A stretch of 64,000 nucleotides of DNA, from the NCBI GenBank assembly GCA_043812455.1, contig JBDRMB010000039.1, forward strand, positions 12,736 to 76,735, read 5' to 3'. Positions 1-64,000 of the stretch are shown one piece after another. This DNA is from an archaeon. Lineage in GTDB: Archaea > Nanobdellota > Nanobdellia > Woesearchaeales > GW2011-AR9. The notes under the pieces are model-generated. The model saw nothing but the letters and a program-made list of their open reading frames with translations. It did no database searches and was not told where the DNA came from. Position numbers and translations under genes: made by a program. Numbering within the stretch: position 1 is the stretch's first letter; each line of letters begins with the position of its first letter.

Positions 1-2052
1 ATTGTTACCATTACAAGTATAAAAACCAATTCCATTATTATGGGATATGATCGTGTTATTAGTTATCAGATTATTTGTTGAACTAGCCCTAAATTCCATT
101 CCTTCACCAGTAACATTTATAGAGTTGTTAATAATCAAAGAATCTTCCATTGTTCTTGCATGAATAAAATTATCAAAATTATTAACACCGGCAAAATTCT
201 TTATTGTAATATTATCAAATCCATCTCCACTGTTGTTAAGATTATCAAAACCAAAACCAGAACCGTTACCTGTAATTGTATAACCTGCTCCATCAATTAC
301 AATATTAGAAGCATTGATTATGAAGCAAGTTCCATTTGTTGTTATATTTGAAGTTAAAGTCAAATCTGAATTAACATCGCCACAGGAAGTTCCATTAGCA
401 GGAGCATCATGTATATAATCAAATTCTAATGAACTACCCCCCATTATCTTAAAGTCAAAGGTATCAGTTGGTTCAGCAACATTTTCTAAAGTGATGTATT
501 TCCATTCACCTTCTGCTGAACCAACCACCCCCGATGAACCCAACATGGGAAATGTTGTGTTTAGATTATAAACTTCAAACCAAGTGTTAGATTGTTCAGG
601 GTTTCTTACAAACACATCAATTACATTACCGTTAGTTAAATCAGTTTCATAAGTTACTCTGATAAATTCTTTTACGTTAATCGCTTCCGACCAAGTATCA
701 TCTTTAGTATTAACTTGATCATAAATGTCTGAAATATAGGTATAATTTTCATCAAGATGCTGAGCATTACTAATGTTAATTTCACCAAAACCAGGATCAT
801 CTGGAGTTAAAGTAAAAGTATAATCTTGCCCAGGAGTTAAACCGGTTTTGAACAAGACCCATTCCCCGTAACAACTTTGTTCAGCAAAGTCCCAATCTTT
901 ACATTTGTACAATTCAGTTCCTGTTGCAGTCACAGTTACAGTAGCATTAGTAAAATTAAACTGAGTTGGATCAATTGCATAAACCTTTACATAATCTGCA
1001 AATTCACCACTTTCCTCAACATCATCAATACTGATAAATTCAGACACATCAGAACCGATTTCAACATCGTGAATAACAATTGATTTAATATCATGATTTT
1101 TAGGTTTGATTGCAATGTTGTATCTTCCTTCTTTTATTTTCAACTTTTGAATAGAACTAATCCCTAAGCTTTTTGGTTTTCTGATTGTTTCGAAATTTTC
1201 TAGTATTCCAGTATCAACATTTTCAAATTCAAGATCATATTCAATTAATTCGTTTTTTGAGTTTTTAATTTCAGGACTAAATTCAAATTCTTTTTTAATA
1301 TCTTTTTCAGTAAAATCTTCTAAAGTATACTTAATATTCGTTAATTCTAATTCTGCACTTTCTTCAATTTCAAATACTAATGCAAATTCAGTTGAATTTA
1401 ATCCAGAGGGTAATAGACAACTTTCTAGGCATAAACCATTAAATTCAATCTCTCTTACGATAACACTAAGGGTTTCATTATTTTCTTCATCACTTTTTGG
1501 GCTTTCTATAGTTTCTTCTTCAGATGTTTCCTCACTCCGCTCTGATTGGTTCAAAGTATCATTGATGCTTAAAGAGGTAGAATTGAATTCTGCGGAAGCA
1601 TTATTTTTTAACGAATCGTTAATGGATTCTCTCTCAAACGATTCAGGGATAGTTATATTCAATTCTGTTGAACCGTTTTCTTTAACCATATTTCCCGTAA
1701 TAAGATTCTTATTTTTGGAAAGTTCATCAGTATCCATGATTAAATATCTTTGACCCCCTATAGTTTCCAAATAAACCTTAACTCTACCATCTCCTTTGTA
1801 ATTACCATCGATTCTAACACTTTTTAAGTAAAATAAAGACGGATGATCCTGCAATATCCAAGCAATTTCCTGATTCGAATTCACTTTGAGGTTCATACCC
1901 TGTTCATATTGAATGAATTCTTCAGATGAAATAATTAAACCAGTTAAAGCTGGTTCAAATAAAATATGTCCTAAGAATAAAATGACTAGAACTAGTAAAA
2001 CTAAAGGAAGGTATGTTCCAATTCCTAGTCTTTTAGTTTTTCTTCTCGCCAC
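1..2052 (-). CDS. Large surface protein, N-terminal 684 codons only (gene runs off the window start): signal-anchor, N-terminal cassette shared with ORF 4056..10661, then parallel beta-helix (PbH1-like) repeats
   Basis: Absent from the supplied track because there is no in-window stop. I checked every in-frame triplet from 2052 to 1 on the minus strand and found no stop. GTG start at 2052: VARRKTKRLGIGTYLPLVLLVLVILFLG (basic N-terminus plus TM), then ALTGLIISSEEF. The middle, VYAIDPTQFNFTNATVTVTATGTELYKCKDW..LTPDDPGFG, parallels the 2201-aa ORF. The end, ITIKNFAGVNNFDN...NNTIISHNNGIGFYTCNGNN, looks like beta-helix repeats. Confidence 0.75.
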   Translation of the reverse strand, partial: MARRKTKRLGIGTYLPLVLLVLVILFLGHILFEPALTGLIISSEEFIQYEQGMNLKVNSNQEIAWILQDHPSLFYLKSVRIDGNYKGDGRVKVYLETIGGQRYLIMDTDELSKNKNLITGNMVKENGSTELNITIPESFERESINDSLKNNASAEFNSTSLSINDTLNQSERSEETSEEETIESPKSDEENNETLSVIVREIEFNGLCLESCLLPSGLNSTEFALVFEIEESAELELTNIKYTLEDFTEKDIKKEFEFSPEIKNSKNELIEYDLEFENVDTGILENFETIRKPKSLGISSIQKLKIKEGRYNIAIKPKNHDIKSIVIHDVEIGSDVSEFISIDDVEESGEFADYVKVYAIDPTQFNFTNATVTVTATGTELYKCKDWDFAEQSCYGEWVLFKTGLTPGQDYTFTLTPDDPGFGEINISNAQHLDENYTYISDIYDQVNTKDDTWSEAINVKEFIRVTYETDLTNGNVIDVFVRNPEQSNTWFEVYNLNTTFPMLGSSGVVGSAEGEWKYITLENVAEPTDTFDFKIMGGSSLEFDYIHDAPANGTSCGDVNSDLTLTSNITTNGTCFIINASNIVIDGAGYTITGNGSGFGFDNLNNSGDGFDNITIKNFAGVNNFDNFIHARTMEDSLIINNSINVTGEGMEFRASSTNNLITNNTIISHNNGIGFYTCNGNN

Positions 2053-2270
2053 TATGTTTTTCCTTTCTTAAGATATTCTTTTTTGAGGTAATGCAATTTA
2101 GCCATACCAACCGGCCTTATCCGTAAGATATCGGCACCTTTCAATTCAGCTAAAGCTACAGCAACAGTATTTCTAGAAATTTTCAGGTAAGAGGCAATCT
2201 CTGTAACAGTTAATCCATCAGTGTTTTTTCTAAGAAAATCCTCTACTAACTGCCTTTTTGTCCGCTTCAA
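2052..2270 (-). CDS. Small winged-helix/HTH DNA-binding protein (72 aa)
   Basis: TTG start with GAGGT about 13 nt upstream. LTVTEIASYLKISRNTVAVALAELKGADIL is an HTH pattern. Its TAG stop overlaps the GTG start of the downstream giant gene (TAGTG), implying translational coupling. Confidence 0.65.
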   Translation of the reverse strand: MKRTKRQLVEDFLRKNTDGLTVTEIASYLKISRNTVAVALAELKGADILRIRPVGMAKLHYLKKEYLKKGKT

Positions 2271-2340
2271 AGTACTACCAAACCTCTTTTCTCATTAATT
2301 AACCGGTAATTTTTACTAAATTATAGAGAAAAGGATTATT

Positions 2341-2438
2341 TTGCCCTTTATAAATATTTGGGCAATACTGATTAGTAGTATTGTTGAGTAGTATTGTTGA
2401 GTAGTATTGATAAGTATTATTGGTGAGCAATATTGCTC
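2341..2438. promoter_or_regulatory. Divergent promoter/operator region with a TATA-containing inverted repeat, a 13-nt tandem repeat and a perfect 14-nt palindrome
   Basis: TTGCCC-TTTATAAATATT-GGGCAA (2341..2365). AGTAGTATTGTTG repeated 3-4 times in tandem (2374..2425). GAGCAATATTGCTC (2425..2438). The region lies between the divergent genes 2270(-) and 2530(+). Confidence 0.5.
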
Positions 2439-2529
2439 AATTTTAAACTAAAGGGGTATTGAACCCACCAAAATAAAATGTTAAAACTAAATCGTTGAAT
2501 TTATATACTAGAAAAAAATAATTGTAGAT

Positions 2530-3372
2530 ATGGTTTTAGAATCAATCATAAGTTCTCTCCATGCAGAACGGAGACCAGAAGAGATGGTAATTTATGGATT
2601 TATGACTGCTACAATAGCTTTACTTCTTTCCATTTGGGTATTTCCAGCCTATGCAAGCTTTGCAATGGTAACATTCACAGTTATGGCAATCTTGCCTTTA
2701 ATGATACATGTCATGAAACTAGAAAAGGAAAAACAAGAAAGTAAAAATTCCAAAGGATTGCTAGAACATAAGAGGGTTGTCCTTTTCTTCATATGTTTAT
2801 TTATGGGTTTTACATTAGCTTTTGTATTTTGGTTTTTGTTACTTCCAACAGACTTATCAACTGACGTTTTCCGTTTACAAATGAATACTATCACAGATAT
2901 CAATAGCCCAACTGGTTCAGCAATTTCACAAAGTCATACTTTTGGCAATATTTTTGTAAATAATCTTAGAGTTTTATCTTTGAGCATTTTATTTTCCTTC
3001 ATATTTAGTTCTGGAGCAATCTTTATTTTGGTATGGAACGCTTCAGTTGTAGCTGTAGCAATGGGAAGTGTGTTCAAAATGGTGGTTGCTGCTGGTGAAG
3101 CAAGTAGTGCAACTTATTTCTGGGCAGCCTCTTTTGCTGCATTGAGATATCTCGTGCATGGAATTCCTGAAGTTACTGCTTATTTTATTGGTGGATTGGC
3201 GGGAGGAATTATTTCATTCACCATACTTGATTACAAATTAGGGTTAAGTAAACTGTTTAAAAAATCTTATAGGCCTTTGAAAGATGCCACTTATTTAATA
3301 ATTGGAGCATTGATATTACTAGTAATCTCAGCTTTAATTGAAGTTTTTATTACCCCTATTCTGATTCAATAG
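2530..3372 (+). CDS. Polytopic membrane protein, stage II sporulation protein M-like / DUF95 family
   Basis: 280 aa with multiple hydrophobic helices. NNLRVLSLSILFS..GAIFILVWNASVV and HGIPEVTAYFIGG fit the DUF95/SpoIIM pattern as I recall it. Clear paralog of 11932..12771. Confidence 0.65.
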   Translation: MVLESIISSLHAERRPEEMVIYGFMTATIALLLSIWVFPAYASFAMVTFTVMAILPLMIHVMKLEKEKQESKNSKGLLEHKRVVLFFICLFMGFTLAFVFWFLLLPTDLSTDVFRLQMNTITDINSPTGSAISQSHTFGNIFVNNLRVLSLSILFSFIFSSGAIFILVWNASVVAVAMGSVFKMVVAAGEASSATYFWAASFAALRYLVHGIPEVTAYFIGGLAGGIISFTILDYKLGLSKLFKKSYRPLKDATYLIIGALILLVISALIEVFITPILIQ

Positions 3373-3961
3373 TATAAGAAATTGAGTTTAATTCAACTTG
3401 TGTATTTTCACTAAGCTGAAATATTAACTTATTGCTTTTATCATGGGCAAATTTAACATTAATAAAACAAGTTTCTGAACATTCGTTTCGAAATGCACCA
3501 TATACTGTGAATTGATCTTCAGAAAGCTCGTAATCAACATAATCAAAAGGCTCACTTGGAACAACATTAATCTTAATTTTTTCGGGATCTGCTACTGCAA
3601 ATCCAGTAATTAAATTTCCGTTCCTGCTTGTCTCTTGAATATTAGAATAAACCAATTTTTGGTTTCCCTCATAATCTTCAAATAGAATTCTTACTACCCC
3701 TTCACCTTTAATATTCCCACTAACTGATAAAGATCTAACTTTAAAATTGTCTTCTGTAGACAATTCATATTCCTGGCTATTGCTTATTATAAGATTAAAA
3801 TCTTCTGTGATTACATCTGAAGAAACAAACCCCGTAATGAGATTTCCTTTAGCAAAGTTTGTATTATTGATTAGAAAAATGCCACCAAGAACAAAAATTA
3901 AACAAGCTACAATTAAGATTTCAACGTGGTGCGTCTTATTTTTTCTTTTTCGAGCGACCAT
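3356..3961 (-). CDS. Membrane-anchored secreted protein, a miniature paralog of the N-terminal cassette of the giant surface proteins
   Basis: Basic N-terminus plus TM (ILIVACLIFVLGGIFLI). Two NLITGF motifs. SLSVSGNIKGEGVVRILF and FRNECSETCFINV..LIFQL..VELNSISYTIE match SLKLSGKVIGNDSVKVYL and FEDICSDTCLLP..LVFEI..LELTKIWFALE of ORF 4056..10661. Confidence 0.6.
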   Translation of the reverse strand: MVARKRKNKTHHVEILIVACLIFVLGGIFLINNTNFAKGNLITGFVSSDVITEDFNLIISNSQEYELSTEDNFKVRSLSVSGNIKGEGVVRILFEDYEGNQKLVYSNIQETSRNGNLITGFAVADPEKIKINVVPSEPFDYVDYELSEDQFTVYGAFRNECSETCFINVKFAHDKSNKLIFQLSENTQVELNSISYTIESE

Positions 3962-4055
3962 TTTTTCTCTTACAACTTTCTTTTTAGGATGTTTAATAGT
4001 TGTCCTCCTTTTATATCTTTTGATTTTTGTAAATCTTTGGGTACTTTTCCTCGCC

Positions 4056-7000
4056 TTATATGCTGATTTTTTTCTTTTCTTTTTTTCTAGACACTTTATT
4101 CTTTTTAGCTTTAGATTTCTTTATTTGGTAAACAAATAATGAAATAATCATTGCCAGGAAAACAATTACTCCTAACACAATATTAATTATTGTTGAATTT
4201 ACATTAATTAATTCTAAAACGTTGACTGGCGGCAAGAAAGTTATAAGCAATAAGGCCAAGATTACAACAATTACTGCCACATATAATGCCGCTATTAACC
4301 AAGAAATTTTCTTTGGCAACTTGGATTTTCTTAATGAGATTAAAGCAAGTAACAGTACTAATAGTAGTATTGTTGGGATCAATAATTCCGGATTTGGAAG
4401 ACTTATTGGTGAAACTGTTGGTGAAAATGTTGCTGCGCCAGTTAGAGGAATATCTCCTTGTGATCCTTTTCCAACACTAGGAGTGTCAATTATTTCTTCA
4501 CAAGTTTTACTTTCTACTGGTTTACTAAGATCCGTATCACAATGGTTAACAGTATTAGGTTTGAATTCAGTAGTTCCACAATTATTTATTTCTGTACATT
4601 CTCTAGTTGATTTGTCATCAATGCAATCATTCCAAGCAGTGCAAGCCCAATTTTCTTTACATTCCCCCCCAGTTTCGTTTTCAATGGTAGTGGTAGTTCT
4701 AGAACTACCGCCCCCTCGACCACCGCCAGTTTGACATGTTCCACAATCAGCAGTACAGGAAGAACACGATTCACCATTGTTACAAGAACCATCACCACAA
4801 AATAATCCTTCTTCAGCATAATATGTACTGAATCCTGTAACGCTGAAAGTAAGATTTCCTCCAGTGTAACTTAATTCAGTACAATCAACACACGTAGATC
4901 CATCTTTCAATATTGCTGGGTCTGTAAAGGAAAGATTGTAAAGTGTTAATATTGCAGGCTTGTTAAATTCAGGTAAGTCTTCTGAACTTATGCTAATTAA
5001 ATTGTTTGAAATGTCTATATTGGAATCTAAATCTAGACTACTATTGATACTGATCGTTTCAGTAAAGTTAACTAACCCATAGTTGGAAACAGTTAAGATT
5101 AAGTTAGTTATACTGGAAAGATTTGCAGTATCAAAGTTAGTTCCACCAAATTCTGTTGAAATTATATAATCACAAGTTAAGTAAGTTCCATTACCTGCCG
5201 GTAAGGTGGCGTTCGTTCCACAAGCATTAGTATCGTTATACAAAGTTAAAAAAGTGTTATTTGCTAAACAATCTTCATCTATCTGAATCCAATGTTCAGC
5301 ACAGCCAGCATCTGTTGTCTGAGTATTGTTAACCCAATTGGAATTAACATTACCATAATCATCTACTGTTCTAGTTGAAATTGTGTATGGCATACTTGAA
5401 TTCAGATTGGTTGCATAATAATATTCATTTGAAGTATTTACAATATTATTTCTATTCAAGTACACTTCTACGTGACTGAAATCTGAATCTACCGGATTGT
5501 TCCAAATCCAATAAACATAGCTTATGCTCTTTTGTAATAATGCCAAACCATTGATTGTTGCTGGTGCCATTGTGTCTATTGTGAATGTTATGTTGGTTGT
5601 GTTAACATTTCCATAAGTATCGTTAGCCCAGGCATTGAGTGTATTGCTTCCTTCTGAAAAAGTTCTGTAAACTGGTGAAGTATAAGTTTCGTTAGCTGTG
5701 CCATTATAGAACCAGACGTTGCTTGCTCCAGATGTAGAAAGATTCATAAGTACAGATGAGTTCGTATACGTTATAGCTGTAGGACTAATAATTGTTATTC
5801 CTGGTGCACCATCATAATCGCAACTGAACGTTTCATTTGCAGGAGCATTGTCATCAGATCCTAAACCAGTCTGCGAGTAACAATTGTTGGTATCATTGTA
5901 CCATTGAGTTAATTGATCTGAAGAATTACAACTGGTGTTTACAGCAATCCAGCTAGGAGAACAAAAGTCACAACTAGTGTAATTAAAATCCCAGTAAATA
6001 TTGTTAACATCATTATTCCACAAGTCGCTAGGTAAGCCAGTGATTGTGTAACATGAATTGTAGTTTGCATCGTACTCAGTTAAACTACGATTTTCTAATT
6101 GAGTATCGTTTATTAGGCAGATACTTTGATCTTCCCAGTTAGACCAACTAGTGTTAGTTACACTGTAACTGCAGTAATCACAGGACTTAATGGTACCATT
6201 ATCTACTGGTAAATCATTAGTTGTCCCACAGATGTTATTATCAGCATAGTATTTAGTTCTATTGTCAGAAATATTACAGGAAGTGTACTGGACTTCCCAG
6301 TTCTCAACACAAGAACCAATTGTTATATTGATTAAAGGATTATAGTAATCTGAATAAATATTACTACCTACTAAATCTATTGCTCTACATTGAAGATTAA
6401 CATCAGACTGATCGGAAATATTTGAGATATCCCAGATATAACTATTTCCTTCAGTATGATTCCCAATATAAATCCAATAATATCCCTCACTAACCCCTTC
6501 ACCGATTATTTGAACATTATCAATTAAACATTCAGTAAATTCATCAGTTGCACTAACTCCGGTCAAGTAACATCCAGCATCAAAAGAATAACTTCCGGAA
6601 TTCAAATAAACAGAATATGATTCGCTTCCTGCTGTAGCTAAATTACTTCCACCATTCCCATCACCCAATATTTGTACTCCATTAATTATAGAATTATCAC
6701 TAATATTTCTAAATTTAATCATACCATATTCATTAGATTCCATCTCCGAACTTATTATCAATCTGTAATCAAAACTTACTGTAACGTTTCCCGATTCAGT
6801 AATATCCACATTTCTCCCCCAACCACCAGAATAAGCACCATTAGCAGAATTAGGACTATCTAAATTCAAAGCAACTTCTAAACAATTGCTTCCACTAGGA
6901 CAAGAATAACTATCTTTCCTACTAGAACTTAATCTAGTTCCAGTTTCTTGAACTGTATTTCCAGAGGTACCATATTTATTATCAGTATAACTGAAACTAT

Positions 7001-10000
7001 CAGTATCAGATTCAAAACCAGCATTAAAGTATGTTGAATTTCCAGCCCCGGTTTGATAATAATAAGCATTTATTAGATAAGTGATAGTATCATTTTCAAC
7101 ATCAGTTGATCCAGAACATTGAATCTCAACATCACCAACAAAAGTGTTATTACAATTTCCACCATCACAAGTTATTGATGTTGGAACCGTAGGATTGTTT
7201 TGTGAAGTATAGTTTAATGTTAATCCAACATAATCATGAATTAAGTAAGTCTCATAATTATAACTCATTCCAGTTTCATTATGTTCAAAAGCAATCCTAA
7301 CAATTCCAGATGAATCATTGTACCAATTTTGTTCAGGAAAAGAGTTAGTTCTTAAGATAGTTTGTTGAGTATCGTCCCAAGTACTAGTGATAGTATAAGA
7401 AGTAGAACTTAATTTATCCCATTGACCTGTTGACCAATCATAAATTCTGATATAAGAGGGTTGACAAGTCCCATGTCCATCACTACATTCAGCAGGATCA
7501 CTTTTAGGTCCACAATAACCATCATCTCCAATAGCATAACCTTTCCATTCAAAAGTAAGTTGATCTAATTCTGTGACATTTAAAGCGCTAACATTAAAAT
7601 CAAAATAGGTCATCCAATTGTTATTGTTAGGGGTGGTAGCATCTTTATAACCATTACAATAATAAGAAGAATCATCTGCCCAAGTATTGGTATAAGTTCC
7701 AGATGATAATTCATGCTTATTCCCTGAAACAATAAAAGTATAACTTCCAGCATCAGCAGTTCCCGTACTTGGAGAACCTTCTGCAAAACCGGGATCGTCA
7801 GGAGTTAAAGTGATATTATATTCTTGCCCTGGAATTATTTCCATTATTTCAACCCAACCACCAACATAGTCACAAATTTGTCCATCAGGTTCATCTGGAT
7901 CAATAACACAATTCTCTTCTTTTATTTCACAAGTGCTAGTTGTAAAATTCCAAGTGGAGCATTTGAATAGTTTAGTACCTTTAGCTTCTTTTATAGTTAC
8001 TGTAGCACTAGTAAAATTAAATTTAGTAGGGTCGATAGCATAGACTTCGATAAATTCTGTTAAGTTATTTTCAGATTCGTTGACGTTATCAATATCAATT
8101 AACTCACTAACGTTTGAATTTATAGAAACATCATTGATTAATATTTCTTTAATTGGATTATTTTCAGGATTGATTTTAATATCATAAACACCTTCTTTAA
8201 TCTTAGTGTCAATAGATTTTTTTCCATTTCCTGGTTTTTGATTAGATTTAGATCTATCTTTTTTAGCAATTCCTAAACTTACTCCTTTCTTGATATCTGC
8301 TTTAGTTTGATATATAACTTGTTCAGTTCCACTATCAACAAATTCTAAAGTTACATTAACTGCATCGCCCTTAGAGTCTTTAACATCAACATTAAAATCG
8401 AATTCTTTCTGGACACCAAATGAAACTACTTCAGTATGATCCCCAACATAAATTCTAAAGTATTCATTATTCCAATTAGGTACAATCAAAGTAACATTTT
8501 CTCCAGCCACCGATTCATCTTGTGATAATTCATATTCAGCTAAATTTCCTTCAATTCTTATTGGAAGAACTATCTCTGAATCGTGGTGGAAAATTACAGT
8601 TAATGTTTGATTTTCAAATACTACAGAATCAATGATAGCATCATAAAGAGGATCTTCTTTAATTATCTGATAATTGATTTCAGTTAAATTATTAGCTTCA
8701 GCAAAAGCATTCCCACCAATTTCTAAATTGATGGTATAATTGTCAGTGATATTTTTTAGATAAGTCCAACCTTGTTCACAATTCCAAGTTGAAACATTCC
8801 AATTGATACAAGTATGTAATTTATTTGCAGAACCGATGATGTTTGCTGTTCCTTCATAAGGTACACTAACTGCATAAGCTTGAGTCCAATTCTCGTTACC
8901 ACTGACATTATAATCAATAACAATAGAATTATTAACACTTTCATTGATCAAAATATCATCAAAATTAATTTCACTTATTGAATCATTCAAAGTTACACTT
9001 AGATTATAGATTCCAGCTAAAATCAATTCTGGTTCATTATTATTTAATTTAGATTCATCAAGATAAATCAAAGAATCAATTAAGTTTCCATCCTGATCAA
9101 TTACTTCAATTTTAAAATTAACTTTAGGTTCCATATCTTCTAAAGCAAACCAGATTTTAGTTAATTCTAATTCCGTTCCTTCTTCAATTTCAAATACTAA
9201 TGTAAATTCAGTTGAGTTTAACCCAGAAGGCAATAAACAAGTATCTGAACAGATATCTTCAAATTCAATTTCATTAATTTCTTCAGTTATGTTAATAGTT
9301 ATATTTTCTTCAACTTCTCTAAACTCTCTAAACTCTTCACCATCGCCTTTTACTGTGATCTTACTGTCCATCCGAGTATCTATTCCATCAACGATCCAAT
9401 AAGTTCCAGGACTATCGAATGTCCAACTATAAGTTTCTCCAGATTCAAGTTCTTCGCTTCTGATGCTAGTGTAAGGATTACGAGCACCAACTATCATTGC
9501 TGTTCTAGGAGTTTTTTCTTCCCGAAGGTTATGCCAGACAATTGTATCTCCAACGCTTAGATCTAAAACTTCTGGTTCAAATTCTTCATAAGTAATATTT
9601 ATATGATATGTTACAGGTCCCACTTCAATTTTTTCTTCCAACTTTTCTAATTCTTCAGTTTCATTAACATCTGTTTCGTTAATTGTTTCTGTAACTTCTG
9701 CAATAGTTTCGTTTGTTACTAATGCCCCACTAGAACCACCACCAGAACCGCTAGAGGTATTATTGGTTGTATTAATAACATTTGATGTTGTGTTTGTAAC
9801 ATCAGTTGAAGTGGCATTTGTTAACGTTTCATTAATAGTGAGATTAGTTTCTAATTCATCAACAGTTTCATTTATAGAAATGTTTTGTTCAGAAGTTTCT
9901 GGAGTTGTAACATTCTCAATTTTATCTCCTGTTTTGTTTGCAGTTGTTTCTTCAACAGTTTCTTCTATTTCTTCTTCTGGAACCCCAATAGTTTCATTTG

Positions 10001-10661
10001 TTTCTTCCTCAGATTCTTCAACAATTTCTTCAGGTACAGCCTCTACTGGCTCTCCAATAACTGGTTCTTCAGAGGATTCTTCAGCTACTTCTTTTATCTC
10101 TTCTTCAACTACATCTTCAATTACTTCTTCTACTTCCGTTTCTTCAACAACTTCTTCTATTTGCTCTTCTTCATCTTCAATTATTTCTTCTTGTTCTTCT
10201 GGTTCCTCAGCTATCTCCTCTTCAGCTTCTTCAATTGCAACATCTTCTGAACCAACTGCAGTAATGAAACCAGTTGCTTTATCCACCCAATCATCCCTTA
10301 ATGAATCACCATCAAACACCAGCCACTTTTGGTCTCCACTATTCAAATAAACTTTAACAGAATCATTACCTATTACTTTACCAGATAATTTCAAGGACCT
10401 TAAATTAAATTCTTCAGGATGTTCTTCAATCACAAATACTTCTTGATTGTCAGAATCATAATTAAGATTCAAATCCTCCTCAAACGGTATCCAATTAGAA
10501 CTACCTATCATTAGTCCAGTGATCCCACCACCAAAGGTGTAGACCAATACTAATAATAACATAACAGTTGCAAAGGACCAAACATACAAGAACAGTCTGT
10601 CTTCAGGTTCTTTCTTTATACGTTTCCGAAGTTTGTTTTTGTTATTATTCATTGTTTCCAA
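4056..10661 (-). CDS. Giant (about 2200 aa) multidomain cell-surface protein with an N-terminal anchor and three C-terminal TM helices
   Basis: Uninterrupted 6.6-kb ORF. The start is TTG at 10661 or ATG at 10652; the ATG overlaps the upstream stop as ATGA. Contains an N-terminal TM, a Glu-rich linker, dense N-x-S/T sequons, a cupredoxin-like segment (GDTIVWHN..SPGTYWIVDG), jelly-roll/LamG-like and Ig/FN3-like segments, five W..C...Y.D.N.CG..LP Cys modules, CGDGSCNNGESCSSCTADCGTC, C-terminal TM helices and a Lys-rich tail. Confidence 0.9.
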   Translation of the reverse strand: METMNNNKNKLRKRIKKEPEDRLFLYVWSFATVMLLLVLVYTFGGGITGLMIGSSNWIPFEEDLNLNYDSDNQEVFVIEEHPEEFNLRSLKLSGKVIGNDSVKVYLNSGDQKWLVFDGDSLRDDWVDKATGFITAVGSEDVAIEEAEEEIAEEPEEQEEIIEDEEEQIEEVVEETEVEEVIEDVVEEEIKEVAEESSEEPVIGEPVEAVPEEIVEESEEETNETIGVPEEEIEETVEETTANKTGDKIENVTTPETSEQNISINETVDELETNLTINETLTNATSTDVTNTTSNVINTTNNTSSGSGGGSSGALVTNETIAEVTETINETDVNETEELEKLEEKIEVGPVTYHINITYEEFEPEVLDLSVGDTIVWHNLREEKTPRTAMIVGARNPYTSIRSEELESGETYSWTFDSPGTYWIVDGIDTRMDSKITVKGDGEEFREFREVEENITINITEEINEIEFEDICSDTCLLPSGLNSTEFTLVFEIEEGTELELTKIWFALEDMEPKVNFKIEVIDQDGNLIDSLIYLDESKLNNNEPELILAGIYNLSVTLNDSISEINFDDILINESVNNSIVIDYNVSGNENWTQAYAVSVPYEGTANIIGSANKLHTCINWNVSTWNCEQGWTYLKNITDNYTINLEIGGNAFAEANNLTEINYQIIKEDPLYDAIIDSVVFENQTLTVIFHHDSEIVLPIRIEGNLAEYELSQDESVAGENVTLIVPNWNNEYFRIYVGDHTEVVSFGVQKEFDFNVDVKDSKGDAVNVTLEFVDSGTEQVIYQTKADIKKGVSLGIAKKDRSKSNQKPGNGKKSIDTKIKEGVYDIKINPENNPIKEILINDVSINSNVSELIDIDNVNESENNLTEFIEVYAIDPTKFNFTSATVTIKEAKGTKLFKCSTWNFTTSTCEIKEENCVIDPDEPDGQICDYVGGWVEIMEIIPGQEYNITLTPDDPGFAEGSPSTGTADAGSYTFIVSGNKHELSSGTYTNTWADDSSYYCNGYKDATTPNNNNWMTYFDFNVSALNVTELDQLTFEWKGYAIGDDGYCGPKSDPAECSDGHGTCQPSYIRIYDWSTGQWDKLSSTSYTITSTWDDTQQTILRTNSFPEQNWYNDSSGIVRIAFEHNETGMSYNYETYLIHDYVGLTLNYTSQNNPTVPTSITCDGGNCNNTFVGDVEIQCSGSTDVENDTITYLINAYYYQTGAGNSTYFNAGFESDTDSFSYTDNKYGTSGNTVQETGTRLSSSRKDSYSCPSGSNCLEVALNLDSPNSANGAYSGGWGRNVDITESGNVTVSFDYRLIISSEMESNEYGMIKFRNISDNSIINGVQILGDGNGGSNLATAGSESYSVYLNSGSYSFDAGCYLTGVSATDEFTECLIDNVQIIGEGVSEGYYWIYIGNHTEGNSYIWDISNISDQSDVNLQCRAIDLVGSNIYSDYYNPLINITIGSCVENWEVQYTSCNISDNRTKYYADNNICGTTNDLPVDNGTIKSCDYCSYSVTNTSWSNWEDQSICLINDTQLENRSLTEYDANYNSCYTITGLPSDLWNNDVNNIYWDFNYTSCDFCSPSWIAVNTSCNSSDQLTQWYNDTNNCYSQTGLGSDDNAPANETFSCDYDGAPGITIISPTAITYTNSSVLMNLSTSGASNVWFYNGTANETYTSPVYRTFSEGSNTLNAWANDTYGNVNTTNITFTIDTMAPATINGLALLQKSISYVYWIWNNPVDSDFSHVEVYLNRNNIVNTSNEYYYATNLNSSMPYTISTRTVDDYGNVNSNWVNNTQTTDAGCAEHWIQIDEDCLANNTFLTLYNDTNACGTNATLPAGNGTYLTCDYIISTEFGGTNFDTANLSSITNLILTVSNYGLVNFTETISINSSLDLDSNIDISNNLISISSEDLPEFNKPAILTLYNLSFTDPAILKDGSTCVDCTELSYTGGNLTFSVTGFSTYYAEEGLFCGDGSCNNGESCSSCTADCGTCQTGGGRGGGSSRTTTTIENETGGECKENWACTAWNDCIDDKSTRECTEINNCGTTEFKPNTVNHCDTDLSKPVESKTCEEIIDTPSVGKGSQGDIPLTGAATFSPTVSPISLPNPELLIPTILLLVLLLALISLRKSKLPKKISWLIAALYVAVIVVILALLLITFLPPVNVLELINVNSTIINIVLGVIVFLAMIISLFVYQIKKSKAKKNKVSRKKEKKKISI

Positions 10662-11194
10662 AATTTACCATATTCTCCTTCTTTCTCTTCAGGAACTAAA
10701 CTTTCGTAAATTTGGACCATTCGAAGACGTTCTATTCCAACTTGTTTTTGAATTGTAGTAAGAGTTATGCCACGTTCTAAGGCGTGAGCTATATGAGTGT
10801 AGCGAATCACTTGCGGGTTAATCTTTCCCAGTCTTGCTTTCAGACCATATGATTGGAGCAATTGACGAACCCGCTTAGTTGTTATGTTATAACTTTGACG
10901 TGTAACAAATAAGTATACAAAATTTTCACCCCTAGTGTATTTTTTTAACTCATTAACCAACTTGCTGGATATAAAGCATATTCTGGACTTTTTTGTTTTA
11001 GTAATATCACTAGGGTATTTTATAGTTTTCGATTTTACGTTTATATTATTATATTTAATATTAACAAGTTCGTTAACAGTACATCCTGTTTCATACAAGA
11101 TTTGAAGAATTATTTTATCACGTTGATTTTGAATTTGACTCCTAAGTCTAACAAGTTCACCCCTACTTAAACTTTGAATCACCTTCTTTTTCAT
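10649..11194 (-). CDS. Tyrosine recombinase (phage integrase family) catalytic-domain-only protein, probably degenerate
   Basis: LYETGCTVNELVNIKYNNI and INPQVIRYTHIAHALERGITLTTIQKQVGIERLRMVQIY align by eye to xTGxRxSEL and HxLRHxxATHL...GH...T.IY of XerC/D-type enzymes. There is no N-terminal core-binding domain. I prefer ATG at 11194 over the track's TTG at 11215. The stop overlaps the giant gene's ATG. Confidence 0.65.
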   Translation of the reverse strand: MKKKVIQSLSRGELVRLRSQIQNQRDKIILQILYETGCTVNELVNIKYNNINVKSKTIKYPSDITKTKKSRICFISSKLVNELKKYTRGENFVYLFVTRQSYNITTKRVRQLLQSYGLKARLGKINPQVIRYTHIAHALERGITLTTIQKQVGIERLRMVQIYESLVPEEKEGEYGKFWKQ

Positions 11195-11195
11195 A

Positions 11196-11464
11196 AGTTT
11201 CTCTTTTGTAAACAAAAGCCCATCTGTGTTAAATACTTAAATCTGTTTTAAACTAACTTCAAAAGAAAGTTTTTAGGTATTTAAAAGTTTCCCTTTTGTA
11301 AATAAAAGGTTAACATAAACTAAAAAAAGTGATTTGGACAAGAGCCATTCAAAAAATAGATAGTTTCCCTTTTGTAAACAAAAAGAAAACAGACAGTAGG
11401 TAGAGGACTAATTTGTACAGAAAAAACTACATAACACACCAGTTTCTCTTTTGTAAACAGAAAG
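11196..11464 (-). repeat. Four dispersed copies of a 23-24 nt motif with an internal 7-bp inverted repeat (operator-like)
   Basis: Plus-strand reading AGTTTC(T/C)CTTTTGTAAA(C/T)A(A/G)AAG at 11196, 11286, 11362 and 11441. The core CTTTTGT-AA-ACAAAAG is palindromic. Copy 1 abuts the recombinase-like gene's ATG. Confidence 0.6.
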
Positions 11465-11541
11465 GAAGTTGTAATAAAGCATATTTTGTAAATATCAATT
11501 TTAAATAGATACATATTATTGTTTATATTATTGTTTATATT

Positions 11542-11913
11542 ATGACCACAATGACAAACAAGACTTATCCAGGCACAAAAACAGATCAAATCATTGATAT
11601 AATAGTAATTTCTGCAATTGCTTTAGGACTGATGTGTATCATAAGTAAAACTTTTTTGGATTTTGGAGTAGAATGTGTCAACAGTGCAACTTTAATTTTT
11701 ATTACAGGAGTAGTATGCTTAAATTTTGGAAGGACTTTTCTTAGAAAAGGCCCAGTTAGTTTAATCAAATATCACTTTTTAGACTTAGTAATTATGATAG
11801 CGTTCATTATCCTTTTTTCTGGAATCGTTTATCCTGCGATAGGAAGAATATATTATCTTTTAACTGAACAACCATGCAAAAAAGAAAATTCAATACACAA
11901 AATGGGTTTGTAA
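11542..11913 (+). CDS. Hypothetical small membrane protein (123 aa)
   Basis: An ORF with 3-4 hydrophobic segments (IIDIIVISAIALGLMCII, LIFITGVVCLNF, LVIMIAFIILFSGIVYPAI). No recognisable motif. Its coding status rests only on length and hydrophobic periodicity. Confidence 0.4.
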   Translation: MTTMTNKTYPGTKTDQIIDIIVISAIALGLMCIISKTFLDFGVECVNSATLIFITGVVCLNFGRTFLRKGPVSLIKYHFLDLVIMIAFIILFSGIVYPAIGRIYYLLTEQPCKKENSIHKMGL

Positions 11914-11931
11914 GCCAATTATTTAAATCAT

Positions 11932-12771
11932 TCAGAACCCAAATAACAACCTTGGTGAGATGAATACTTCTATTGCAGCTGCAAGAATTATTATAAATAT
12001 AGCCAATACAAACAAACTTCCAGAATCTAACATTACTCGTTTAAATTTCTTGCTCATGAACTTTTCCTTGTGAAGTGCTGCTGATAAGATTCCGCCTGAT
12101 AAGCCGACAAGAAAATATGCAACAATTTCAGGGATACCATGAACAAAATAACCAACTAAATTTATTGATATCACTTGTGCGATGTTAGTGCCTAAAGAGA
12201 TCCCGTGCCTGATTGCACTACCTAACGCGACACCCATCACTGAAGCATTCCAAGTTATAATGAAAATTGCTCCCACCCCATAAAAGAAAGAGAAAATTAA
12301 ACAGAAAAGCATTACTTTAAGATTATTAAATATTATTTGACCCATCGTTTCAAAAGAGGCATAAAATTTTCCCGTTGCCATAGTGTGGATATGAATAATA
12401 GTATCAATCTGAGAACTGAACAATTTTTCAATCACAGAGCTTGGTAAAACAACATAAAGAACAGTAAACACAGTAACAAATCCTAAAAATAAAAACACAA
12501 ACACATTAATTAACTTATAATGCTCTTTTAAGATTTTAAATTCATTAAACTTTTTCATTACCACATCCTTGTTCTCTTCAGAAGTTATTGCCTTGTGTAT
12601 AAAAGGCACACAGGCCATAGCAGTAAGAGCAACCACCACTAAACTTGCCTGAGTATTAAAGATCCAATAACTAAGGATTACTGCAAACAGGGAATATAAT
12701 GCACCTATGAAATACATCTCCCACGGATTACCAGTTGCTTTTTTAGGATTAATAATAAAATCTAAAACCAT
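11932..12771 (-). CDS. Polytopic membrane protein, SpoIIM-like / DUF95 family (paralog of 2530..3372)
   Basis: NNLKVMLFCLIFSFFYGVGAIFIITWNASVMGVALG and HGIPEIVAYFLVGLSGG are collinear with the 2530..3372 protein. Confidence 0.65.
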   Translation of the reverse strand: MVLDFIINPKKATGNPWEMYFIGALYSLFAVILSYWIFNTQASLVVVALTAMACVPFIHKAITSEENKDVVMKKFNEFKILKEHYKLINVFVFLFLGFVTVFTVLYVVLPSSVIEKLFSSQIDTIIHIHTMATGKFYASFETMGQIIFNNLKVMLFCLIFSFFYGVGAIFIITWNASVMGVALGSAIRHGISLGTNIAQVISINLVGYFVHGIPEIVAYFLVGLSGGILSAALHKEKFMSKKFKRVMLDSGSLFVLAIFIIILAAAIEVFISPRLLFGF

Positions 12772-12908
12772 TGTTAAAAATAAAATTTTTAACTATTTAA
12801 ATTGTTCTGTGATATTTGTTAGAGAATAATGCCCTTATTTGGAAATTATATGAATTATATGGATAAATTAAGAATAAATCATGAATAACAAATAGTACAA
12901 CAGCATCC

Positions 12909-13583
12909 TCAATATTTTCCAACGTCATGTGGCAAATCACAAATAGAATTAAATACAAAATCAGCTTGCAAATTGTCCAATAATTGTTGATAATTAAATT
13001 TCCCCCTAATTAAAACAACTTCAATCCCCATTTGTTTCCCAGCAATTACATCACCATTAGAATCGCCGATATAAATTATTTCTTCCGGTTTAAGCTTGTG
13101 CTTCTTAATGATATGTTTAAGATTTTCAATTTTAGATTTTGGACCACCCAATATTTCATCAAAGTATTTTGCTAAACCGCAATGTGCTGCAACTTTTTTA
13201 ACTTCACGTTTGTTTTCAAGTGATAGGAGAAATAAGAAATTAACTTGGTTTTTCAATTCTTTGATGATGTTGGTACATTGAAACAGTGGGCAAACATTAA
13301 GTTCTCTTTCATAATGTTTCCCAAAATGGTCTTCAATTTCTTTTAATTCCTTCAAAGTAGATTTGCGCTTGACAAACTGTTTGAATAATGTTACAACTTT
13401 TTCGTGCCTAGTCTTACCATCACTCATTAATTTTGTATAAGCTGCAGAAACTCCTTTGTTAATATCAAATTTCTCTTTAAATACGTCAGCCATAGCTTTA
13501 GCTTTTCGATCTTCAGACATGATCAAAGTTCCATCAAAGTCAAAACCAATGGCTTTAATTTTATTTTTTTCTTTCTGTCTCAT
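12909..13583 (-). CDS. HAD-superfamily hydrolase (phosphatase-like)
   Basis: Motif I FDFDGTLI near the N-terminus and motif IV GDSNGDVIAG near the C-terminus; 224 aa. Confidence 0.8.
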   Translation of the reverse strand: MRQKEKNKIKAIGFDFDGTLIMSEDRKAKAMADVFKEKFDINKGVSAAYTKLMSDGKTRHEKVVTLFKQFVKRKSTLKELKEIEDHFGKHYERELNVCPLFQCTNIIKELKNQVNFLFLLSLENKREVKKVAAHCGLAKYFDEILGGPKSKIENLKHIIKKHKLKPEEIIYIGDSNGDVIAGKQMGIEVVLIRGKFNYQQLLDNLQADFVFNSICDLPHDVGKY

Positions 13584-13804
13584 TTTTGTGATTTATTTTA
13601 TTTTTTAATTTGATTTTAAAGAATGCTGAATAAAATTAATTATAAAGTGGTCGTTGGATGCAATAAATTTGTCATACCAAAAGAAAAACAGTTTAGGTTT
13701 ATATGTTTAACCCAATATGTTTAACTCATCAAGTATTTACTGTAACTACCCCAAAACATTTATTAACTTTAAATTATTAATAATTTGATATAAATTTCAA
13801 AAGA

Positions 13805-14668
13805 GTGAAGATGAAAAAATTAACAACAGTAAAAGATCTAAGATTGATGGCTAACACCATTAGACAAGATATTATTACTTCTTTAGCTGAAGCCAAATCT
13901 GGACATTCTGCTGGACCTTTAGGGATGGCAGATATATTTGCAGCTCTGTTTTTTAATGTTCTCAAACACGATCCAAAAAAAGTAAATTGGGATAAAAGAG
14001 ATAGAGTGATTCTTTCTAATGGACATATTTGTCCAGTATTGTATGCTGCAATGGCAAATGCTGGTTATTTCCCAAAAAAAGAGTTGATGACATTACGTAA
14101 ACTAGGAACCAGATTGCAAGGTCATCCTCACCGAGAAGCTTTACCAGGATTAGAAACAACATCTGGACCGTTAGGTTCTGGAATGTCACAAGCTTGTGGT
14201 ATGGCTTATGGATTAAAATTAGATGGTAAAAAAAATATTGTATGGTGTCTTACTTCAGACGGCGAACATGAAGAAGGAAATACTTGGGAAGCTGTATTAT
14301 TTGCTGCTAAGAACAAACTTGACAATTTAGTTTGCATCCTTGATAGAAACTATATCCAAATTGATGGCAATACTGAAGATATAATGCCGCTTGATCCATT
14401 AGATGAAAAATATAAAGCGTTTAACTGGAATGTGAAAGTGATTAAAGGTAATGATATGAAAGAAATTTTGAGTGCATTAAAACAAGCACGCAATAATAAA
14501 GGCAAACCTTTGATGATTATCGCTAACACTATTCCAGGAAAAGGAGTTTCTTTTATGGAAAATGACCATACTTGGCATGGTAAACCGCCTAAATCAGAAG
14601 AAGCTAAGATTGCATTAGCCGAGCTTAATAAAATTCGTAATAAAATTAAGCGAATAAAAATTAAATAA
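13805..14668 (+). CDS. Transketolase, N-terminal (TPP-binding) subunit
   Basis: GHSAGPLGMADIFAALFF, DRVILSNGHICPVLYA, GHPH, TSGPLGSGMSQACGMA, SDGEHEEGNTWEA, DRNYIQIDG. The start is GTG at 13805 or ATG at 13811. Confidence 0.9.
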   Translation: MKMKKLTTVKDLRLMANTIRQDIITSLAEAKSGHSAGPLGMADIFAALFFNVLKHDPKKVNWDKRDRVILSNGHICPVLYAAMANAGYFPKKELMTLRKLGTRLQGHPHREALPGLETTSGPLGSGMSQACGMAYGLKLDGKKNIVWCLTSDGEHEEGNTWEAVLFAAKNKLDNLVCILDRNYIQIDGNTEDIMPLDPLDEKYKAFNWNVKVIKGNDMKEILSALKQARNNKGKPLMIIANTIPGKGVSFMENDHTWHGKPPKSEEAKIALAELNKIRNKIKRIKIK

Positions 14669-14701
14669 TATTTAGATCAAGCTGAAAATAAAAGAGATAG
14701 A

Positions 14702-15712
14702 ATGGCAAAAAGATGTGACTTGGAAAGATTGAAAGGTTTGAACAAAGATCTAAAGCTAGAATTTCCTGAACAAAAGATTCCTACTAGAAATGGTTATGGT
14801 GATGCTTTAGTAGAACTTGGTAAAATAAACAAAAGTGTGATGGTACTTTGTGCAGATCTTACTGAATCCACCAGAGTTGAAAAGTTTAGAGAAAAATTCC
14901 CAAAACGGTTCGTTGAAATTGGTGTTGCAGAACAGAATTTAGTTACTGTAGCTTCAGGTTTGGCAGCAGTTGGAAAAATACCGTTTGCTTCTTCTTATGC
15001 AATGTTTTGTCCAGGAAGGTGTTGGGAACAAATTAGAACTACCATCTGTTATAACAACCAGAACGTAAAAATAATCGGTGCACATTCCGGGGTTTCTGTT
15101 GGTCCTGACGGTGCAACTCATCAAGCATTAGAAGATATCGCTATCATGCGAGCATTACCTAACATGGTAGTTATTGTACCAGCAGATTATGAACAGACCA
15201 AGAAAGCTACGCACGCGATTGCAAAATATAAAGGACCAGCCTACATGCGTTTTGCCAGAGAAAAAACCCCACAGTTCACTACAAAAAGTACAGAATTTAA
15301 AATTGGTAAAGCTCAAGTTTTGAAACGAGGTAAAGATTTAGCGATTATTGGAGCAGGACCGGTAGTATACGAATGTTTAGAAGCTGCTGAAATGTTAGAA
15401 CGAAAAGGAATTAGTGCTGAAGTTATCAATTGTCATACTATCAAACCACTTGACAAAAATACAATTCTTTCCGCTGCAAAAAAGTGCGGCTGTGTACTTA
15501 CCGTAGAAGAAGCCCAGATTATTGGAGGGTTAGGTGGAGCAATCAGTGAACTTCTTAGCGAAAATTGGCCGACTAAAATTAAACGTATAGGTGTCAGAGA
15601 CCATTTCGGTGAATCAGGAAGTCCAGACGAGCTTTTGCAAAAGTTTGGTTTCAGCTCAAAACATATTTTCAAAGAAGCGTTCAAATTTTGTAAGTGTGTT
15701 AAAAATAATTAA
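14702..15712 (+). CDS. Transketolase, C-terminal (pyrimidine-binding) subunit
   Basis: TRNGYGDALVELG, CADLTESTR, FPKRFVEIGVAEQNLVTVASGLA, HSGVSVGPDGATHQALEDIA. Adjacent to the N-terminal subunit, which is the split archaeal arrangement. Confidence 0.9.
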   Translation: MAKRCDLERLKGLNKDLKLEFPEQKIPTRNGYGDALVELGKINKSVMVLCADLTESTRVEKFREKFPKRFVEIGVAEQNLVTVASGLAAVGKIPFASSYAMFCPGRCWEQIRTTICYNNQNVKIIGAHSGVSVGPDGATHQALEDIAIMRALPNMVVIVPADYEQTKKATHAIAKYKGPAYMRFAREKTPQFTTKSTEFKIGKAQVLKRGKDLAIIGAGPVVYECLEAAEMLERKGISAEVINCHTIKPLDKNTILSAAKKCGCVLTVEEAQIIGGLGGAISELLSENWPTKIKRIGVRDHFGESGSPDELLQKFGFSSKHIFKEAFKFCKCVKNN

Positions 15713-15734
15713 GTTAAGAATAAGTAAATTGAAA

Positions 15735-16781
15735 ATGGTTAATAAGAAAGTTGTTAAAAATAAGAAAATTAACTTTAAAGAGAAAAAAGTTCCTAAGAAA
15801 GTAAAAGTGAATAGTAAAAATTTATCACCTTCTAAACTTTATGACACTATCATAATCGGCGCTGGGATTTCCGGTTTGACTGCTGCAATGTATGCTGCCA
15901 GGAAACGTATGAAGTATGAAATAATTTCTTCTGACTTTGGCGGACAGTTCATGGTAAGTGGTGAGGTTCTCAATTACCCTGGAATTATAAAAACCAATGG
16001 AGTTGAGTTTAGTAATATAATGGAAGAACAGATGAAATTTAATGATGTTAAAATCAAACTTGAAACTGTAAAATCAGTAAAGAAGACTAAAAATGGATTT
16101 AAAGTTCTCACAGATAAAAAAGAGTACGATACCAAAACAGTTTTGGTAACTACCGGTTCTAAACCGCGTAAATTAAATGTTTTAGGTGAAGAAAAATTCC
16201 AAAACATGGGAGTTACTTATTGTTCTATCTGTGACGGACCACTGTTTAAAGGAAAAGATGTAGTTATTGTTGGTGGTGGTGCTTCAGCTTTGGAAGCAGT
16301 AGATTTCATGAGAAATATTGCTCGGAAAATTTATGTTATTGTGCGCGGGGATAAATTTACTGGTCATGAATATTTAATTGAAAAAGTTAAGAAAATCAAG
16401 AAGGTTAAAGTATTTTTCAATACCGAAACTACAGAAATTGTTGGTGATAGATTTGTAAATGGTTTGAAGTATAAACAAACATATGGAAAAGTTAGTAAAA
16501 ATAGTAAAAACGAAAAAAGTAAAATTTCAGAAAAAGAACTTAAAGTTGAAGCAGTAATAGTTGAAATTGGTCGGCTTCCTAACACAGAATTTGTCAATGG
16601 TCTTGTTGAATTAGATGAACACAAGCATATTCAAATCGACAATTGGGGAAAAACTAACGTTGAAGGGATATTTGCAGCAGGAGATTGCGCTTCAGGACAT
16701 GAATATCAATATGTCATCTCAGCCGGACAAGGTTGTATGGCTTTATTGAAAACAGTAAGGTATTTGGCTGGAAAGAAGTAA
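15735..16781 (+). CDS. Thioredoxin-reductase-like FAD/NAD(P) oxidoreductase with a Lys-rich N-terminal extension
   Basis: IIIGAGISGLTAAMYAARK (FAD GxGxxG), CSICDGPLFKGKDVVIVGGGASALEA (redox CxxC plus NAD GGG), AAGDC. I use ATG at 15735; the track start at 15591 lies inside the transketolase gene. Confidence 0.8.
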   Translation: MVNKKVVKNKKINFKEKKVPKKVKVNSKNLSPSKLYDTIIIGAGISGLTAAMYAARKRMKYEIISSDFGGQFMVSGEVLNYPGIIKTNGVEFSNIMEEQMKFNDVKIKLETVKSVKKTKNGFKVLTDKKEYDTKTVLVTTGSKPRKLNVLGEEKFQNMGVTYCSICDGPLFKGKDVVIVGGGASALEAVDFMRNIARKIYVIVRGDKFTGHEYLIEKVKKIKKVKVFFNTETTEIVGDRFVNGLKYKQTYGKVSKNSKNEKSKISEKELKVEAVIVEIGRLPNTEFVNGLVELDEHKHIQIDNWGKTNVEGIFAAGDCASGHEYQYVISAGQGCMALLKTVRYLAGKK

Positions 16782-16855
16782 AGTAAAAAGATTATTTTTA
16801 TATTCTAAAATTCTAGTAAGAACCTTTAAAAATAGCTTCTGAAATAGATACTTTT

Positions 16856-17647
16856 ATGGCAAAAACAAAAGAATCTGTAGAAGCAGTAGCTGAAAAAGCT
16901 GAAATTCAAGCAACATTGATTGCAGAAGAAAAGGAAGCAAAAGAAGGCACTGAAACTTTAACAGAAGAGATAAACGAAGAAAAACAGTACGTTGTAGAAA
17001 ATCCAGACTTAAGTTCTGATCTAGAAACAATCGTACCTGTTGAACTAGAATATAAGGGGGAATTTGAAGAAATTACTTCAAATAATGAAAATGGCAAAAA
17101 ACAGGAAAATAATCTAAAGAAAATTCCAGTTAAAGCAATTCTAGTTAGAGAAAAGGTTATCACTGAAGCTAGTGATGATGCAAGAGAATTATATAACCAG
17201 TCAAGGTTTGGTTCAATTACTGATAATGGCAAAGTTGCATTATCTTTACTCGAAGCTTTATTCTTATTTGAGAAGAAAAGGTTGAACCTACAAAGTGAAG
17301 CTGGAAGAAAAATTACATTTGAAGCTTTCGTTAAAAAGGCAAGGAAAGTTGAACCTAACTTCTGGAACAGGTATTGCGTGTTCAAAGATATCAGAAATAG
17401 GGGATATATTATCAAGACCGCGTTAAAGTTTGGTGCAGATTTCAGAGTATATGACCGTGGTGTGAAACCTGGTGAAGATCACGCTCGTTGGATAGTTTAT
17501 CCGGTACATGAAGGAGAAACTTTGACTTGGTATGAGTTTGCAGCAAAGAATAGAGTGGCGCACAGTACTAAGAAACGGTTACTTATTGGAATTGTTGATG
17601 ATGAAGGTGACGTTACTTACTACGAAATTAGATGGTTAAGACCTTAA
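16856..17647 (+). CDS. endA: tRNA-splicing endonuclease (tRNA-intron lyase) with an acidic N-terminal extension
   Basis: C-terminal catalytic domain pattern YCVFKDIRNRGYIIKTALKFGADFRVYDRG...HARWIVYPV...HSTKKRLLIGIV. Confidence 0.85.
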   Translation: MAKTKESVEAVAEKAEIQATLIAEEKEAKEGTETLTEEINEEKQYVVENPDLSSDLETIVPVELEYKGEFEEITSNNENGKKQENNLKKIPVKAILVREKVITEASDDARELYNQSRFGSITDNGKVALSLLEALFLFEKKRLNLQSEAGRKITFEAFVKKARKVEPNFWNRYCVFKDIRNRGYIIKTALKFGADFRVYDRGVKPGEDHARWIVYPVHEGETLTWYEFAAKNRVAHSTKKRLLIGIVDDEGDVTYYEIRWLRP

Positions 17648-17667
17648 AACTGCTTTTTAGCAGTTTT
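17646..17667 (+). terminator. Stem-loop overlapping the endA stop codon (possible terminator)
   Basis: AAAACTGC-TTTTTA-GCAGTTTT, a perfect 8-9 bp stem followed by T-rich sequence. Confidence 0.35.
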
Positions 17668-17751
17668 AAGTGACCTTTTCAATTTATCTTTTTTATTATC
17701 TATTTCTCTGACATCAAAAACTATATAAACTTTATAATAGAAGATAACTTT

Positions 17752-19167
17752 ATGCCAATGCGCACTGAAGATCAAATTTTGAATTTTCTCAAATACAACG
17801 GACCTAGCTTACCTATGAAAATTGCTAAGAATGTTGGTGAAGATAGTCTGATAACTTCAGCATATCTGTCCGAAATGGTTGCGCAACGGAAAATTAAACT
17901 TTCTGACCTCAAGATTGGTACTTCACCATTATATTATTTGCCCGGCCAAGAAGCACAGTTAGTAAATTTTGTTTCTGAATTTAAAACTAAAGATTTAGAT
18001 GTTTGGGATAAATTGAAGAATTATGGAGTATTGCGTGAAGCAGACCAAGAATTGCTAGCAAAAGTGGCGTTACGTAAAATGAAAGATTTTGCTATGCCAC
18101 TGCAAGTTAATTTTCAGGGTCAAAAAGAACTTTTCTGGAAATGGTATTTGTTGAGTGATGAGGAAACTAATGCTAAAATTTCAGAGTTGTTGGATCATTT
18201 GTCTGATGGAAGTCAAGAAGATACTAACCAAGAAACTCCTGTTGAACAAGAAGCAAATTCAGTAACAGCAGAAGTTGAATCTGAAACGTTTAAAGAAGAG
18301 TTAGCGCAAGAACAGATAATAGAAAAACATGGACATCCAGAATCAGTGGTTTCTCAAGGGAAAATAAACGAAAAAGACAAACCGGAAAGTGAAAGTTATC
18401 CGCCAGATACTACTAAAAGATTGCCTGAACAGGTAAATTCTGAGAGTTATCCACCAGACACAAGTAAAAAAGAAGAACATTCTGAAAAAGAACCAGCTTA
18501 TCCACCAATTACTGCTGAAATTGAAGATAAAGAAGAATTGACAGAAGAAGAAGTAAATGAGGAACCGGTTGTTGACAAAGAAGCAGAAGAAATTTCAAGC
18601 CAAGCAAAGGAAGAAAAAAAAGAGGAAGACGAAGAAAAAGATAAAAAACAAAGAGAAGATCTTAAAGAATTCACTAAAGATAAGCAGAAAGTTCTTACTG
18701 AAGATCATGATCAAAAAGAAGATAAGGAAAAAGATATCAAACCTAAAAAATCGTTCGTTGCAAAAATTAAAGATAAAATCACTGGTACCAAAAGAAGGAA
18801 AAAGGTTGAAGAAGAGTTTATGCCAACTATAATGAAATATCTTGCTGAACTTAACATTGACATCGACTCACACGAAATTATTCGAAAGAATTCTGAATTT
18901 AATTTAACAATCAGAGTTCCATCTGTAGTAGGTAAATTGACATATTATTGTAAAGCTAAAAATAAGAAAAATTGTGACGAAAAGGACTTGTCTGCTGCAT
19001 ACATGGAAGCTCAAATGAAAAAAATGCCTTTACTTTTTTTGTATAGTGACAAAATTAATAAGAAAGCTGAGGAGTTGCTTGATTCGGGAACGTTTGATAA
19101 TCTTATTGCTAAAAAGATTGAACTTGACGAAGAAGAGATCGGTGACGGAAAGAAGTTATTAAAGTAA
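17752..19167 (+). CDS. Hypothetical protein: N-terminal winged-helix-like domain, long charged low-complexity linker, conserved C-terminal globular domain
   Basis: N-terminus ILNFLKYNGPSLPMKIAKNVGEDSLITSAYLSEMVAQRKI..PLYYLPGQ. The linker contains ESYPPDT(T/S)K twice and an E/K-rich tract. The C-terminus is FMPTIMKYLAELNIDIDSHEIIRKNSEFNLTIRVPS..YYCKAKNKK. Confidence 0.55.
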   Translation: MPMRTEDQILNFLKYNGPSLPMKIAKNVGEDSLITSAYLSEMVAQRKIKLSDLKIGTSPLYYLPGQEAQLVNFVSEFKTKDLDVWDKLKNYGVLREADQELLAKVALRKMKDFAMPLQVNFQGQKELFWKWYLLSDEETNAKISELLDHLSDGSQEDTNQETPVEQEANSVTAEVESETFKEELAQEQIIEKHGHPESVVSQGKINEKDKPESESYPPDTTKRLPEQVNSESYPPDTSKKEEHSEKEPAYPPITAEIEDKEELTEEEVNEEPVVDKEAEEISSQAKEEKKEEDEEKDKKQREDLKEFTKDKQKVLTEDHDQKEDKEKDIKPKKSFVAKIKDKITGTKRRKKVEEEFMPTIMKYLAELNIDIDSHEIIRKNSEFNLTIRVPSVVGKLTYYCKAKNKKNCDEKDLSAAYMEAQMKKMPLLFLYSDKINKKAEELLDSGTFDNLIAKKIELDEEEIGDGKKLLK

Positions 19168-19299
19168 TAAAAATCTACAACAAGTGTTACTGATTTTTAG
19201 TATACAAAAAAATCTTCAGAAATTTTTAAGTATAAAAGAAAAGTAATAAAAGTACAAACCAATTCTAGTCACAAAACACATTCATGATACATATTAAAA

Positions 19300-20337
19300 A
19301 TGGGATTAAAAATTAAAGATATTATTGTCAAGGAAGAGATTAGTATTAAAGATTTAAGCGGCAAAGTTCTAGCTATTGATTCCATGAATTTACTTTATCA
19401 GTTCTTAACAACAATCCGTCAAGCTGACGGGAAAGTTTTCACCAACAGTAAAGGTGTTGTTACATCGCATTTAATTGGCTTGTTTAACAGAACTACCAGT
19501 TTAATGGATCAAGGGCTAAAATTAGTATTTATCTTTGATGGAAAAGCACCAGATATCAAACTAAAAACCTGGGAAAAACGGACCGCTATTAAAAAAGAAG
19601 CATCCCTCAGATTAGAGAAAGCAGAAGAAGCTGGTGATGTTGGAGAAATGCGCAAATTTGCAGCCAGAACTGCTAAATTGGATAAAGATATGATTGAGGA
19701 TGCTAAAAAGATTATCAAAGTGTTAGGTTTACCAGTAATCCAAGCCCCTTCAGAAGGTGAAGCACAAACTGCATACATAGTAAAGAAAGGTAATGCTTAC
19801 GCTTCAATCTCACAGGATTATGATAACTTGATCTTTGGCTGCCCTTTGTTAATCAGAAATTTATCAATTGAAGGTAAACGGAAAAGAGCAGGGAAGTTTG
19901 CATATCAAATTGTTAAGCCTGAAATGATTAAGTTAAAAGATGTTTTGGATGAACTGAAAATTAATCATGATCAGTTGATAGTTCTAGCAATCTTAGTTGG
20001 TACTGATTATAATCCTGACGGAATAAAAGGTATTGGTCAAAAAAAGGCTTTGAAACTTTTGCAAGAGTTTGGAATGAATTTTGACAAAATATTTGAAGAA
20101 GTTAAATGGAAAGATAATTATCCAGATTTAGAATGGAAAGAAGTTTTTAACACTATCAAAAATATGAAAGTCACTGATGATTATAAACTCGAATGGAAAC
20201 CTATTGATGAGAAGAAAGCTTTGAATCTTCTGGTTGAGGAATATGAGTTTCATGAAGAGAGAGTTAAGAAAAAGATAGACTTATTGTGCAAACAAAAAGA
20301 AAAGATGTGTCAGAAAGGACTTAGTAGTTTCTTTTAA
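19300..20337 (+). CDS. fen: Flap endonuclease 1
   Basis: MGLKIKDII..LSGKVLAIDSMNLLYQFLTTIRQADG, VFIFDGKAP, APSEGEAQTAY, SQDYDNLIFG, LVGTDYNPDGIKGIG. Confidence 0.9.
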   Translation: MGLKIKDIIVKEEISIKDLSGKVLAIDSMNLLYQFLTTIRQADGKVFTNSKGVVTSHLIGLFNRTTSLMDQGLKLVFIFDGKAPDIKLKTWEKRTAIKKEASLRLEKAEEAGDVGEMRKFAARTAKLDKDMIEDAKKIIKVLGLPVIQAPSEGEAQTAYIVKKGNAYASISQDYDNLIFGCPLLIRNLSIEGKRKRAGKFAYQIVKPEMIKLKDVLDELKINHDQLIVLAILVGTDYNPDGIKGIGQKKALKLLQEFGMNFDKIFEEVKWKDNYPDLEWKEVFNTIKNMKVTDDYKLEWKPIDEKKALNLLVEEYEFHEERVKKKIDLLCKQKEKMCQKGLSSFF

Positions 20338-20502
20338 TAAGATTAATTTATAGAATTTTTTAGAAGTGTAAATTTATAATTTTAACTTAGAAGGTTATTC
20401 TATTTTGAGCGAATGTTATTGGTTAATTTTGTCCTTTATTAATTTTTATCTACTGGTGACGAGATATGTTTTTATATTGGAAGTTGAGTTACTGTATTTT
20501 TG

Positions 20503-22041
20503 ATGAAACATGTTATTTCAATTAGAGATTTTTCTAGAGCCGATTTAGATTCGTTAATAATTGAAGCCTTAGAAAATAAAAGAAGAGGAATTCAGAATAG
20601 TTTTTCTGGCAAAAAAGTTGCATCACTATTTTTTGAAAATTCTACAAGAACTAGAGTTAGTTCAGAAACTGCATTACAAGAATTAAAATTTTATGTTAAT
20701 GGTTTTTCAAGTGTGGAAGGAACTTCTGTAAAGAAAGGAGAGCCATTAAAAGACACTCTTACTATGTTTGTTAGATATGGCTATGATGCAATAATCATTA
20801 GACATCCTTTGGAAGGTGCTGCAAGATATGCTGCTGACTTGTTTGGTGATGAAATTGGTATAGTTAACGCTGGAGATGGAAGCAATACTCACCCAACTCA
20901 AACTCAATTAGACCTCATGACTATTGTAGAAAAACATGGAAAGATCGATGGACTAAAAATTGCAATGGTTGGAGATTTAAAATATGGTAGAACAACCCAT
21001 CCTTTGCTTCAAGCCTTAGAACTTTATGATTCTGAAGTGTGGTTAGTTTCGCCAGATGCCCTCAGAATGCCTGAATGGAGAATACAAGATTATCAAAATG
21101 CAACAGGGAAAAAGCCAATAATTACTGATGATTTCATAGAAGCAATTAGAAATGTTGATGTGATTTATATGACTAGGATTCAAAGAGAAAGGTTTCCGGA
21201 AGGCCCAGATGGTCAAACTGAATATGAAAAAGTAAGTGGTATTTATAATTTGGCAGCAGAAATGTTGAAGGAAGCTAATCCCAATTTAATTGTGATGCAC
21301 CCCTTGCCACGATATAAACATAACCTTGAAATTTCAATGGATGTTGATGATACTCCACACGCTTGGTATTTTAATCAAGCGGAAAATGGCCTTTACATGC
21401 GAGAAGCTATTTTTAACAGAGTTTTTGGAAAAGGTTTTGTAGGTAGGACTAGAGAACAAGTAGAAAGCAATGGTTTATGGCAGGATATACCAAGAAATCC
21501 AAACAAACTAGGTAAAATAGGTAAAAGATTACTTTATCGCCTTGACGATGGAACTTTAATTGATCATATTGAACCTGGAAGAGCAGAATTCATTAAACAT
21601 CTTTTAGGGTTAGGAAATTTAGATACTGAAATTGTGTATCCTGAAGGGCTTAATAGTCATGGCCATGGTATTAAAAAAGGTGTTTTAGCAATTAATCAAA
21701 GGTACTTAACTGATCAACAGTTGAGTATGTTAGGTTTGTTAACACAAACAGCAACAGTTAATATAATTAAAGAAAGAAAAGTTGTTAGAAAAGGAAGAAT
21801 TATTTTACCATCTGTTTTTAAAGGTGAATTACAATGTCAAAATCACAATTGTATTACTTGGCCAGACCATTATGAACATGTTACAAGTCTTTTCTATCTT
21901 GAACAAAGAGATCCATTAAGAATGAGATGCCATAACTGCGAAAGACCTATTGGAAGGGGAGGTATTGCAGATGCCATAGAAGAGCCAATCATGAAATCTA
22001 TAAGACAAAGATATCATCAAAGTTGCAGAAATGGAAATTAA
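20503..22041 (+). CDS. pyrBI: Aspartate carbamoyltransferase with catalytic (PyrB) and regulatory (PyrI) chains fused in one ORF
   Basis: PyrB motifs: FENSTRTR, HPTQ, HPLPR. C-terminal PyrI-like part: DGTLIDHIEPGRA, ATVNIIKE, and the zinc cluster CQNHNCITW...CHNCE. There is no stop between the two parts. Confidence 0.85.
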   Translation: MKHVISIRDFSRADLDSLIIEALENKRRGIQNSFSGKKVASLFFENSTRTRVSSETALQELKFYVNGFSSVEGTSVKKGEPLKDTLTMFVRYGYDAIIIRHPLEGAARYAADLFGDEIGIVNAGDGSNTHPTQTQLDLMTIVEKHGKIDGLKIAMVGDLKYGRTTHPLLQALELYDSEVWLVSPDALRMPEWRIQDYQNATGKKPIITDDFIEAIRNVDVIYMTRIQRERFPEGPDGQTEYEKVSGIYNLAAEMLKEANPNLIVMHPLPRYKHNLEISMDVDDTPHAWYFNQAENGLYMREAIFNRVFGKGFVGRTREQVESNGLWQDIPRNPNKLGKIGKRLLYRLDDGTLIDHIEPGRAEFIKHLLGLGNLDTEIVYPEGLNSHGHGIKKGVLAINQRYLTDQQLSMLGLLTQTATVNIIKERKVVRKGRIILPSVFKGELQCQNHNCITWPDHYEHVTSLFYLEQRDPLRMRCHNCERPIGRGGIADAIEEPIMKSIRQRYHQSCRNGN

Positions 22042-22075
22042 ATATTTAAAAAAATGTTAATATTTCTTAATAATT

Positions 22076-23056
22076 TCACTTTCCAGCATAACCTTTACTT
22101 ACCTTTTCGCTCCAGAAACTTGGCAGGTCATTACTGATAAACCCACAATACTTATCAGAGTAAAGGTACGTTAATCCGCGATCTTCCTTCAAATCTTCAA
22201 AATCTTTATCTACTGATTCATAAACTTCCTTAATCTTTTTCCGCTCGAAATCTTTCTGTAAAAGACTGCTTGGTTTGAGAATAAGATAATCTGCTTGTCT
22301 GATGGCGTTAACTTCTAAGTTAGATGAATTTTGAGTAATAAACATTACACTAAGATCTTTATGCCTGGCAACCAATAATATGTCAGATAATAATTTATTA
22401 GCATTAGTCATTGAACTTCTGCTACTGAACTCAATACCACCCTCATCTACCAAAAGTACAGAATTATTTTCAATTTCTTCAATACTTTTAACAACTCTAA
22501 TCCAATGAGGTAAAGCATTTTGCTTAAATCCTAATGCATACAATTTCTTTTCACTTTTTGATGCAAAATTTTCTAAGAACGACATACCAATAGCACTTTT
22601 ACCAGTACCCCTGGCACCAAGAATAATTCCAATAGTACTTTTGTTATCATACAAAAAATTGTTGAAAGTTTCAATATTACCTTTTTTCTTTTTCAATTCT
22701 CGAAATTCTTGAAACTTAGCATCTTTTGGAGCAGATACACCTTTAACTTTATTAACTTTAATTTCAGATTTCTCTGATTCATGAGAATTGTCTGTTTCTT
22801 CTTCATTTTCTACTGCCTTGGCAGACCTGCCAGTAAACAAACCAGTAATTTTTTTGTAAAAGAATACAATAGCAATCCAAATCCCCTTTAACATATATTT
22901 TATTCCATAATAAATACCTTTGAAGATAAGTACAATTAGTTTCCAGAAGTCTTCTAATAAGTACAAAAAGGCATTTTTGAAACCTTTTTTAATCTTATTT
23001 TTGGTACGTTTCTTCATAAAGGTCTTAGAAGTGCATAATTTTATAAAGGTTTTCAC
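22076..23056 (-). CDS. Membrane-anchored P-loop NTPase, uncharacterised
   Basis: N-terminal hydrophobic helices (LIVLIFKGIYYGI, GIWIAIVFFY), Walker A GARGTGKS and Walker B VLLVDEGG. The family is not identifiable by eye. Confidence 0.6.
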   Translation of the reverse strand: MKTFIKLCTSKTFMKKRTKNKIKKGFKNAFLYLLEDFWKLIVLIFKGIYYGIKYMLKGIWIAIVFFYKKITGLFTGRSAKAVENEEETDNSHESEKSEIKVNKVKGVSAPKDAKFQEFRELKKKKGNIETFNNFLYDNKSTIGIILGARGTGKSAIGMSFLENFASKSEKKLYALGFKQNALPHWIRVVKSIEEIENNSVLLVDEGGIEFSSRSSMTNANKLLSDILLVARHKDLSVMFITQNSSNLEVNAIRQADYLILKPSSLLQKDFERKKIKEVYESVDKDFEDLKEDRGLTYLYSDKYCGFISNDLPSFWSEKVSKGYAGK

Positions 23057-23073
23057 ACTATTTTAAGATTGTA

Positions 23074-24129
23074 ATGTTAAGTATAAAGACCGAGTTAAAG
23101 AACGCTCAAAGAGTTAAGAAATCTTTGTTAGATAAAGGGCTCTTAGATTTAAGGTATGTGGCTAAACGAAAAGGTGATTTCATCTGTTTTCCAATAACAA
23201 AAGCAGTTAAAATTGCACAAACCCAAATTGTTAATACTAAACTCGAAAAGAAAAAAGAAAGGCTTAGCCTAGAAAATTTGTTGAAAAGAAAACTTACCAC
23301 TTCTGAGCTCAAGATCATCCCAAAAACTCAAGAGATTGTTGGGGATATCATGATCTTAGAGATTCCAGAGAAGCTTGAGAAAAAAGAAAAGATAATTGCT
23401 GAAGCTTATTTGGAATTAACCAAAAATGTCAAAACGGTAGTTAAAAAATCTGAAATCCATTCAGGTATATTCAGAACAAGAAAATTAAAAGTTCTTGCCG
23501 GAATAAGAAATAAAACAACTATACATTTAGAAAATGGTGTACGGATAAAATTAAACTTGGAAAAGAGCTATTTCTCTGCCAGATTAGGTAATGAAAGGTT
23601 ACGTATTGCTAAACTTGTGAAGAAAGGTGAAGAAATCTTAGTAATGTTTTCTGGCAGTGCGCCATACCCATTAGTTCTGGCTAAGCACAGTCCTGTAAAA
23701 ACTATCTTAGGGATCGAAATCAATCCTGATGCACACCAGTTCGGTTTAGAAAATCTGAAACTCAATAAGCTAGAGAACAAGATTAAATTGATTAACGGTG
23801 ATGTAAGGAAAATAATTCCAAAGCTAAGTCGGGGCCTGGTAAAGACCAAAGAGTATAAAGAATACAAAAATAAAAAATTTGACAGAATCTTAATGCCATT
23901 ACCAAAAACTGGCGAGGAGTTCTTAGATGTTGCTTTACCAATTACAAAGAAAGGTGGTTATGTTCATCTTTATGCATTTCTGAACGAGAAAGATATTGAA
24001 AAGGAAGCAAGGCGAGTCAAGAAAATATGTCAAGATTTGGGTTATAAAATTAGAGTGTTAAAGAAAGTTAAGTGTGGCCAGCATGCACCTTATACTTTTA
24101 GAGTTTGTTTTGATTTGAAAGTTTTATAA
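23074..24129 (+). CDS. trm5: tRNA (guanine37-N1)-methyltransferase Trm5 / Met-10+ family
   Basis: EIVGDIMILEIPE, VMFSGSAPYPLVLAK, GIEINPDAHQFGLENLKLNKL, DRILMPLP. Confidence 0.8.
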   Translation: MLSIKTELKNAQRVKKSLLDKGLLDLRYVAKRKGDFICFPITKAVKIAQTQIVNTKLEKKKERLSLENLLKRKLTTSELKIIPKTQEIVGDIMILEIPEKLEKKEKIIAEAYLELTKNVKTVVKKSEIHSGIFRTRKLKVLAGIRNKTTIHLENGVRIKLNLEKSYFSARLGNERLRIAKLVKKGEEILVMFSGSAPYPLVLAKHSPVKTILGIEINPDAHQFGLENLKLNKLENKIKLINGDVRKIIPKLSRGLVKTKEYKEYKNKKFDRILMPLPKTGEEFLDVALPITKKGGYVHLYAFLNEKDIEKEARRVKKICQDLGYKIRVLKKVKCGQHAPYTFRVCFDLKVL

Positions 24130-24153
24130 ATTAAAGGCATTTTTAAGTTAAAC

Positions 24154-24966
24154 ATGGGAGATAAAATACTACCGCACGGAATTTTTGAAATTTATAAGGA
24201 TTTCAAAGGTCGACTTTTTACTCAGTCACTGTTACAACCAGCAAAATCTCATTTTGCAGAACGAATCGTTAAAAGTGAAGGGAAAGATTATCGGGAATGG
24301 GACCCTAAGCGAAGTAAATTGGCAGCTAGTGTCAAAAACGGTTGTTCAAATACGGGCATTAGAAAAAATGATGTAATACTTTATTTAGGTGCATCGCACG
24401 GATACACCCCTTCTTACGTTTCTGATATGGTTGGAAAGGATGGTTTAATTTTTGCTTTAGATCTAGCACCAACAGTTTTACGTGATCTGGTTTTCTTAGG
24501 AGAAGACCGTAAAAATATAGTACCTATATTTGCTGATGCCAATCATCCTGAACTGTACATTGACAAGGTTTGCCAGGTGGACGTAGTTTATCAAGACCTT
24601 GCTCAAAGAAACCAAGCAGAAATTTTCTTAAAAAATTGTGAGTTGTTCTTGAAAGAAGGTGGGTTTGGTTTATTAGCAGTTAAAGCTAAAAGTATTGATG
24701 TTAAAAGAAAAAGTAAAGATATTTTTGTTGAGGTTAGAGACCTTATTGAAAAGAAATTTATTGTTGTTGATTTTAGAGATCTAGAACCATTCGAGAAAGA
24801 CCATTGTATGATTATTATCAAGAAAAAGGAACCGTTAATCAGTCCTAACAGTAAAAAAAATGGAACCAGTTCTAGTAGTAGTAATAGTAATAATAAGCCA
24901 AAAGAAATTAGTATCAGAGAAAAAATTAAAAGCAAAATCAATACTAAAATGAGGTACAAAAAATGA
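24154..24966 (+). CDS. flpA: Fibrillarin-like rRNA/tRNA 2'-O-methyltransferase with a Ser/Lys-rich C-terminal tail
   Basis: YREWDPKRSKLAA, VLYLGASHGYTPSYVSDMVG, ALDLAPTVLRDL, NIVPIFADANHPE, VDVVYQDLAQRNQAEI. Confidence 0.9.
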   Translation: MGDKILPHGIFEIYKDFKGRLFTQSLLQPAKSHFAERIVKSEGKDYREWDPKRSKLAASVKNGCSNTGIRKNDVILYLGASHGYTPSYVSDMVGKDGLIFALDLAPTVLRDLVFLGEDRKNIVPIFADANHPELYIDKVCQVDVVYQDLAQRNQAEIFLKNCELFLKEGGFGLLAVKAKSIDVKRKSKDIFVEVRDLIEKKFIVVDFRDLEPFEKDHCMIIIKKKEPLISPNSKKNGTSSSSSNSNNKPKEISIREKIKSKINTKMRYKK

Positions 24967-25250
24967 ATCTTGCAAACGAAGCTGGTTACCTTTATGTATA
25001 TTCTAAAAAATTGATGAAGCTCAGTAAAACATTGAAGTATCTTAGCCATCATGCTGAAAAACATCTTAAAAAACATCAATCTACCAATGATGCTAACAAG
25101 AAACAAAAACATTATCACAAACATCTAACAAAAAAAGAAGAAATTACCAAGATTGTTAAAGAAAGGGAAGATATCTTCAAAAAAATGCGACATCATGAAG
25201 TGGCATTTAGACACGCTTTAGAAAAAGAACATCATTTGAAGCAATATTAA
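24963..25250 (+). CDS. Hypothetical His/Lys-rich helical protein (95 aa)
   Basis: Its ATG overlaps the fibrillarin TGA (ATGA). No recognisable motif. Coding status is uncertain. Confidence 0.35.
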   Translation: MNLANEAGYLYVYSKKLMKLSKTLKYLSHHAEKHLKKHQSTNDANKKQKHYHKHLTKKEEITKIVKEREDIFKKMRHHEVAFRHALEKEHHLKQY

Positions 25251-25287
25251 CATAAATAAGAAAGTTATAATTTTAAAGGATAATAAT

Positions 25288-25533
25288 TTATTTTAATTCT
25301 TTGATTTTAATAATTCCTACTGGACAAACTTCCGCAGCTTCTTTATTACTAGCCATATCAGAAATGGAATCTATTTCTAATTCCCAATGATCTTCAATTT
25401 TTTTTGCTCCCCTTAACTGAGCAATACCATCTTCGTCCAAACTCCAAAAGTCTGGATTTACAGCGGCACAAGCCCCACAACTGATACAATCGTCCTTGAA
25501 ATGAATAATTTTGAATTTTGTCATGTTGATCAC
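25288..25533 (-). CDS. Small ferredoxin (single [4Fe-4S]-type)
   Basis: CISCGACAAVNP ... CPVGII in 81 aa. Confidence 0.8.
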   Translation of the reverse strand: MINMTKFKIIHFKDDCISCGACAAVNPDFWSLDEDGIAQLRGAKKIEDHWELEIDSISDMASNKEAAEVCPVGIIKIKELK

Positions 25534-25652
25534 CGAGATATTTTAATCAATATTAAATTGTTATTAATTTAAAGGTAATTTTTAAGTCTGGTTTAAAAAC
25601 TTTCCGTTACTCTGTAGCCTAAATCAAAATTTAAAGATAAAATTAAAAAAAA

Positions 25653-26018
25653 TCAATACTCACAACCACTCATTTCAGCTAACTTTTCTAAACTTTGAGC
25701 ACCCATTGCCACAGTACCATCAGAAAATTTCCAGGTTGGAAAAGCTTCAACACCAGCATCAACACATGCTTGTTGTTCTACAGTACATTCAACGTAAGGT
25801 ACAAACTCTATTGCATCGCCAAACATATCTTTTTGATCCTGACAGTGTGGACACCAGTACGCACCGTAAAATTCAGCACCCGAATCCGTTAAGCATTTAG
25901 CTAATGCTTCTACATTACCTTCTTCACCGTTATTGCTATTATTTCCATTACAAGAAACTAACAATATGCTTAAGGTTAAAATTGCTATTGTTCCTACCAA
26001 AACAGCTTTAAATTTCAT
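25653..26018 (-). CDS. Secreted/lipid-anchored thioredoxin-like protein (VKOR partner domain)
   Basis: Signal peptide ending LLVSCNG. YGAYWCPHCQDQKDMFG...YVEC...AFPTWKF is the pattern of the Trx-like domain found fused to bacterial VKOR homologs. Confidence 0.75.
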   Translation of the reverse strand: MKFKAVLVGTIAILTLSILLVSCNGNNSNNGEEGNVEALAKCLTDSGAEFYGAYWCPHCQDQKDMFGDAIEFVPYVECTVEQQACVDAGVEAFPTWKFSDGTVAMGAQSLEKLAEMSGCEY

Positions 26019-26025
26019 TTTTCTA

Positions 26026-26502
26026 CTAACCTCTCAATTTTTCTTTTAATTTTAAATTTTTATAATGTAAATATGAAAAGAATACCATAATTATAATGAT
26101 AATCTGTGACAACAAGCATAATGGACAAATTACATGAATGGCATTCAGTTCAATGTAAGTCAAATATAATGAAAATAAAAAAGCTAACAAAGTTACATAA
26201 AAATAAAGTCCGGCGATCCATTTCTGATTAAATCTTTTGTGAATTTTGCCAAAGTTGAAATTCTTCAAGATCAATAATGCCATTATCGCAAAGAAAGCAT
26301 ATCCCACCATACCCAAAATTGAAACTGGAATGCTAAAGATCTTTGCATATGCACTTCTACTAACGTCAGTACAAGAAAACTGTTGATTGAAATCACAAAT
26401 ACTATCTACTCCTTTGTAATGCAAAGTCGTAAGGTAAATTGAAGTTACCAAACCGAGTAATGCTAAGCTTAATAAAATAATCATAATTGTTTTATTTTTC
26501 AT
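26026..26502 (-). CDS. Vitamin K epoxide reductase (VKOR) family membrane oxidoreductase
   Basis: Four TM helices, a loop Cys pair (CDFNQQFSC) followed by YAKIFSIPVSILG, and the CPLC active-site motif in the last helix. Confidence 0.8.
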   Translation of the reverse strand: MKNKTIMIILLSLALLGLVTSIYLTTLHYKGVDSICDFNQQFSCTDVSRSAYAKIFSIPVSILGMVGYAFFAIMALLILKNFNFGKIHKRFNQKWIAGLYFYVTLLAFLFSLYLTYIELNAIHVICPLCLLSQIIIIIMVFFSYLHYKNLKLKEKLRG

Positions 26503-26514
26503 TTTTATTCTTTC

Positions 26515-27453
26515 TTACTCTTTTTCTGCTAAATATCTTTCAACTTCAATTGCTGCCATGCAACCGCTACCTGCCGCAGTTATTGCTTGCCTGAAAACGT
26601 GATCTTGAACATCACCACATGCAAATACCCCTTCTTTACTAGTGACTGTTGAGTTTGCTTTCGTAACAATATAAGCTTTTTGGTCAAGTTCCAACTGATC
26701 TTTGAACAAATTAGTATTAGGTTTATGGCCAATTGAAATGAAAACTCCTTGACATTCTAATGTGCTTGTTTCTCCAGTTTGAATATCTTTCAATTTCAAA
26801 CCAGTTACTGAAGTATCTCCCAAAACTTCTTCTACAGTTGCATTAAATCTAAATTCAATTTTTGGATTGTTTTTCGCTTTTTCTTGCATGATCTTAGAAG
26901 CTCTTAATTCTTCTCTTCTATGAACTATTGTAACTTTTGAAGTAAACCTTGTTAAAAAATTAGCTTCTTCCATTGCAGAATCTCCACCACCAATAACCGC
27001 AATTTCCTTATCTTTAAAAAACGGGCCATCACAAGTTGCACAAGCAGAGACACCACGTCCTTTCATTTTCTCTTCAGATTCCAATCCTAACCATCTCGCA
27101 TCAGCACCGGTGGCAATAATCAATGTTTGCGTAAGCAAAGTTTTATCTCCTGCTTTAACTTCAAACGGTTGTTGAGCTAAATTCACACTATCAACATTAG
27201 TTGTCAAGAATTCAGTGCCAAACCTTTGAGCTTGTTGTTTCATGTTTACGATCAGTTGTGGACCAGTAACCTTTTCTCCAACACCAGGAAAATTTTCAAT
27301 GTCAGTAGTTCCCATTAACTGACCACCAGCTTGATATCCTTCGATTACTAAAGGTTTAAGTTCAGCACGGGAAGCATAAATTGCAGCAGTAAGCCCAGCA
27401 GGACCACCACCAATAATGATGACCTTGTGAATATTTTGATTGTCGTTTTCCAT
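26515..27453 (-). CDS. trxB: Thioredoxin-disulfide reductase
   Basis: IIIGGGPAGLTAAIYASRA, CATCDGPFFKDKEIAVIGGGDSAMEEA, GHKPNT, ACGDVQD..RQAITAAGSG. Confidence 0.9.
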   Translation of the reverse strand: MENDNQNIHKVIIIGGGPAGLTAAIYASRAELKPLVIEGYQAGGQLMGTTDIENFPGVGEKVTGPQLIVNMKQQAQRFGTEFLTTNVDSVNLAQQPFEVKAGDKTLLTQTLIIATGADARWLGLESEEKMKGRGVSACATCDGPFFKDKEIAVIGGGDSAMEEANFLTRFTSKVTIVHRREELRASKIMQEKAKNNPKIEFRFNATVEEVLGDTSVTGLKLKDIQTGETSTLECQGVFISIGHKPNTNLFKDQLELDQKAYIVTKANSTVTSKEGVFACGDVQDHVFRQAITAAGSGCMAAIEVERYLAEKE

Positions 27454-27567
27454 TATCTACTTGAAATGTATTTACTTTAAAAAGATTTCTAAGCCTTGTT
27501 TAAGTCGTTTTTTACTTTCTAGTGACTAAGAAAGCTTATAATTAGAAAATACTTTAAAAATAGGACT

Positions 27568-28380
27568 ATGCAATTCAAGATTCAGACGAAAGTAGATGAG
27601 AACCTACAGCGGTATCCTAGTGATGATTTACGTATTGCAGATTTGTTCACTAAAAAACTTAAGAACGAATTACAAGATTTCTTAGTTGGAGTTGTAATGT
27701 TCGGAAGTAGTGCCCGTAGAAATACTACTGAAAAGAGTGATATTGACATTTTAGTTATTGGTAATGATATGGACTTTCGGATGACTAAAGATTTTATTGA
27801 AACATATCGAATAATTATTGAGAACCTTATTGGAAAGACTTCTACCAGATTGCATGTAACTTCAATGACATTAGGATCATTCTGGGAATATGCCAGGGCA
27901 GGAGATCCAGTAGTTGTAAATATCTTAAGAGATGGTATTTCTCTCTACGATGAAGGTTTCTTCAGACCATTACAATCTTTGTTGAAAGATGGCAGAGTTA
28001 GACCAAGTCAAGAAAGTGTTTGGCGGTACTTTTCTAGGGCCCCAAAGACCCTAACAAATTCCAGGTGGCATTTATTACAAGCAACTTTAGATTTATATTG
28101 GGCAGTGATAGATTCTGCACATGCTGCGTTAATGAACAAAAATCAGATTCCACCTAGTCCAGAACATGTTTCTGACATGTTACGTGAAGTTTTTGTTAAA
28201 CATAGACAATTAGAAACAAAGTATGTGGAAACTATGAAAAGATTTTACAATTTGAGTAAGATGATTACTCATCGAGAGATTCAAGAGATTAAAGGTAAGG
28301 AGTACGAGCTTTACTTTGCTGAAGCTGTTGATTTTGTAAATAGAATGAAAAAGTTGATATACAAAGGTAATAACTATTAG
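27568..28380 (+). CDS. Pol-beta-superfamily nucleotidyltransferase domain fused to a helical (HEPN-like?) C-terminal domain
   Basis: GVVMFGSSARRNTTEKSDIDILVIG is the GS...DxD minimal nucleotidyltransferase motif. The C-terminal half is helical (LLQATLDLYWAVIDSAHAALM). Confidence 0.65.
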   Translation: MQFKIQTKVDENLQRYPSDDLRIADLFTKKLKNELQDFLVGVVMFGSSARRNTTEKSDIDILVIGNDMDFRMTKDFIETYRIIIENLIGKTSTRLHVTSMTLGSFWEYARAGDPVVVNILRDGISLYDEGFFRPLQSLLKDGRVRPSQESVWRYFSRAPKTLTNSRWHLLQATLDLYWAVIDSAHAALMNKNQIPPSPEHVSDMLREVFVKHRQLETKYVETMKRFYNLSKMITHREIQEIKGKEYELYFAEAVDFVNRMKKLIYKGNNY

Positions 28381-28398
28381 TTCTGAGATAAAGTGTAA

Positions 28399-29460
28399 TT
28401 ACAATTTTAAATGTGCGTAAGGGTTAATTGGATATTCTTTAAACAGTTCTATGCTTGGTCTTACTCCTCTCCTCGGTCTTAAATTCAATCCCAAAAGATC
28501 ATTAGGAGTATTGAACATCAGATCCATAATTTCATTGTCGCTAAAACCTTCTTTTTTTAGTATTCCCTGCATCATAGCCATAATGGGAATTCCAGGTAAC
28601 CCAGACATATGCCTTTTGAGTTTGTCTTCTAAAGTATGTGGTGCGTGATCTGATTCAATAATGTCAATTTTCCCTTGACGTAAAAGTGACATCATCGTAT
28701 GATTTCTTAACGGAGGATTAACTTTGTAAAGAATGCCATCTTCTCCAGCCATCATTTCTGAAGTTAAAAGTAAATGATGAGGAGTAACTCCGCAAGTAAC
28801 TAAAACTTTGTCAACAGAATTATCAATTAGTTCTACAGATGCTTTTGTAGAAACGTGAGCAATATGTAAATGCCCCCTAAAATTAAAACGATCGGCAAGA
28901 TAAATCTGCTGACCAACAGAAAAAGATTCTGCAATTTCAGGTCTGGCATTACAATGGCTCATCGATTTATTTGGATTCCAACGGTCTGGTTTCATATAAG
29001 ACTCTTCTTCACAATGAACAACTAGCAAACCACGATAACGCTTATTAGCTAAAGTCTGATATACTTTCTCTTGACCTATACTGGTTTTTACTGCTAAGTC
29101 TCCAACTGACTCTCCAGCAAACAATTTTAAGCCAACAACGCCAACTTGTTGTCCATCCTTTAACCTGAACTCGTCGTAAATATCAACAGCATTAGCAATC
29201 TGCCTGGGATTAGAAGTTAAACCAACATACAAACCATAAACAACATCACACTTTTCTTTTTCAGACAATTTCCTAATTGCCCGTTCTGCAATTCTTAACC
29301 TTTCTCGCACTAATTTTTTAGTAATCGTTGGTGGGTTATTGTTAGGCATATCACAAAGAGCAGAGTAACCAGCATTGCATGCTACATAGAGAGCATGTTC
29401 TATGGTCTCTTTACTTTTCCATTTACCGTCACGGCAATGTGTGTGGATGTCAATAATCAT
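28399..29460 (-). CDS. pyrC: Dihydroorotase-like amidohydrolase
   Basis: Starts MIIDIHTHCRDG (metal-binding HxH). Also LLVVHCEE, HIAHVST and IESDHAPH. It follows pyrF in the same operon. The track start at 29568 overlaps pyrF and is rejected. Confidence 0.75.
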   Translation of the reverse strand: MIIDIHTHCRDGKWKSKETIEHALYVACNAGYSALCDMPNNNPPTITKKLVRERLRIAERAIRKLSEKEKCDVVYGLYVGLTSNPRQIANAVDIYDEFRLKDGQQVGVVGLKLFAGESVGDLAVKTSIGQEKVYQTLANKRYRGLLVVHCEEESYMKPDRWNPNKSMSHCNARPEIAESFSVGQQIYLADRFNFRGHLHIAHVSTKASVELIDNSVDKVLVTCGVTPHHLLLTSEMMAGEDGILYKVNPPLRNHTMMSLLRQGKIDIIESDHAPHTLEDKLKRHMSGLPGIPIMAMMQGILKKEGFSDNEIMDLMFNTPNDLLGLNLRPRRGVRPSIELFKEYPINPYAHLKL

Positions 29461-29479
29461 TTTAAGGAAAAAGAAAAAA

Positions 29480-30391
29480 TTAAAGATATTTTGCCATATC
29501 TTGCAGCACTTCATATCCCGCAAGTAATCTTCCTTCTGCAGTATCAGGTCTGGTGATTGCTCTTCCAATTACAAGAATACTAGAACCATCTTCAACTGCA
29601 TGACCGGGTGTGAAAACTCTTGCTTGATCTTCTCCAGCGGGAGTATTAGGTCCTTTAATTCCCGGAGTTACATACAAAAAATCATTAGGCAAATGTTCTC
29701 TTACAGCATGAAGGTCTGCTGCAGAACATACTATCCCATCAAGTCCACAATCTCTACTCATCAAAGCCAAATTGAGAACTTGTTGTTCTACAACATCACA
29801 CCTGTAACCTCTTTCATCTTCAATAGTTAAGTCACCATAACCCATTTCATCTAAAAGGCCCGCAAAACTTTCTTGTTTTTCGTGTTCATCAGATTTCATT
29901 CCAAAATAGGGCATCAAATCTTCTGCATTCAATTCTGAAACTAGTGATCTATTGATGTCCAGATATTCTGCAGGACCAATACTAGTTAAAACAGTAACCC
30001 CAATAACATTTGGTTTTGGAATGCCATATTCTTTCATAGCTTTTAGGGCACCTTCAACAGCTGCTTCCATCATTGCTCTGCCACCAGAAGCATGGACGTT
30101 AAATACCCATGATAATTTTTCAGTTGCAGCTCCACTTGCCCCTTTTACAGTATTTGGGATATCGTGATATTTTAAATCTAAGAAAACATTTGCCCCGTGA
30201 TCTTGCACCATTTTTACAATGTCTGGACCAAATCTGGTATAGGACTCTTTACCAACTTTGAATAATCCAACTACAGGACCTAGTTCTTTTACTCTTGTTT
30301 CAGCATCGTCAAACGTAGCTAAACCATCTAATGGTAAGCAAACCATTTTCCGAGCTTCTTGTTCTTTTGCTGTTAATTCATCCATTTTCAT
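29480..30391 (-). CDS. pyrF: Orotidine 5'-phosphate decarboxylase
   Basis: VGLFKVG, FLDLKYHDIPNTV, VHASGG, TPGI. There is a 4-nt overlap with the upstream gene. Confidence 0.85.
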   Translation of the reverse strand: MKMDELTAKEQEARKMVCLPLDGLATFDDAETRVKELGPVVGLFKVGKESYTRFGPDIVKMVQDHGANVFLDLKYHDIPNTVKGASGAATEKLSWVFNVHASGGRAMMEAAVEGALKAMKEYGIPKPNVIGVTVLTSIGPAEYLDINRSLVSELNAEDLMPYFGMKSDEHEKQESFAGLLDEMGYGDLTIEDERGYRCDVVEQQVLNLALMSRDCGLDGIVCSAADLHAVREHLPNDFLYVTPGIKGPNTPAGEDQARVFTPGHAVEDGSSILVIGRAITRPDTAEGRLLAGYEVLQDMAKYL

Positions 30392-31344
30392 TTCCCTCCA
30401 ACTACAACTATTTCATCTAAAGGTTTGCCAAACTGTTCTAGAACAGCAGCTTCTAATCCTTTCATCCTGCCAGCATCTTTCAGAATATGACTATGATGCT
30501 CTAAGAACCTCCTTGCCCTAACTAGATTTTTTCCATTTGGATCAAAATTAGCAATAAAAGCAAGAGCGCCGTTCTCTCTTAAGTATTGTTCAGACCAAGC
30601 ATCAGGATCTTTTTTATAGGCAACAGCTCTTTCTGGATTTTTTGAATGTTTGCGTAAGAAATCTTCATCGATGAAAACCAAAGAATTGCTTTGAACATTC
30701 CCTTGTGCTAAATTCTCTTCTCCACCTTGTAATCTACTTACAACTGTAAACGAATTATCTACTGTAACGCCGGCTGCCCTCAACATCGGAACCCAACCAG
30801 TAGATGGATTTTCAAGAGGACTATAAGTACTTGAACCAGAAGTTATCAAATCGCCGATATGTACAGCATAAGATTTTCTTAATCTAGGTTCTAATTCGGC
30901 TTCACCAGGACCATAAATTAATTCTATTTTACCATCTTTGTAAAGAGAAATATGTGGGATAGCCAACCTTGCAGCTACTGGTCCTGAGAATAACCAATCT
31001 CTAGTTTGACCGCCAGCAATTGCAACTTCTTCGTATCTGTCAGACAATAACGGTTTTACCCGTTCTGTTAAAGCATCAATAATCTCAGCAAAAGTAGGTT
31101 CTGCAAATTCTCTTTCAAGAGCATAATTTAACATTGCTAAAGAATCATTTTCATGCTTTTTATACGCATTGCCATCTCTCAAAGTCAGTTCAGTATTGCT
31201 ATAATAAATACCTATCTTTCCAGAAGCTAAAAGCAAAGGTTCCTTATCACTATATGCCCCACTGTCTGATACTATTTGAGCTACTCTTGGATCACTTCTC
31301 ATAATAAAAACACCCCCAATTAATTGAGAAAAGTAATTTATCAT
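30388..31344 (-). CDS. Type I phosphoribosyltransferase, probably a divergent long orotate PRTase
   Basis: The PRPP loop AVHIGDLITSGSST and LLLASGKIGIYYSN resemble the OPRT F.L.SG..S.yY motif. Operon position is upstream of pyrF-pyrC. At 318 aa it is longer than canonical PyrE. Confidence 0.55.
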   Translation of the reverse strand: MINYFSQLIGGVFIMRSDPRVAQIVSDSGAYSDKEPLLLASGKIGIYYSNTELTLRDGNAYKKHENDSLAMLNYALEREFAEPTFAEIIDALTERVKPLLSDRYEEVAIAGGQTRDWLFSGPVAARLAIPHISLYKDGKIELIYGPGEAELEPRLRKSYAVHIGDLITSGSSTYSPLENPSTGWVPMLRAAGVTVDNSFTVVSRLQGGEENLAQGNVQSNSLVFIDEDFLRKHSKNPERAVAYKKDPDAWSEQYLRENGALAFIANFDPNGKNLVRARRFLEHHSHILKDAGRMKGLEAAVLEQFGKPLDEIVVVGGK

Positions 31345-31453
31345 TATTTATATACTTGTACCCAGTCAATAACCAGAATTAGAAAATATATATCGCAATT
31401 GTAATAATTATTTAAACGTAAAAATAATACTATAAAGTTCCTTCTAAAAAAAA

Positions 31454-32302
31454 CTAATAACAACAAAATTTTTCTTTCATACTGATCAACTTGTAAACCA
31501 ACTTCGCTAAAGAATAAGCTTCTGCAGTGTAATTCTCATTCGGAGCAAACTCCACCACGCCTGCACCAATAACTTCTTTCTGCTCAAAAATAAGTTTTAG
31601 CAAATCAATCATTGTGTACCAATCTAAGCCGCCAGGTTCAGGAGTACCGGTATTTCTGATAAAAGCAGGATCAAAGACATCAACATCAATGGAAATGTAA
31701 ACTTTGTTTTTTAATTTAGGTAGAATCTCCTTGAGTTTATCCCTTAAGTTTTCAAAAGCGTACACTGCATGAATATTATCACTCTTCTCAATTATATCAG
31801 CTTCGTCTTTATCCAAAGATCGCAAGCCCACAATTGCAACATCATGTTTACCAGAAGCATAACTATTAACACACCTATGATTAAATCTAGAATCGTTCCA
31901 GGAATAAAACATATCTGCATGTGCATCAAACACAATTACAGAAAATTCTTCATTACTTTGTTCAAGACCTTGTAAAGTACCAATAGTTACGGAATGGTCT
32001 CCACCTACAGTAATTAAGAATTTGTTATTAAGCTTAATAACTTCCTGCGCAACTTTACTAACCATCTCTTCAGGACTAACTTCAGCTAACTCCAAACTTG
32101 GAAGAAGCTTAATCCCTTGCGCAAAAGCTTCGTTCTTGAACTGTTCGTCATAATATTCTAACTGGTATGAAGCACGAACAATCTCTTTACTACCATTGAC
32201 TGCACCTTTACCTGCAGTAACATTACCTTCATACTCAATTGGCAAGATGAAAAATTTAGTTTCATCTCCAGCGTACTCTTCCGGCAAGTTCATGAAGTTC
32301 AT
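31454..32302 (-). CDS. speB: Agmatinase (arginase/ureohydrolase family)
   Basis: GGDHSVTIG, VIVFDAHADM, SIDVDVFDPAF..GTPEPGGL. The ATG at 32302 overlaps the upstream TGA (ATGA). Confidence 0.85.
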   Translation of the reverse strand: MNFMNLPEEYAGDETKFFILPIEYEGNVTAGKGAVNGSKEIVRASYQLEYYDEQFKNEAFAQGIKLLPSLELAEVSPEEMVSKVAQEVIKLNNKFLITVGGDHSVTIGTLQGLEQSNEEFSVIVFDAHADMFYSWNDSRFNHRCVNSYASGKHDVAIVGLRSLDKDEADIIEKSDNIHAVYAFENLRDKLKEILPKLKNKVYISIDVDVFDPAFIRNTGTPEPGGLDWYTMIDLLKLIFEQKEVIGAGVVEFAPNENYTAEAYSLAKLVYKLISMKEKFCCY

Positions 32303-33369
32303 TCTATGATCTCCGTTTCTAATTTTTCCAAATCGCAAAAGTCAGATGCAAAATTATAAGCACCAGCGTTGATGAAAACAAGCTTATCGCCAACTTTTGG
32401 ATTGTCCAGATAAACTCTATATCTAAACAAATCTACTGAACAAGGGGTACTACCTTTAACAACATATGGTTTAGCATTCTTTTCAGCAGCTACTTCTTTG
32501 CTAAGCTCATTTCTGACCAATAACTTAACAGGAACAATTACGGCGTCCATATCTGAATTGTAAATTGAAGCATTAACAATTATGTTATTTTCATAAATGG
32601 CAATAATTTCTGTAATCAATTTTCCAGCAGGAGCCGCAATGAATCTTCCAGGTTCAAGCATTAATCTGATATTACGTTCATGCAAATAAGTTTTAAGTTC
32701 TTCGATCTTACGAAATACGGAATTGATTACATCAACATTTGTATTAGCATACATCGAAGGGAACCCACCACCGATGTTCATTATATTGATTGCGCTTAAC
32801 ACTTCTTCAGAAAACATTTGAGAAACTTCATAGACCAGGTTCCATTCAGCCATATTTTGGGTTTTTCTGTGAAAGTGTATTCCTAATGAAGATATTTTAG
32901 GATGACCTTTCAATCCCAGAATCCTTTTACTAACTGTTTCTGAGGGCATCCCAAACACAAAATAACGTTCTGTTTTCAAAGTGTTCTCTTTTAGTTTAAC
33001 ACGCAGCATTAATTCAATTTTAAAATCAGCATTATGAACATTATTAACAACCTCTATTTCCAAATACGTTAGTAAAATATCTAAATCAGTTTCGTTATCA
33101 ACAGCAAACCTAAATATCCCTTGCCTAACTAACTCAGAAATAAGTTTATGGTTCCAACCTTGCGCTAAAAATAAGACTCTACTTTTATCTTTGATATGCT
33201 TTAGTTCATTGAACATATGAACACTGAACAAACAGTTAACATTTTCTTCCAAGATTAGAGTCGCATCTGGGTTAGTTTTAGAACTGTATGAAACGATGTC
33301 AGCAGCAGTTTCAATTATCTTGTACTGCTCAAGGATTTTACTTTTTGATAATGTAAATTTTGCTTTCAT
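32299..33369 (-). CDS. PLP-dependent (alanine-racemase-fold) basic amino acid decarboxylase (arginine/ornithine/lysine decarboxylase-like)
   Basis: SYSSKTNP (PLP lysine region), HFHRKTQ, NIGGGFP, EPGRFIAAPAG. The ATG at 33369 lies 1 nt after the upstream stop. Confidence 0.75.
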   Translation of the reverse strand: MKAKFTLSKSKILEQYKIIETAADIVSYSSKTNPDATLILEENVNCLFSVHMFNELKHIKDKSRVLFLAQGWNHKLISELVRQGIFRFAVDNETDLDILLTYLEIEVVNNVHNADFKIELMLRVKLKENTLKTERYFVFGMPSETVSKRILGLKGHPKISSLGIHFHRKTQNMAEWNLVYEVSQMFSEEVLSAINIMNIGGGFPSMYANTNVDVINSVFRKIEELKTYLHERNIRLMLEPGRFIAAPAGKLITEIIAIYENNIIVNASIYNSDMDAVIVPVKLLVRNELSKEVAAEKNAKPYVVKGSTPCSVDLFRYRVYLDNPKVGDKLVFINAGAYNFASDFCDLEKLETEIIE

Positions 33370-33370
33370 T

Positions 33371-33838
33371 TTATAAGTAACAAACCTCCGGTTTATATCT
33401 TTCAAAAGAAGATCTTATTTCTTCTTCTCTTTGGCAAGCAACATAGGTTAAATGAACTTCAGCTATGCAAGTTAATTGTAAATTTCTTTCAATATGATAC
33501 AGGTCATCTTGGTGTTCTGCTTTTTCAATATTAGGATATTGATCCTTTTCTAAAGTGATTATTATTCCTCCCTTGCCTGGCTGTTCATGATGCCCAGAAT
33601 AGATTTTTGCTCTTGCAAGATTAATAGTAAAATGAACATATCTTTGCTCTTTCCCCATGATGAAATCTAAAGCTCTATCTTCAATAGATTTTCCTTTTAA
33701 TAACCAATCTTGAAGTGCTGGATTCTCATCAAAGGCTTTTCTTAACCTTTCACAATGTAAATCCCAATTAGATCTTACCACCCCCTCTTCAGCCAATAAT
33801 AAGGCATTATGTACGCTCATTCCATGGTATAATTTCAT
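33371..33838 (-). CDS. Hypothetical 155-aa protein embedded in the deoxyhypusine/polyamine operon
   Basis: Its ATG overlaps the dys stop (ATGA), and its stop is 1 nt before the decarboxylase ATG. No recognisable family. Has KLYHG at the N-terminus and several His/Glu clusters (GHHEQ, AEHQ, YHIE). Confidence 0.6.
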   Translation of the reverse strand: MKLYHGMSVHNALLLAEEGVVRSNWDLHCERLRKAFDENPALQDWLLKGKSIEDRALDFIMGKEQRYVHFTINLARAKIYSGHHEQPGKGGIIITLEKDQYPNIEKAEHQDDLYHIERNLQLTCIAEVHLTYVACQREEEIRSSFERYKPEVCYL

Positions 33839-34776
33839 TCTCTCAACAACCCATCTTGTTTTAGTTCTTCGAGAGCACGAATCATCGCCAATGGAAACAT
33901 GATCGTAACATCGCCAATGACTGTTGCAATGTCACCATCATCCTTCACCTTACCCCAGGACTTAGCCTCACTGGTTGTAGCACCAGACATACTGCCTGAA
34001 GTTTTATGTGCAGTAGTCATGTACACAGCATATTCTGCTCCACCATTCAAGAGAGTACAAAGAATAGCGTGATGTTTAGATATACTTCCACCTAGTGCAA
34101 TCACTGCTTTCTTATCATCATGAGTGCTAGTAAACAAAATATTACCAAAATCTTTCACAACGTCAATTACAAAATCTTTATGTTTCTGTTGAAATAGGTA
34201 TAAATGAAATCCTAACGCTCCGTCAGTGATTGCCGGGCAGAAAATAGGAACATTATTCTTTGCAGCTTGGTACAAGATAGAATTTTCATCGTCAAGCATT
34301 AAACCAATCTCCCTTAGTAAGTCAGAAACTGCCCAACGGTTTTGTTTTTCATACAATTTGTCTAACATCGGCATCAAAAGATCTTCAAAATTCATGTAAC
34401 TTTCATTCTTGATCATTAAATTTCCAACCCTGTTGACACCTTGCTCATGCAATTCCACATCATCAACTTCAAAACTGCCTACAGAAAACTTTTCTCCTTT
34501 AGCTTTCATGATATCCTCTTCCAAACCACCAGCAGTCGTCACAATAACATCTGCCATTCCGAGTTTGATGATTTGTGCAAAGAAACCTCTCAAACCAGAA
34601 GTTACCATATTAGAAGTAAATGTTAAGAAGATTTTAGCACCATTCTTTTTCATTTTAACAATGACATCGCTAGCTTTCTTTAGTTCTACACTTTGAAAAC
34701 CTACTTGACCTAATTTAATGACTAGATCGTTAACACTCATTCCTTGTTCCCATTGAAAATCTTGTACATATGACAT
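33835..34776 (-). CDS. dys: Deoxyhypusine synthase
   Basis: IFLTFTSNMVTSGLRG, TTAGGLEEDI, ALGGSISKHHAI, SGATTSEAKSWGK. Confidence 0.9.
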   Translation of the reverse strand: MSYVQDFQWEQGMSVNDLVIKLGQVGFQSVELKKASDVIVKMKKNGAKIFLTFTSNMVTSGLRGFFAQIIKLGMADVIVTTAGGLEEDIMKAKGEKFSVGSFEVDDVELHEQGVNRVGNLMIKNESYMNFEDLLMPMLDKLYEKQNRWAVSDLLREIGLMLDDENSILYQAAKNNVPIFCPAITDGALGFHLYLFQQKHKDFVIDVVKDFGNILFTSTHDDKKAVIALGGSISKHHAILCTLLNGGAEYAVYMTTAHKTSGSMSGATTSEAKSWGKVKDDGDIATVIGDVTIMFPLAMIRALEELKQDGLLRE

Positions 34777-35062
34777 TTGAATATAACCTCATTAAATTTT
34801 ATAGTTTAAAAAACACAACAAAAACAACCTAAACACTATCACCAAATAAAAATTGTAAAGAGAATTAAGTTTATGATCCAGAACCAAACCTAACAGTATT
34901 GTAAAGGGAACTTGTTCTTACTTTTCTAACCACAATGTTGTTGATCATAGTTTATATTAAAATAGGAGATTATTTATAAACGTTTTTACTAAAAACCCCT
35001 TTGGAAACCACACTAATCAAAAACAAAAAGGTTTAATAATTACTTCTTGTTTCTAATCTCTG

Positions 35063-36766
35063 ATGAAAGACATTATTCTCAAACATGCACTGAAAAATGC
35101 TTATGATTTTGATGGAAAAGTTAATCCAAAAGTTGTTCTGGGACAAGTTTTAAGAGATGATCCTGAACTGAAAAAGGAAGTGCCTAAAGTTCTCAAAGAA
35201 ATTGATGCTATTATCAAAGCAGAATTATCCGGAATTACTAAAGATAAAGCTAAAAAACAATTAGAAAAGTTAGCACCAGAACTGCTTAAAGAAAAGAAAG
35301 AAGATAAATTTGAAGGACCATTAAAACCACTTCCGGACGCAGTAAAAGGTAAAGTTGTTACCAGAATTGCGCCATCACCTTCCGGCCCATTACATGTTGG
35401 TCATGCTTATGGTGCTTCTTTAAATTATGAATATGCAAAGATGTACAATGGTAGGTTTATTGCTAGGATTGAAGATACTAATCCCGAAAACATTTACGAA
35501 CCAGCTTACGATTTGATTAAAGAAGATGCTAACTGGTTAAGTGATAATAATGTCAGTGAAGTCATAATTCAGTCTTCTAGGTTAGGTATTTATTATGATC
35601 ATGCCGAAAAGTTAGTTAACATGGGTAAGGCTTATGTTTGTACCTGTGATGCTGACCAATGGCGAGAAATGAAAAGTGAAAAGAAAGCTTGCCCGTGCCG
35701 AGATTTAGATAAGAAAGAAAACCTAACTAGATATGCAAAAATGTTTAATGAATATGCTGAAGGTGAAGCTGTTCTGCGACTTAAAACTGATATTGAACAC
35801 AAAAATCCAGCTATGCGAGATTTTTCTATTATGCGTATTAATGAACATGTTCATCCAAAAACTGGAAAGGAACAAAGAGTTTGGCCGTTGATGATACTTA
35901 GTGTAGCAATTGATGACCATGAGTTGGGTGTAACTCACGTCCTTAATGGTAAAGATCACCATGATAATGGAATTAAAGAAGCTTTAATCATGGAATACCT
36001 TGGTTGGAAAGCACCAGTGTATAAACATTGGGGCAGAATTAATTTTGAAGGTTTTAAATTAAGCACGACTAAAACCAAATTAGCAATCGAGCAAGGAGAA
36101 TATTCAGGTTGGGATGATATAAGATTAGTTACATTGATGGCCCTGAAAAGACGTGGGTATCAAGCAGGTGCATTTAGAAAATATGCAATTGAAATTGGCC
36201 TTAGTTTGAATGATAAAACCGTAACTATGGAAGAATTTTGGAAAAATATTAATTCCTTTAACAGAGAGTTAGTTGAACCTAAAGCTAATAGATATTTCTT
36301 TATTGACAAGCCTGTTGAAATTGTAATTGAAAATGCAATCGATAAAGTTGCAGAGATAGACTTGCATCCAGAATATCCTAAACGCGGCAAACGTAAATTG
36401 GCAGTTAAAGGTAAAGTTCATATTTCAGAATCTGATTTTAAACATTTAGGAGAAGGTGCTATGCACAGATTGATGGATTATTGTAATTTTGAAGTTAAAG
36501 GTAACAAATTTGTTTTTGTTTCAGAAGATTACAATGATTACCGGAATGCTAGTAATAAAGGTGTCATAATTCATTGGTTGCCAATTTGTAATAGAGTGAT
36601 TAATGTTGAAGTGTTGATGGAAAACAATAAAACCATTACTGGCTTAGGAGAAGAGGCATTATCTAACCTTAAAGTTGGAGATCTTGTTCAACTTGAAAGA
36701 AGATTTTTTGCACGTGTTGATAAAGTTAGTAAAAAGAAAGTTAATCTGTGGTATTTGCACAAATAG
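35063..36766 (+). CDS. gltX: Glutamyl-tRNA synthetase, archaeal/eukaryotic type
   Basis: RIAPSPSGPLHVGHA (HIGH), RIEDTNPE, class I catalytic core plus a C-terminal anticodon-binding beta-barrel region; 567 aa. Confidence 0.9.
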   Translation: MKDIILKHALKNAYDFDGKVNPKVVLGQVLRDDPELKKEVPKVLKEIDAIIKAELSGITKDKAKKQLEKLAPELLKEKKEDKFEGPLKPLPDAVKGKVVTRIAPSPSGPLHVGHAYGASLNYEYAKMYNGRFIARIEDTNPENIYEPAYDLIKEDANWLSDNNVSEVIIQSSRLGIYYDHAEKLVNMGKAYVCTCDADQWREMKSEKKACPCRDLDKKENLTRYAKMFNEYAEGEAVLRLKTDIEHKNPAMRDFSIMRINEHVHPKTGKEQRVWPLMILSVAIDDHELGVTHVLNGKDHHDNGIKEALIMEYLGWKAPVYKHWGRINFEGFKLSTTKTKLAIEQGEYSGWDDIRLVTLMALKRRGYQAGAFRKYAIEIGLSLNDKTVTMEEFWKNINSFNRELVEPKANRYFFIDKPVEIVIENAIDKVAEIDLHPEYPKRGKRKLAVKGKVHISESDFKHLGEGAMHRLMDYCNFEVKGNKFVFVSEDYNDYRNASNKGVIIHWLPICNRVINVEVLMENNKTITGLGEEALSNLKVGDLVQLERRFFARVDKVSKKKVNLWYLHK

Positions 36767-36852
36767 AGTTGGATAAAAATAATATTTGAAAAGGGGGAAA
36801 TAAACACTTGAAAATCATAGATTTTCTGTGCATTTTCCCGGAGGGAAAATAA

Positions 36853-37347
36853 ATGGGGAAAATTAGCATTGATACTCCGTTAGCGGAGATTACTTTAAGG
36901 CGGTACGAAAAGCCGAACATGAATGACCGAGATCTGGTCAGAAAATTGTGTTTATCATTAGGTTTATTGCAACCAGGAGATTCCAGAGATGTGGTAGTGG
37001 ATGTTCTTTATGTATTGCTAAAAGCTAAGCAGAAAGGTGAAGCCTTACATTCTGAAGAAGTCAAGAATAATGTTATGGATTTACGGAAAGAGCGTAGTTT
37101 ACCGATGTTGGGAATTGCTTCTTCAAATATCCGAAGGCAGCTGAAAAGGCTCAAAGACTTGCATTTGATCGAAACTAATGCTAACCTTTACAGAATTACT
37201 GAATTTTCTGAACTGAGTGAAATATTTGAAGAAAAAGTACAGAACTTTGTATTAAATTCAGTGTTAACCAGAGTTAAGGATTATCTGCAGAAAGTTGATG
37301 CTGAATTTGCAGAAAGTGATGTACAAGAAACTAAGAAGAAAACTTAA
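36853..37347 (+). CDS. Putative winged-helix transcriptional regulator
   Basis: LVRKLCLSLGLLQPGDSRDVVVDVLYVLL...IASSNIRRQLKRLKDLHLIE fits an HTH plus wing pattern. The family was not identified. Confidence 0.5.
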   Translation: MGKISIDTPLAEITLRRYEKPNMNDRDLVRKLCLSLGLLQPGDSRDVVVDVLYVLLKAKQKGEALHSEEVKNNVMDLRKERSLPMLGIASSNIRRQLKRLKDLHLIETNANLYRITEFSELSEIFEEKVQNFVLNSVLTRVKDYLQKVDAEFAESDVQETKKKT

Positions 37348-37371
37348 AATTAATTAAAAAAAAATATTTGT

Positions 37372-37638
37372 TTAGATTATATCTTCTTCAGATACTACAA
37401 TAAAGTCTCCAGTAGCGATTACTGCTGAGAACGGAATCAAAATCTGATTATCTTTGTTCTTTTCCAGTTCCATCTTATCAGTGTAAGATGTAGCATTAGT
37501 TAGAACAATATGAATAAGTTCTCCAGAACCTACTTCAAATATTAAATCGCCGACTTCGCCAAACTTTTTACCTGATTTTGAGACTATTGTCTTGCCAAGC
37601 ATTTCTTTAGAGTAATTTTTTTCCTTTTCCATTATCAA
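37372..37638 (-). CDS. PRC-barrel domain protein
   Basis: MLGKTIVSKSGKKFGEVGDLIFEVGSGELIHIVL...ILIPFSAVIATGDFIVV. Confidence 0.7.
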   Translation of the reverse strand: MIMEKEKNYSKEMLGKTIVSKSGKKFGEVGDLIFEVGSGELIHIVLTNATSYTDKMELEKNKDNQILIPFSAVIATGDFIVVSEEDII

Positions 37639-37806
37639 AACCCCTCGATTTTAGTTTTTAATTGTGAATAATTTAACAGTAGAAAGAAGCTATATAAAGT
37701 TTTTGGTGGCTTAAAATAAAAATCCCAGTCATAGAAGGAAACTTTGGAAGGTCTAAAAACCCCAAAAACAAAAGATTAATAACAGTTCAATGGTTTTTAA
37801 GAGTAA

Positions 37807-38064
37807 ATGGCAAACAAAAAATCGTCTAGCGGAATGTCTAATGAAGAAAAAATTGGGTTTCATAAGGGTAGTTTAGCTACTTTAGCTAAAGAACGTGAAG
37901 AAATGCTACGAATCTTACAGATTGTAGAACAGCTAATGCAAATGCACGTCAAAGAACTTAAAGATATGGGTATTGATCTGGCAGCACAAGCTAAAAAAGT
38001 AGCAAACGGAGCTAATACTGCTAAAAAGATGAAAGGTAAGAAACCGATTGAAGATATTCTTTAG
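37807..38064 (+). CDS. Hypothetical small coiled-coil protein (85 aa)
   Basis: ORF with heptad-like helices (LATLAKEREEMLRILQIVEQLMQMHVKELKDM). No motif recognised. Confidence 0.4.
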   Translation: MANKKSSSGMSNEEKIGFHKGSLATLAKEREEMLRILQIVEQLMQMHVKELKDMGIDLAAQAKKVANGANTAKKMKGKKPIEDIL

Positions 38065-38195
38065 ACTTGTTTTAGATTGAATTATTATCTTATTCCAATT
38101 TTAATAGAAATAGTTATTTTGAAGGAGATAATCGTAAATTTCTAAATTGTCAAGAAAGAAAAAGGTAATTAAAAAAATAAAAAATTTATAGCTTC

Positions 38196-40859
38196 TTAAG
38201 CTGATCTTTGCTTCTTGCCACCAGTTAAAAGAACCGCTAGCATGAAAATCAAAATAGCAAAGGCAATCACAATACAAGCGATTAACCAGACAAGACCCCT
38301 CATTTCTTCCCAAGTGGTTTTATTATCATCACTTGATACAGACGAGTCGCCAGAACTTGAAGGACCATTTAAGGTGGTTACTTCTACATCTGGACTATCA
38401 TTGCCATTATCTGAACTAGTGCTACTTGAACTAGAGCTGCTTGATTGACTTGCAGATTCGCCGTCAGTTGAAGAACCGCTAGTACCATACTTAAGTAAAT
38501 CATCAATGTCGTCTCTTAAGTTTTCAACATCTGTTCTGATATCTTCAATCCACTCTAAAAGATCATCTTCTTCACTTGAACTTAAAGTATTGTCATCTTT
38601 GATATCATCTTCTAAAGCATCTAAGTCATCTTCAAGATCTTTTAAGTCATCATCTAAGCTTTCCAAGTCATCATTGATGTCATCGATCTCATTTTTGTCA
38701 TCGTCATCTTCAGCATCTCTAAGATCATCTTCAAGATTTTCGTAATCATCTAAGTAGTCCTCGTACTGAGTTTCTAGATCATTAATGTCAATTTCCCAGC
38801 CAGTTAATTCCTCACCTACAGTAATAGTAAAGTGTAAGCTGGCAGTGTCAATTCCATCAGTAAAAACAATTTCAACATCATGTTCAACATCATCGCCACT
38901 ATTACTGTCAGAATCGTCACTATCAGGAGTCCAGGTTATAGTAAACGTATTGCCATTTTGAGTCAAGTCATCACCTAAGTCCAAATCTAGACTAGATGAA
39001 TCACAATCTTCGTTACAGTCAACATCCCAACTATTAACACTAATACTGTCACCTTCGGGGTCAATTACGGTAAACTGTAATGTGAATTGAGTGTTCTCAT
39101 AAGCTTCATAATCAGAAACATCTTCAGGTACGGGAGCATCGTTAACGTTAGCTACAGTAATTTGGAAAGTAACTTCATCAGTCATTCCATCACCGTTTGC
39201 GTCAGTTACAGCCACAGTTACAGTGTGAGTACCAACATCATCATTTATTGGAGCCCAGCTTAGAGTTGCAGTACCAGCACCACTATTGGTCAAACTTGCA
39301 GCAGTGTCAAAAGTACTAGTTGTACCATAACTTGCACTGAAAGAATCTTCAACAATGGTGAAAACAAGTTCGCTATCAAAACTGTCTTGATCAGTAGCAC
39401 TGAAGTCTAGAATAAATAAAGTATCTTCAGTAGCTGCTTGAGGAGTTGTTACAGCATCCATTTCCGGACCGTAAGCTGAATCAACATTCAAAGTAAAACT
39501 AGTTATGTCAGATTCTCCTTCTGAATCAGTAACAGTTACTTCAATATTATAACTTGCACCATTATCAGCGGGGTTGGGAGTACCAGTAATTAAACCATTA
39601 CTATCAATACTTAAATCTACTCCACCATTAGCCCCCCAGTTAGGTAAAGTTCCAGTTAGAGTATAACTTAATTGTTCAGTACTTTCAGGAACATCTAAAT
39701 CAACATCAGCAACTGTTACTTGGTAACTGAACTCTTCACCATTGCCAGTTAAAGCATTAATCCAAGCTTTTTGAGTAATAATCACATCTACAATTGGTGC
39801 ATCATTAGTGTTAACTACAACAATTTCAATATCTTCTGTAACTTCAGAATTACCATCACTAATAGTTACAGCAACGTAATGGGTTCCTACATCATCATTA
39901 GTTGGAGTATTCCAGTAAAGTTCTGGTAAGTTATCACCATTATCATCAGAAATAACTGCAGAAGCAAAACTGCTTGAAATACAATCACTCTCTAACTCTT
40001 CTATACTAAAAGTTATAACATCGTTTTCTTCATCAGCAACAATCATTAATTCTTCTACATCGAGAATTGAATCTTCATAAACTGTAATCGGGTTAGGTGC
40101 TGGATCTACAACAAAGGGAGCATCGTTAACTTCATTAACAGTAATTGTAAAAGTTGCTTCCATAGAAGGCAAACTACCATCAGAAACTATTGCTCTAAAT
40201 GTGTGGTCACCAACATCACCCTGAATTGGAATCCAATCAATAGTCCCAGTGCCATCGCTATTATCCGTAAAATGTGTGGTTATATCAAAAGTTGTGCCTA
40301 CTGGTGCTGAAGTTTCTTCAAAAGTATCAAAACTTAAGTCGGTACCATCGTTGTCAATATCTTCTGCTTGGACATTAAAAACAAAATTAGCACCTTCATT
40401 AGTGTTTTGATTATCAACTTCAAGAGTTGGTGCATCATTAACACTATTTACGTTAATATCCAGATTATAAACCTCTGTAGATTCTTCATAAGAACTATCA
40501 ATTATAGTAAAAGTAAAAGAATCGTAAAGTACACCAAACTCCTCAGAAGCTGGAGTATATTTAAAATAATCATTTTGAATATTTGCAAAAGCAATTGTGT
40601 CATCAACAGCAACTGGGACTCCTATATAAATAAAGGAATAACCAACAGCTGTTGGAAGAGATTTAATCCTAATAGATTGAGCTGTATCTCCATCATCATC
40701 AGAAAATGTAAAATCGTTAGGAGAAAATACGTACATTGTATCTTCATCTGTATTCACAGTATTATCAGCTGAAGTAGGTTCGGTTGCAAAAACCATTCCT
40801 ACACTGCTTAATACCAAAGCTAGCATCATTAATACACTTAATATTTGTTTAAATTTCAT
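38196..40859 (-). CDS. Secreted cadherin-like / He_PIG-type Ig-repeat surface protein with an acidic coiled-coil stalk and a C-terminal TM anchor
   Basis: Signal peptide (LALVLSSVGMVFA). Repeated ..VNDAP.. boundaries (NSVNDAPTL, VNEVNDAPFV, NTNDAPIV, NVNDAPVP). W.P...DVG.H.v.V.VsD repeats. A D/E/L periodic tract, a poly-Ser tract and a final TM (LIACIVIAFAILIFMLAVLL) followed by GGKKQRSA. Confidence 0.85.
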   Translation of the reverse strand: MKFKQILSVLMMLALVLSSVGMVFATEPTSADNTVNTDEDTMYVFSPNDFTFSDDDGDTAQSIRIKSLPTAVGYSFIYIGVPVAVDDTIAFANIQNDYFKYTPASEEFGVLYDSFTFTIIDSSYEESTEVYNLDINVNSVNDAPTLEVDNQNTNEGANFVFNVQAEDIDNDGTDLSFDTFEETSAPVGTTFDITTHFTDNSDGTGTIDWIPIQGDVGDHTFRAIVSDGSLPSMEATFTITVNEVNDAPFVVDPAPNPITVYEDSILDVEELMIVADEENDVITFSIEELESDCISSSFASAVISDDNGDNLPELYWNTPTNDDVGTHYVAVTISDGNSEVTEDIEIVVVNTNDAPIVDVIITQKAWINALTGNGEEFSYQVTVADVDLDVPESTEQLSYTLTGTLPNWGANGGVDLSIDSNGLITGTPNPADNGASYNIEVTVTDSEGESDITSFTLNVDSAYGPEMDAVTTPQAATEDTLFILDFSATDQDSFDSELVFTIVEDSFSASYGTTSTFDTAASLTNSGAGTATLSWAPINDDVGTHTVTVAVTDANGDGMTDEVTFQITVANVNDAPVPEDVSDYEAYENTQFTLQFTVIDPEGDSISVNSWDVDCNEDCDSSSLDLDLGDDLTQNGNTFTITWTPDSDDSDSNSGDDVEHDVEIVFTDGIDTASLHFTITVGEELTGWEIDINDLETQYEDYLDDYENLEDDLRDAEDDDDKNEIDDINDDLESLDDDLKDLEDDLDALEDDIKDDNTLSSSEEDDLLEWIEDIRTDVENLRDDIDDLLKYGTSGSSTDGESASQSSSSSSSSTSSDNGNDSPDVEVTTLNGPSSSGDSSVSSDDNKTTWEEMRGLVWLIACIVIAFAILIFMLAVLLTGGKKQRSA

Positions 40860-41277
40860 TTTTGTTTTTCACCTTTTAACTGCAGTTTTTTAGGTTATTT
40901 ATTATAATATTTTATTACTTATTTTATTACTAAATTCTGATTATCTTGATCAAATAGCCCGTCGGCCAGTTTTACTATTCCAAAATGAGTTCCCATATAT
41001 AAACCTTTCGGAATTTGTATCACTGCTAAGTAGTTACTACTTTGTCTGGACTATTTTTTCATATCTTTATCCTCTTTTCACTCAGTATATTAGAAGACAA
41101 TTAGTTCTTAAACATACTTTTAACTTTACTTAAAACAGGGATTATTTTGTTTCTTTAAGACTTTAGTAAGCTTTTTATTGCCCCTTAATATGTAAAAAAC
41201 CAAAATATTCTTTGATTTTCCTTCATAAACTAGTTTATAGTAAAATTTATATACAACATATATCCGCAGCATAGTTT

Positions 41278-42171
41278 ATGCAGAAAATTATTGCTAATGT
41301 TAATAAAGACAGAAAGGAAGAATTATGGACTTTAGTAAAAGAAGCGCATAGAAAGTTTGATTCTTTTCTAAGTGAGGATAAAGATATTGTCCTATTAGAA
41401 CGAAGACCTGAATATCAATTAAAAGCTGCTGAAGCATTATTAAGAACCATAAATCCCTCGCAGAATTATTGTTATAGAATCCCTTGTAGTTTAGAAGATG
41501 ATAATGAAGGGTCCTATGATGAAATAAAAATTTGTTACTTTCCTACTTATGATGGAATTACCGAGGGTGCCTTAGAATGTCTTGTATCTCGATTAAAAAA
41601 ACGTAAAAACATTATTGAAAAGCTTGCTAGAATAAAAGCCATCAAAGGAAGTCTAATAAGTCCAAATTGTCAAGGTAGGTTAGCTGTTGAGGATACAAAT
41701 GCTTTCAAAATGCTTACTCAAACTGAAGAAGCTTGTTATTTTCTATTAGATTTAATTACAAATCAAGATTATCCGTTTCATAAAGTTGGGGAAGATAATT
41801 GGTTAGCTGAAGGTAAAGAAAATGGATATCGAGCGCTTCATGGGACTTTTCATTGGAAAAATGGTATGCCTGCAATGAATGATTTAACTATAAAGATTCA
41901 TTTTACTACAATTGATTATCATGACAATAATGAAAACGGGTCGGCTGCCCATGGTGATTATGAAGAACAGAAGATGGCTAGTCCACATAATTTAGATGGT
42001 TATCAAGTAATTATCATTGAAGGTGATAAATTAGTAAGACCACAAATCATCCCCACACCTTACACAGACTACGTCCTTATACCGGGAGAAGTGCCAGAAT
42101 TTATTAAACGATTGCCTCCCCTCGATGTATCTTTGGAAGAAAGTTCAAAATCTTTCCTTCTTTCAATCTAG
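41278..42171 (+). CDS. Divergent RelA/SpoT-like (small alarmone synthetase-like) nucleotidyltransferase-fold protein
   Basis: The ordered motifs SRLKKRKNIIEKL, VEDTNAFKML, ENGYRALHGTF, LTIKIHFTTIDYH and AAHGDYEE parallel Syn1-5 of the RSH synthetase domain (R.K...S...K, DxxGxR, GYRSLH, EIQIRT, H..YK). Key acidic residues are substituted. Confidence 0.5.
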   Translation: MQKIIANVNKDRKEELWTLVKEAHRKFDSFLSEDKDIVLLERRPEYQLKAAEALLRTINPSQNYCYRIPCSLEDDNEGSYDEIKICYFPTYDGITEGALECLVSRLKKRKNIIEKLARIKAIKGSLISPNCQGRLAVEDTNAFKMLTQTEEACYFLLDLITNQDYPFHKVGEDNWLAEGKENGYRALHGTFHWKNGMPAMNDLTIKIHFTTIDYHDNNENGSAAHGDYEEQKMASPHNLDGYQVIIIEGDKLVRPQIIPTPYTDYVLIPGEVPEFIKRLPPLDVSLEESSKSFLLSI

Positions 42172-42583
42172 CACAGCCAAAAACATCTTCTCGGAACTGT
42201 AACAGAACAAGTTTATTTTCTTCTTTGAGTTCTGGTTTGTCAATGTCCATGCCTTGAAAATATTCTCTTATTTCTTTTTCATTAAGCTCAAAAAGATTAT
42301 CCAATTTAACCTTGTTTTCTTTAGCTTCTTTAAATAATAATTGAGACGCTTCCATACTTAACCGAAAAGTATTTCCTTTCTTCTCGCCCAAATAAAGACC
42401 ATAACGGTCAATCCTAAGCTTATCCAAATCTAGTTTAGAAATGTCTTTGCTGATTATGTAAACTTTACCTTTTTCAGTTTCTAGATAAGCATAATCTTCC
42501 TGAAAAGAATAATTGAATTGGTTTACTAGAAGCTCTTTTAATCTTTTGATTTCTTTACTATTAAGAATGTTTAGTTTTTGCAT
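42104..42583 (-). CDS. NIP7-like / pre-PUA plus PUA domain RNA-binding protein
   Basis: RYGLYLGEKKGNTFRLSMEASQLL resembles the NIP7 N-domain. The C-terminal LVLLQFREDVFGCARLKEGKILNFLPK is PUA-like. The 3' end overlaps the convergent gene by 68 nt. Confidence 0.45.
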   Translation of the reverse strand: MQKLNILNSKEIKRLKELLVNQFNYSFQEDYAYLETEKGKVYIISKDISKLDLDKLRIDRYGLYLGEKKGNTFRLSMEASQLLFKEAKENKVKLDNLFELNEKEIREYFQGMDIDKPELKEENKLVLLQFREDVFGCARLKEGKILNFLPKIHRGEAIV

Positions 42584-42739
42584 ATTAAAGCTAAAAAAAA
42601 GATGCTGTTTAAAATATTTGCTAAAAACATTTTTGATATCTGTTAGAAATTGATTATAAAAAAAATTTTGTGTCTTCCCAAAGAGGAAAAAAAAGAAAAT
42701 ATTATGGAGGAAGACACCCCCACTTTTTAGGCTAAAAGC

Positions 42740-44014
42740 CTAGTAGTAAGTTTGCTCTTCCTCGTCTTCGTCTTTCCTTAATCTAGTGAAACCGATTATC
42801 AAACCAATAATTACTAGTAATACAACTAGAACAATCAAAGCGATTTCTAAACCGTTTCTTAGACTAAAGTCAGTACTGCCACTGTCTTCGCTAGCGGAGA
42901 CATCAGCACTCAATGTTATAGTTTCTAAAACTTGTCCTTCGTTACTTAGAACTAAGCTTGCAACTTGAGTACCACCTGCAGCATCTTCTGCAACGTCTAG
43001 GTAAGCATATACAACTTGGGATTCACCAGGTGCTAAAACAACTAAACTGTCTGATAGACTTTCAGTTGCCCAATCACCAGCGGTTAAAGCCATGGTGTAT
43101 GTTTCAGTGCTTGTACCTTCGTTACTTAAAGCAAGAGCGTATACAGCTTGTTGACCAGTTTTAACAGATTGACTTTCAGGACCAACTGCAACAACTAATC
43201 TTTCATCTTCAGTATCACAGTAGCTACCTTCAGTAACAGTTAAACTGTATGATTTTGAAACTGATTCAAATTCATCATATTCAGCTGTAACATCTAAGGT
43301 GTATTCACCAGCAGCAGCACAATCTGGGATGCTTAAGAATAACTCTTCGCTAGTTTCATATGAAACATCAACGTCAGACTCAACAACTTCAATGTAATCA
43401 GTGGAACTGATACCTAAGTCATCAATACTGATGGTTACTTTAACATCTTCTTCGTCCTTGTCACCATAGTTCTGTAATTGAACTGTAGCTAATAAGGATC
43501 GACCAGCTTCAACTGTACTACCAGGAGATAATACTACATCTTCAATGTCAATACCATGTCGGCTAGGTTCAACTGATAATCTAACAACTTCGTCCATACT
43601 GTTGGAGTTTTTGTCAGTAACAGTGATTCTTAGCCAGTATTCATCTTTTTCTAATCTAACTGGTAAGTCAATTTCTAAATTAACATATTTAGTAGTGCCT
43701 TCATTCATGTCAAATAAGTGACTTTCGTCTCGTAGAGATTCATAGTCTGAATATTCATAACCATCAATCTCAACTTGAACTTCAATGTCTTCAACATCAA
43801 CACTAGCTTCTAAACCGATTTCTACTTCAAGAGTTTCCCCTTCCTCAACAGCAACAATCTCAGCGCTTGAGTCGTTGCCAAAATCTACATCATTGCCGTT
43901 AACTTCAATGCTTCTAAATTCTAAGTCATCGCTAAGATTACCAGCAATAACTACGGAACTTAATAACAAACCGATAACAGCAAATAAAGCCATTATGTTT
44001 AATACTTTTCTCAT
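42740..44014 (-). CDS. CARDB/NEW3-like repeat surface protein with a C-terminal TM anchor
   Basis: I use the ATG at 44014, which has GGAGG upstream. Signal sequence (IMALFAVIGLLLSSVVIAG). Repeated beta-sandwich modules (LATVQLQNYGDKDEEDVKVTISIDDLG). C-terminal TM (IALIVLVVLLVIIGLIIGF) followed by RLRKDEDEEE. Confidence 0.7.
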   Translation of the reverse strand: MRKVLNIMALFAVIGLLLSSVVIAGNLSDDLEFRSIEVNGNDVDFGNDSSAEIVAVEEGETLEVEIGLEASVDVEDIEVQVEIDGYEYSDYESLRDESHLFDMNEGTTKYVNLEIDLPVRLEKDEYWLRITVTDKNSNSMDEVVRLSVEPSRHGIDIEDVVLSPGSTVEAGRSLLATVQLQNYGDKDEEDVKVTISIDDLGISSTDYIEVVESDVDVSYETSEELFLSIPDCAAAGEYTLDVTAEYDEFESVSKSYSLTVTEGSYCDTEDERLVVAVGPESQSVKTGQQAVYALALSNEGTSTETYTMALTAGDWATESLSDSLVVLAPGESQVVYAYLDVAEDAAGGTQVASLVLSNEGQVLETITLSADVSASEDSGSTDFSLRNGLEIALIVLVVLLVIIGLIIGFTRLRKDEDEEEQTYY

Positions 44015-44207
44015 TTTTTTGTCTTCCTCCAAAAATATTTTTTGAATGTGATTCGTTTTTATTTTCGTTGTTTTTCTCAATTTTATTGAGTTTCATCCTC
44101 AAAAGTGGTAACGTTTATTTAAACCTTTTGGTTTTATTAGCACTCTCAAGTAGTTACACAATTTTGTGTAACACCTTGTCTTAAGTTGTTTGAAGATTTG
44201 AAAAAAA

Positions 44208-47200
44208 TTAAACAATTCTTAAAACACGGTAAGTTGTGTGATGATAATCATCGTTGCTCATTGTAATTTTAACATCATATACACCTTCTCTGGCATGTGA
44301 TGGTAACTGCATTACAACGATCTCACTCATCTGTTCACCTTCTTCAAGGTCAAATTGTTCGCTAACGTACTTCATTCCAAGTTCGTAAACAACAACTGAG
44401 ATTTGTAAATCTTCTAAATCTCCTCGACCATCATTGTACATGCCAACTGACAAATGAGCAGTATCTCCATAAACAACTACTTCGTCATCAAACAGTACGT
44501 TACTAAATTTAACATTGTTAGTAATAGGACTTACTGCAATCACAAAGTTCTGACAAGCAGTATTTCCTTGTTCATCACTTGCACAAACAGTAACTTCATA
44601 GTCACCATCATCTTCAGGCGTCCAAGTAAGTATATCATCATTGTCCATTTCCATTTCGTCAGGACCTTCGCTTAACCAGATTTCTACGTCTCCGCCTTCA
44701 GGATCGTAAGCTTCAACTTCGTAAGTGTAATCTTCGTCAATTATACCAACCAAATATGGTTCTGAGGTAAAGATGGGTGCTCCGTTAACATCAGTAATTA
44801 CAACTTGAAAGTCAAAAGTACAAACTTCACCAGTTGGATTATCTTGTTCATCTAACTCTTCAGCGTATAAACTGAACAAAATAGGAGAGTTAGCTTCTTG
44901 GTTAAAGTCAATGAACCAACTTAAATCCCAATTTTCTTCAACTTCATTATAATCAGGACCAACAACATCTACTACTGGACCTTGAGTCAAAACAACGTCG
45001 CTAGTTCCAGTACCGTCAGGATCAACTACAGTAAATGTTAATTCTAAATTTTCACCTTCATCTCTGTTGTAACTTGGATCTAAACCGTCAAAGTAACATC
45101 CCTGATTAACATTACCTACTTCAATTTGAACTGCAGATTCACTAGTGATGCTACCATCGTCAACTTCAAAAGTTAAATCGTATGTACCAGCATCATTCAT
45201 GGTTGTTTGCCAGGTAAATTCGTAAGTCCCGTCATTATCTGAATCTTCATAGGTGTAACCAGTCAAACCATCATCATCAATGCCGAATGTTAATTGATCA
45301 CCGTCAGCATCAGTTGCGCTAACGAATAGTTCAACTAAATCTCCTTCATTGTAAGGGTTGCTTAAGCCAGTTACACTAATTACGGGTGCGTGGTTTCCAC
45401 TTACATCAATTTGATAAGGTTGTTGTACAACTCCACCTTCATTATCGGTTACTTGTACAGTAACATCAAAAGGACCATTATCCATAGCATCAACTGGAAC
45501 ATCCCATATAATTAAACCAGATGCACTATCAATAGTCATATCAACAGGTGCTTGACTTAAACTGTAAACTAAAACATCTTCGACATCTTCGTCAGTTGCA
45601 TCAACATCATATTGATACATTTCACTGCCAACTGCGGTTTGTACAGGAGTTGAAGTCATATTTGGTACTCTGTTAACATCTTGAACTCTTGCCCAAAAGT
45701 TTTCTCCAACAATTTCATCGCCATCAGTTGCCTGAATTGTAACTAAAAACATATCGGAACTTGCTGGGTGTTGTACAAGGGTGTACATTGGCTGTACTTG
45801 CATAGTCCAAGTACCGTCATTATTATCAACAAAGTGAATTGCATCTCCACTGATATCTTCTAAGTGTTGTGAATAACCACTTTGAATAAGAGCTTCAACA
45901 GCCAAACCTTCATTGTTAGGATCATATGAAGTAAAAGTTAATTCATGCAATTGTCCTTCATGAGTATATTGAGTACCAAGAACTTCAATTACAGGAGTGT
46001 CACAAACATCTCCCCAGCCGTCACCATCACTATCTAATTGATCAGGATTTACATCAAAAGGACAATTGTCATCTTCGTCAGGAATTCCATCACCATCAGT
46101 ATCAGCTAAAACTTCTAAAAAGATGAAAGGTGAAATGTAATCATCACCATGTTCATTAGTAACCATAGCATAGATAGTGTGTGTTGCTCCTGATTCAAAA
46201 TCATCAGAATCGATTGTTAAAATATCGTCATGCACAGTAATTAGGTTTGAACCTAATGTATCATCGTACAATACTTCAGGAGTTCCTAATCCACCGTTTA
46301 ATGATCGAATTTCAAAATCGTAAACTCCAGTGTTAAAATTATCAATTTCTACTTCCCAAGCAATTTCTGCGTTCTCGCCTTCAACAACAACTTTGGAAGG
46401 CTCGTTAGGTTGATCATTCCATACAATTGTAGTTGAAGCACCAGCATCACTGCCAGGATTATTATCTCCATCACGTACTAAGATTTCTGCGAATTGTTGA
46501 TCAAAGTCGCCATTTTCATCTTCTACTATAATTTCAAATGCAAATTCTAAACCTAAATCTCCTTGTGGATAATCTATACCAGCATCAATTTCAGGTGCAG
46601 TACCATAAATGTAAACTTCTAAATGACCTGCGTCATCTACAGTTTCCGTATAACTTAACCAGTTAGGGAACCACATTGGATCTACTACAAAATCCATAGT
46701 ATCATAATCTTGATCATTTGCGATTAAAGTATCTTCATAAAACTCCCCTTCATTAACTACACCAATTAAAGTGTTAGCAATAATAGGTGGGTTAGATACA
46801 GGTTCGGTAACAGTGAAAGTCATTTCTTCTGCATAACTGTCTTCGGAATCGGATTCTACTCTACATACTACAATATAATCACCAAGTGCATAATTGCTAG
46901 GATCAACTACACCACTTCGAGTACCATAATATTCATAATCTCCCCAACCAGTGGAAGCAAGATTACTATTATCTTCAAATAGAGTTTCTTGTAAAACGTA
47001 AGCTGTATTGTAAACTTTAGCGGAAAATGTGTATGCGCTAGGGTTATTATCGCTAATGCTTAACATACAGAAAGCAGTTTGGTCAGGACTATCTTGATAT
47101 AGTTGAACGTCTCCACCGTCTTCACCAACTGCCCAGTAACCTTTAATGTAACCATCAAAGTTAGCATCATTAATATTGGTCTGAGCTAGACCAGCAGGTA

Positions 47201-47261
47201 CCATACTTAAAACTAAAAGCATAAGTACCATTAATGTAAATATTTTATTTTTCATTGTCAT
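44208..47261 (-). CDS. Large secreted adhesin-like protein: He_PIG/cadherin-like repeats, thrombospondin type 3 Ca-binding repeats, C-terminal CARDB-like domain
   Basis: Signal peptide (LMVLMLLVLSMVPAGLA). DTDGDGIPDEDDNCPFDVNPDQLDSDGDGWGDVCD. YQYDVDATDEDVEDVLVYSLSQAPVDMTIDSASGLIIWDVP and related repeats. C-terminus HLSVGMYNDGRGDLEDLQISVVV. Confidence 0.85.
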   Translation of the reverse strand: MTMKNKIFTLMVLMLLVLSMVPAGLAQTNINDANFDGYIKGYWAVGEDGGDVQLYQDSPDQTAFCMLSISDNNPSAYTFSAKVYNTAYVLQETLFEDNSNLASTGWGDYEYYGTRSGVVDPSNYALGDYIVVCRVESDSEDSYAEEMTFTVTEPVSNPPIIANTLIGVVNEGEFYEDTLIANDQDYDTMDFVVDPMWFPNWLSYTETVDDAGHLEVYIYGTAPEIDAGIDYPQGDLGLEFAFEIIVEDENGDFDQQFAEILVRDGDNNPGSDAGASTTIVWNDQPNEPSKVVVEGENAEIAWEVEIDNFNTGVYDFEIRSLNGGLGTPEVLYDDTLGSNLITVHDDILTIDSDDFESGATHTIYAMVTNEHGDDYISPFIFLEVLADTDGDGIPDEDDNCPFDVNPDQLDSDGDGWGDVCDTPVIEVLGTQYTHEGQLHELTFTSYDPNNEGLAVEALIQSGYSQHLEDISGDAIHFVDNNDGTWTMQVQPMYTLVQHPASSDMFLVTIQATDGDEIVGENFWARVQDVNRVPNMTSTPVQTAVGSEMYQYDVDATDEDVEDVLVYSLSQAPVDMTIDSASGLIIWDVPVDAMDNGPFDVTVQVTDNEGGVVQQPYQIDVSGNHAPVISVTGLSNPYNEGDLVELFVSATDADGDQLTFGIDDDGLTGYTYEDSDNDGTYEFTWQTTMNDAGTYDLTFEVDDGSITSESAVQIEVGNVNQGCYFDGLDPSYNRDEGENLELTFTVVDPDGTGTSDVVLTQGPVVDVVGPDYNEVEENWDLSWFIDFNQEANSPILFSLYAEELDEQDNPTGEVCTFDFQVVITDVNGAPIFTSEPYLVGIIDEDYTYEVEAYDPEGGDVEIWLSEGPDEMEMDNDDILTWTPEDDGDYEVTVCASDEQGNTACQNFVIAVSPITNNVKFSNVLFDDEVVVYGDTAHLSVGMYNDGRGDLEDLQISVVVYELGMKYVSEQFDLEEGEQMSEIVVMQLPSHAREGVYDVKITMSNDDYHHTTYRVLRIV

Positions 47262-47296
47262 TTTTTCCTAGCACCGCGTATATTTATTTAGTATTA

Positions 47297-48946
47297 TTAC
47301 CATCTACCGCCAATGTTAATTCCGCTACCAACGACAGGGTTCCATTTGTTTCCGCCGTCAGGTGTTCCTGAAGTAGCACCCATGTCTCCATAGATTCCTA
47401 CTCTGAAATTATCATTTCCTACGTAAAGTCCAGCTCTACCCAAAAATAGGAATGCATCATTTGTTACAGCATCTAAAGCTTGAGTACTTTCATTTGGTTC
47501 GCCAGTTCTTACACTGTTTTCACCAATTACATCACCGTTAGGAGTTGTTTGCCATTCTTCTCTTGTAACTTGTTCAGTTGTAGTTTCTTCACCTTCAACT
47601 TTACCAAAGTTCAAGTAATGAGCTTGGCCACCAAAGTGAACTCCAAAAGCACTACCATCACTACCACGAACAAAAGGTACATTTACTCCTAAGCCAACAG
47701 TTAATTGACCGCCAACAACTTCGCTTGTTCTTGCATAATCTTCAACAGTAACAGAATCAACAGTTACAGTTCTATGATTGTACCGGCCACTTTCTGCCCC
47801 AGTTACAGGATCTACATCCTTTTCAAAAGTTTCTTCAACAACTTCGCTTGAAGTTTGTGGTTCACCAGAAGGCATTTCATAACCGTTAAATGCAAGACCG
47901 CCACCTAGAACAAATTCTAAGGTTGCTCCTCTTGCATCAAGTCCCACATGTGGATTGAATAATAATGAAGCTAAATGAGTTGCTCCGTAATTACTTAGAG
48001 TAAAATCTTTGTTCATTGTCCATAAAGCATCATATTGAACTTTAACACCAACAGCGTTAAAGTCTTTTGCAGTTTTTGGTGGAACAGTAGGAGGAATTAC
48101 AACAACAGGTTCTTCTCCCTTTTCCATAGGAGTTCCGTCAAGACAGTAAGTTCTAACTTCTCTACCATCAACTTCAACGTTTTCACATCCCCGATTTGGC
48201 ACATATGTGCCTCTGTCTAAATTAAAAGCATCAATTTCTTCTTCAGTTACACAAACATTTCCTGAGTCATAACAAGCAGGATCTTCTTGAACAGGTTCTA
48301 CAACAGGTTCAACTACTGGTTCTACAACAGGTTCAATAACAGGTTCTACAACAGGTTCAGCAGCAGCAACGCCAGATTTATCTGTACACATAACATCATT
48401 AGCGTCATGTTGACACAAGTTTGAAAGTGCGGGTCTTGAATAACCTTCAGCCATTCTAACTGTTACTCCGTCAACTGTAAGTTCTTCGGTATCTAAACAA
48501 GTATAATCTGCAGAATCTTGGCTATAACCTTGATTAATTCTTGCCGCAATTTCATCTAAAAACTTTTGACTATCTGGGTTACCACAATAGGTTGGGGTAA
48601 ATTTTTGTTTTGGAGCTACTGTTTCTTCTGCGCCATTATTTGCTTGAACAACAGCAGAATCATCAACACATAAATTATTTTGAACATAATTACGACATTC
48701 TTTACGAACATTTGTAGTTAATTGTTTTAATGAAGTTATATTATTATATTCACTACAATCAAGAGTTTGTGTAGGTTCAGTGCTTTCTTCAGTTGTATTT
48801 TGAGTTGTATCTTTTGATGGTATTACTCCAGCATAAGCAACACCTGCAGCACCTAAGGCTGCTATTGCTGTTAAGGTAGTTAGACCTAATCTTGCACTAG
48901 ACAAGAATTCTCTTGATTTGTTCAATGTGTTTTCAAGTAATGACAT
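47297..48946 (-). CDS. Secreted protein: Cys-containing domain shared with ORF 60741..61907, (V/I)EPV repeat linker, C-terminal Gly/aromatic beta-rich domain ending in Trp
   Basis: N-terminal anchor/signal LTTLTAIAALGAAGVAYAG. CGNPDSQKFLDEIAARINQGYS..DGVTVRMAEGYSRPA. VVEPVIEPVVEPVVEPVVEPV is encoded by a 12-nt tandem at about 48291..48360. C-terminus FRVGIYGDMG...VVGSGINIGGRW. Confidence 0.75.
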   Translation of the reverse strand: MSLLENTLNKSREFLSSARLGLTTLTAIAALGAAGVAYAGVIPSKDTTQNTTEESTEPTQTLDCSEYNNITSLKQLTTNVRKECRNYVQNNLCVDDSAVVQANNGAEETVAPKQKFTPTYCGNPDSQKFLDEIAARINQGYSQDSADYTCLDTEELTVDGVTVRMAEGYSRPALSNLCQHDANDVMCTDKSGVAAAEPVVEPVIEPVVEPVVEPVVEPVQEDPACYDSGNVCVTEEEIDAFNLDRGTYVPNRGCENVEVDGREVRTYCLDGTPMEKGEEPVVVIPPTVPPKTAKDFNAVGVKVQYDALWTMNKDFTLSNYGATHLASLLFNPHVGLDARGATLEFVLGGGLAFNGYEMPSGEPQTSSEVVEETFEKDVDPVTGAESGRYNHRTVTVDSVTVEDYARTSEVVGGQLTVGLGVNVPFVRGSDGSAFGVHFGGQAHYLNFGKVEGEETTTEQVTREEWQTTPNGDVIGENSVRTGEPNESTQALDAVTNDAFLFLGRAGLYVGNDNFRVGIYGDMGATSGTPDGGNKWNPVVGSGINIGGRW

Positions 48947-48986
48947 TTTTTATCCCCCACAGATATTTATTGTATTTAATTAGTAA

Positions 48987-50201
48987 TTATTTACAGGAAC
49001 TATCATCTGGACCCCATCCCTCGCTAAAGTTCACAAAACCTAAATCAACAAGATATTCTTTTTGTTGAGCGTTAGGTTCTCCGTCAAAGAAAGTTCCAAC
49101 TACATCTTCAACAGGACCAAACTCACAAGTATAATCATTCAAAGCAGCCCGTAATTCGTCTGTACTTCCAGCTGTATTAGCAAGACCTAAGTAAGCATTT
49201 TTTATTTCAGCAGAATCATCTGAGTTAGCAATAATATTTTCATAACCTTTTCTTTCCAATTCTAATGTAGGTTCTAATGCGGACACATTATATTCAACTG
49301 GTGAATTTTCAAGACCATCGTCACTTAAAGCATTGTAACCAACAGCTACTAATCCAGCCAATCCTGCACCAACAAGTGCACCGATAAGTCCAGAATTTGT
49401 ACGAACCCTTCTTTTGGAATCTTGAATCATTTTCACATAATAATTAGTTCCATCAAGTTCTTTACCTTTAACATCATCATAAGAATTAAGTAAAACGAAA
49501 TTTGCAAACATATTCTTTCTACGTCTTGTTTCTTCTTCAATTTCTTCATCAGGAACTTTATCTGCTTTATCTGTAGTAGAATTATCATATTGGTTTTTCA
49601 AATTTTCCCATTGGTTTTTCAACCTTAACGCTTCTTTCATGAATTCATTTCCAGCTTTTTTATCTGCTTCACCAAAGATCAGACCAAAAACACCATTTTT
49701 AAGCATCTTATTAGTTATATCACCATTAGTTTCTTGATCATCTAAATTTTCAATTGTAAATTGAACTAAATCTAAAAGATATTCTTCATTTGTATCATAT
49801 TGTTTCATTCTTAAAAGATTGTTTACAGTCTCATTTGCAAAAAGACCTATTTCTTTAGAATCATAAGTAAACCCGTAGTCTTCAAACATATTTCTAAAGC
49901 AGTCAGCCAATTCTGTTGCTGGATTAATGTCTGTAACTTCTGGTTCTACAACATCTTCTGCAACATAATTTTTTTTTGATATATTTTTAGAAATTCGTGA
50001 AACTAAATCATTTACACCAAAAACTTTTTGCCCACCTCTTTCCTTAAAATGATTTTGCCTTGTACTATATATCAAACTTTCTCCATCTAACATTTCTACA
50101 ATCTGTTTCTCAAAATCTCCATTATTTACACCATCAGGTAAATTTAACCCATTTTCTAATAAAATCTTTACCCTTCGATCATTAAAATTGTAATCTGCCA
50201 T
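48987..50201 (-). CDS. Hypothetical bitopic membrane protein (about 270-aa cytoplasmic part, one TM, about 110-aa ectodomain)
   Basis: I use the ATG at 50201 (MADYNF), which has GAGGT upstream; a TTTATATA box sits at the track start 50267. The TM is LIGALVGAGLAGLVAVGY. No recognisable family. Confidence 0.6.
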   Translation of the reverse strand: MADYNFNDRRVKILLENGLNLPDGVNNGDFEKQIVEMLDGESLIYSTRQNHFKERGGQKVFGVNDLVSRISKNISKKNYVAEDVVEPEVTDINPATELADCFRNMFEDYGFTYDSKEIGLFANETVNNLLRMKQYDTNEEYLLDLVQFTIENLDDQETNGDITNKMLKNGVFGLIFGEADKKAGNEFMKEALRLKNQWENLKNQYDNSTTDKADKVPDEEIEEETRRRKNMFANFVLLNSYDDVKGKELDGTNYYVKMIQDSKRRVRTNSGLIGALVGAGLAGLVAVGYNALSDDGLENSPVEYNVSALEPTLELERKGYENIIANSDDSAEIKNAYLGLANTAGSTDELRAALNDYTCEFGPVEDVVGTFFDGEPNAQQKEYLVDLGFVNFSEGWGPDDSSCK

Positions 50202-50567
50202 TGTAATAAAACCTCGCTGCTTTTTTGATTGGATATATGTTAACACTACCCCAAAGTAGGCACTCATATATAAATCTTTTGGGTTAATTGTTAACTTAGA
50301 GTAGTAACACTTACTTGGAAAGGAAATGAGGGTTAAATCTTCCCAAACTAGTAATATTTAACTAATATTTTACCCACCCATTTGAAAGCCCAAATCCCCC
50401 ATATCGTTTATTTCGGGCGTTTTCAAGTTTAAGCACGTGATACTTTAAAATGATTTGGAGTGTCTATAAGACATATTCTAATGATATTTTTAGAATTGAA
50501 ATTCCAATCGGAATTAAATTGCAGAAGTTATTATGAAAGTAAGGTGCAATTTTTTGATGACAGATGG

Positions 50568-50600
50568 AGTGTATTTGTCATTACTACAAATCAATAAATA
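50568..50600 (+). promoter_or_regulatory. Promoter with ATTACTACA motif plus TATA-like box (weaker copy A); implies a leaderless mRNA for 50623
   Basis: ATTACTACA at 50580..50588, then AATAAATA at 50593..50600, 23 nt before the ATG at 50623. 20/33 positions match copy B. Confidence 0.45.
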
Positions 50601-50622
50601 ACTTTTATCTATTGAAATTAGC

Positions 50623-51060
50623 ATGGTAAACAAAAAATTAAAATTAGGATTAGTTGCTGCTGGCACTATAACTGTCTTAGCAGCAGGAGCTTATGGCGCA
50701 GTTAAAGGCGGACAAAAAGTTCTTGAAGTAGGTCAAGATATAGTTTATCAATCTGAACTTGAAAATGAAGTTGATAGTTTAAAAAAAGACATTAGCCAAC
50801 TTTATGAAAGTTCGGAAGCAAATCAAGAATACTTAACTAATCTTGATCAAAAGATAAGCAATTCTGAAGAAAATATGTTAGCTCGTGTTGATGGCATTGA
50901 GAGTGGAATGCAAAATGTACAATACAATGTTTCAAATATTGAAGAAGTTCTAACTACAGAAAATGTTAACCATTGTTTAGAGTTTGGAGAATTTGGTGCA
51001 GTTTGTTTAAGCAGTTCTTACATTGATGGAGATAACGTCATTGAAAGAAGAGTTGACTAA
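50623..51060 (+). CDS. Small bitopic membrane protein: N-terminal TM plus coiled coil plus C-terminal Cys pair
   Basis: LKLGLVAAGTITVLAAGAYGAV (TM), a heptad-like ELENEVDSLKKDISQLYES..LDQKISNSEENMLARVDGIESGMQNVQYNVSNIEEVL, then C..C (HCLEFGEFGAVC). Confidence 0.6.
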   Translation: MVNKKLKLGLVAAGTITVLAAGAYGAVKGGQKVLEVGQDIVYQSELENEVDSLKKDISQLYESSEANQEYLTNLDQKISNSEENMLARVDGIESGMQNVQYNVSNIEEVLTTENVNHCLEFGEFGAVCLSSSYIDGDNVIERRVD

Positions 51061-51194
51061 AATGAAACATTTCCATAAACAAATATTATTATTACCATCC
51101 AAAACAAGAACAGGAACAATGTTTGGTGTTTGTAAGAGAATTATGATCAGATCAACAACCTTTCTAGAAGATAACAGAAATATGGCAATTTAAG

Positions 51195-51227
51195 GTTGTT
51201 GTACTTATTACTACACTTGTTTAAATC
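51195..51227 (+). promoter_or_regulatory. Promoter motif copy B (GTTGTT-N6-ATTACTACACTT-N-TTTAAATC)
   Basis: 28/33 ungapped identity with copy C. The TATA-like TTTAAAT is at 51220..51226. It lies about 170 nt upstream of the ATG at 51396. Confidence 0.55.
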
Positions 51228-51395
51228 GTTAATGAGTGTTAATAATGATAAAAAGCTAGATTGAAGTTTTCATAGTTGCCAAAGATCAAGTAATGTGGTG
51301 AAATTCCTACCACTCCCGCAGTGGCAGCCCATTAACTTGGTCGGATAAATTTATTGAAAACTTCTTCTAGCAATTATAATTTGGAGGATTATAAA

Positions 51396-51875
51396 ATGGA
51401 ATTAGTTAAAAATTTAGGCTTGATGGGTGTAGGTGTTGTTATAGGATTAGGAGCGGGATATTTTTTATTCAACGAAAATGTACCAGAAGCAGAAATTGAA
51501 ATCGTCGAACCTAATTTACTCAATTGTAGAGATGTTTACAATGAAAATTTAGCACAACTTGAAGATAAGTATAACCATATTCCTTCTGGAAGCTCCGCAA
51601 CACCAAATGATATTGGTATTGATTACATTATATCAGAAGAAGCTAATTTTAGGGGATTAGTAGTTACAGACAAAGAAACTGGAGAACAGTTGGCAATATC
51701 GTGTAAAAATTCTTTTGGTAATAGAGAAATTGGTCTTGGAAGATATAAAGAAATTACTTTCCTCTTAGGTTCTGCTTATGATGGTAGTTCCATCAAGCCG
51801 GGGCTGGTTGATTATCAATGTTTACAGGATAGTTCTAAATTGGAAGATGTAGTTGATAATGGAAAGAAAAATTAA
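51396..51875 (+). CDS. Small bitopic membrane protein with a Cys-containing ectodomain
   Basis: I prefer ATG at 51396 (GGAGG 8 nt upstream) over the track's TTG at 51354. The TM is LGLMGVGVVIGLGAGYFLF. Three Cys residues (NCRD, SCKN, QCLQ). Confidence 0.6.
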   Translation: MELVKNLGLMGVGVVIGLGAGYFLFNENVPEAEIEIVEPNLLNCRDVYNENLAQLEDKYNHIPSGSSATPNDIGIDYIISEEANFRGLVVTDKETGEQLAISCKNSFGNREIGLGRYKEITFLLGSAYDGSSIKPGLVDYQCLQDSSKLEDVVDNGKKN

Positions 51876-51909
51876 TTATTTCTCCAGTATTTAATTTTTA
51901 TCCTTTTCT

Positions 51910-51942
51910 GTTGTTACACTGATTACTACACTTCTTTATATC
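51910..51942 (+). promoter_or_regulatory. Promoter motif copy C (GTTGTT-N6-ATTACTACACTT-N-TTTATATC)
   Basis: 28/33 identity with copy B at identical internal spacing. The TATA-like TTTATAT is at 51935..51941, about 66 nt before the ATG at 52008, which has a GGAGG SD. Confidence 0.55.
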
Positions 51943-52007
51943 TTTTTTACCACATTAAGAATATGGAATTTCAAAATTAAACGAATATTAACGGAGGAAA
52001 AATACAA

Positions 52008-53450
52008 ATGGTACAACCAAAATATAATCCAAAAATTGACCCTAACATTTTTGATGAGGGATTTGATAACGACTATGGTTTAGATGACAAATTACTTGAC
52101 GATAATCTGAATAAACCATTAGAAGAATATGATTTAGGAAATAAAAAGAGTTCTGCTCAAGGAGAAAGTTTAGAAGGAAATTCATCTTCAAGTCGAGAAC
52201 CAAGACAAGATTACATGGCTATGAGTAGAGGGGAAAGTATTGATAATGTTATTGAGGAACAAGATATTGACAATGACGCTGAACGAAGAGCTGGAAGAAA
52301 AGCAGCGCAAGAAGAAGCTATGATGTATGGTAGTTTAGAAGAAAGTGGTGATGATAACAATTACGGTTCAACAAAAGAAAGGATTAGTGATCTGAAAAAA
52401 AGTGCATATGCACATTTAACTTCAGTTGACACTTCAAACATGACCCACAAACAAAGGGATAGGAATTTGAAATGGGTTGAGTTCAAAAACAGTTTATTTG
52501 AAACCGTTAGTAAAATTGCTGGATATGATGTTGTTGATTCAAAAATAGGTAAAGAAATTGAACACATAAACGAAAAAGTATCTAACTTAGAAAATAAAAT
52601 GTATCAACGAGAGATGAGGTTATATGGAAGAGCATTATCAAAAGGAAACAATAACATTTTATTTGGAGAACACACTGAGCAAGATAAAAATTTAGAAAGA
52701 CTAAAACAGAAACCACAATTCTCTGGACTGAAAGATTATGAACTTAAAAAAGTTGGAGGAAGTTATGTATCTAAAGGTCTTAAAAAAGAATTGTTTGAAG
52801 TTAAAAAACAAAAGAGATTTGTAATTAAAAATATTCTTAAGTTAAGACAAATGATTAATGAAGGACATACAAATATAGCTGATTATAAATCTAAAATGAG
52901 GCATATTGCTGGAGATACTAGATCTCTTTTAGATGATGGACTTAGCCAGGAACTGGATGAATACAGTGCTCTAAGTAGTAAAGCTGAAGAAGATCTGCAC
53001 ATGGCAAATTCAATGTATAATCAAGAGAAAGTACGGCTTAAAAGTTTGAAAGTTAGAGAAAAAAGTATTGAGGATAATGTTTATGGTTTAGAAATTGAAA
53101 TTATGGACATGAGAGAAATGGTTAATGCTGGTAGAATAATCTACGAGAATCTAAAGATCAATGCTGAATACGGAAATTTAGATAGTACATTAAAAATTTT
53201 AGAAGACACTAGCGATCTTAAATCAACAATTGAAAAGCTTGCCGTTCTTGATGCTGACATGAAAAATGAGGTAAGATCAATCAGAAATGATATGTACCAA
53301 AATAACAATAATAACGGAATTGGTCTTTCTCTTGATGTAATTAATCATTCTTCAGCCCAAAATAGACAATCTTTGGAAGAACGAAAATTAAGAGAACAAG
53401 AGCAGATTGATGGAGAAGTTGCTGAATTTCTTGAAGACCTAATTAATTAG
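52008..53450 (+). CDS. Hypothetical cytoplasmic coiled-coil protein (480 aa): acidic disordered N-terminus, amphipathic acidic C-terminus
   Basis: No TM. The N-terminal 130 aa are D/E/N/S-rich. Long helical heptad-like stretches run from about residue 180. The C-terminus is QIDGEVAEFLEDLIN. Confidence 0.65.
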   Translation: MVQPKYNPKIDPNIFDEGFDNDYGLDDKLLDDNLNKPLEEYDLGNKKSSAQGESLEGNSSSSREPRQDYMAMSRGESIDNVIEEQDIDNDAERRAGRKAAQEEAMMYGSLEESGDDNNYGSTKERISDLKKSAYAHLTSVDTSNMTHKQRDRNLKWVEFKNSLFETVSKIAGYDVVDSKIGKEIEHINEKVSNLENKMYQREMRLYGRALSKGNNNILFGEHTEQDKNLERLKQKPQFSGLKDYELKKVGGSYVSKGLKKELFEVKKQKRFVIKNILKLRQMINEGHTNIADYKSKMRHIAGDTRSLLDDGLSQELDEYSALSSKAEEDLHMANSMYNQEKVRLKSLKVREKSIEDNVYGLEIEIMDMREMVNAGRIIYENLKINAEYGNLDSTLKILEDTSDLKSTIEKLAVLDADMKNEVRSIRNDMYQNNNNNGIGLSLDVINHSSAQNRQSLEERKLREQEQIDGEVAEFLEDLIN

Positions 53451-53472
53451 GTCTTATTTTTCTTTTTTAAAA

Positions 53473-55065
53473 ATGGTGCTAGAAAAAATCATTGTAGAAG
53501 AAGACATTGTAAAAAATTATTATTCCAATAAAATTAACTATGAAACGCTATTGAGATATTTAGATAGTACGATTGAGGTCAACTTACCTAAAAGTAATCT
53601 TGGAGATTTGGTAGAAAAGTACAACATACTATTTCTTGGCACTTCACATCTTATAGAAACTGAACTAAAAAACTATGAAGAAAGTAAAACAATTAGCAAC
53701 AACATAAAATTATTATACACTACGTTAATTGCATCACAAGTAGTTTTGAAAGAAATTGAAGATTCTGTTGGTAATGCTGGAAATAATGTTATGATAAGAT
53801 CACAGCAAGAATACCAAGAGATTGATATCAGTTTAAGTAGAAATAATGAAGAAATGAATAAAGCATTTCTAAAAGGCATGGTTGATTCATTAATAAATTC
53901 CAAACCTGCCGGATTAAGAATTATTAAAAATTACTTGAATCAATATTCAAAAAAGGCAAGTAATGTAATTAATAATAATTTAAACAAAGACCAAGCAGAA
54001 ATATTAAAAGAAATTTCTTGGAAGTATAATTTTCACACAATTAGTGGAAACTTCAAAAGTAAAGAGGAATTAAATAAACGGAATGATCAAAAAAAAGGAA
54101 TTCAAAATTCTGACCCATTACTTAAAGGTCTTAAAGATTATATTTTAGAAGAACCGGTTTCAAGACAAGATATAGTAGGAAACGAGGATATTATTGATTT
54201 GATTGAAACGGAAGTTGCTTGTTTAATGCATTATGACCCTGTTGATAAAAGTAACTTATATCAAGGATTTAATCAATTTGTCATGCTTGCTGGTCGTCGT
54301 GGTACTGGTAAAACAATGATGGCAATGTATGGCTTGACCATTGGAAAATCACTTTCTGACAAATATAACAAAGATTTATCAATAATTGAACTTGATTTTG
54401 AGGACAGATGGCAATGTGGACCTGAATTAAACATTAGAGCGCAGTTAGAAGAAGTTAGTAAAAGTAACAAACCTTACATCGTATTTATTGATGAAATTGA
54501 TACTAAAATACCTACACGTACAGAATCAGGAAAAGATTCACAAAAAGCAGTAATTGGAGAAATTTTGAAATTTAGAGGTGGTGTTTACCTTAATAAAAAT
54601 AACTATTTAGTTTTAGCTACAACAAACAGACCAAATGATGTAGATATAGCTTTAAGAAATAAATTTGAGATCCTAGAAGTTCCTGGTCCTAAAAATGGGA
54701 AAGAAAGAACTGAAATTCTTTACAAACGTATGCAAAAAGGAATTGAAAGGGGCTATGTTCAGATTAATGATTGGTCTAATATCAAAAATATTCTTGAGAA
54801 ATACCTATTTACGGGAAGAGATTTAGTTAATATTTCTTCCCGAGCAGAAAGGAAGTTTAGAAAAAGCGCTAAGAGATTCAGATGCGACCATACAACTACG
54901 GAAGGTAAACAAGTTGTTCAACAGATTATTCAAAGTTCTGATTATGATTATATTACTACTGACAAAGATCTTATATCCTCAATAATGTATGAAGTACAAA
55001 AGGAAAAAATTGAACAAACTGATTTTTTGAAACAAGACAGGTACATTCGAAATGTCACTAATTAG
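53473..55065 (+). CDS. Classical-clade AAA ATPase with an about 270-aa helical N-terminal domain (Vps4/meiotic-clade-like SRH)
   Basis: DIVGNEDIIDLIETEV, Walker A GRRGTGKT, Walker B PYIVFIDEIDT, and LVLATTNRPNDVDIALRNKFEILEVPGP. Confidence 0.8.
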   Translation: MVLEKIIVEEDIVKNYYSNKINYETLLRYLDSTIEVNLPKSNLGDLVEKYNILFLGTSHLIETELKNYEESKTISNNIKLLYTTLIASQVVLKEIEDSVGNAGNNVMIRSQQEYQEIDISLSRNNEEMNKAFLKGMVDSLINSKPAGLRIIKNYLNQYSKKASNVINNNLNKDQAEILKEISWKYNFHTISGNFKSKEELNKRNDQKKGIQNSDPLLKGLKDYILEEPVSRQDIVGNEDIIDLIETEVACLMHYDPVDKSNLYQGFNQFVMLAGRRGTGKTMMAMYGLTIGKSLSDKYNKDLSIIELDFEDRWQCGPELNIRAQLEEVSKSNKPYIVFIDEIDTKIPTRTESGKDSQKAVIGEILKFRGGVYLNKNNYLVLATTNRPNDVDIALRNKFEILEVPGPKNGKERTEILYKRMQKGIERGYVQINDWSNIKNILEKYLFTGRDLVNISSRAERKFRKSAKRFRCDHTTTEGKQVVQQIIQSSDYDYITTDKDLISSIMYEVQKEKIEQTDFLKQDRYIRNVTN

Positions 55066-55124
55066 TGCTGTAAAAAAGGAAAAGGAAAAACTATTGAAAG
55101 AACTCTATGGGCGGGTGAGATAAA

Positions 55125-56843
55125 ATGGCTAAGGAAAAGAAAAGAAGAATGTTTTTGGAAAAGGACGATTTTCAAAGTGATATCTTCAAAGGTCTTTATG
55201 ATAAGTATTTTGGATATCTTGTTCCTGACGAACCTGTTGAAGAAAAACAGGATAATAATAATAATAATAATGATGATGATGATGATAATTATCATAGAAA
55301 CTATCAAAATAGAAATTTAAGAGATGATAAAAGCAAAAAAGTTGAAACACGAAAAGTTCCTGAATTGGATGATTTATTATATGAAAATGAAAGAGAAAAA
55401 GAAGTTAAGGTTATTGAACTTTTTCCTGGAAAAAAAGAAAGTAAATTAAAACTTGATGAAGGATTAAGTAAAGAAAATATTTTTGATGAATTTGATGCTG
55501 AAGTATCAGAAGATTTCCGGAAAGATTCGTTACAACAAAAGGTATCAGAACCACAAATTGTTTCTAAACAATATTTGCTAAATGATATTTTTTCAGAATT
55601 ATTACAGTATTATAAAGCCAATGATGTTAATAATAATGAAAGTATACCTGTCCTTGAAGAAGATGCTAATTGTTTACTAGCAACAGTAGCGGCTGCTTCA
55701 AAACATTCATTATTGATTGAAGGGAAAGCTCGAACTGGTAAATCATTAATCCTAGATCAAATGACTGAATTGTTAACTTCAGTATATTCAATAAAAAATT
55801 GTTCAAACAAATCATTTTTTGGAAGTGCTGATGAAATCAACAAAAATGATTTTTTGTACATTTCAGAATTTCAATCGGCAGTTCAAGGTAATCCCGTAGT
55901 AAAAGAAATTCTTAAGATGGTCACTGAGAATAAAGATGCAACTCATGATAGTAAAGGGATGAGAACAACCCTTTGTGGAAATTTAACTGTGTTAAGTACC
56001 GGCGCTGATGAGAACATATTGACCCAAAAAAGAGATGTTGAAGTTTCAGGCAGATTCATAATTTTAAAGACAAGATCTGACTTAGAAAAAACTAAAAAAA
56101 TTTGTGATTATCAAGACGGGCTGAAAGATGGGACTATTGAAGATGTTATGTTTTCAAAAGATAGGTTTGATAATCTAAAAAATCATATCAACCAAACTGT
56201 TGAAGAAAAGGGGTTTCGTTCAGAAAATCCGTTCATCAGATCATTCTCAGAAAATCTACCACAAACACAAAAATCTGTATATTATAGAACTTTATATCAC
56301 TCATTAATTGACGCTTTTACTAAGTTTGACAGGCAAAACAGGTTAAAGAAAGAAAATGGTAAGTTTCTGACTAACATTATTGATATTTATCTTGTCAACA
56401 CATTATATCATAAAACTTATTGCCAAACATTGAAACGGTTAGCAGCAATGAGTTATGAGGCTATTGAAAGAACGTTAAGTGAAGTAGAAAAAGAAGATCA
56501 GAAAAAAGAATACGAGCAAGAGATTTCATTAATAGAAGAAGTTGAAAATAAAAATACTAACTGGCAGAAGATATGGAACGGTGCTTATGAACATATGGCA
56601 AAGAACAATCCTCAACTGCTTAACCAGTGGGTAGCTTCTCAGTCTAAAGAAGGGAAAATTATAGTTTATAATCCTGTGAAAAAAGTTGATGTGTATTTGT
56701 GCGAAGCTGAACCAATCTCTATAAAAGAATATTCAGAGGTTGATAAGGTAAATACAAACTCTTTGGAATCTGAAGAACTTAATCGTTATGAAATAATTAC
56801 AGATCCAAGAAGGTTACTGCCCGAACCAAAAATTATAAATTGA
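55125..56843 (+). CDS. Uncharacterised P-loop NTPase (572 aa)
   Basis: Walker A LLIEGKARTGKS, candidate Walker B DFLYISEF, LTVLSTGAD, and VSGRFIILKT. Low-complexity N-terminus (NNNNNNDDDDDN). Helical C-terminal half. Confidence 0.65.
   Translation: MAKEKKRRMFLEKDDFQSDIFKGLYDKYFGYLVPDEPVEEKQDNNNNNNDDDDDNYHRNYQNRNLRDDKSKKVETRKVPELDDLLYENEREKEVKVIELFPGKKESKLKLDEGLSKENIFDEFDAEVSEDFRKDSLQQKVSEPQIVSKQYLLNDIFSELLQYYKANDVNNNESIPVLEEDANCLLATVAAASKHSLLIEGKARTGKSLILDQMTELLTSVYSIKNCSNKSFFGSADEINKNDFLYISEFQSAVQGNPVVKEILKMVTENKDATHDSKGMRTTLCGNLTVLSTGADENILTQKRDVEVSGRFIILKTRSDLEKTKKICDYQDGLKDGTIEDVMFSKDRFDNLKNHINQTVEEKGFRSENPFIRSFSENLPQTQKSVYYRTLYHSLIDAFTKFDRQNRLKKENGKFLTNIIDIYLVNTLYHKTYCQTLKRLAAMSYEAIERTLSEVEKEDQKKEYEQEISLIEEVENKNTNWQKIWNGAYEHMAKNNPQLLNQWVASQSKEGKIIVYNPVKKVDVYLCEAEPISIKEYSEVDKVNTNSLESEELNRYEIITDPRRLLPEPKIIN
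55251..55289 (+). repeat. In-frame trinucleotide microsatellite GAT(AAT)6(GAT)5AAT
   Basis: Read directly from the sequence; it encodes DNNNNNNDDDDDN in ORF 55125..56843. Confidence 0.9.
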
Positions 56844-56858
56844 TGAGGTTTTTAAAAA

Positions 56859-58535
56859 ATGATAAGAAATCAGAGATTATATGATAGATTTGAAGATAAA
56901 ATTAATGAAGAAATTAATATTGCAGTAAATCCTTCTTCAATCCCCTTGCCTTTTTCTTTAGAAAAAATTTTGCCCTTAATGTATAATTCTAAAGAAAAAG
57001 TTCATGAACTACAATCTGAATTAAGTAATAACAAAAGTTATTCTTTAGAAAATATCTGTGAAATTCACAATTTTTTACAGCCTTTAGAGAATAACATCCA
57101 TAATATAATAAATTCTGGCCAAGAATCATATTTACTCCTAATTGCAAAAGTGATTGATATTGGAGATAAGTTTGATCGCATAATCGAAAATAAGTTTAGA
57201 GAATTAGAAGTATCTTTTGATAAAAACAAAAACTCAAATTCTAACAAAAATAAAAGATTAAGTTTGGTTTTTGACCAATATATTACCTTAGATAAAATTA
57301 GCCAAAAAAGAGATTTAACTTTTCTACCACCTCCAAAAATTAAACAGAAATTTGATGGTTATAAAAAAAGAATTGAAGAATTTAAAAGAGTTGATATTGA
57401 TATCAAGAAATTAATTGATGGATATCAAAACCTTAAAACCCCGGAAGAGATAAAAAAATATGTAAATGATAAATCTGAAGATTTGAAAAGTCATGGAATT
57501 ACTTTTAATAACAATCTAATACAAAGAGCTATTAATTTGCAATATCGGGAAGCTATAAGCGTTCTTGAAGATTTGAGAAATGATTTTAAGAACACTAGTG
57601 ATAAAGCAGAAAATTTTATTGCTTACAGAGCTCGTATATCTTCTGACATTAGAAAAATTAAAGCATATAAAGATAAAATTGATTCTCTAGAAGTTGATAA
57701 ATTAAATCTTTTTGATAAATTGATAATCGCTAAGAACCTGGAAAATCTTGATTCAAAAAAGTATAATTCTGCTAGAAGAAATTTGTTTCTTTCCGGAAGT
57801 ATTGATTTATATGGACAAAATGTCAAAGAATTGAAAGACTCTGGTAAATATTTGTTAACGAAAGATTTTCTTAGAAAAATTGATAATTACGGAATTCAAC
57901 TAAAGAATAGTTCTTTAGATAGTTCTTTAGATAATTCAAAAGAAAAAGAAATTTATCAAACTATTTCTGTCATTGATGAGAAGATAAAATCTTTTGAAGA
58001 TTTTGTTAAAGCGGGAATTAGATATAATAATGATGATGATTCAGAACAGTTAGAAAAATATGGCGAAGAGTTTAGTGAATTTTACAGAAAAGCAGAAGAG
58101 TTAAATCTGAGTAAGGTATGCACTTACCTTACTGGAACTAAAAAAGTTTTAGATTTTTATCTGAAAAGATGTATGCCTGAAATTGATAAAATACTGGAAG
58201 AAAATTATGAATTTAGTTCAGATGAAGAGTTAGGCCACAATAACTGTGATAAGATACATGAAAAATTTAAGCAGTTATATGAAGGGAAAATAAAGATTGG
58301 TTCTAAAGAAGACTTATTCAATATGACATATAAATCCCGCAATATTGTAACTGATAGAAAATTAGCTGATATATGTTCAACTATTTCTGGTTTTTATGGA
58401 GATGAAAGAGTTTTCAAAGGTTCAATGGAGATTAGGGTTGAAGAAACCAAAAGACATTTTCCTTTGGAAGGGCTGGAAAATGGAGATTTAGTTCTTTACA
58501 ATTCTATTGTAGAAGCTGTCGATTGTTTGTTTTGA
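56859..58535 (+). CDS. Hypothetical large helical protein (558 aa), Asn/Lys-rich
   Basis: Long ORF starting 15 nt after the previous gene, with GAGGT upstream. No TM and no recognisable motif. Confidence 0.6.
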   Translation: MIRNQRLYDRFEDKINEEINIAVNPSSIPLPFSLEKILPLMYNSKEKVHELQSELSNNKSYSLENICEIHNFLQPLENNIHNIINSGQESYLLLIAKVIDIGDKFDRIIENKFRELEVSFDKNKNSNSNKNKRLSLVFDQYITLDKISQKRDLTFLPPPKIKQKFDGYKKRIEEFKRVDIDIKKLIDGYQNLKTPEEIKKYVNDKSEDLKSHGITFNNNLIQRAINLQYREAISVLEDLRNDFKNTSDKAENFIAYRARISSDIRKIKAYKDKIDSLEVDKLNLFDKLIIAKNLENLDSKKYNSARRNLFLSGSIDLYGQNVKELKDSGKYLLTKDFLRKIDNYGIQLKNSSLDSSLDNSKEKEIYQTISVIDEKIKSFEDFVKAGIRYNNDDDSEQLEKYGEEFSEFYRKAEELNLSKVCTYLTGTKKVLDFYLKRCMPEIDKILEENYEFSSDEELGHNNCDKIHEKFKQLYEGKIKIGSKEDLFNMTYKSRNIVTDRKLADICSTISGFYGDERVFKGSMEIRVEETKRHFPLEGLENGDLVLYNSIVEAVDCLF

Positions 58536-58551
58536 TTTTTAATATCAAAAA

Positions 58552-60756
58552 TTACTGGTTAACCCAACCACAAGACCCTTTCTTTTTAATTGATGAAATT
58601 TTATTACCATTAGGACAATTACAATTATACAACAAGTCACCATCATCTTCCAAAAAATAAACTCCTTTATCATTATCACCTTTACAACGAATGTTATTTT
58701 CATTATCAAAATAAAAATTATTTATAATATTTAAACCAAACTCAGGATGTAAACTATATAATCTTTCTCTTAAGAAATAATCATGTGATGGCTTAAAAAC
58801 TTCCCAATGTGTAGAACTATCTTTTAGAATATTATAATAATCAGAGCCATTGATATCCTTATCATGAAATGTTAAATTATTATTTCTATCAATTTTGTAC
58901 ACACCAGAACTCCCATCATCATAATTCATTATATTTCCATCTTTATTCAAATAAAAATCTTCTATAACAACATCTGCTAACCTAGGATGCAAATTATGAA
59001 TTTGTTTCCTTAATTCAATTTCTGCTGGAGTTGGTTCTTGGGATGGCAGTTCTAGAGACTTTTGCTCAGGATCAATTTCAACATTATAATTACTGGTTTC
59101 TTGTGTGATTTCTTCTTGGCCAGTATTGTTAATAAGTTGTTTTGGAATCACTTCTTCTGTCTTTTGATCATCAAACAATTCACCCTTATGTTCTACCATA
59201 TATTTTGTTACAAAGCCCCCAGATATTATCCCTGTAGCAACTGTTGTTAAAAGAGCTATTGTTTTCCAGTCAAATATTAGAGTGAATTCCTTAACAGCAC
59301 TTATTTTCTGTTGTAATCCCCATATTGCAGATTCTATTCCTTCCTCACAGAAATTATATACTCTTCTCCCCTGGTTACTTATTCCATTGAAACAATCGTT
59401 AATTAATATTTTTGCATAATTCTTCTTACTTATCTCTTTTTCAGAAATTATTTTTTCTCTTAACCAATCAAGTGAAAAATCTTGTTTTTCAATTTGACCA
59501 ATATTTTTTTTTGTATTTTGTGGTAAAGGAAAATTATTTATTTGGTTAGAATAAAAAAGTATTTCTTCACCACAATTATAATTAGGTAATTTTATGATAT
59601 AATTTTTAATTTCATCAGGAATTTGGGGTCCATCACTACCAAAGATACTAATTTCTTGTGGTGATGGGTCTGTAGTGACTTCCAATTCAAGATTAATTTC
59701 CTTTAAATCGTCAATAAAGTCTTGAGCTTCCTGATAACGTTCATCTTTCCCAGAAGTTCCTTTGATGATAATATCTACTAATTTTTCAGCATTTTCATCA
59801 GAATAATTTTTATCATCTTTTCTATCACCATCTAATGATTCTAATAAAGATTCCCTTAAGTGATTTAAATCTTTTTTATTTTGCACTTCTTTTGCTTTAT
59901 TTATCCAATACTGGCTTAATCTTCCAGTAAGCATCAGACATAAATTATTTGCCATGAAATAAGTGTCAATTGAAGGTTCTGCTTTTTCGTATGATTCAAT
60001 ATCTGGAGAAGAGTAGATAACATTAAAAATACCTCTATTTCCAGAAGTATAATATGTGTTTGATACAGGTCCTGCAACAGATTTATTAAATAAGTGCCTG
60101 ATATCTTCACCTTTAGATCTTGCAATGCCAAAATCGTTCACGAGGAATATGTTTCTATCTATCACTATTATATTCGCTGGAGAAAGATCTCCATGTATAA
60201 TACCTGAACAAATTGGCGTCTTAAAATTGTGAAAGAATTTTACTTGTTTAAGAATACTTTCTGTTAAATTGACTACTTTATCTAATTTTAATATCTTATA
60301 ATTATTTGCTTTAATTTCCTCTGGTTTCACATTATTCCTTTTCGAATAATCGGGTAATTCAATAATTTCTTCAAGAGTTTGGAAATAAGCATGACCTCTT
60401 GATAAATCTTTAAATAATAAACCCATTCTTCCATCAATCTCCATTGAACCTAAATATTCTCTTTTCCCAAATTCAGCAAGGATTTGGTTATGATCCATTT
60501 TAGATGAATATTCTTTGATAGTATCCTCTACTGACATTTCATTTAAAAGGAGAGTTATAGAAGTAGGTCCTGGACATGTTATATTGTTGCTATGAGTTTT
60601 CCAAAACATTCTTTCTCTTCCTAGTTCAATAAAAAATCTACTAGATAAGCTACCTACACTTCTTCCTTCGGATAGGATGTGTACTTCTCTTCCATCTCTT
60701 GTAACTTTTTTCACTGAATTATAATCTTTTTTCCTTGACATTACAATGCCCCCCAC
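58552..60756 (-). CDS. Transmembrane Hanks-type Ser/Thr protein kinase with a duplicated extracellular C-terminal module
   Basis: Catalytic loop IIHGDLSPANIIV, then NDFGIARS, then SIDTYFMANNLCLMLTG. TM is WKTIALLTTVATGIISGGFV. The ectodomain repeats are LHPRLADVVIEDFYLNKDGNI..GVYKIDRNNNL and LHPEFGLNIINNFYFDNENNI..GVYFLEDDGDL. The start is GTG at 60756 or ATG at 60741 (TAATG overlap). Confidence 0.8.
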   Translation of the reverse strand: MGGIVMSRKKDYNSVKKVTRDGREVHILSEGRSVGSLSSRFFIELGRERMFWKTHSNNITCPGPTSITLLLNEMSVEDTIKEYSSKMDHNQILAEFGKREYLGSMEIDGRMGLLFKDLSRGHAYFQTLEEIIELPDYSKRNNVKPEEIKANNYKILKLDKVVNLTESILKQVKFFHNFKTPICSGIIHGDLSPANIIVIDRNIFLVNDFGIARSKGEDIRHLFNKSVAGPVSNTYYTSGNRGIFNVIYSSPDIESYEKAEPSIDTYFMANNLCLMLTGRLSQYWINKAKEVQNKKDLNHLRESLLESLDGDRKDDKNYSDENAEKLVDIIIKGTSGKDERYQEAQDFIDDLKEINLELEVTTDPSPQEISIFGSDGPQIPDEIKNYIIKLPNYNCGEEILFYSNQINNFPLPQNTKKNIGQIEKQDFSLDWLREKIISEKEISKKNYAKILINDCFNGISNQGRRVYNFCEEGIESAIWGLQQKISAVKEFTLIFDWKTIALLTTVATGIISGGFVTKYMVEHKGELFDDQKTEEVIPKQLINNTGQEEITQETSNYNVEIDPEQKSLELPSQEPTPAEIELRKQIHNLHPRLADVVIEDFYLNKDGNIMNYDDGSSGVYKIDRNNNLTFHDKDINGSDYYNILKDSSTHWEVFKPSHDYFLRERLYSLHPEFGLNIINNFYFDNENNIRCKGDNDKGVYFLEDDGDLLYNCNCPNGNKISSIKKKGSCGWVNQ

Positions 60757-61907
60757 CCATTATCATTTAGTAAGAATTCATACAAAGAATCGGATGCAGA
60801 ATTGTCATCGTCTGTTGGATATTCTGTTGGTGTTTCTGAATCTCTTCCTATTTCTGATCCTTCAGGTTTAGGTTGTACTAATTGATCACCAACAGAACTA
60901 GATTTATCTATACACTTAATATTAACATCACCATCATTTTTACAAAGTAGATTTTCATTAATTGCTGGCCTTGAATAACCGTCAGCCATTCTAACTGTTA
61001 CTCCATCAATCGTATCTCTTTTAGTAACTAAACAACCATAATCTGTGGCATTTTCACTATAACCCTGATTAACCAAGTTATTGATAGCATCCATAAATTT
61101 AGAACTATCAGCATTACCACAAAGATTAGAAGTTGCGTAGTTTTTTATAGTTGTGGGATTTGAATCTGATGATGATGTATTATTACTTTGATCATTTAAT
61201 ATTGACTCTCCAACTGAATCAATGGAAATATTAGGATCAGTCATAAAATCATTTGTTTGATTAGTAGAATAATTATCAGAACCAACATTATCAATTAAAT
61301 GAGGCAATTTATTTGAAGGGGGGTTTATGATAATCTTGTGATGAACACTATCATCCCATTGAAAACAGTGTAATCTAAATTCTAAATTAATAGGCTCATT
61401 AATTGCAGGAGTATTTAAAAAATCATATATGTTGAATGATTTTTCATAAATACCTTCATCAAAGAAAATAATCTTTTCTTCTCCATCCTTACCATCAATC
61501 GAATAATCTAAAATGCAAGATTCAATATTTTCACTTATTCTAATTTTAAATTCGTGGTTTTCATTGTTTTTATCATAATGTATTGACTCTGATCCTTCAA
61601 AATCATAATTAACCTTTTCTATAATTTCATTATTAACATGATTTGATTCAACATTATTTGAATCTTTACAAAAATAATAACTTAGAAGACTTCCTGAAAT
61701 CAGACTTAATAACGCGATTCCAAATCCGGAAATTGCTGCTTTTTTTTCCCCAATAGAATTTGTTTCTAACTCATCAAATCTGGCTTTGACATTGTTTCTC
61801 TGATTAATTATAGTATTTACATCTTTTCTAAGATTTCTAACTTCCTCTTCAGAAAATAATATTAATTTTTCAGATTTTTTTGGATTTTCCCGTTCAGTCA
61901 TATTCAT
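60741..61907 (-). CDS. Bitopic membrane protein: cytoplasmic coiled coil, TM, ectodomain carrying the Cys domain shared with ORF 47297..48946
   Basis: TM is AAISGFGIALLSLISGSLLSYYF. CGNADSSKFMDAINNLVNQGYS..DGVTVRMADGYSRPA matches the 549-aa protein. Confidence 0.65.
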   Translation of the reverse strand: MNMTERENPKKSEKLILFSEEEVRNLRKDVNTIINQRNNVKARFDELETNSIGEKKAAISGFGIALLSLISGSLLSYYFCKDSNNVESNHVNNEIIEKVNYDFEGSESIHYDKNNENHEFKIRISENIESCILDYSIDGKDGEEKIIFFDEGIYEKSFNIYDFLNTPAINEPINLEFRLHCFQWDDSVHHKIIINPPSNKLPHLIDNVGSDNYSTNQTNDFMTDPNISIDSVGESILNDQSNNTSSSDSNPTTIKNYATSNLCGNADSSKFMDAINNLVNQGYSENATDYGCLVTKRDTIDGVTVRMADGYSRPAINENLLCKNDGDVNIKCIDKSSSVGDQLVQPKPEGSEIGRDSETPTEYPTDDDNSASDSLYEFLLNDNGWGAL

Positions 61908-61931
61908 TACTCACTAAATAGATTAAATTAA

Positions 61932-63953
61932 TTAAGGCATAAATCTTTTATATTTTGACCATTGGTTATTTTTATCATTTTCAATGTCATTGAATAATGC
62001 TTCTTTGTCTTTAGATGAAGTAACGTACTCTATAAATTCTTCAGATTCATCTATGGTTGTTGTGATCTCTCTTTCATTTTCCTCAACTGCTTGTACTAAA
62101 TCACTATTTTGTGCATTATTTTGTAGCGAATCTCTTAACTGTTCATTTTCTGATTCTAAACTTAGCTTTTGTTCATTTTCATTTTGTAATTCAGAATATA
62201 GTTTTTTTATTTCTAATTCCTTTTCTTGTAATTGTTTGTCTTTTTCTTCACAATCAATTTCATACTGAGAATTTTTTTTGCTTAATCTCTCAATTAAATT
62301 TTTTGCTTCAAACAAATTATTGCTATTCTTATTTTTTACATTTTCTAATTCAGTTTCTAAATAAATTATCTTTTTGTTATTATCTGTGCGTGTTTCTGAT
62401 AATCTATTTTTTTCAATAACAAAATTTTCAATAACGGAATTCAAATCATCAATTATTATATTATATCCTTTACACAATTTATCAACTTCTGAATATTCTC
62501 TTTCTTTATTAGAAAGCTTTTCTTCAAAATCTACCCTTTTTTGCTTTTCAGAATCTAATTCTATAGCAAAATTTTCAATTACAGAATTCAAATCATCAAT
62601 TATTATACTATATCCTTTACACAATTTATCAACTTCTGAATATTCTCTTTCTTTATTAGAAAGCTTTTCTTCAAAATCTACCTTTTTTTGCTTTTCAGAA
62701 TCTAATTCTATAGCTAATTTCTCAAGTTCTTTTTTTTTTGTTTTATTTAAATTAAAAATTTTGTTTAACCAACTATTCTCAGATTCATTACATCTTTTTT
62801 CTAATGATTCATATTTGTTATTTAAGTGGTTGATTTTTTTATGCATCTCATCAACCTCATTTTGATATTGTTTAATTTCTTCTTTTTTATTATTAAGAAC
62901 TTCAATTATCTCTTCTTTTTCATCAAATAAAATACTTAACTTTGATTCTAACTCAGAATTTGCTTTATGTAAGTAATCTTTTTCTTTTTGTAAATTAGGT
63001 ATCTTTTTAACTTCTTTCTCTAATTCGGGGATTTTGTTGTCTTTTAAATCCTTTATTTCTATAATATTTTTTTTAACTGAATCTTCTAAATCAATAAACA
63101 TTATTGTAGTGTCGTCATACTTCAATCTTCTTAAATCAATATTTTCTAACAATTGGTCATCATTTCTTTTTATATAAGAATCTAAGGCATCATCAACTAA
63201 TTCTTCAATTGATTGATAATCGTTTTGATGTAAGGAGGTTCTTAAAAGGATTTTTCTTTTTAATTCATCAATAGAACCTATCTCTAACATTTTTTTTCTT
63301 GGGAGGTTAATCTCGTCTTCTATCTCTCTTAACTTTCCAAAATAATTTAAGGACTTATCTAACAAAATACTGTTTAGATGTTCTTTACTTATTCTAGAAT
63401 CAACACCATCAGAATGTATCATAATAAAGGATGGTTTTTCTTCGCTAAAATCAAATTCACGATAATTTATCCTTTCTTCAATTTCCCTACCATCAATATC
63501 ATCAACTCCAACATAATTTGTAGGTCCATAACTCCCTTTACTTTCATTTTTTACAACATCATCAACTATTTTATCATCATAAACAAAAATAATACTACAA
63601 TCGCCTAAATGACCAACATAAGCTCTATTCTCTCTAACTATTAATAATGATAAAGTCGAATGTGCTGAACCTAGATTTGCTAAAGGGGTATTAACTTTAA
63701 CTATCGCATCTCTAATTATGGATTGATAATCTTTTATTTCTTCGTTCTTTAATCTAAATTCTAATTCATCACCAACCTTATTAACAATCATGTGGCTTGC
63801 GATACTTCCTCTTTCCATATCATCGCTACATCCATCTGCTACCATAAATAATCCACAATCTTTGCCGTTGATATCTTTAATTATAGAGTTATAATGTGAA
63901 TCTTCATTATAATCATGGGTTCTTCCCGGTTTTTCAGTAACATAAGCTTCCAT
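61932..63953 (-). CDS. PP2C-family Ser/Thr phosphatase fused to an about 430-aa coiled coil
   Basis: NEDSHY, LFMVADGCSDDMERGSIAS, YVGHLGDCSII, FIMIHSDGV, YDDTTIMFIDL. After these come continuous heptad-like E/K/L/N-rich sequence that includes a 49-aa tandem duplication. Confidence 0.8.
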   Translation of the reverse strand: MEAYVTEKPGRTHDYNEDSHYNSIIKDINGKDCGLFMVADGCSDDMERGSIASHMIVNKVGDELEFRLKNEEIKDYQSIIRDAIVKVNTPLANLGSAHSTLSLLIVRENRAYVGHLGDCSIIFVYDDKIVDDVVKNESKGSYGPTNYVGVDDIDGREIEERINYREFDFSEEKPSFIMIHSDGVDSRISKEHLNSILLDKSLNYFGKLREIEDEINLPRKKMLEIGSIDELKRKILLRTSLHQNDYQSIEELVDDALDSYIKRNDDQLLENIDLRRLKYDDTTIMFIDLEDSVKKNIIEIKDLKDNKIPELEKEVKKIPNLQKEKDYLHKANSELESKLSILFDEKEEIIEVLNNKKEEIKQYQNEVDEMHKKINHLNNKYESLEKRCNESENSWLNKIFNLNKTKKKELEKLAIELDSEKQKKVDFEEKLSNKEREYSEVDKLCKGYSIIIDDLNSVIENFAIELDSEKQKRVDFEEKLSNKEREYSEVDKLCKGYNIIIDDLNSVIENFVIEKNRLSETRTDNNKKIIYLETELENVKNKNSNNLFEAKNLIERLSKKNSQYEIDCEEKDKQLQEKELEIKKLYSELQNENEQKLSLESENEQLRDSLQNNAQNSDLVQAVEENEREITTTIDESEEFIEYVTSSKDKEALFNDIENDKNNQWSKYKRFMP
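62421..62714 (-). repeat. Near-perfect 147-bp tandem duplication (2 copies) inside the PP2C coiled-coil region
   Basis: 62421..62567 versus 62568..62714 differ at about 4 positions. Each copy encodes AIELDSEKQK(K/R)VDFEEKLSNKEREYSEVDKLCKGY(S/N)IIIDDLNSVIENF. Confidence 0.9.
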
Positions 63954-64000
63954 TTTTAATTAACCTCTGCCTTGATATATTGCGCTAATCCTATGGGGTA

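What the first reader, a model, noticed from the sequence alone, without database searches (positions are those of the whole stretch)
50268..63953. Candidate undescribed envelope-associated machine: two ATPases, coiled-coil and bitopic membrane proteins, and a kinase/PP2C pair
From 50.3 to 64.0 kb no gene can be assigned beyond fold level, yet the organisation is highly ordered. The + strand series 50623..58535 encodes two small N-anchored membrane proteins, a 480-aa coiled-coil protein, a classical AAA ATPase, a second P-loop NTPase and a 558-aa helical protein. The last four genes are separated by only 15-60 nt. Converging on this series is the triad 63953..58552: PP2C fused to a coiled coil, a bitopic membrane protein, and a transmembrane Ser/Thr kinase with an ectodomain. 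Diverging from the series is the adhesin operon 50201..42740. Together the two arms contain five bitopic membrane proteins, two NTPases and a reversible-phosphorylation pair. This logic recalls phosphorylation-gated bacterial envelope machines such as PpkA/PppA control of T6SS or the EssB pseudokinase in T7SSb. However, I can recognise no component of any known archaeal or bacterial secretion, pilus, archaellum or division system. For a probable episymbiotic small-genome archaeon, a host-contact or transfer apparatus is an attractive interpretation, but that is inference.
Basis: partly seen in the sequence, partly recalled or inferred. Interest (0 to 1): 0.82.

Follow-up and report, generated by a model that had tools for sequence, protein, structure and literature searches.

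The report
Orphan multi-AAA+ cassette with kinase/phosphatase
A small group of DPANN (Woesearchaeota-like) archaea carries a conserved block of four cytoplasmic genes: two different AAA+ ATPases and two fast-evolving helical proteins of unknown family, which is often next to a membrane Ser/Thr kinase, a PP2C phosphatase and surface proteins, so it looks like a surface-signal-controlled protein-remodelling system rather than a secretion machine.

Summary
All nine ORFs, their spacing, the convergent and divergent layout and the fold-level calls (classical AAA, second P-loop, Hanks-type kinase, PP2C plus coiled coil) are confirmed. No library (Pfam, NCBIfam, PHROGs, PADLOC, PDB sequences) names them further.

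New findings:
- The order g3-like / classical AAA / g5 / g6-like recurs in 15 non-redundant loci, with GC from 30 to 50%.
- g5 is a conserved AAA+ ATPase whose model matches the MCM, MoxR and Mg-chelatase ATPase domains. It lacks the MCM N-domain.
- g6 is an all-alpha protein with no structural match.
- Five relatives insert a MoxR-like ATPase and an HExxH-vWA protein between the AAA gene and g5. Two g6 homologues carry a transglutaminase-like domain.
- A kinase/PP2C pair lies beside the core in five lineages, once in a different arrangement with a non-orthologous pair.

The four core proteins have no membrane segment, and no secretion, pilus or division component is present.

My best reading (confidence 0.4) is a cytoplasmic multi-AAA+ remodelling module wired to surface sensing. 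It is thematically closest to the MoxR-vWA "ternary" systems and the actinobacterial Esr pathway. The window's copy fails their membership tests.

I rate it a new variant of a known kind, of moderate interest.

The parts
52008..53450 (+). g3: 480-aa soluble protein with a disordered Ser-rich N-terminus and an alpha-helical/coiled-coil body. It is the first gene of the conserved core and evolves fast.
   Evidence: There is no family in any library. hhalign against the family at the same position in L001, L006, L007 and L009 gives 85% probability over 334 collinear columns. A ~370-515-aa helical protein sits at this position in all 15 loci.
53473..55065 (+). g4: 530-aa classical-clade AAA ATPase. 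It has a ~260-aa orphan helical N-domain and one active AAA module, and is a predicted protein unfoldase/remodeller.
   Evidence: PF00004 at 6e-16 over residues 270-400. Cdc48/p97/Vps4 are the best PDB sequence hits. NCBIfam gives CDC48, CdvC and PAN far below their cut-offs. Walker A, Walker B, the sensor-1 Asn and an aromatic pore-loop residue are conserved in 14 homologues. The N-domain matches nothing.
55125..56843 (+). g5: 572-aa AAA+ ATPase of a new family and the best-conserved gene of the system. It has a short N-terminal helix motif, a ~120-aa disordered linker, an AAA+ core with a pre-sensor-1 hairpin, and a helical plus beta-hairpin C-domain with invariant Trp residues.
   Evidence: Homologues share 42-57% identity. 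The AF2 core has pLDDT above 90. Foldseek matches MCM ATPase domains at E 8e-9 to 5e-7, and RavA and BchI at 4-5e-7. No Pfam, NCBIfam or PDB sequence match passes threshold. Invariant residues are GKS, E248, N297 and R310.
56859..58535 (+). g6: 558-aa all-alpha elongated protein of a new family and the last gene of the core.
   Evidence: There are only 18 representatives among 1.84 billion proteins. The AF2 model is all helices, with residues 1-440 mostly at pLDDT 70-95 apart from short dips near 213-217 and 350-358. Foldseek against the PDB finds no hit at E <= 0.001. The homologues in L006 and L007 carry a Transglut_core insert.
50623..51060 (+). g1: 145-aa N-anchored protein with a coiled coil. 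It is an accessory gene, with one detectable homologue (L020).
   Evidence: Only coiled-coil noise appears in Pfam.
51354..51875 (+). g2: 173-aa N-anchored protein with a small Cys-containing ectodomain. It is an accessory gene.
   Evidence: The membrane segment is at residues 21-39. Homologues lie upstream of the core in L003 (two copies), L009 and L020.
58552..60756 (-). g7: 734-aa bitopic Hanks-type Ser/Thr kinase that converges on g6. The cytoplasmic kinase domain (~1-360) is conserved and the ~210-aa ectodomain is variable.
   Evidence: Pkinase at 4e-6, phrog_2361 at 8.5e-16 and PknB-type at 3.9e-9. The Lys, HGD..N and DFG motifs are present. Orthologues in L003, L009 and L020 align only over the kinase part, and up to residue 552 for L020.
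60741..61907 (-). g8: 388-aa bitopic orphan protein between the phosphatase and the kinase. Its ectodomain shares a Cys-rich module with the 549-aa surface protein at 47297-48946.
   Evidence: The membrane segment is at residues 57-75. BLASTP gives 48% identity over 98 aa at E 9e-24. The position, but not the sequence, is conserved in L003, L009 and L020.
61932..63953 (-). g9: 673-aa PP2C phosphatase fused to a long coiled coil, and the first gene of the g9-g8-g7 operon.
   Evidence: PP2C_2 at 2.4e-12 over residues 30-193. Orthologues are present in L003, L009 and L020. A 147-nt tandem duplication lies at 62412-62725.
42740..50267 (-). Divergent operon of four surface or membrane proteins (426, 549, 1017 and 446 aa). 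It is a possible sensor/adhesin arm, and its link to the core is not established.
   Evidence: He_PIG, Big_9, PKD, DUF4625 and NPCBM_assoc domains. Homologues of the 1017-aa protein flank the core in L003 and L020, and a homologue of the 549-aa protein does so in L020 only.

Best explanation
The conserved unit is a cytoplasmic four-gene cassette, g3-g6.
- g4 is a classical AAA ATPase that probably threads or unfolds protein substrates through an aromatic pore loop.
- g5 is a second, much better conserved AAA+ ATPase of the pre-sensor-1-hairpin group. Its fold is closest to the MCM, MoxR and Mg-chelatase ATPase domains.
- g3 and g6 are two lineage-specific, fast-evolving all-alpha proteins that serve as scaffolds, adaptors or substrates.

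I infer that the two ATPases assemble and disassemble a complex built from g3 and g6. In this window and its nearer relatives, I infer that the cycle is switched by reversible Ser/Thr phosphorylation from the adjacent operon. That operon encodes the PP2C g9, the bitopic g8 and the transmembrane kinase g7. The variable ectodomains of g7 and g8, with g1, g2 and perhaps the neighbouring Ig-like surface proteins, would sense an event at the cell surface such as host or partner contact, or attack.

In logic this is the same kind of device as the MoxR-vWA 'ternary' systems and the actinobacterial Esr pathway: surface sensor, then kinase/phosphatase, then an AAA+-driven response.

What is shown and what is inferred:
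- Shown: the gene families, the predicted folds, the conservation of gene order, the intact catalytic motifs and the modular gain and loss of partner genes.
- Inferred: the physical complex, phosphorylation as the switch, the nature of the signal and the output.
For: - The core order is conserved in 15 non-redundant loci whose GC ranges from 30 to 50%.
- g5 shares 42-57% identity across loci, against 20-28% for g4 and g6 and near-undetectable similarity for g3. This is the pattern of a conserved engine with diversifying partners.
- The ATPase motifs are intact in both ATPases.
- g5's fold matches the MCM, RavA and BchI ATPase domains.
- g6 is an all-alpha orphan.
- Related cassettes insert a MoxR-like AAA_5 ATPase and an HExxH plus DxSxS-MIDAS vWA protein exactly between g4 and g5. 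Others fuse a transglutaminase-like domain into g6.
- L001 adds JAB and E1 genes.
- A kinase and a PP2C sit next to the core in the window, L003, L009 and L020 (orthologous, convergent). In L006 a non-orthologous pair is co-directional.
- The kinase ectodomains are not conserved while the kinase domains are.
- g8 shares an ectodomain module with a protein of the divergent surface operon.
- The N-terminal peptide motif of g5 co-varies with the type of g3-like protein: 10 of 10 and 4 of 5 loci.
- The thematic precedent comes from PMC7159879 and bioRxiv 10.64898/2026.09.08.750141.
Against: - No experiment and no interaction prediction supports a complex.
- The kinase/PP2C operon is a separate, convergent transcription unit. 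It is absent from about half of the loci (L001, L007, L008, L018, L021), which carry a TrmB-like regulator or unrelated genes instead.
- The four convergent cases are close together in the g5 tree, so they may reflect inherited synteny rather than a functional link.
- No FHA or other phospho-reader is present.
- The window copy lacks MoxR, vWA and the transglutaminase-like domain, so the analogy rests partly on relatives.
- In g4 of the window and L020, a family-conserved Arg in the 'RF' motif is replaced by Lys.
- Adhesin-like genes are common in this genome, for example 38196-40859 and perhaps the unexamined 2201-aa ORF at 4056-10661. Their adjacency may therefore be chance.
Confidence: 0.4

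Rival explanations
1. Independent neighbours. The g3-g6 cassette is a self-contained cytoplasmic chaperone or proteostasis/assembly module, for example for maturation or turnover of some lineage-specific complex. The kinase/PP2C operon and the adhesin operon are functionally unrelated genes that are merely syntenic in one sub-clade.
For: - The core occurs without a kinase, PP2C or adhesins in L001, L007, L008, L018 and L021.
- The three arms are separate transcription units.
- The four convergent kinase cases cluster in the g5 tree.
- MoxR-vWA pairs are classically dedicated maturation chaperones (PMC7159879).
Against: - L006 has a different, non-orthologous PP2C and kinase pair in another arrangement near the core.
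- L013 and L021 also have kinases within 5-10 kb.
- g8 and the divergent operon share an ectodomain module.
- By a rough estimate of my own, a kinase would be expected within 10 kb of a given locus in about 10% of cases in a ~1-Mb genome. That is well below what is seen here. This is inference, not computed.
Confidence: 0.25
2. The two arms together build an envelope-spanning host-contact, secretion or transfer apparatus energised by the two ATPases and gated by phosphorylation.
For: - Five single-pass membrane proteins and large Ig-like surface proteins lie around the ATPases.
- g1 and g2 homologues lie upstream of the core in L003, L009 and L020.
- The organism is a DPANN-type archaeon, as shown by archaeal markers and Woesearchaeota-labelled relatives.
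Against: - None of the universally conserved proteins has a membrane segment or signal peptide.
- There is no polytopic channel and no secretion-type ATPase (VirB4, FtsK, HerA, PilT or SecA). There is no pilin or secretin and no T6SS or T7SS family.
- Classical AAA and MCM/MoxR-like AAA+ proteins are not known translocation motors for envelope machines (established knowledge).
- Most loci lack the membrane-protein arms.
Confidence: 0.1
3. A cytoskeletal or membrane-remodelling system. g3 and/or g6 polymerise into filaments or coats, and the Vps4/katanin-like AAA g4 disassembles them, analogous to ESCRT-III/Vps4 or NSF/SNARE.
For: - g4's hits include Vps4 and CdvC over residues 116-436.
- g3 and g6 are long helical and coiled-coil proteins.
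- g6's best Foldseek hit, although not significant, is the Munc13 MUN tethering domain.
Against: - No Snf7, CdvA, CdvB or PspA family is detected in any g3- or g6-position protein.
- The CdvC score is 36 bits against a 650-bit cut-off.
- The MUN hit has E 0.076 and TM 0.13.
- The idea does not explain g5, the MoxR-vWA insert or the peptidase domains.
Confidence: 0.1
4. A replication or mobile-element module. g5 would be an MCM-like helicase of an integrated plasmid or virus.
For: - The best structural matches of g5 are MCM ATPase domains, and some viral MCM-like, SF3 and primase-helicase models match weakly.
- GC is slightly lower at 56-64 kb.
Against: - There is no MCM N-domain and no PF00493 hit.
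- There are no relatives in phage or plasmid records or in IMG/VR.
- No integrase, tRNA or repeat boundary was detected: there is no tRNA or Rfam family in the whole window, and no integrase family among the 30 ORFs put to Pfam.
- The C-domain is acidic and the hairpin tip is polar.
- The partner genes are chaperone and peptidase types.
Confidence: 0.04

Closest known systems
MoxR-vWA-centric 'ternary' conflict systems, especially the FtsH-containing subtype (Kaur, Burroughs, Iyer & Aravind 2020, eLife; PMC7159879)
   Same: - Several AAA+ ATPases of different clades sit in one operon.
- A classical-clade AAA is combined with lineage-specific all-alpha proteins 'found nowhere else'.
- A conserved ATPase is paired with rapidly diverging partners.
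- Peptidase, kinase and Ubl modules are swapped in and out.
- Relatives of the window cassette (L001, L007, L010, L018, L022) do contain a MoxR-like ATPase and a MIDAS vWA protein, and L001 adds JAB and E1.
   Different: - The window cassette has no MoxR and no vWA gene.
- g5 is a separate AAA+ family (hhalign 11% against the cassette MoxR-like family).
- g4 matches Cdc48/Vps4 better than FtsH and shows no inactive N-terminal AAA domain.
- No EAD or effector domains are recognised.
- The hosts are tiny DPANN archaea, not multicellular bacteria.
Esr (epibiont sensing and response) pathway of Actinomycetales (bioRxiv 10.64898/2026.09.08.750141) and the related bifidobacterial PFNA cluster (PMC8430577)
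   Same: The gene neighbourhood combines Ig-repeat surface proteins, a Ser/Thr kinase and a phosphatase, AAA+ ATPase(s) and, in some relatives, a transglutaminase-like domain and MoxR plus vWA. The proposed logic is also the same: a surface sensor, then a kinase/phosphatase, then a cytoplasmic response.
   Different: - There is no FHA protein and no beta-propeller sensor, and the window has no MoxR, vWA or transglutaminase.
- The transglutaminase-like domain of relatives is embedded in the cytoplasmic g6, not in a surface-linking enzyme.
- The core proteins g3, g5 and g6 have no counterpart in Esr.
- The organism here would be the epibiont side rather than the host side.
MCM / MoxR (RavA) / Mg-chelatase BchI AAA+ ATPase domains
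   Same: The g5 model superposes on their ATPase plus lid modules (Foldseek E 8e-9 to 5e-7, about 340 aligned columns). Walker A, Walker B (E248), sensor-1 Asn and an 'xGRF' arginine-finger-like motif are arranged as in these families.
   Different: - Sequence identity is 10-15%, and no sequence-profile hit passes threshold.
- There is no MCM N-terminal OB/Zn domain.
- No clear helix-2 insert appears in the predicted secondary structure.
- The N-terminal peptide plus disordered linker and the Trp-rich C-domain are unique.
PpkA/PppA-Fha control of T6SS, and EssB in T7SSb
   Same: A transmembrane Hanks-type kinase and a PP2C phosphatase lie adjacent to a multi-protein, ATPase-containing gene cluster.
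   Different: No structural T6SS or T7SS component, no FHA protein and no ClpV- or EssC-type ATPase is present. The conserved proteins are all soluble.

Membership tests
MoxR-vWA ternary system, FtsH subtype (PMC7159879) | MoxR-clade AAA+ ATPase gene in the operon | tested here: not met
   No AAA_5 or MoxR hit appears among the window genes. g5 is related only at fold level, and hhalign of g5 against the cassette MoxR-like family gives 11%. The feature is present in the relatives L001, L007, L010, L018 and L022 (AAA_5 at 2e-6 to 2e-5).
MoxR-vWA ternary system, FtsH subtype (PMC7159879) | vWA (MIDAS) protein paired with MoxR | tested here: not met
   The feature is absent from the window. In relatives the partner has invariant HExxH and DxSxS motifs, but only weak VWA and VWA_2 Pfam hits.
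MoxR-vWA ternary system, FtsH subtype (PMC7159879) | Classical AAA protein with an inactive N-terminal and an active C-terminal FtsH-type AAA domain | tested here: inconclusive
   g4 has one active classical AAA domain at residues 266-460. Its N-half shows no profile similarity to its C-half or to any PDB chain. Its best relatives are Cdc48, Vps4 and PAN, and FtsH is weaker. No structure model of g4 was made.
MoxR-vWA ternary system, FtsH subtype (PMC7159879) | Ubl conjugation set (E1, E2-Ubl, E3, JAB) or NEFF1/radical-SAM effectors | tested here: not met
   The window has none. Only L001 has Prok-JAB and ThiF downstream.
Esr pathway (bioRxiv 10.64898/2026.09.08.750141) | Ser/Thr kinase plus phosphatase in the cluster | tested here: met
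   g7 carries the kinase motifs, and g9 matches PP2C_2 at 2.4e-12.
Esr pathway (bioRxiv 10.64898/2026.09.08.750141) | Filamentous Ig-repeat surface sensor with a terminal beta-propeller (EsrA) | tested here: inconclusive
   The neighbouring 1017-aa protein has He_PIG, Big_9 and PKD domains, but no beta-propeller family was detected. Its link to the core is unproven.
Esr pathway (bioRxiv 10.64898/2026.09.08.750141) | MoxR, vWA and transglutaminase (EsrD) genes | tested here: not met
   All three are absent from the window. Transglut_core is found only inside the g6 homologues of L006 and L007.
Esr pathway (bioRxiv 10.64898/2026.09.08.750141) | FHA-domain phospho-reader (EsrG) | tested here: not met
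   No FHA hit appears in the window genes or in the kinase-operon neighbours of L003, L009 and L020.
MCM replicative helicase | N-terminal OB-fold/Zn domain and a PF00493 MCM sequence signature | tested here: not met
   Residues 34-152 of g5 are disordered and there is no N-domain. There is no MCM Pfam hit. Only the ATPase fold matches.
Phosphorylation-gated T6SS (PpkA/PppA/Fha) or T7SSb (EssB/EssC) | Structural secretion components and the cognate ATPase (ClpV, or EssC/EccC of the FtsK type) | tested here: not met
   No such family is found in Pfam, NCBIfam or PADLOC for any gene between 48987 and 63953.
Cdv/ESCRT system | ESCRT-III (Snf7/CdvB) subunits plus a Vps4/CdvC with an MIT domain | tested here: not met
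   No Snf7 or CdvA/CdvB hit is found in the g3- or g6-position proteins of the loci scanned (15 g3-position and 6 g6-position proteins). g4 scores 36.5 bits against the 650-bit CdvC cut-off.

The most novel reading that the evidence does not exclude
g3-g6, with the g9-g8-g7 operon, g1, g2 and the divergent surface-protein operon, form a DPANN-specific contact-responsive machine with no described counterpart. Ectodomains would detect host or partner contact, the kinase/PP2C pair would set the phosphorylation state of the disordered regions of g3 and g5, and two unrelated AAA+ motors would then build or dismantle an all-alpha scaffold at the contact site. This would be the symbiont-side counterpart of host systems such as Esr.
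Probability: 0.15. Interest if true: 0.8.

Novelty: new variant of a known kind. Interest (0 to 1): 0.5.

Why it matters
DPANN archaea depend on contact with other cells, yet almost nothing is known about how they sense or regulate that contact, and most of their lineage-specific genes are unannotated.

This locus defines at least two new protein families: the g5 AAA+ ATPase and its all-alpha partner g6, probably along with the fast-evolving g3-like group. It also gives them a reproducible genomic context with two other ATPase types, peptidase-like domains and a transmembrane kinase/phosphatase pair. That makes it a concrete, testable candidate for signal-controlled protein remodelling in these organisms.

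It also extends the 'several AAA+ ATPases plus diversifying helical partners' architecture, so far described mainly in multicellular bacteria, to very small archaeal genomes. If the link to surface sensing is wrong, what remains is still a well-defined orphan multi-AAA+ cassette.

Tried and rejected
- Library scans. Pfam, PHROGs, PADLOC and NCBIfam scans of all ten proteins gave only AAA, kinase and PP2C calls plus coiled-coil noise. The PADLOC hits (TRIP13 for g4, PD-T4-6 for g7) are generic AAA and kinase similarity.
- PDB sequence searches. Single-sequence and profile searches for g5, g6 and the g4 N-domain found nothing significant.
- Word-indexed homologue searches for g6. The single sequence and the six-sequence profile both returned only the query itself, which wasted two of the three searches. 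The exhaustive representative search then found 18 family members.
- Tandem-duplication idea. I tested whether g5/g6 could be a duplicate of MoxR/vWA, or whether g3 is related to g6. hhalign probabilities were at most 30% and mostly below 12%, so I rejected this.
- Inactive N-terminal AAA domain in g4, as in FtsH-ternary proteins. Profile comparison does not support it.
- Mobile-element or viral origin. There were no hits in phage or plasmid records or in IMG/VR, and no tRNA or Rfam element in the window.
- Fetching DNA beyond the window end through exact-protein look-up failed, because the proteins are not on record.
- FHA or other reader domains in the kinase-operon neighbours of related loci: none found.
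- ESCRT-III or other known filament families in the g3-position proteins: none found.

Full report
**Context.** The window is a low-GC (about 32%) archaeal chromosome segment. It carries fibrillarin, FEN1, Trm5/Tyw2, GluRS, split transketolase and a PyrB-PyrI fusion. There is no tRNA or Rfam element. One gene of the target region is on record as 'MAG: hypothetical protein ABIG93_05320 [archaeon]' on a 103-kb contig. Relatives of the locus lie in MAGs labelled archaeon or Candidatus Woesearchaeota. A DPANN-type host is therefore plausible.

**Checking the observation.** The ORFs sit at the stated coordinates.
- The + strand series is g1 (145 aa), g2 (173 aa), g3 (480 aa), g4 (530 aa), g5 (572 aa) and g6 (558 aa). 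The g3-g4, g4-g5 and g5-g6 gaps are 22, 59 and 15 nt.
- g6 converges on g7 with 16 nt between the stop codons. The g9-g8-g7 genes are packed, with a 24-nt gap and a 16-nt overlap.
- g4 is a classical AAA: PF00004 at 6e-16, with Cdc48, p97 and Vps4 as the best solved relatives.
- g7 is a Hanks-type kinase. Pkinase scores 4e-6, just under the gathering score, and phrog_2361 scores 8.5e-16. The Lys, HGD..N and DFG motifs are intact.
- g9 is a PP2C (2.4e-12) fused to a coiled coil.
- Nothing else reaches any family threshold in Pfam, NCBIfam, PHROGs or PADLOC.
- Hydropathy gives one hydrophobic segment each in g1, g2, g7, g8 and the 426-aa protein, and none in g3-g6 or g9.

**Conservation.** g5 has only about 20 homologues in the 5.8-billion-protein index, and all are unnamed. 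Pattern scans found it in 6 of 185,579 species genomes and in 9 JGI metagenome contigs. These counts are lower bounds, because only two peptide patterns were used. Together with exact-protein look-ups, this gave 15 non-redundant loci with GC from 0.30 to 0.50.
- Every locus with enough flank shows the same order: a 370-515-aa helical protein, a classical AAA of about 520-560 aa, g5, and a g6-like protein.
- g5 is 42-57% identical across loci. g4 is only about 25% identical and g6 20-28%.
- The g3-position proteins fall into at least three groups that are barely or not at all alignable. The window g3 links to one group by hhalign at 85% over 334 collinear columns.
- The cassette therefore has a conserved engine and diversifying partners.

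**What the parts are.**
- g5. An AlphaFold2 model from 19 sequences has a confident core at residues 153-530 (pLDDT above 90), preceded by a short helix and a ~120-residue disordered linker. Foldseek against the PDB returns MCM ATPase domains (E 8e-9 to 5e-7, about 340 columns), followed by RavA (MoxR) and BchI.
- g5 motifs. Invariant GKS, E248, N297 and R310 fit Walker A, Walker B, sensor 1 and an arginine finger. The predicted strand order shows a hairpin before sensor 1. g5 has no MCM N-domain, and the C-domain is acidic. I therefore place g5 in the pre-sensor-1-hairpin AAA+ group near MCM, MoxR and the chelatases, as a new family. I cannot say from this whether it acts on protein or DNA. 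The polar hairpin tip and the chaperone-type neighbours favour protein (inference).
- g6. The exhaustive search of 1.84 billion representatives found 18 family members. A model from 16 of them is all-helical and confident over most of residues 1-440. It has no significant structural match; the best is the Munc13 MUN domain at E 0.076.
- g4. The family keeps Walker A, Walker B, the sensor Asn and an aromatic pore-loop residue. This is consistent with a substrate-threading unfoldase. Its ~260-residue N-domain matches nothing.

**Variable additions in relatives.**
- Five loci (L001, L007, L010, L018, L022) insert two genes between the AAA and g5. One is an AAA_5/MoxR-like ATPase. The other is a protein with invariant HExxH and a DxSxS MIDAS motif, that is, a metallopeptidase-like domain plus vWA.
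- The g6 homologues of L006 and L007 contain a transglutaminase-like core (PF01841 at 1e-10).
- L001 continues with Prok-JAB and ThiF/E1 genes.
- A 46-64% identical TrmB-like regulator lies beside the cassette in six loci, but not in the window.
- Kinase and PP2C genes lie convergent to g6 in the window, L003, L009 and L020. These are orthologous in their cytoplasmic domains, with unrelated ectodomains. In L006 a non-orthologous PP2C and kinase pair lies co-directionally about 2 kb downstream.
- On a simple NJ tree of g5, the kinase-linked and MoxR-containing types are interleaved. No branch support was computed.

**Links between the arms in the window.**
- g8 (residues 240-337) shares a Cys-rich module, 48% identical at E 9e-24, with the 549-aa N-anchored protein of the divergent operon.
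- g2 homologues precede the core in L003 (two copies), L009 and L020, and g1 has a homologue in L020.
- The N-terminal peptide of g5 comes in two forms, 'EDFxSxFGK...FG' and 'RYKTRNLFxPNAGPPD'. These track the type of g3-like protein in 10 of 10 and 4 of 5 loci. This hints that the peptide docks on a cassette-specific partner, although shared ancestry could give the same pattern.

**Mechanism.** I commit to the following, at about 0.4 confidence. g3-g6 form a cytoplasmic, two-motor protein-remodelling module. In the window's lineage it is controlled by the transmembrane kinase g7 and the PP2C g9, which respond to an extracellular cue read by variable ectodomains. The gene content, folds, motif integrity and neighbourhood conservation are shown. 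The complex, the phospho-switch, the cue and the output are inferred.

**Rivals.**
- Unrelated neighbours (0.25).
- A filament and disassembly system (0.1).
- A mobile replication module (0.04). This last is disfavoured by the absence of relatives in phage, plasmid or IMG/VR data and of any integrase or tRNA.

**Comparison with what is known.** The literature search led to the MoxR-vWA 'ternary' systems of Kaur et al. (PMC7159879). Their FtsH subtype combines a classical AAA, MoxR, a divergent vWA, unique all-alpha proteins and a Ubl/JAB/E1 set. The search also led to the Esr pathway of oral Actinobacteria, which has an Ig-repeat surface sensor, MoxR, vWA, a transglutaminase, a kinase, a phosphatase and an FHA protein.
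- The six-gene relatives, above all L001, resemble the FtsH subtype in theme. The window's neighbourhood resembles Esr in theme.
- Membership fails for the window. It has no MoxR, no vWA, no transglutaminase, no FHA and no Ubl genes. g4 is not demonstrably a double-AAA FtsH type.
- g3, g5 and g6 have no counterpart in either system. I found no paper that describes this cassette, though the paper library is incomplete.

**Verdict.** This is a real, conserved, undescribed gene cassette. It is a new variant of the multi-AAA+, kinase-linked sensing and response theme rather than an envelope machine. Interest is moderate (0.5). It defines new families and a testable hypothesis in poorly understood organisms, but the function remains inferred and the family is narrow.

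Noticed in passing
window 62412-62725 (inside g9, - strand): A 147-nt tandem duplication (2.1 copies, 94% identical) duplicates a 49-aa coiled-coil segment of the PP2C protein. It is recent and in frame (and the translation).
   Followed up: partly
window 60741-61907 (g8) and 47297-48946 (549-aa protein): The two proteins share a ~95-aa Cys-rich ectodomain module (48% identity, E 9e-24). A related module is also present in the L020 441-aa protein. The domain has no family.
   Followed up: partly
window 41278-42171 (+): A 297-aa protein has a RelA/SpoT nucleotidyltransferase domain (PF04607 at 5.5e-11). This would be a small alarmone-synthetase-like gene in a DPANN-type archaeon.
   Followed up: no
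window 20500-22041 (+): The aspartate carbamoyltransferase catalytic (OTCace_N/OTCace) and regulatory (PyrI/PyrI_C) chains are fused in one 513-aa ORF.
   Followed up: no
window 4056-10661 (-): A giant 2201-aa ORF, which I did not examine. It is probably another surface protein.
   Followed up: no
L001 14521-15246 (-); L018 7407-8138; L008 8690-9304; L017 2078-2827; L006 13412-14188; L007 11245-11778: A well-conserved (46-64% identity) TrmB-family protein of about 240 aa lies next to the cassette in six loci. It could be a dedicated regulator or a synteny marker. There is none in the window.
   Followed up: partly
L001 8413-10008, L007 5186-6913, L010 8038-9657, L018 650-2287, L022 8294-9940: The partner of the MoxR-like ATPase combines an invariant N-terminal HExxH motif with a C-terminal DxSxS MIDAS vWA domain. 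Pfam barely detects it.
   Followed up: partly
g5 N-termini, window 55125-55230 and homologues: Two alternative N-terminal peptide motifs of g5 co-vary with the type of g3-like protein in the same cassette. This may be a docking peptide.
   Followed up: partly
window 58180-58260 (g6 residues ~441-470) versus L006 and L007: In the MAFFT alignment, the window g6 aligns 'ENYEFSSDEE' with the start of the transglutaminase-like insert of L006 and L007 ('NIxYxSD'), but lacks the GDCED catalytic Cys region. This may be a remnant of a lost domain. The model confidence is low in this region.
   Followed up: no
L007, L008, L009 (GenBank CAZFSZ01, CAZPXC01, CAZRZP01): The contigs that carry the cassette are labelled 'uncultured Methanosarcinales archaeon'. 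The other carriers are labelled archaeon or Woesearchaeota. I did not check the label.
   Followed up: no
window 22076-23056 (-): A 326-aa P-loop protein has weak DUF815 and Zot hits next to the Trm5 gene. It is unrelated to the finding.
   Followed up: no

What the first reader, a model, noticed from the sequence alone, without database searches (positions are those of the whole stretch)
58552..63953. Operon of a PP2C-coiled-coil fusion, a membrane adaptor and a receptor-like Ser/Thr kinase
Three minus-strand genes are tightly linked, with a 24-nt gap and then a 1-16 nt overlap. The first is a PP2C phosphatase fused to about 430 residues of continuous coiled coil, an unusual architecture reminiscent of a tether or ruler. 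The second is a bitopic protein whose ectodomain carries a Cys domain also present in the secreted 549-aa protein of the adhesin operon. The third is a kinase with catalytic loop HGDLSPAN (rather than HRDLKPxN) and a DFG motif. The kinase also has a TM helix and an ectodomain built from two copies of an about 65-aa module (LHP...(D/N)F(Y)(L/F)(N/D)..(G/N)NI....GVY). The shared ectodomain links signalling directly to the adhesin operon. I could not find a convincing glycine-rich loop or VAIK lysine by eye, so it may be an atypical kinase or a pseudokinase.
Basis: partly seen in the sequence, partly recalled or inferred. Interest (0 to 1): 0.6.

Follow-up and report, generated by a model that had tools for sequence, protein, structure and literature searches.

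The report
Archaeal receptor kinase–PP2C–membrane partner module
The three genes are a real membrane Ser/Thr kinase, its phosphatase and a membrane partner protein, but they are only the tail of a larger, rare and so far undescribed signalling gene cluster that keeps its gene order in a few tiny (DPANN/Woesearchaeota) archaea.

Summary
All three minus-strand ORFs exist with the stated spacing.

- **PP2C:** it is a true PP2C with every metal-binding Asp conserved, and it is the only PP2C in this 1.14-Mb genome. Its coiled-coil tail is about 350-380 aa, not 430.
- **Kinase:** it has a complete Hanks-type fold (AlphaFold pLDDT >90; Foldseek to BAK1/IRAK4/BRI1). K48, D185, N190 and D203 are conserved across a small family of about 31 clusters in 1.8 billion proteins. 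This argues for an atypical active kinase, not a pseudokinase.
- **Shared and repeated modules:** the Cys domain shared with the 549-aa secreted protein (48% identity) and the two ectodomain repeats are real. Both are species-specific orphans.
- **"Three-gene operon" is incomplete:** four more tightly packed genes lie upstream, beyond the window end. They encode a Rossmann-like/WD40 protein, a second kinase, a TPR protein and an unknown 430-aa protein.
- **Wider cluster:** this operon converges, 16 nt apart, on a six-gene AAA-ATPase operon. The PP2C-partner-kinase order recurs in about 10 divergent loci, yet the kinase is found in only 2 of 401 sampled genomes of the order.

Function beyond transmembrane phospho-signalling remains inferred.

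The parts
61932..63953 (-). PP2C phosphatase with coiled-coil tail (673 aa); the only PP2C in the genome
   Evidence: Pfam PP2C_2 E=2.4e-12. Ortholog profile vs PDB: tPphA 2j82 E=3e-21, Stp1, PstP, PppA. Single PF13672 hit in the genome.
63081..63953 (-). PP2C catalytic domain (residues 1-291) with a roughly 55-aa helical insert between the SDG and DDTT motifs
   Evidence: Invariant D18, D40-G41, G117-D118, D182-G183 and D280-D281-T282 in 7 orthologs.
61935..63080 (-). Coiled-coil tail (residues 292-673)
   Evidence: Pro-free from 320 to 672, heptad score high from about 311. Weak hits to SMC/MukB/Taxilin/TACC coiled-coil models.
62421..62714 (-). In-frame 147-bp tandem duplication: 2 x 49 aa (7 heptads each), residues 414-462 and 463-511, 2 aa differences
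   Evidence: TRF period 147, 2.1 copies, 94% matches. Protein check.
60741..61907 (-). Bitopic membrane partner (388 aa): short cytoplasmic coiled-coil N-terminus, TM helix, orphan ectodomain
   Evidence: Translation. TM at residues 57-75. No Pfam, NCBIfam or PADLOC hit. A gene of the same architecture sits at the same position in other loci.
61671..61739 (-). TM helix of the partner protein (residues 57-79)
   Evidence: Hydropathy scan.
60897..61190 (-). Four-Cys extracellular domain (residues 240-337) shared with the 549-aa secreted protein
   Evidence: 48% identity, E=9e-24. Only two copies in the genome. None in 40 relatives. No other holder found in the 5.8-billion-protein set.
48371..48646 (-). 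Second copy of the Cys domain, in the 549-aa protein (47297..48946) of the neighbouring adhesin-like operon
58552..60741 (-). Receptor-type Hanks Ser/Thr kinase (729 aa from the ATG start): N-terminal kinase, helical juxtamembrane region, TM helix, C-terminal ectodomain
   Evidence: Pkinase E=4e-6, below the cut-off. PknB_PASTA_kin E=3.9e-9. Family profile vs PDB: Stk1, StkP, PknB E=5e-16 to 1e-13. AlphaFold plus Foldseek.
59692..60714 (-). Kinase domain (residues 10-350): G30-S-L-S-S-R-F loop, K48, N67-E68, H183-G-D185-L-S-P-A-N190, D203-F-G, D259
   Evidence: pLDDT >90. About 330 aligned columns to BAK1, IRAK4 and BRI1, TM 0.65-0.70. Family conservation. hhalign to the kinase-2 family.
59200..59268 (-). 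TM helix of the kinase (residues 492-514)
   Evidence: In the three-ortholog alignment (A1) the G001 and G005 orthologs have a TM helix at about the same position.
58564..58992 (-). Two orphan ectodomain repeats of about 63 aa (residues 584-646 and 664-726), each predicted as a helix plus 4-5 strands at low confidence
   Evidence: 30% identity, E=3e-9. Secondary structure. No Pfam hit. No other copy in the genome.
63960..64000 (-). 3' end of the upstream 430-aa gene. The operon continues beyond the window with a TPR protein, kinase 2 and an 804-aa Rossmann-like + WD40 protein.
   Evidence: TPR. Kinase-2 residues. WD40-like propeller.
50623..58535 (+). Convergent six-gene arm: two small TM proteins, a 480-aa coiled-coil protein, a 530-aa classic AAA ATPase, a 572-aa P-loop NTPase and a 558-aa helical protein. 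Its last stop is 16 nt from the kinase stop.
   Evidence: This arm is syntenic with the kinase in 10 loci.

Best explanation
The three genes are the distal end of a translationally coupled seven-gene operon. An FAD oxidoreductase gene lies 93 nt further upstream. The operon is a transmembrane Ser/Thr phospho-signalling module of rare Woesearchaeota-type (DPANN) archaea.

Shown:
- The last gene is a receptor-type Hanks kinase with an intact but atypical active site. The Gly loop is reduced to one Gly, and Ser replaces the catalytic-loop Lys.
- The PP2C has an intact active site and is the genome's only PP2C.
- The middle gene is a bitopic protein with a cytoplasmic coiled-coil N-terminus and an orphan ectodomain.
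- The ectodomains of the kinase and the partner are hypervariable between lineages, while the cytoplasmic parts are conserved.
- In several lineages the partner and the kinase carry the same extracellular Cys-rich module.

Inferred:
- An external cue, most plausibly a surface or host-derived ligand, is read by the kinase and partner ectodomains.
- The kinase then phosphorylates cytoplasmic operon partners. Candidates are the partner's coiled-coil N-terminus, kinase 2, and the TPR and WD40 scaffold proteins.
- The PP2C, held near the membrane by its coiled-coil tail, resets the signal.
- The output may act on the convergent AAA-ATPase arm that always accompanies the operon.
For: Kinase:
- Complete bilobal fold.
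- The closest solved relatives by profile are the bacterial receptor kinases Stk1, StkP and PknB.
- D185, N190, D203 and D259 are invariant, and G30 and K48 are at least 90% conserved, in 31 family members.
- The G loop and K48 align to the canonical GxGxxG and VAIK-Lys of kinase 2.

PP2C:
- All metal-binding motifs are invariant in 7 orthologs.
- PDB profile E=3e-21.
- It is the only PP2C in the genome.

Linkage:
- Gaps or overlaps are at most 24 nt across seven genes.
- PP2C - 1 to 3 partner genes - kinase in the same order is clear in nine loci: G000, L016, L017, L013, L014, L015, L018, L021 and L024. L023 is a probable tenth.
- The convergent ATPase arm is present in 10 loci.

Receptor character:
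- A TM helix lies at about residues 430-600, followed by variable ectodomains such as PD40 propeller and Big_13.
- The partner and the kinase share an extracellular ~70-aa Cys module in the L013, L014, L012 and L016 proteins.
Against: - No enzymatic activity, phosphorylation site or transcript was observed.
- This protein's own Pkinase score (26.8 bits) is below Pfam's cut-off of 31.7.
- The canonical GxGxxG loop and the catalytic-loop Lys are absent.
- No FHA or other known phospho-reader domain was found in any cluster protein.
- Ligand, substrates and output are unknown.
- The ectodomains modelled poorly, with pLDDT 30-60.
- Physical tethering by the coiled coil is untested, and tail length varies fourfold between orthologs.
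Confidence: 0.72

Rival explanations
1. The whole two-arm cluster is an anti-virus or conflict system of the NTPase + kinase + PP2C + TPR/WD40 type, like the ternary and vWA-MoxR systems of Kaur, Burroughs, Iyer and Aravind 2020. In this reading the kinase/PP2C pair sets a threshold for an ATPase-driven response.
For: - Very patchy distribution: 4 of 41 relatives and 2 of 401 genomes of the order.
- Fast evolution: kinase 30% and PP2C 28% identity within the genus (full-length alignments), against 70% for GluRS.
- TPR, WD40, two NTPases and two kinases are typical parts of such systems.
- The kinases match PD-T4-6 and MADS6 defence-kinase models at E=1e-9 to 1e-11.
Against: - No recognisable effector such as a nuclease, protease, TIR or pore former, and no vWA domain.
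- The PADLOC hits are generic kinase-domain matches.
- The sensor domains face outwards, whereas phage sensors are normally cytoplasmic.
- The MoxR-like signal is below the cut-off: Mg_chelatase 19.1 vs 20.3 bits.
Confidence: 0.12
2. The module controls cell division or envelope growth, as PknB/PstP or StkP/PhpP do with bitopic and coiled-coil substrates such as MapZ, DivIVA and GpsB. The AAA and coiled-coil arm would be the membrane-remodelling machinery.
For: - The best solved relatives of the kinase are StkP, PknB and Stk1.
- The partner has the MapZ-like layout: cytoplasmic N-terminus, TM helix, extracellular domain.
- The AAA ATPase weakly resembles CdvC/Vps4 and CDC48.
Against: - An essential division system should not be confined to 2 of 401 genomes of the order.
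- No PASTA or other wall-binding ectodomain.
- An earlier follow-up of the AAA pair found no support for an ESCRT-III/Vps4 identity (note e1-2855383, not re-tested here).
Confidence: 0.1
3. The receptor 'kinase' is a catalytically dead pseudokinase or scaffold. Real phosphorylation would then be done by the upstream kinase 2, which has a canonical GxGxxG loop.
For: - The Gly loop is degenerate (G-S-L-S-S-R-F) and Ser replaces the catalytic-loop Lys.
- The Pfam score is below the cut-off and only the C-lobe is matched by sequence models.
Against: - K48, D185, N190 and D203 are kept across a family that is only 20-34% identical overall. That pattern implies selection on catalysis.
- From my own knowledge, the active RIO and Bud32 kinases also lack this Lys (HGDLSEYN, HGDLTTSN).
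- In this genome it is kinase 2 that deviates, with Q replacing the catalytic-loop Asn (HHKDLTPEQ) and CDR replacing DFG.
Confidence: 0.1

Closest known systems
Bacterial receptor Hanks kinase / PP2C pairs (PknB-PstP of Mycobacterium, PrkC-PrpC of Bacillus, StkP-PhpP of Streptococcus, Stk1-Stp1 of Staphylococcus)
   Same: - N-terminal cytoplasmic Hanks kinase, one TM helix, C-terminal sensor ectodomain.
- A cognate PP2C is encoded in the same operon.
- These kinases and phosphatases are the best sequence matches among solved structures.
   Different: - No PASTA ectodomain; the ectodomains are orphan and lineage-specific.
- Degenerate Gly loop and no catalytic-loop Lys.
- The PP2C carries a coiled-coil tail of 100-420 aa.
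- One to three bitopic partner genes are always inserted between the phosphatase and the kinase.
- The host is an archaeon, and the pair is embedded in a cluster of about 13 genes with a second kinase and two NTPases.
Threonine phosphorylation pathway of the type VI secretion system (PpkA-PppA-Fha1 with TagR/S/T/Q) in Pseudomonas aeruginosa
   Same: - A TM Hanks kinase with an ectodomain, a PP2C and accessory membrane proteins are encoded beside an AAA+ ATPase-containing machine that they switch on and off.
- PppA is among the PDB hits of the PP2C profile (6jkv, E=1.5e-5).
   Different: - No FHA protein, no vWA ectodomain and no T6SS structural genes were detected.
- The ATPases are a classic-clade AAA and an unclassified P-loop protein, not ClpV.
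Sulfolobus archaellum regulatory network (ArnA FHA, ArnB vWA, kinases ArnC/ArnD/ArnS, PP2A)
   Same: An archaeal Ser/Thr phosphorylation module with several kinases regulating a surface machine (PMC5007285, PMC6509490).
   Different: - No FHA or vWA proteins here.
- The phosphatase is PP2C, not PP2A.
- No archaellum genes are adjacent.
- Only one archaeal PPM had been characterised by 2016 (PMC5007285).
MapZ/LocZ of Streptococcus pneumoniae (a bitopic substrate of StkP)
   Same: The partner protein has the same layout: cytoplasmic N-terminal region, single TM helix, extracellular C-terminal domain. It is encoded next to the kinase.
   Different: No sequence similarity was found, no phosphorylation has been shown, and the ectodomain is an orphan Cys module.

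Membership tests
Hanks-type (eukaryotic-like) Ser/Thr protein kinase | Complete bilobal kinase fold | tested here: met
   AlphaFold residues 10-350 at pLDDT >90. Foldseek to BAK1, RIPK, IRAK4 and BRI1: E about 1e-10, about 330 columns, TM 0.65-0.70 on the target.
Hanks-type (eukaryotic-like) Ser/Thr protein kinase | Score above the Pfam Pkinase (PF00069) gathering cut-off | tested here: not met
   26.8 bits vs 31.7, C-lobe only. However, 25 of 31 family members match at E<1e-3, best 8.7e-12, and the family profile hits Stk1, StkP and PknB at E=5e-16.
Hanks-type (eukaryotic-like) Ser/Thr protein kinase | Glycine-rich loop GxGxxG | tested here: not met
   Only G30 remains (G-S-L-S-S-R-F). The position was confirmed by hhalign to the canonical loop of kinase 2.
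Hanks-type (eukaryotic-like) Ser/Thr protein kinase | VAIK lysine and the alpha-C acidic partner | tested here: met
   K48 is at least 90% conserved and aligns to K55 of kinase 2. N67 is invariant across the family. E68 is invariant in the three closest orthologs and is the family consensus. The assignment of E68 as the salt-bridge partner is inferred.
Hanks-type (eukaryotic-like) Ser/Thr protein kinase | Catalytic loop HRDLKPxN: catalytic Asp, Lys and Asn | tested here: inconclusive
   D185 and N190 are invariant. The Lys is replaced by S/T/N/H/Q throughout the family: HxD(I/L)(S/T/N)PxN.
Hanks-type (eukaryotic-like) Ser/Thr protein kinase | DFG aspartate and alpha-F aspartate | tested here: met
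   D203 and D259 are invariant in 31 sequences.
Hanks-type (eukaryotic-like) Ser/Thr protein kinase | Phosphotransfer activity | not testable with these tools
   Needs a biochemical assay.
PP2C / PPM metal-dependent Ser/Thr phosphatase | Score above the Pfam PP2C_2 (PF13672) cut-off | tested here: met
   47.3 bits vs 24, E=2.4e-12. 50.3 bits in the genome scan.
PP2C / PPM metal-dependent Ser/Thr phosphatase | Metal-binding Asp residues of motifs I, II, VIII and XI, plus the GDS motif | tested here: met
   D18, D40-G41, G117-D118, D182-G183 and D280-D281-T282 are invariant in 7 orthologs. The second, GDS and eighth motifs align to VADGMGG, GDSRIY and SDGL of tPphA 2j82.
PASTA-type receptor kinases (PknB/PrkC/StkP) | Extracellular PASTA repeats | tested here: not met
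   No Pfam hit in the ectodomain even at E<=10.
T6SS threonine phosphorylation pathway / Arn-type networks | FHA-domain phospho-reader and vWA-domain partner in the cluster | tested here: not met
   No FHA or vWA hit in any of the 13 cluster proteins or their orthologs. Remote folds were tested only for the 804-aa protein.
vWA-MoxR / ternary NTPase conflict systems (Kaur et al. 2020) | MoxR-clade AAA+ ATPase plus a vWA protein plus an effector domain | tested here: inconclusive
   Mg_chelatase-like hit of 19.1 bits, below the 20.3 cut-off, in the 572-aa NTPase. No vWA domain, no effector, no PADLOC system model.

The most novel reading that the evidence does not exclude
The two-arm cluster of about 13 genes is an undescribed envelope-associated machine of episymbiotic DPANN archaea.

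- A receptor kinase and one to three bitopic co-receptors display fast-swapping surface modules.
- In this species one such module is also carried by a secreted protein of the neighbouring adhesin-like operon. This would allow homotypic sensing of the cell's own adhesin or of its engagement with a host.
- Through reversible Thr/Ser phosphorylation (two kinases, one coiled-coil-tethered PP2C, TPR and WD40 phospho-scaffolds) these receptors would switch a dedicated AAA/P-loop ATPase assembly at the membrane.
- The variable-length coiled-coil tail would set the reach of the phosphatase. In this species it was recently lengthened by exactly seven heptads.
Probability: 0.15. Interest if true: 0.8.

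Novelty: new variant of a known kind. Interest (0 to 1): 0.55.

Why it matters
- **Little is known about signalling in DPANN archaea.** They have tiny genomes and almost no characterised signalling, and how they sense hosts or surfaces is open.
- **Archaeal PP2C phosphatases are barely studied.** One enzyme had been characterised by 2016 (PMC5007285). Only 439 of 57,520 PF13672 sequences are archaeal (PMC12088040).
- **The genome invests heavily in this cluster.** A 1.14-Mb genome spends about 2% of its DNA on a conserved kinase/phosphatase/ATPase cluster whose sensor domains face outwards.
- **It gives a concrete, testable entry point.** The parts are a defined receptor kinase family with an unusual active site, its dedicated phosphatase and candidate substrates encoded alongside.
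- **The three-gene unit alone is less novel.** Taken by itself it is a recognisable variant of the bacterial PknB/PstP theme.

Tried and rejected
1. **Word-index homolog searches.** Searches with the kinase, with a 3-sequence alignment and with the Cys domain returned only the query itself. The exhaustive HMMER scan was needed to find the family.
2. **PDB search with the single PP2C sequence.** It found nothing. A 7-ortholog profile worked.
3. **Coiled-coil transfer between PP2C and partner.** I tested whether the long PP2C coiled coil compensates for a short cytoplasmic coiled coil of the partner, or arose by fusion with a partner paralog. There is no significant similarity between the tails and the partner N-termini. 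The length correlation is weak (Spearman -0.37, p=0.33, n=9). Rejected.
4. **LDH/MDH-like N-domain of the 804-aa protein** (from earlier notes). A sequence profile against PDB gave nothing. The Foldseek hits of the full model were all taken by the C-terminal WD40-like propeller. What is supported is a Rossmann-like alternating strand/helix pattern with the LGIIGKG motif. LDH identity is not confirmed here.
5. **Profile of the 430-aa protein against PDB.** No hits.
6. **Pfam on isolated ectodomain pieces at E<=10.** Nothing.
7. **Bacterial sigma-70 promoter and terminator scan.** Uninformative in this AT-rich archaeon: 103 sites found vs 95 expected.
8. **PADLOC.** Only generic kinase, AAA or PP2C domain hits, and no system.
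9. **The search for related loci with the 31-sequence alignment.** It failed for lack of conserved stretches. The 3-sequence alignment gave 4 loci.
10. **The look-up of sequencing runs was closed.** So there was no transcript or copy-number check.

Full report
**Observation**

- The PP2C-to-partner gap is 24 nt.
- The partner's TAA overlaps the kinase ATG at 60741 by one base (TAATG) and follows a GGTGGGGGG Shine-Dalgarno-like run.
- The database gene call is the 729-aa ATG form.

The genome is a 1.14-Mb, 44-contig, roughly 32% GC assembly. It carries a TrmB regulator. Related loci are labelled Woesearchaeota or 'archaeon' metagenome bins. It is therefore a DPANN-type archaeon.

**PP2C**

- Pfam PP2C_2 is well above its cut-off at 47.3 bits, E=2.4e-12.
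- In seven orthologs D18, D40-G41, G117-D118, D182-G183 and D280-D281-T282 are invariant.
- The ortholog profile hits tPphA (E=3e-21), Stp1, PstP and the T6SS phosphatase PppA.
- It is the only PP2C_2 match in the genome.
- The tail after DDTT is 382 aa. It is Pro-free from residue 320 to 672 and has strong heptad periodicity. So there is about 350-380 aa of coiled coil, not 430.
- Ortholog tails range from 104 to 417 aa. A coiled-coil tail is conserved, but its great length is special to this genus and one other lineage.
- An in-frame 147-bp tandem duplication adds exactly seven heptads. The two 49-aa copies differ at 2 residues.

**Kinase**

This protein alone is borderline by Pfam: 26.8 vs 31.7 bits, with only the C-lobe matched.

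An exhaustive HMMER scan of 1.84 billion representative proteins found a small family:
- 31 representatives at E<1e-10 and 15 at E<1e-30.
- 25 of the 31 aligned members match Pkinase.
- The family profile hits Stk1, StkP and PknB at E=5e-16 to 1e-13.

AlphaFold with this alignment models residues 10-350 at pLDDT >90. Foldseek aligns about 330 columns to whole kinase domains of BAK1, RIPK, IRAK4 and BRI1.

Family-wide conservation:
- Invariant: N67, H171, D185, N190, D203 and D259.
- At least 90% conserved: G30, F46, K48, G180 and H183.

Profile-profile alignment with the upstream kinase-2 family gives probability 91% and E=9e-7. It places G30-S-L-S-S-R-F on the GxGxxG loop and F-W-K48 on VAIK.

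The signature HxD(I/L)(S/T/N)PxN, which lacks the catalytic-loop Lys, is a family trait. Conservation of every catalytic residue at 20-34% overall identity argues for an active, atypical kinase.

Most members have a TM helix at about residues 430-600, followed by unrelated ectodomains such as PD40 propeller and Big_13.

Here the ectodomain holds two orphan 63-aa repeats (E=3e-9). They modelled poorly and have no Pfam match or paralog.

**Partner protein**

- It has a 56-aa cytoplasmic coiled-coil N-terminus, a TM helix at residues 57-75 and an ectodomain of about 310 aa.
- It has no family hits.
- Its four-Cys domain is 48% identical to a domain of the 549-aa secreted protein (E=9e-24).
- That domain occurs only in these two genes. 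It is absent from 40 relatives. No other holder was found in the 5.8-billion-protein set.
- The adhesin-like operon holding the 549-aa protein is not adjacent to the cluster in other genomes.

In other loci the same position holds one to three genes of the same architecture.
- Their N-termini share only a weak helix motif.
- Their C-terminal roughly 70-aa Cys module (CG...C...C...GC...CCPP) is homologous to a module in receptor-kinase ectodomains: the L014 kinase (partner and kinase of the same locus), the L016 kinase and, more weakly, the L012 kinase.

Sharing of outward-facing modules between the partner and another surface protein is therefore recurrent, though the partner in that sharing differs between lineages.

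**Context**

The PP2C is not the first gene. An ORF ends 6 nt upstream of its ATG.

Beyond the window end the operon continues with gaps or overlaps of no more than 14 nt:
- a 430-aa protein of unknown fold;
- a 482-aa TPR protein;
- a 524-aa second kinase with canonical G35/G37/G40, K55, D148 and D187;
- an 804-aa protein whose C-terminal half is a WD40-like propeller. Its N-terminal half has a Rossmann-like pattern with the LGIIGKG motif.

An FAD oxidoreductase gene precedes the operon by 93 nt.

The kinase stop lies 16 nt from the stop of a convergent six-gene arm holding a classic AAA ATPase and a P-loop NTPase.

All-against-all comparison shows the same order in the loci recovered from other genomes and metagenomes:
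- PP2C-partner-kinase is clear in nine loci, with a probable tenth (L023).
- The convergent arm is present in ten.
- Two loci (L012, L023) lack the convergent arm.

The cluster is nevertheless rare:
- The kinase was found in 4 of 41 relatives and in 2 of 401 sampled genomes of the order.
- The P-loop NTPase of the other arm was found in 3 of 41 relatives.

It also evolves fast. Within the genus the kinase is 30% and the PP2C 28% identical over their full lengths, against 70% for GluRS.

**Interpretation**

Shown:
- an intact receptor-type Hanks kinase;
- an intact, unique PP2C with a coiled-coil tail;
- a bitopic partner protein;
- tight coupling of the genes and conserved synteny.

Inferred:
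- The variable ectodomains read an external, probably surface-borne, cue.
- The kinase phosphorylates cytoplasmic partners encoded in the operon.
- The PP2C resets the signal.
- The output concerns the accompanying ATPase arm.

No FHA, vWA or effector domain was detected. Membership in the T6SS-TPP, Arn or vWA-MoxR systems is therefore not supported, even though the logic may be similar.

Rivals are a conflict or defence system, division or envelope control, and a pseudokinase scaffold. They are less well supported but not excluded.

Full-text searches found no description of this cluster.

Earlier notes of this scan describe the same operon family in other genomes. I re-derived the synteny independently. 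I could not confirm the LDH-like assignment in those notes.

**Verdict**

- The three-gene unit is a new variant of the bacterial receptor-kinase/PP2C theme.
- It is embedded in a rare, conserved and undescribed archaeal cluster.
- Interest is moderate to good.

Noticed in passing
window 62421-62714: Near-perfect in-frame 147-bp tandem duplication inside the PP2C coiled coil. It gives two 49-aa units (7 heptads each) that differ at 2 residues. This implies a recent event or copy-number variation.
   Followed up: partly
window 20500-22041 (+): A single 513-aa ORF fuses the aspartate carbamoyltransferase catalytic domains (OTCace_N, OTCace) with the regulatory chain (PyrI, PyrI_C). These are normally two genes.
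   Followed up: no
window 4056-10661 (-): A 2201-aa ORF with no Pfam match at E<=1e-5. The 684-aa open-ended ORF at 1-2052 also has none.
   Followed up: no
L015 5624-7507 and L010 1-1527: In one lineage the ortholog of the unknown 430-aa operon protein carries a C-terminal PG_binding_1 domain (E=5e-13) plus a DUF2092-like region. This is unexpected for an apparently cytoplasmic archaeal protein.
   Followed up: no
L006 10998-13412 vs L013 818-3237, L014 788-3152 and L015 539-2837: The Rossmann-like protein and the WD40-like propeller are one fused 804-aa gene in this genome. They are two adjacent, overlapping genes in most other loci.
   Followed up: partly
L016 8374-9971, L018 7975-9958, L012 1-2227, L024 5536-7979: The partner gene is tandemly duplicated in several lineages. 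The copies keep a 40-80-aa N-terminus at 42-78% identity, and some copies lack the TM helix and ectodomain.
   Followed up: partly
L013 8705-9946, L014 8537-13720, L012 620-2227, L009 2-439, L016 10001-12004: A roughly 70-aa six-Cys module (CG...C...C...GC...CCPP) recurs at the C-terminus of partner proteins and inside receptor-kinase ectodomains of different genomes.
   Followed up: partly
window 58536-58551: Only 16 nt separate the stop codons of the two convergent operons. Transcription termination signals of both must overlap the opposing coding region.
   Followed up: no
L017 (record CAYWPJ010000011.1): The public record is titled 'uncultured Methanosarcinales archaeon'. Yet the genome is placed in the same family as this DPANN genome and carries the same cluster. 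The label is probably wrong.
   Followed up: no
G000 contig C29 9657-10415 and C24 21906-22253: The genome has two further Pkinase matches outside the cluster: a 697-aa ORF at 74.6 bits and a 230-aa ORF at 40.8 bits. So there are four kinase-like genes but a single PP2C.
   Followed up: no
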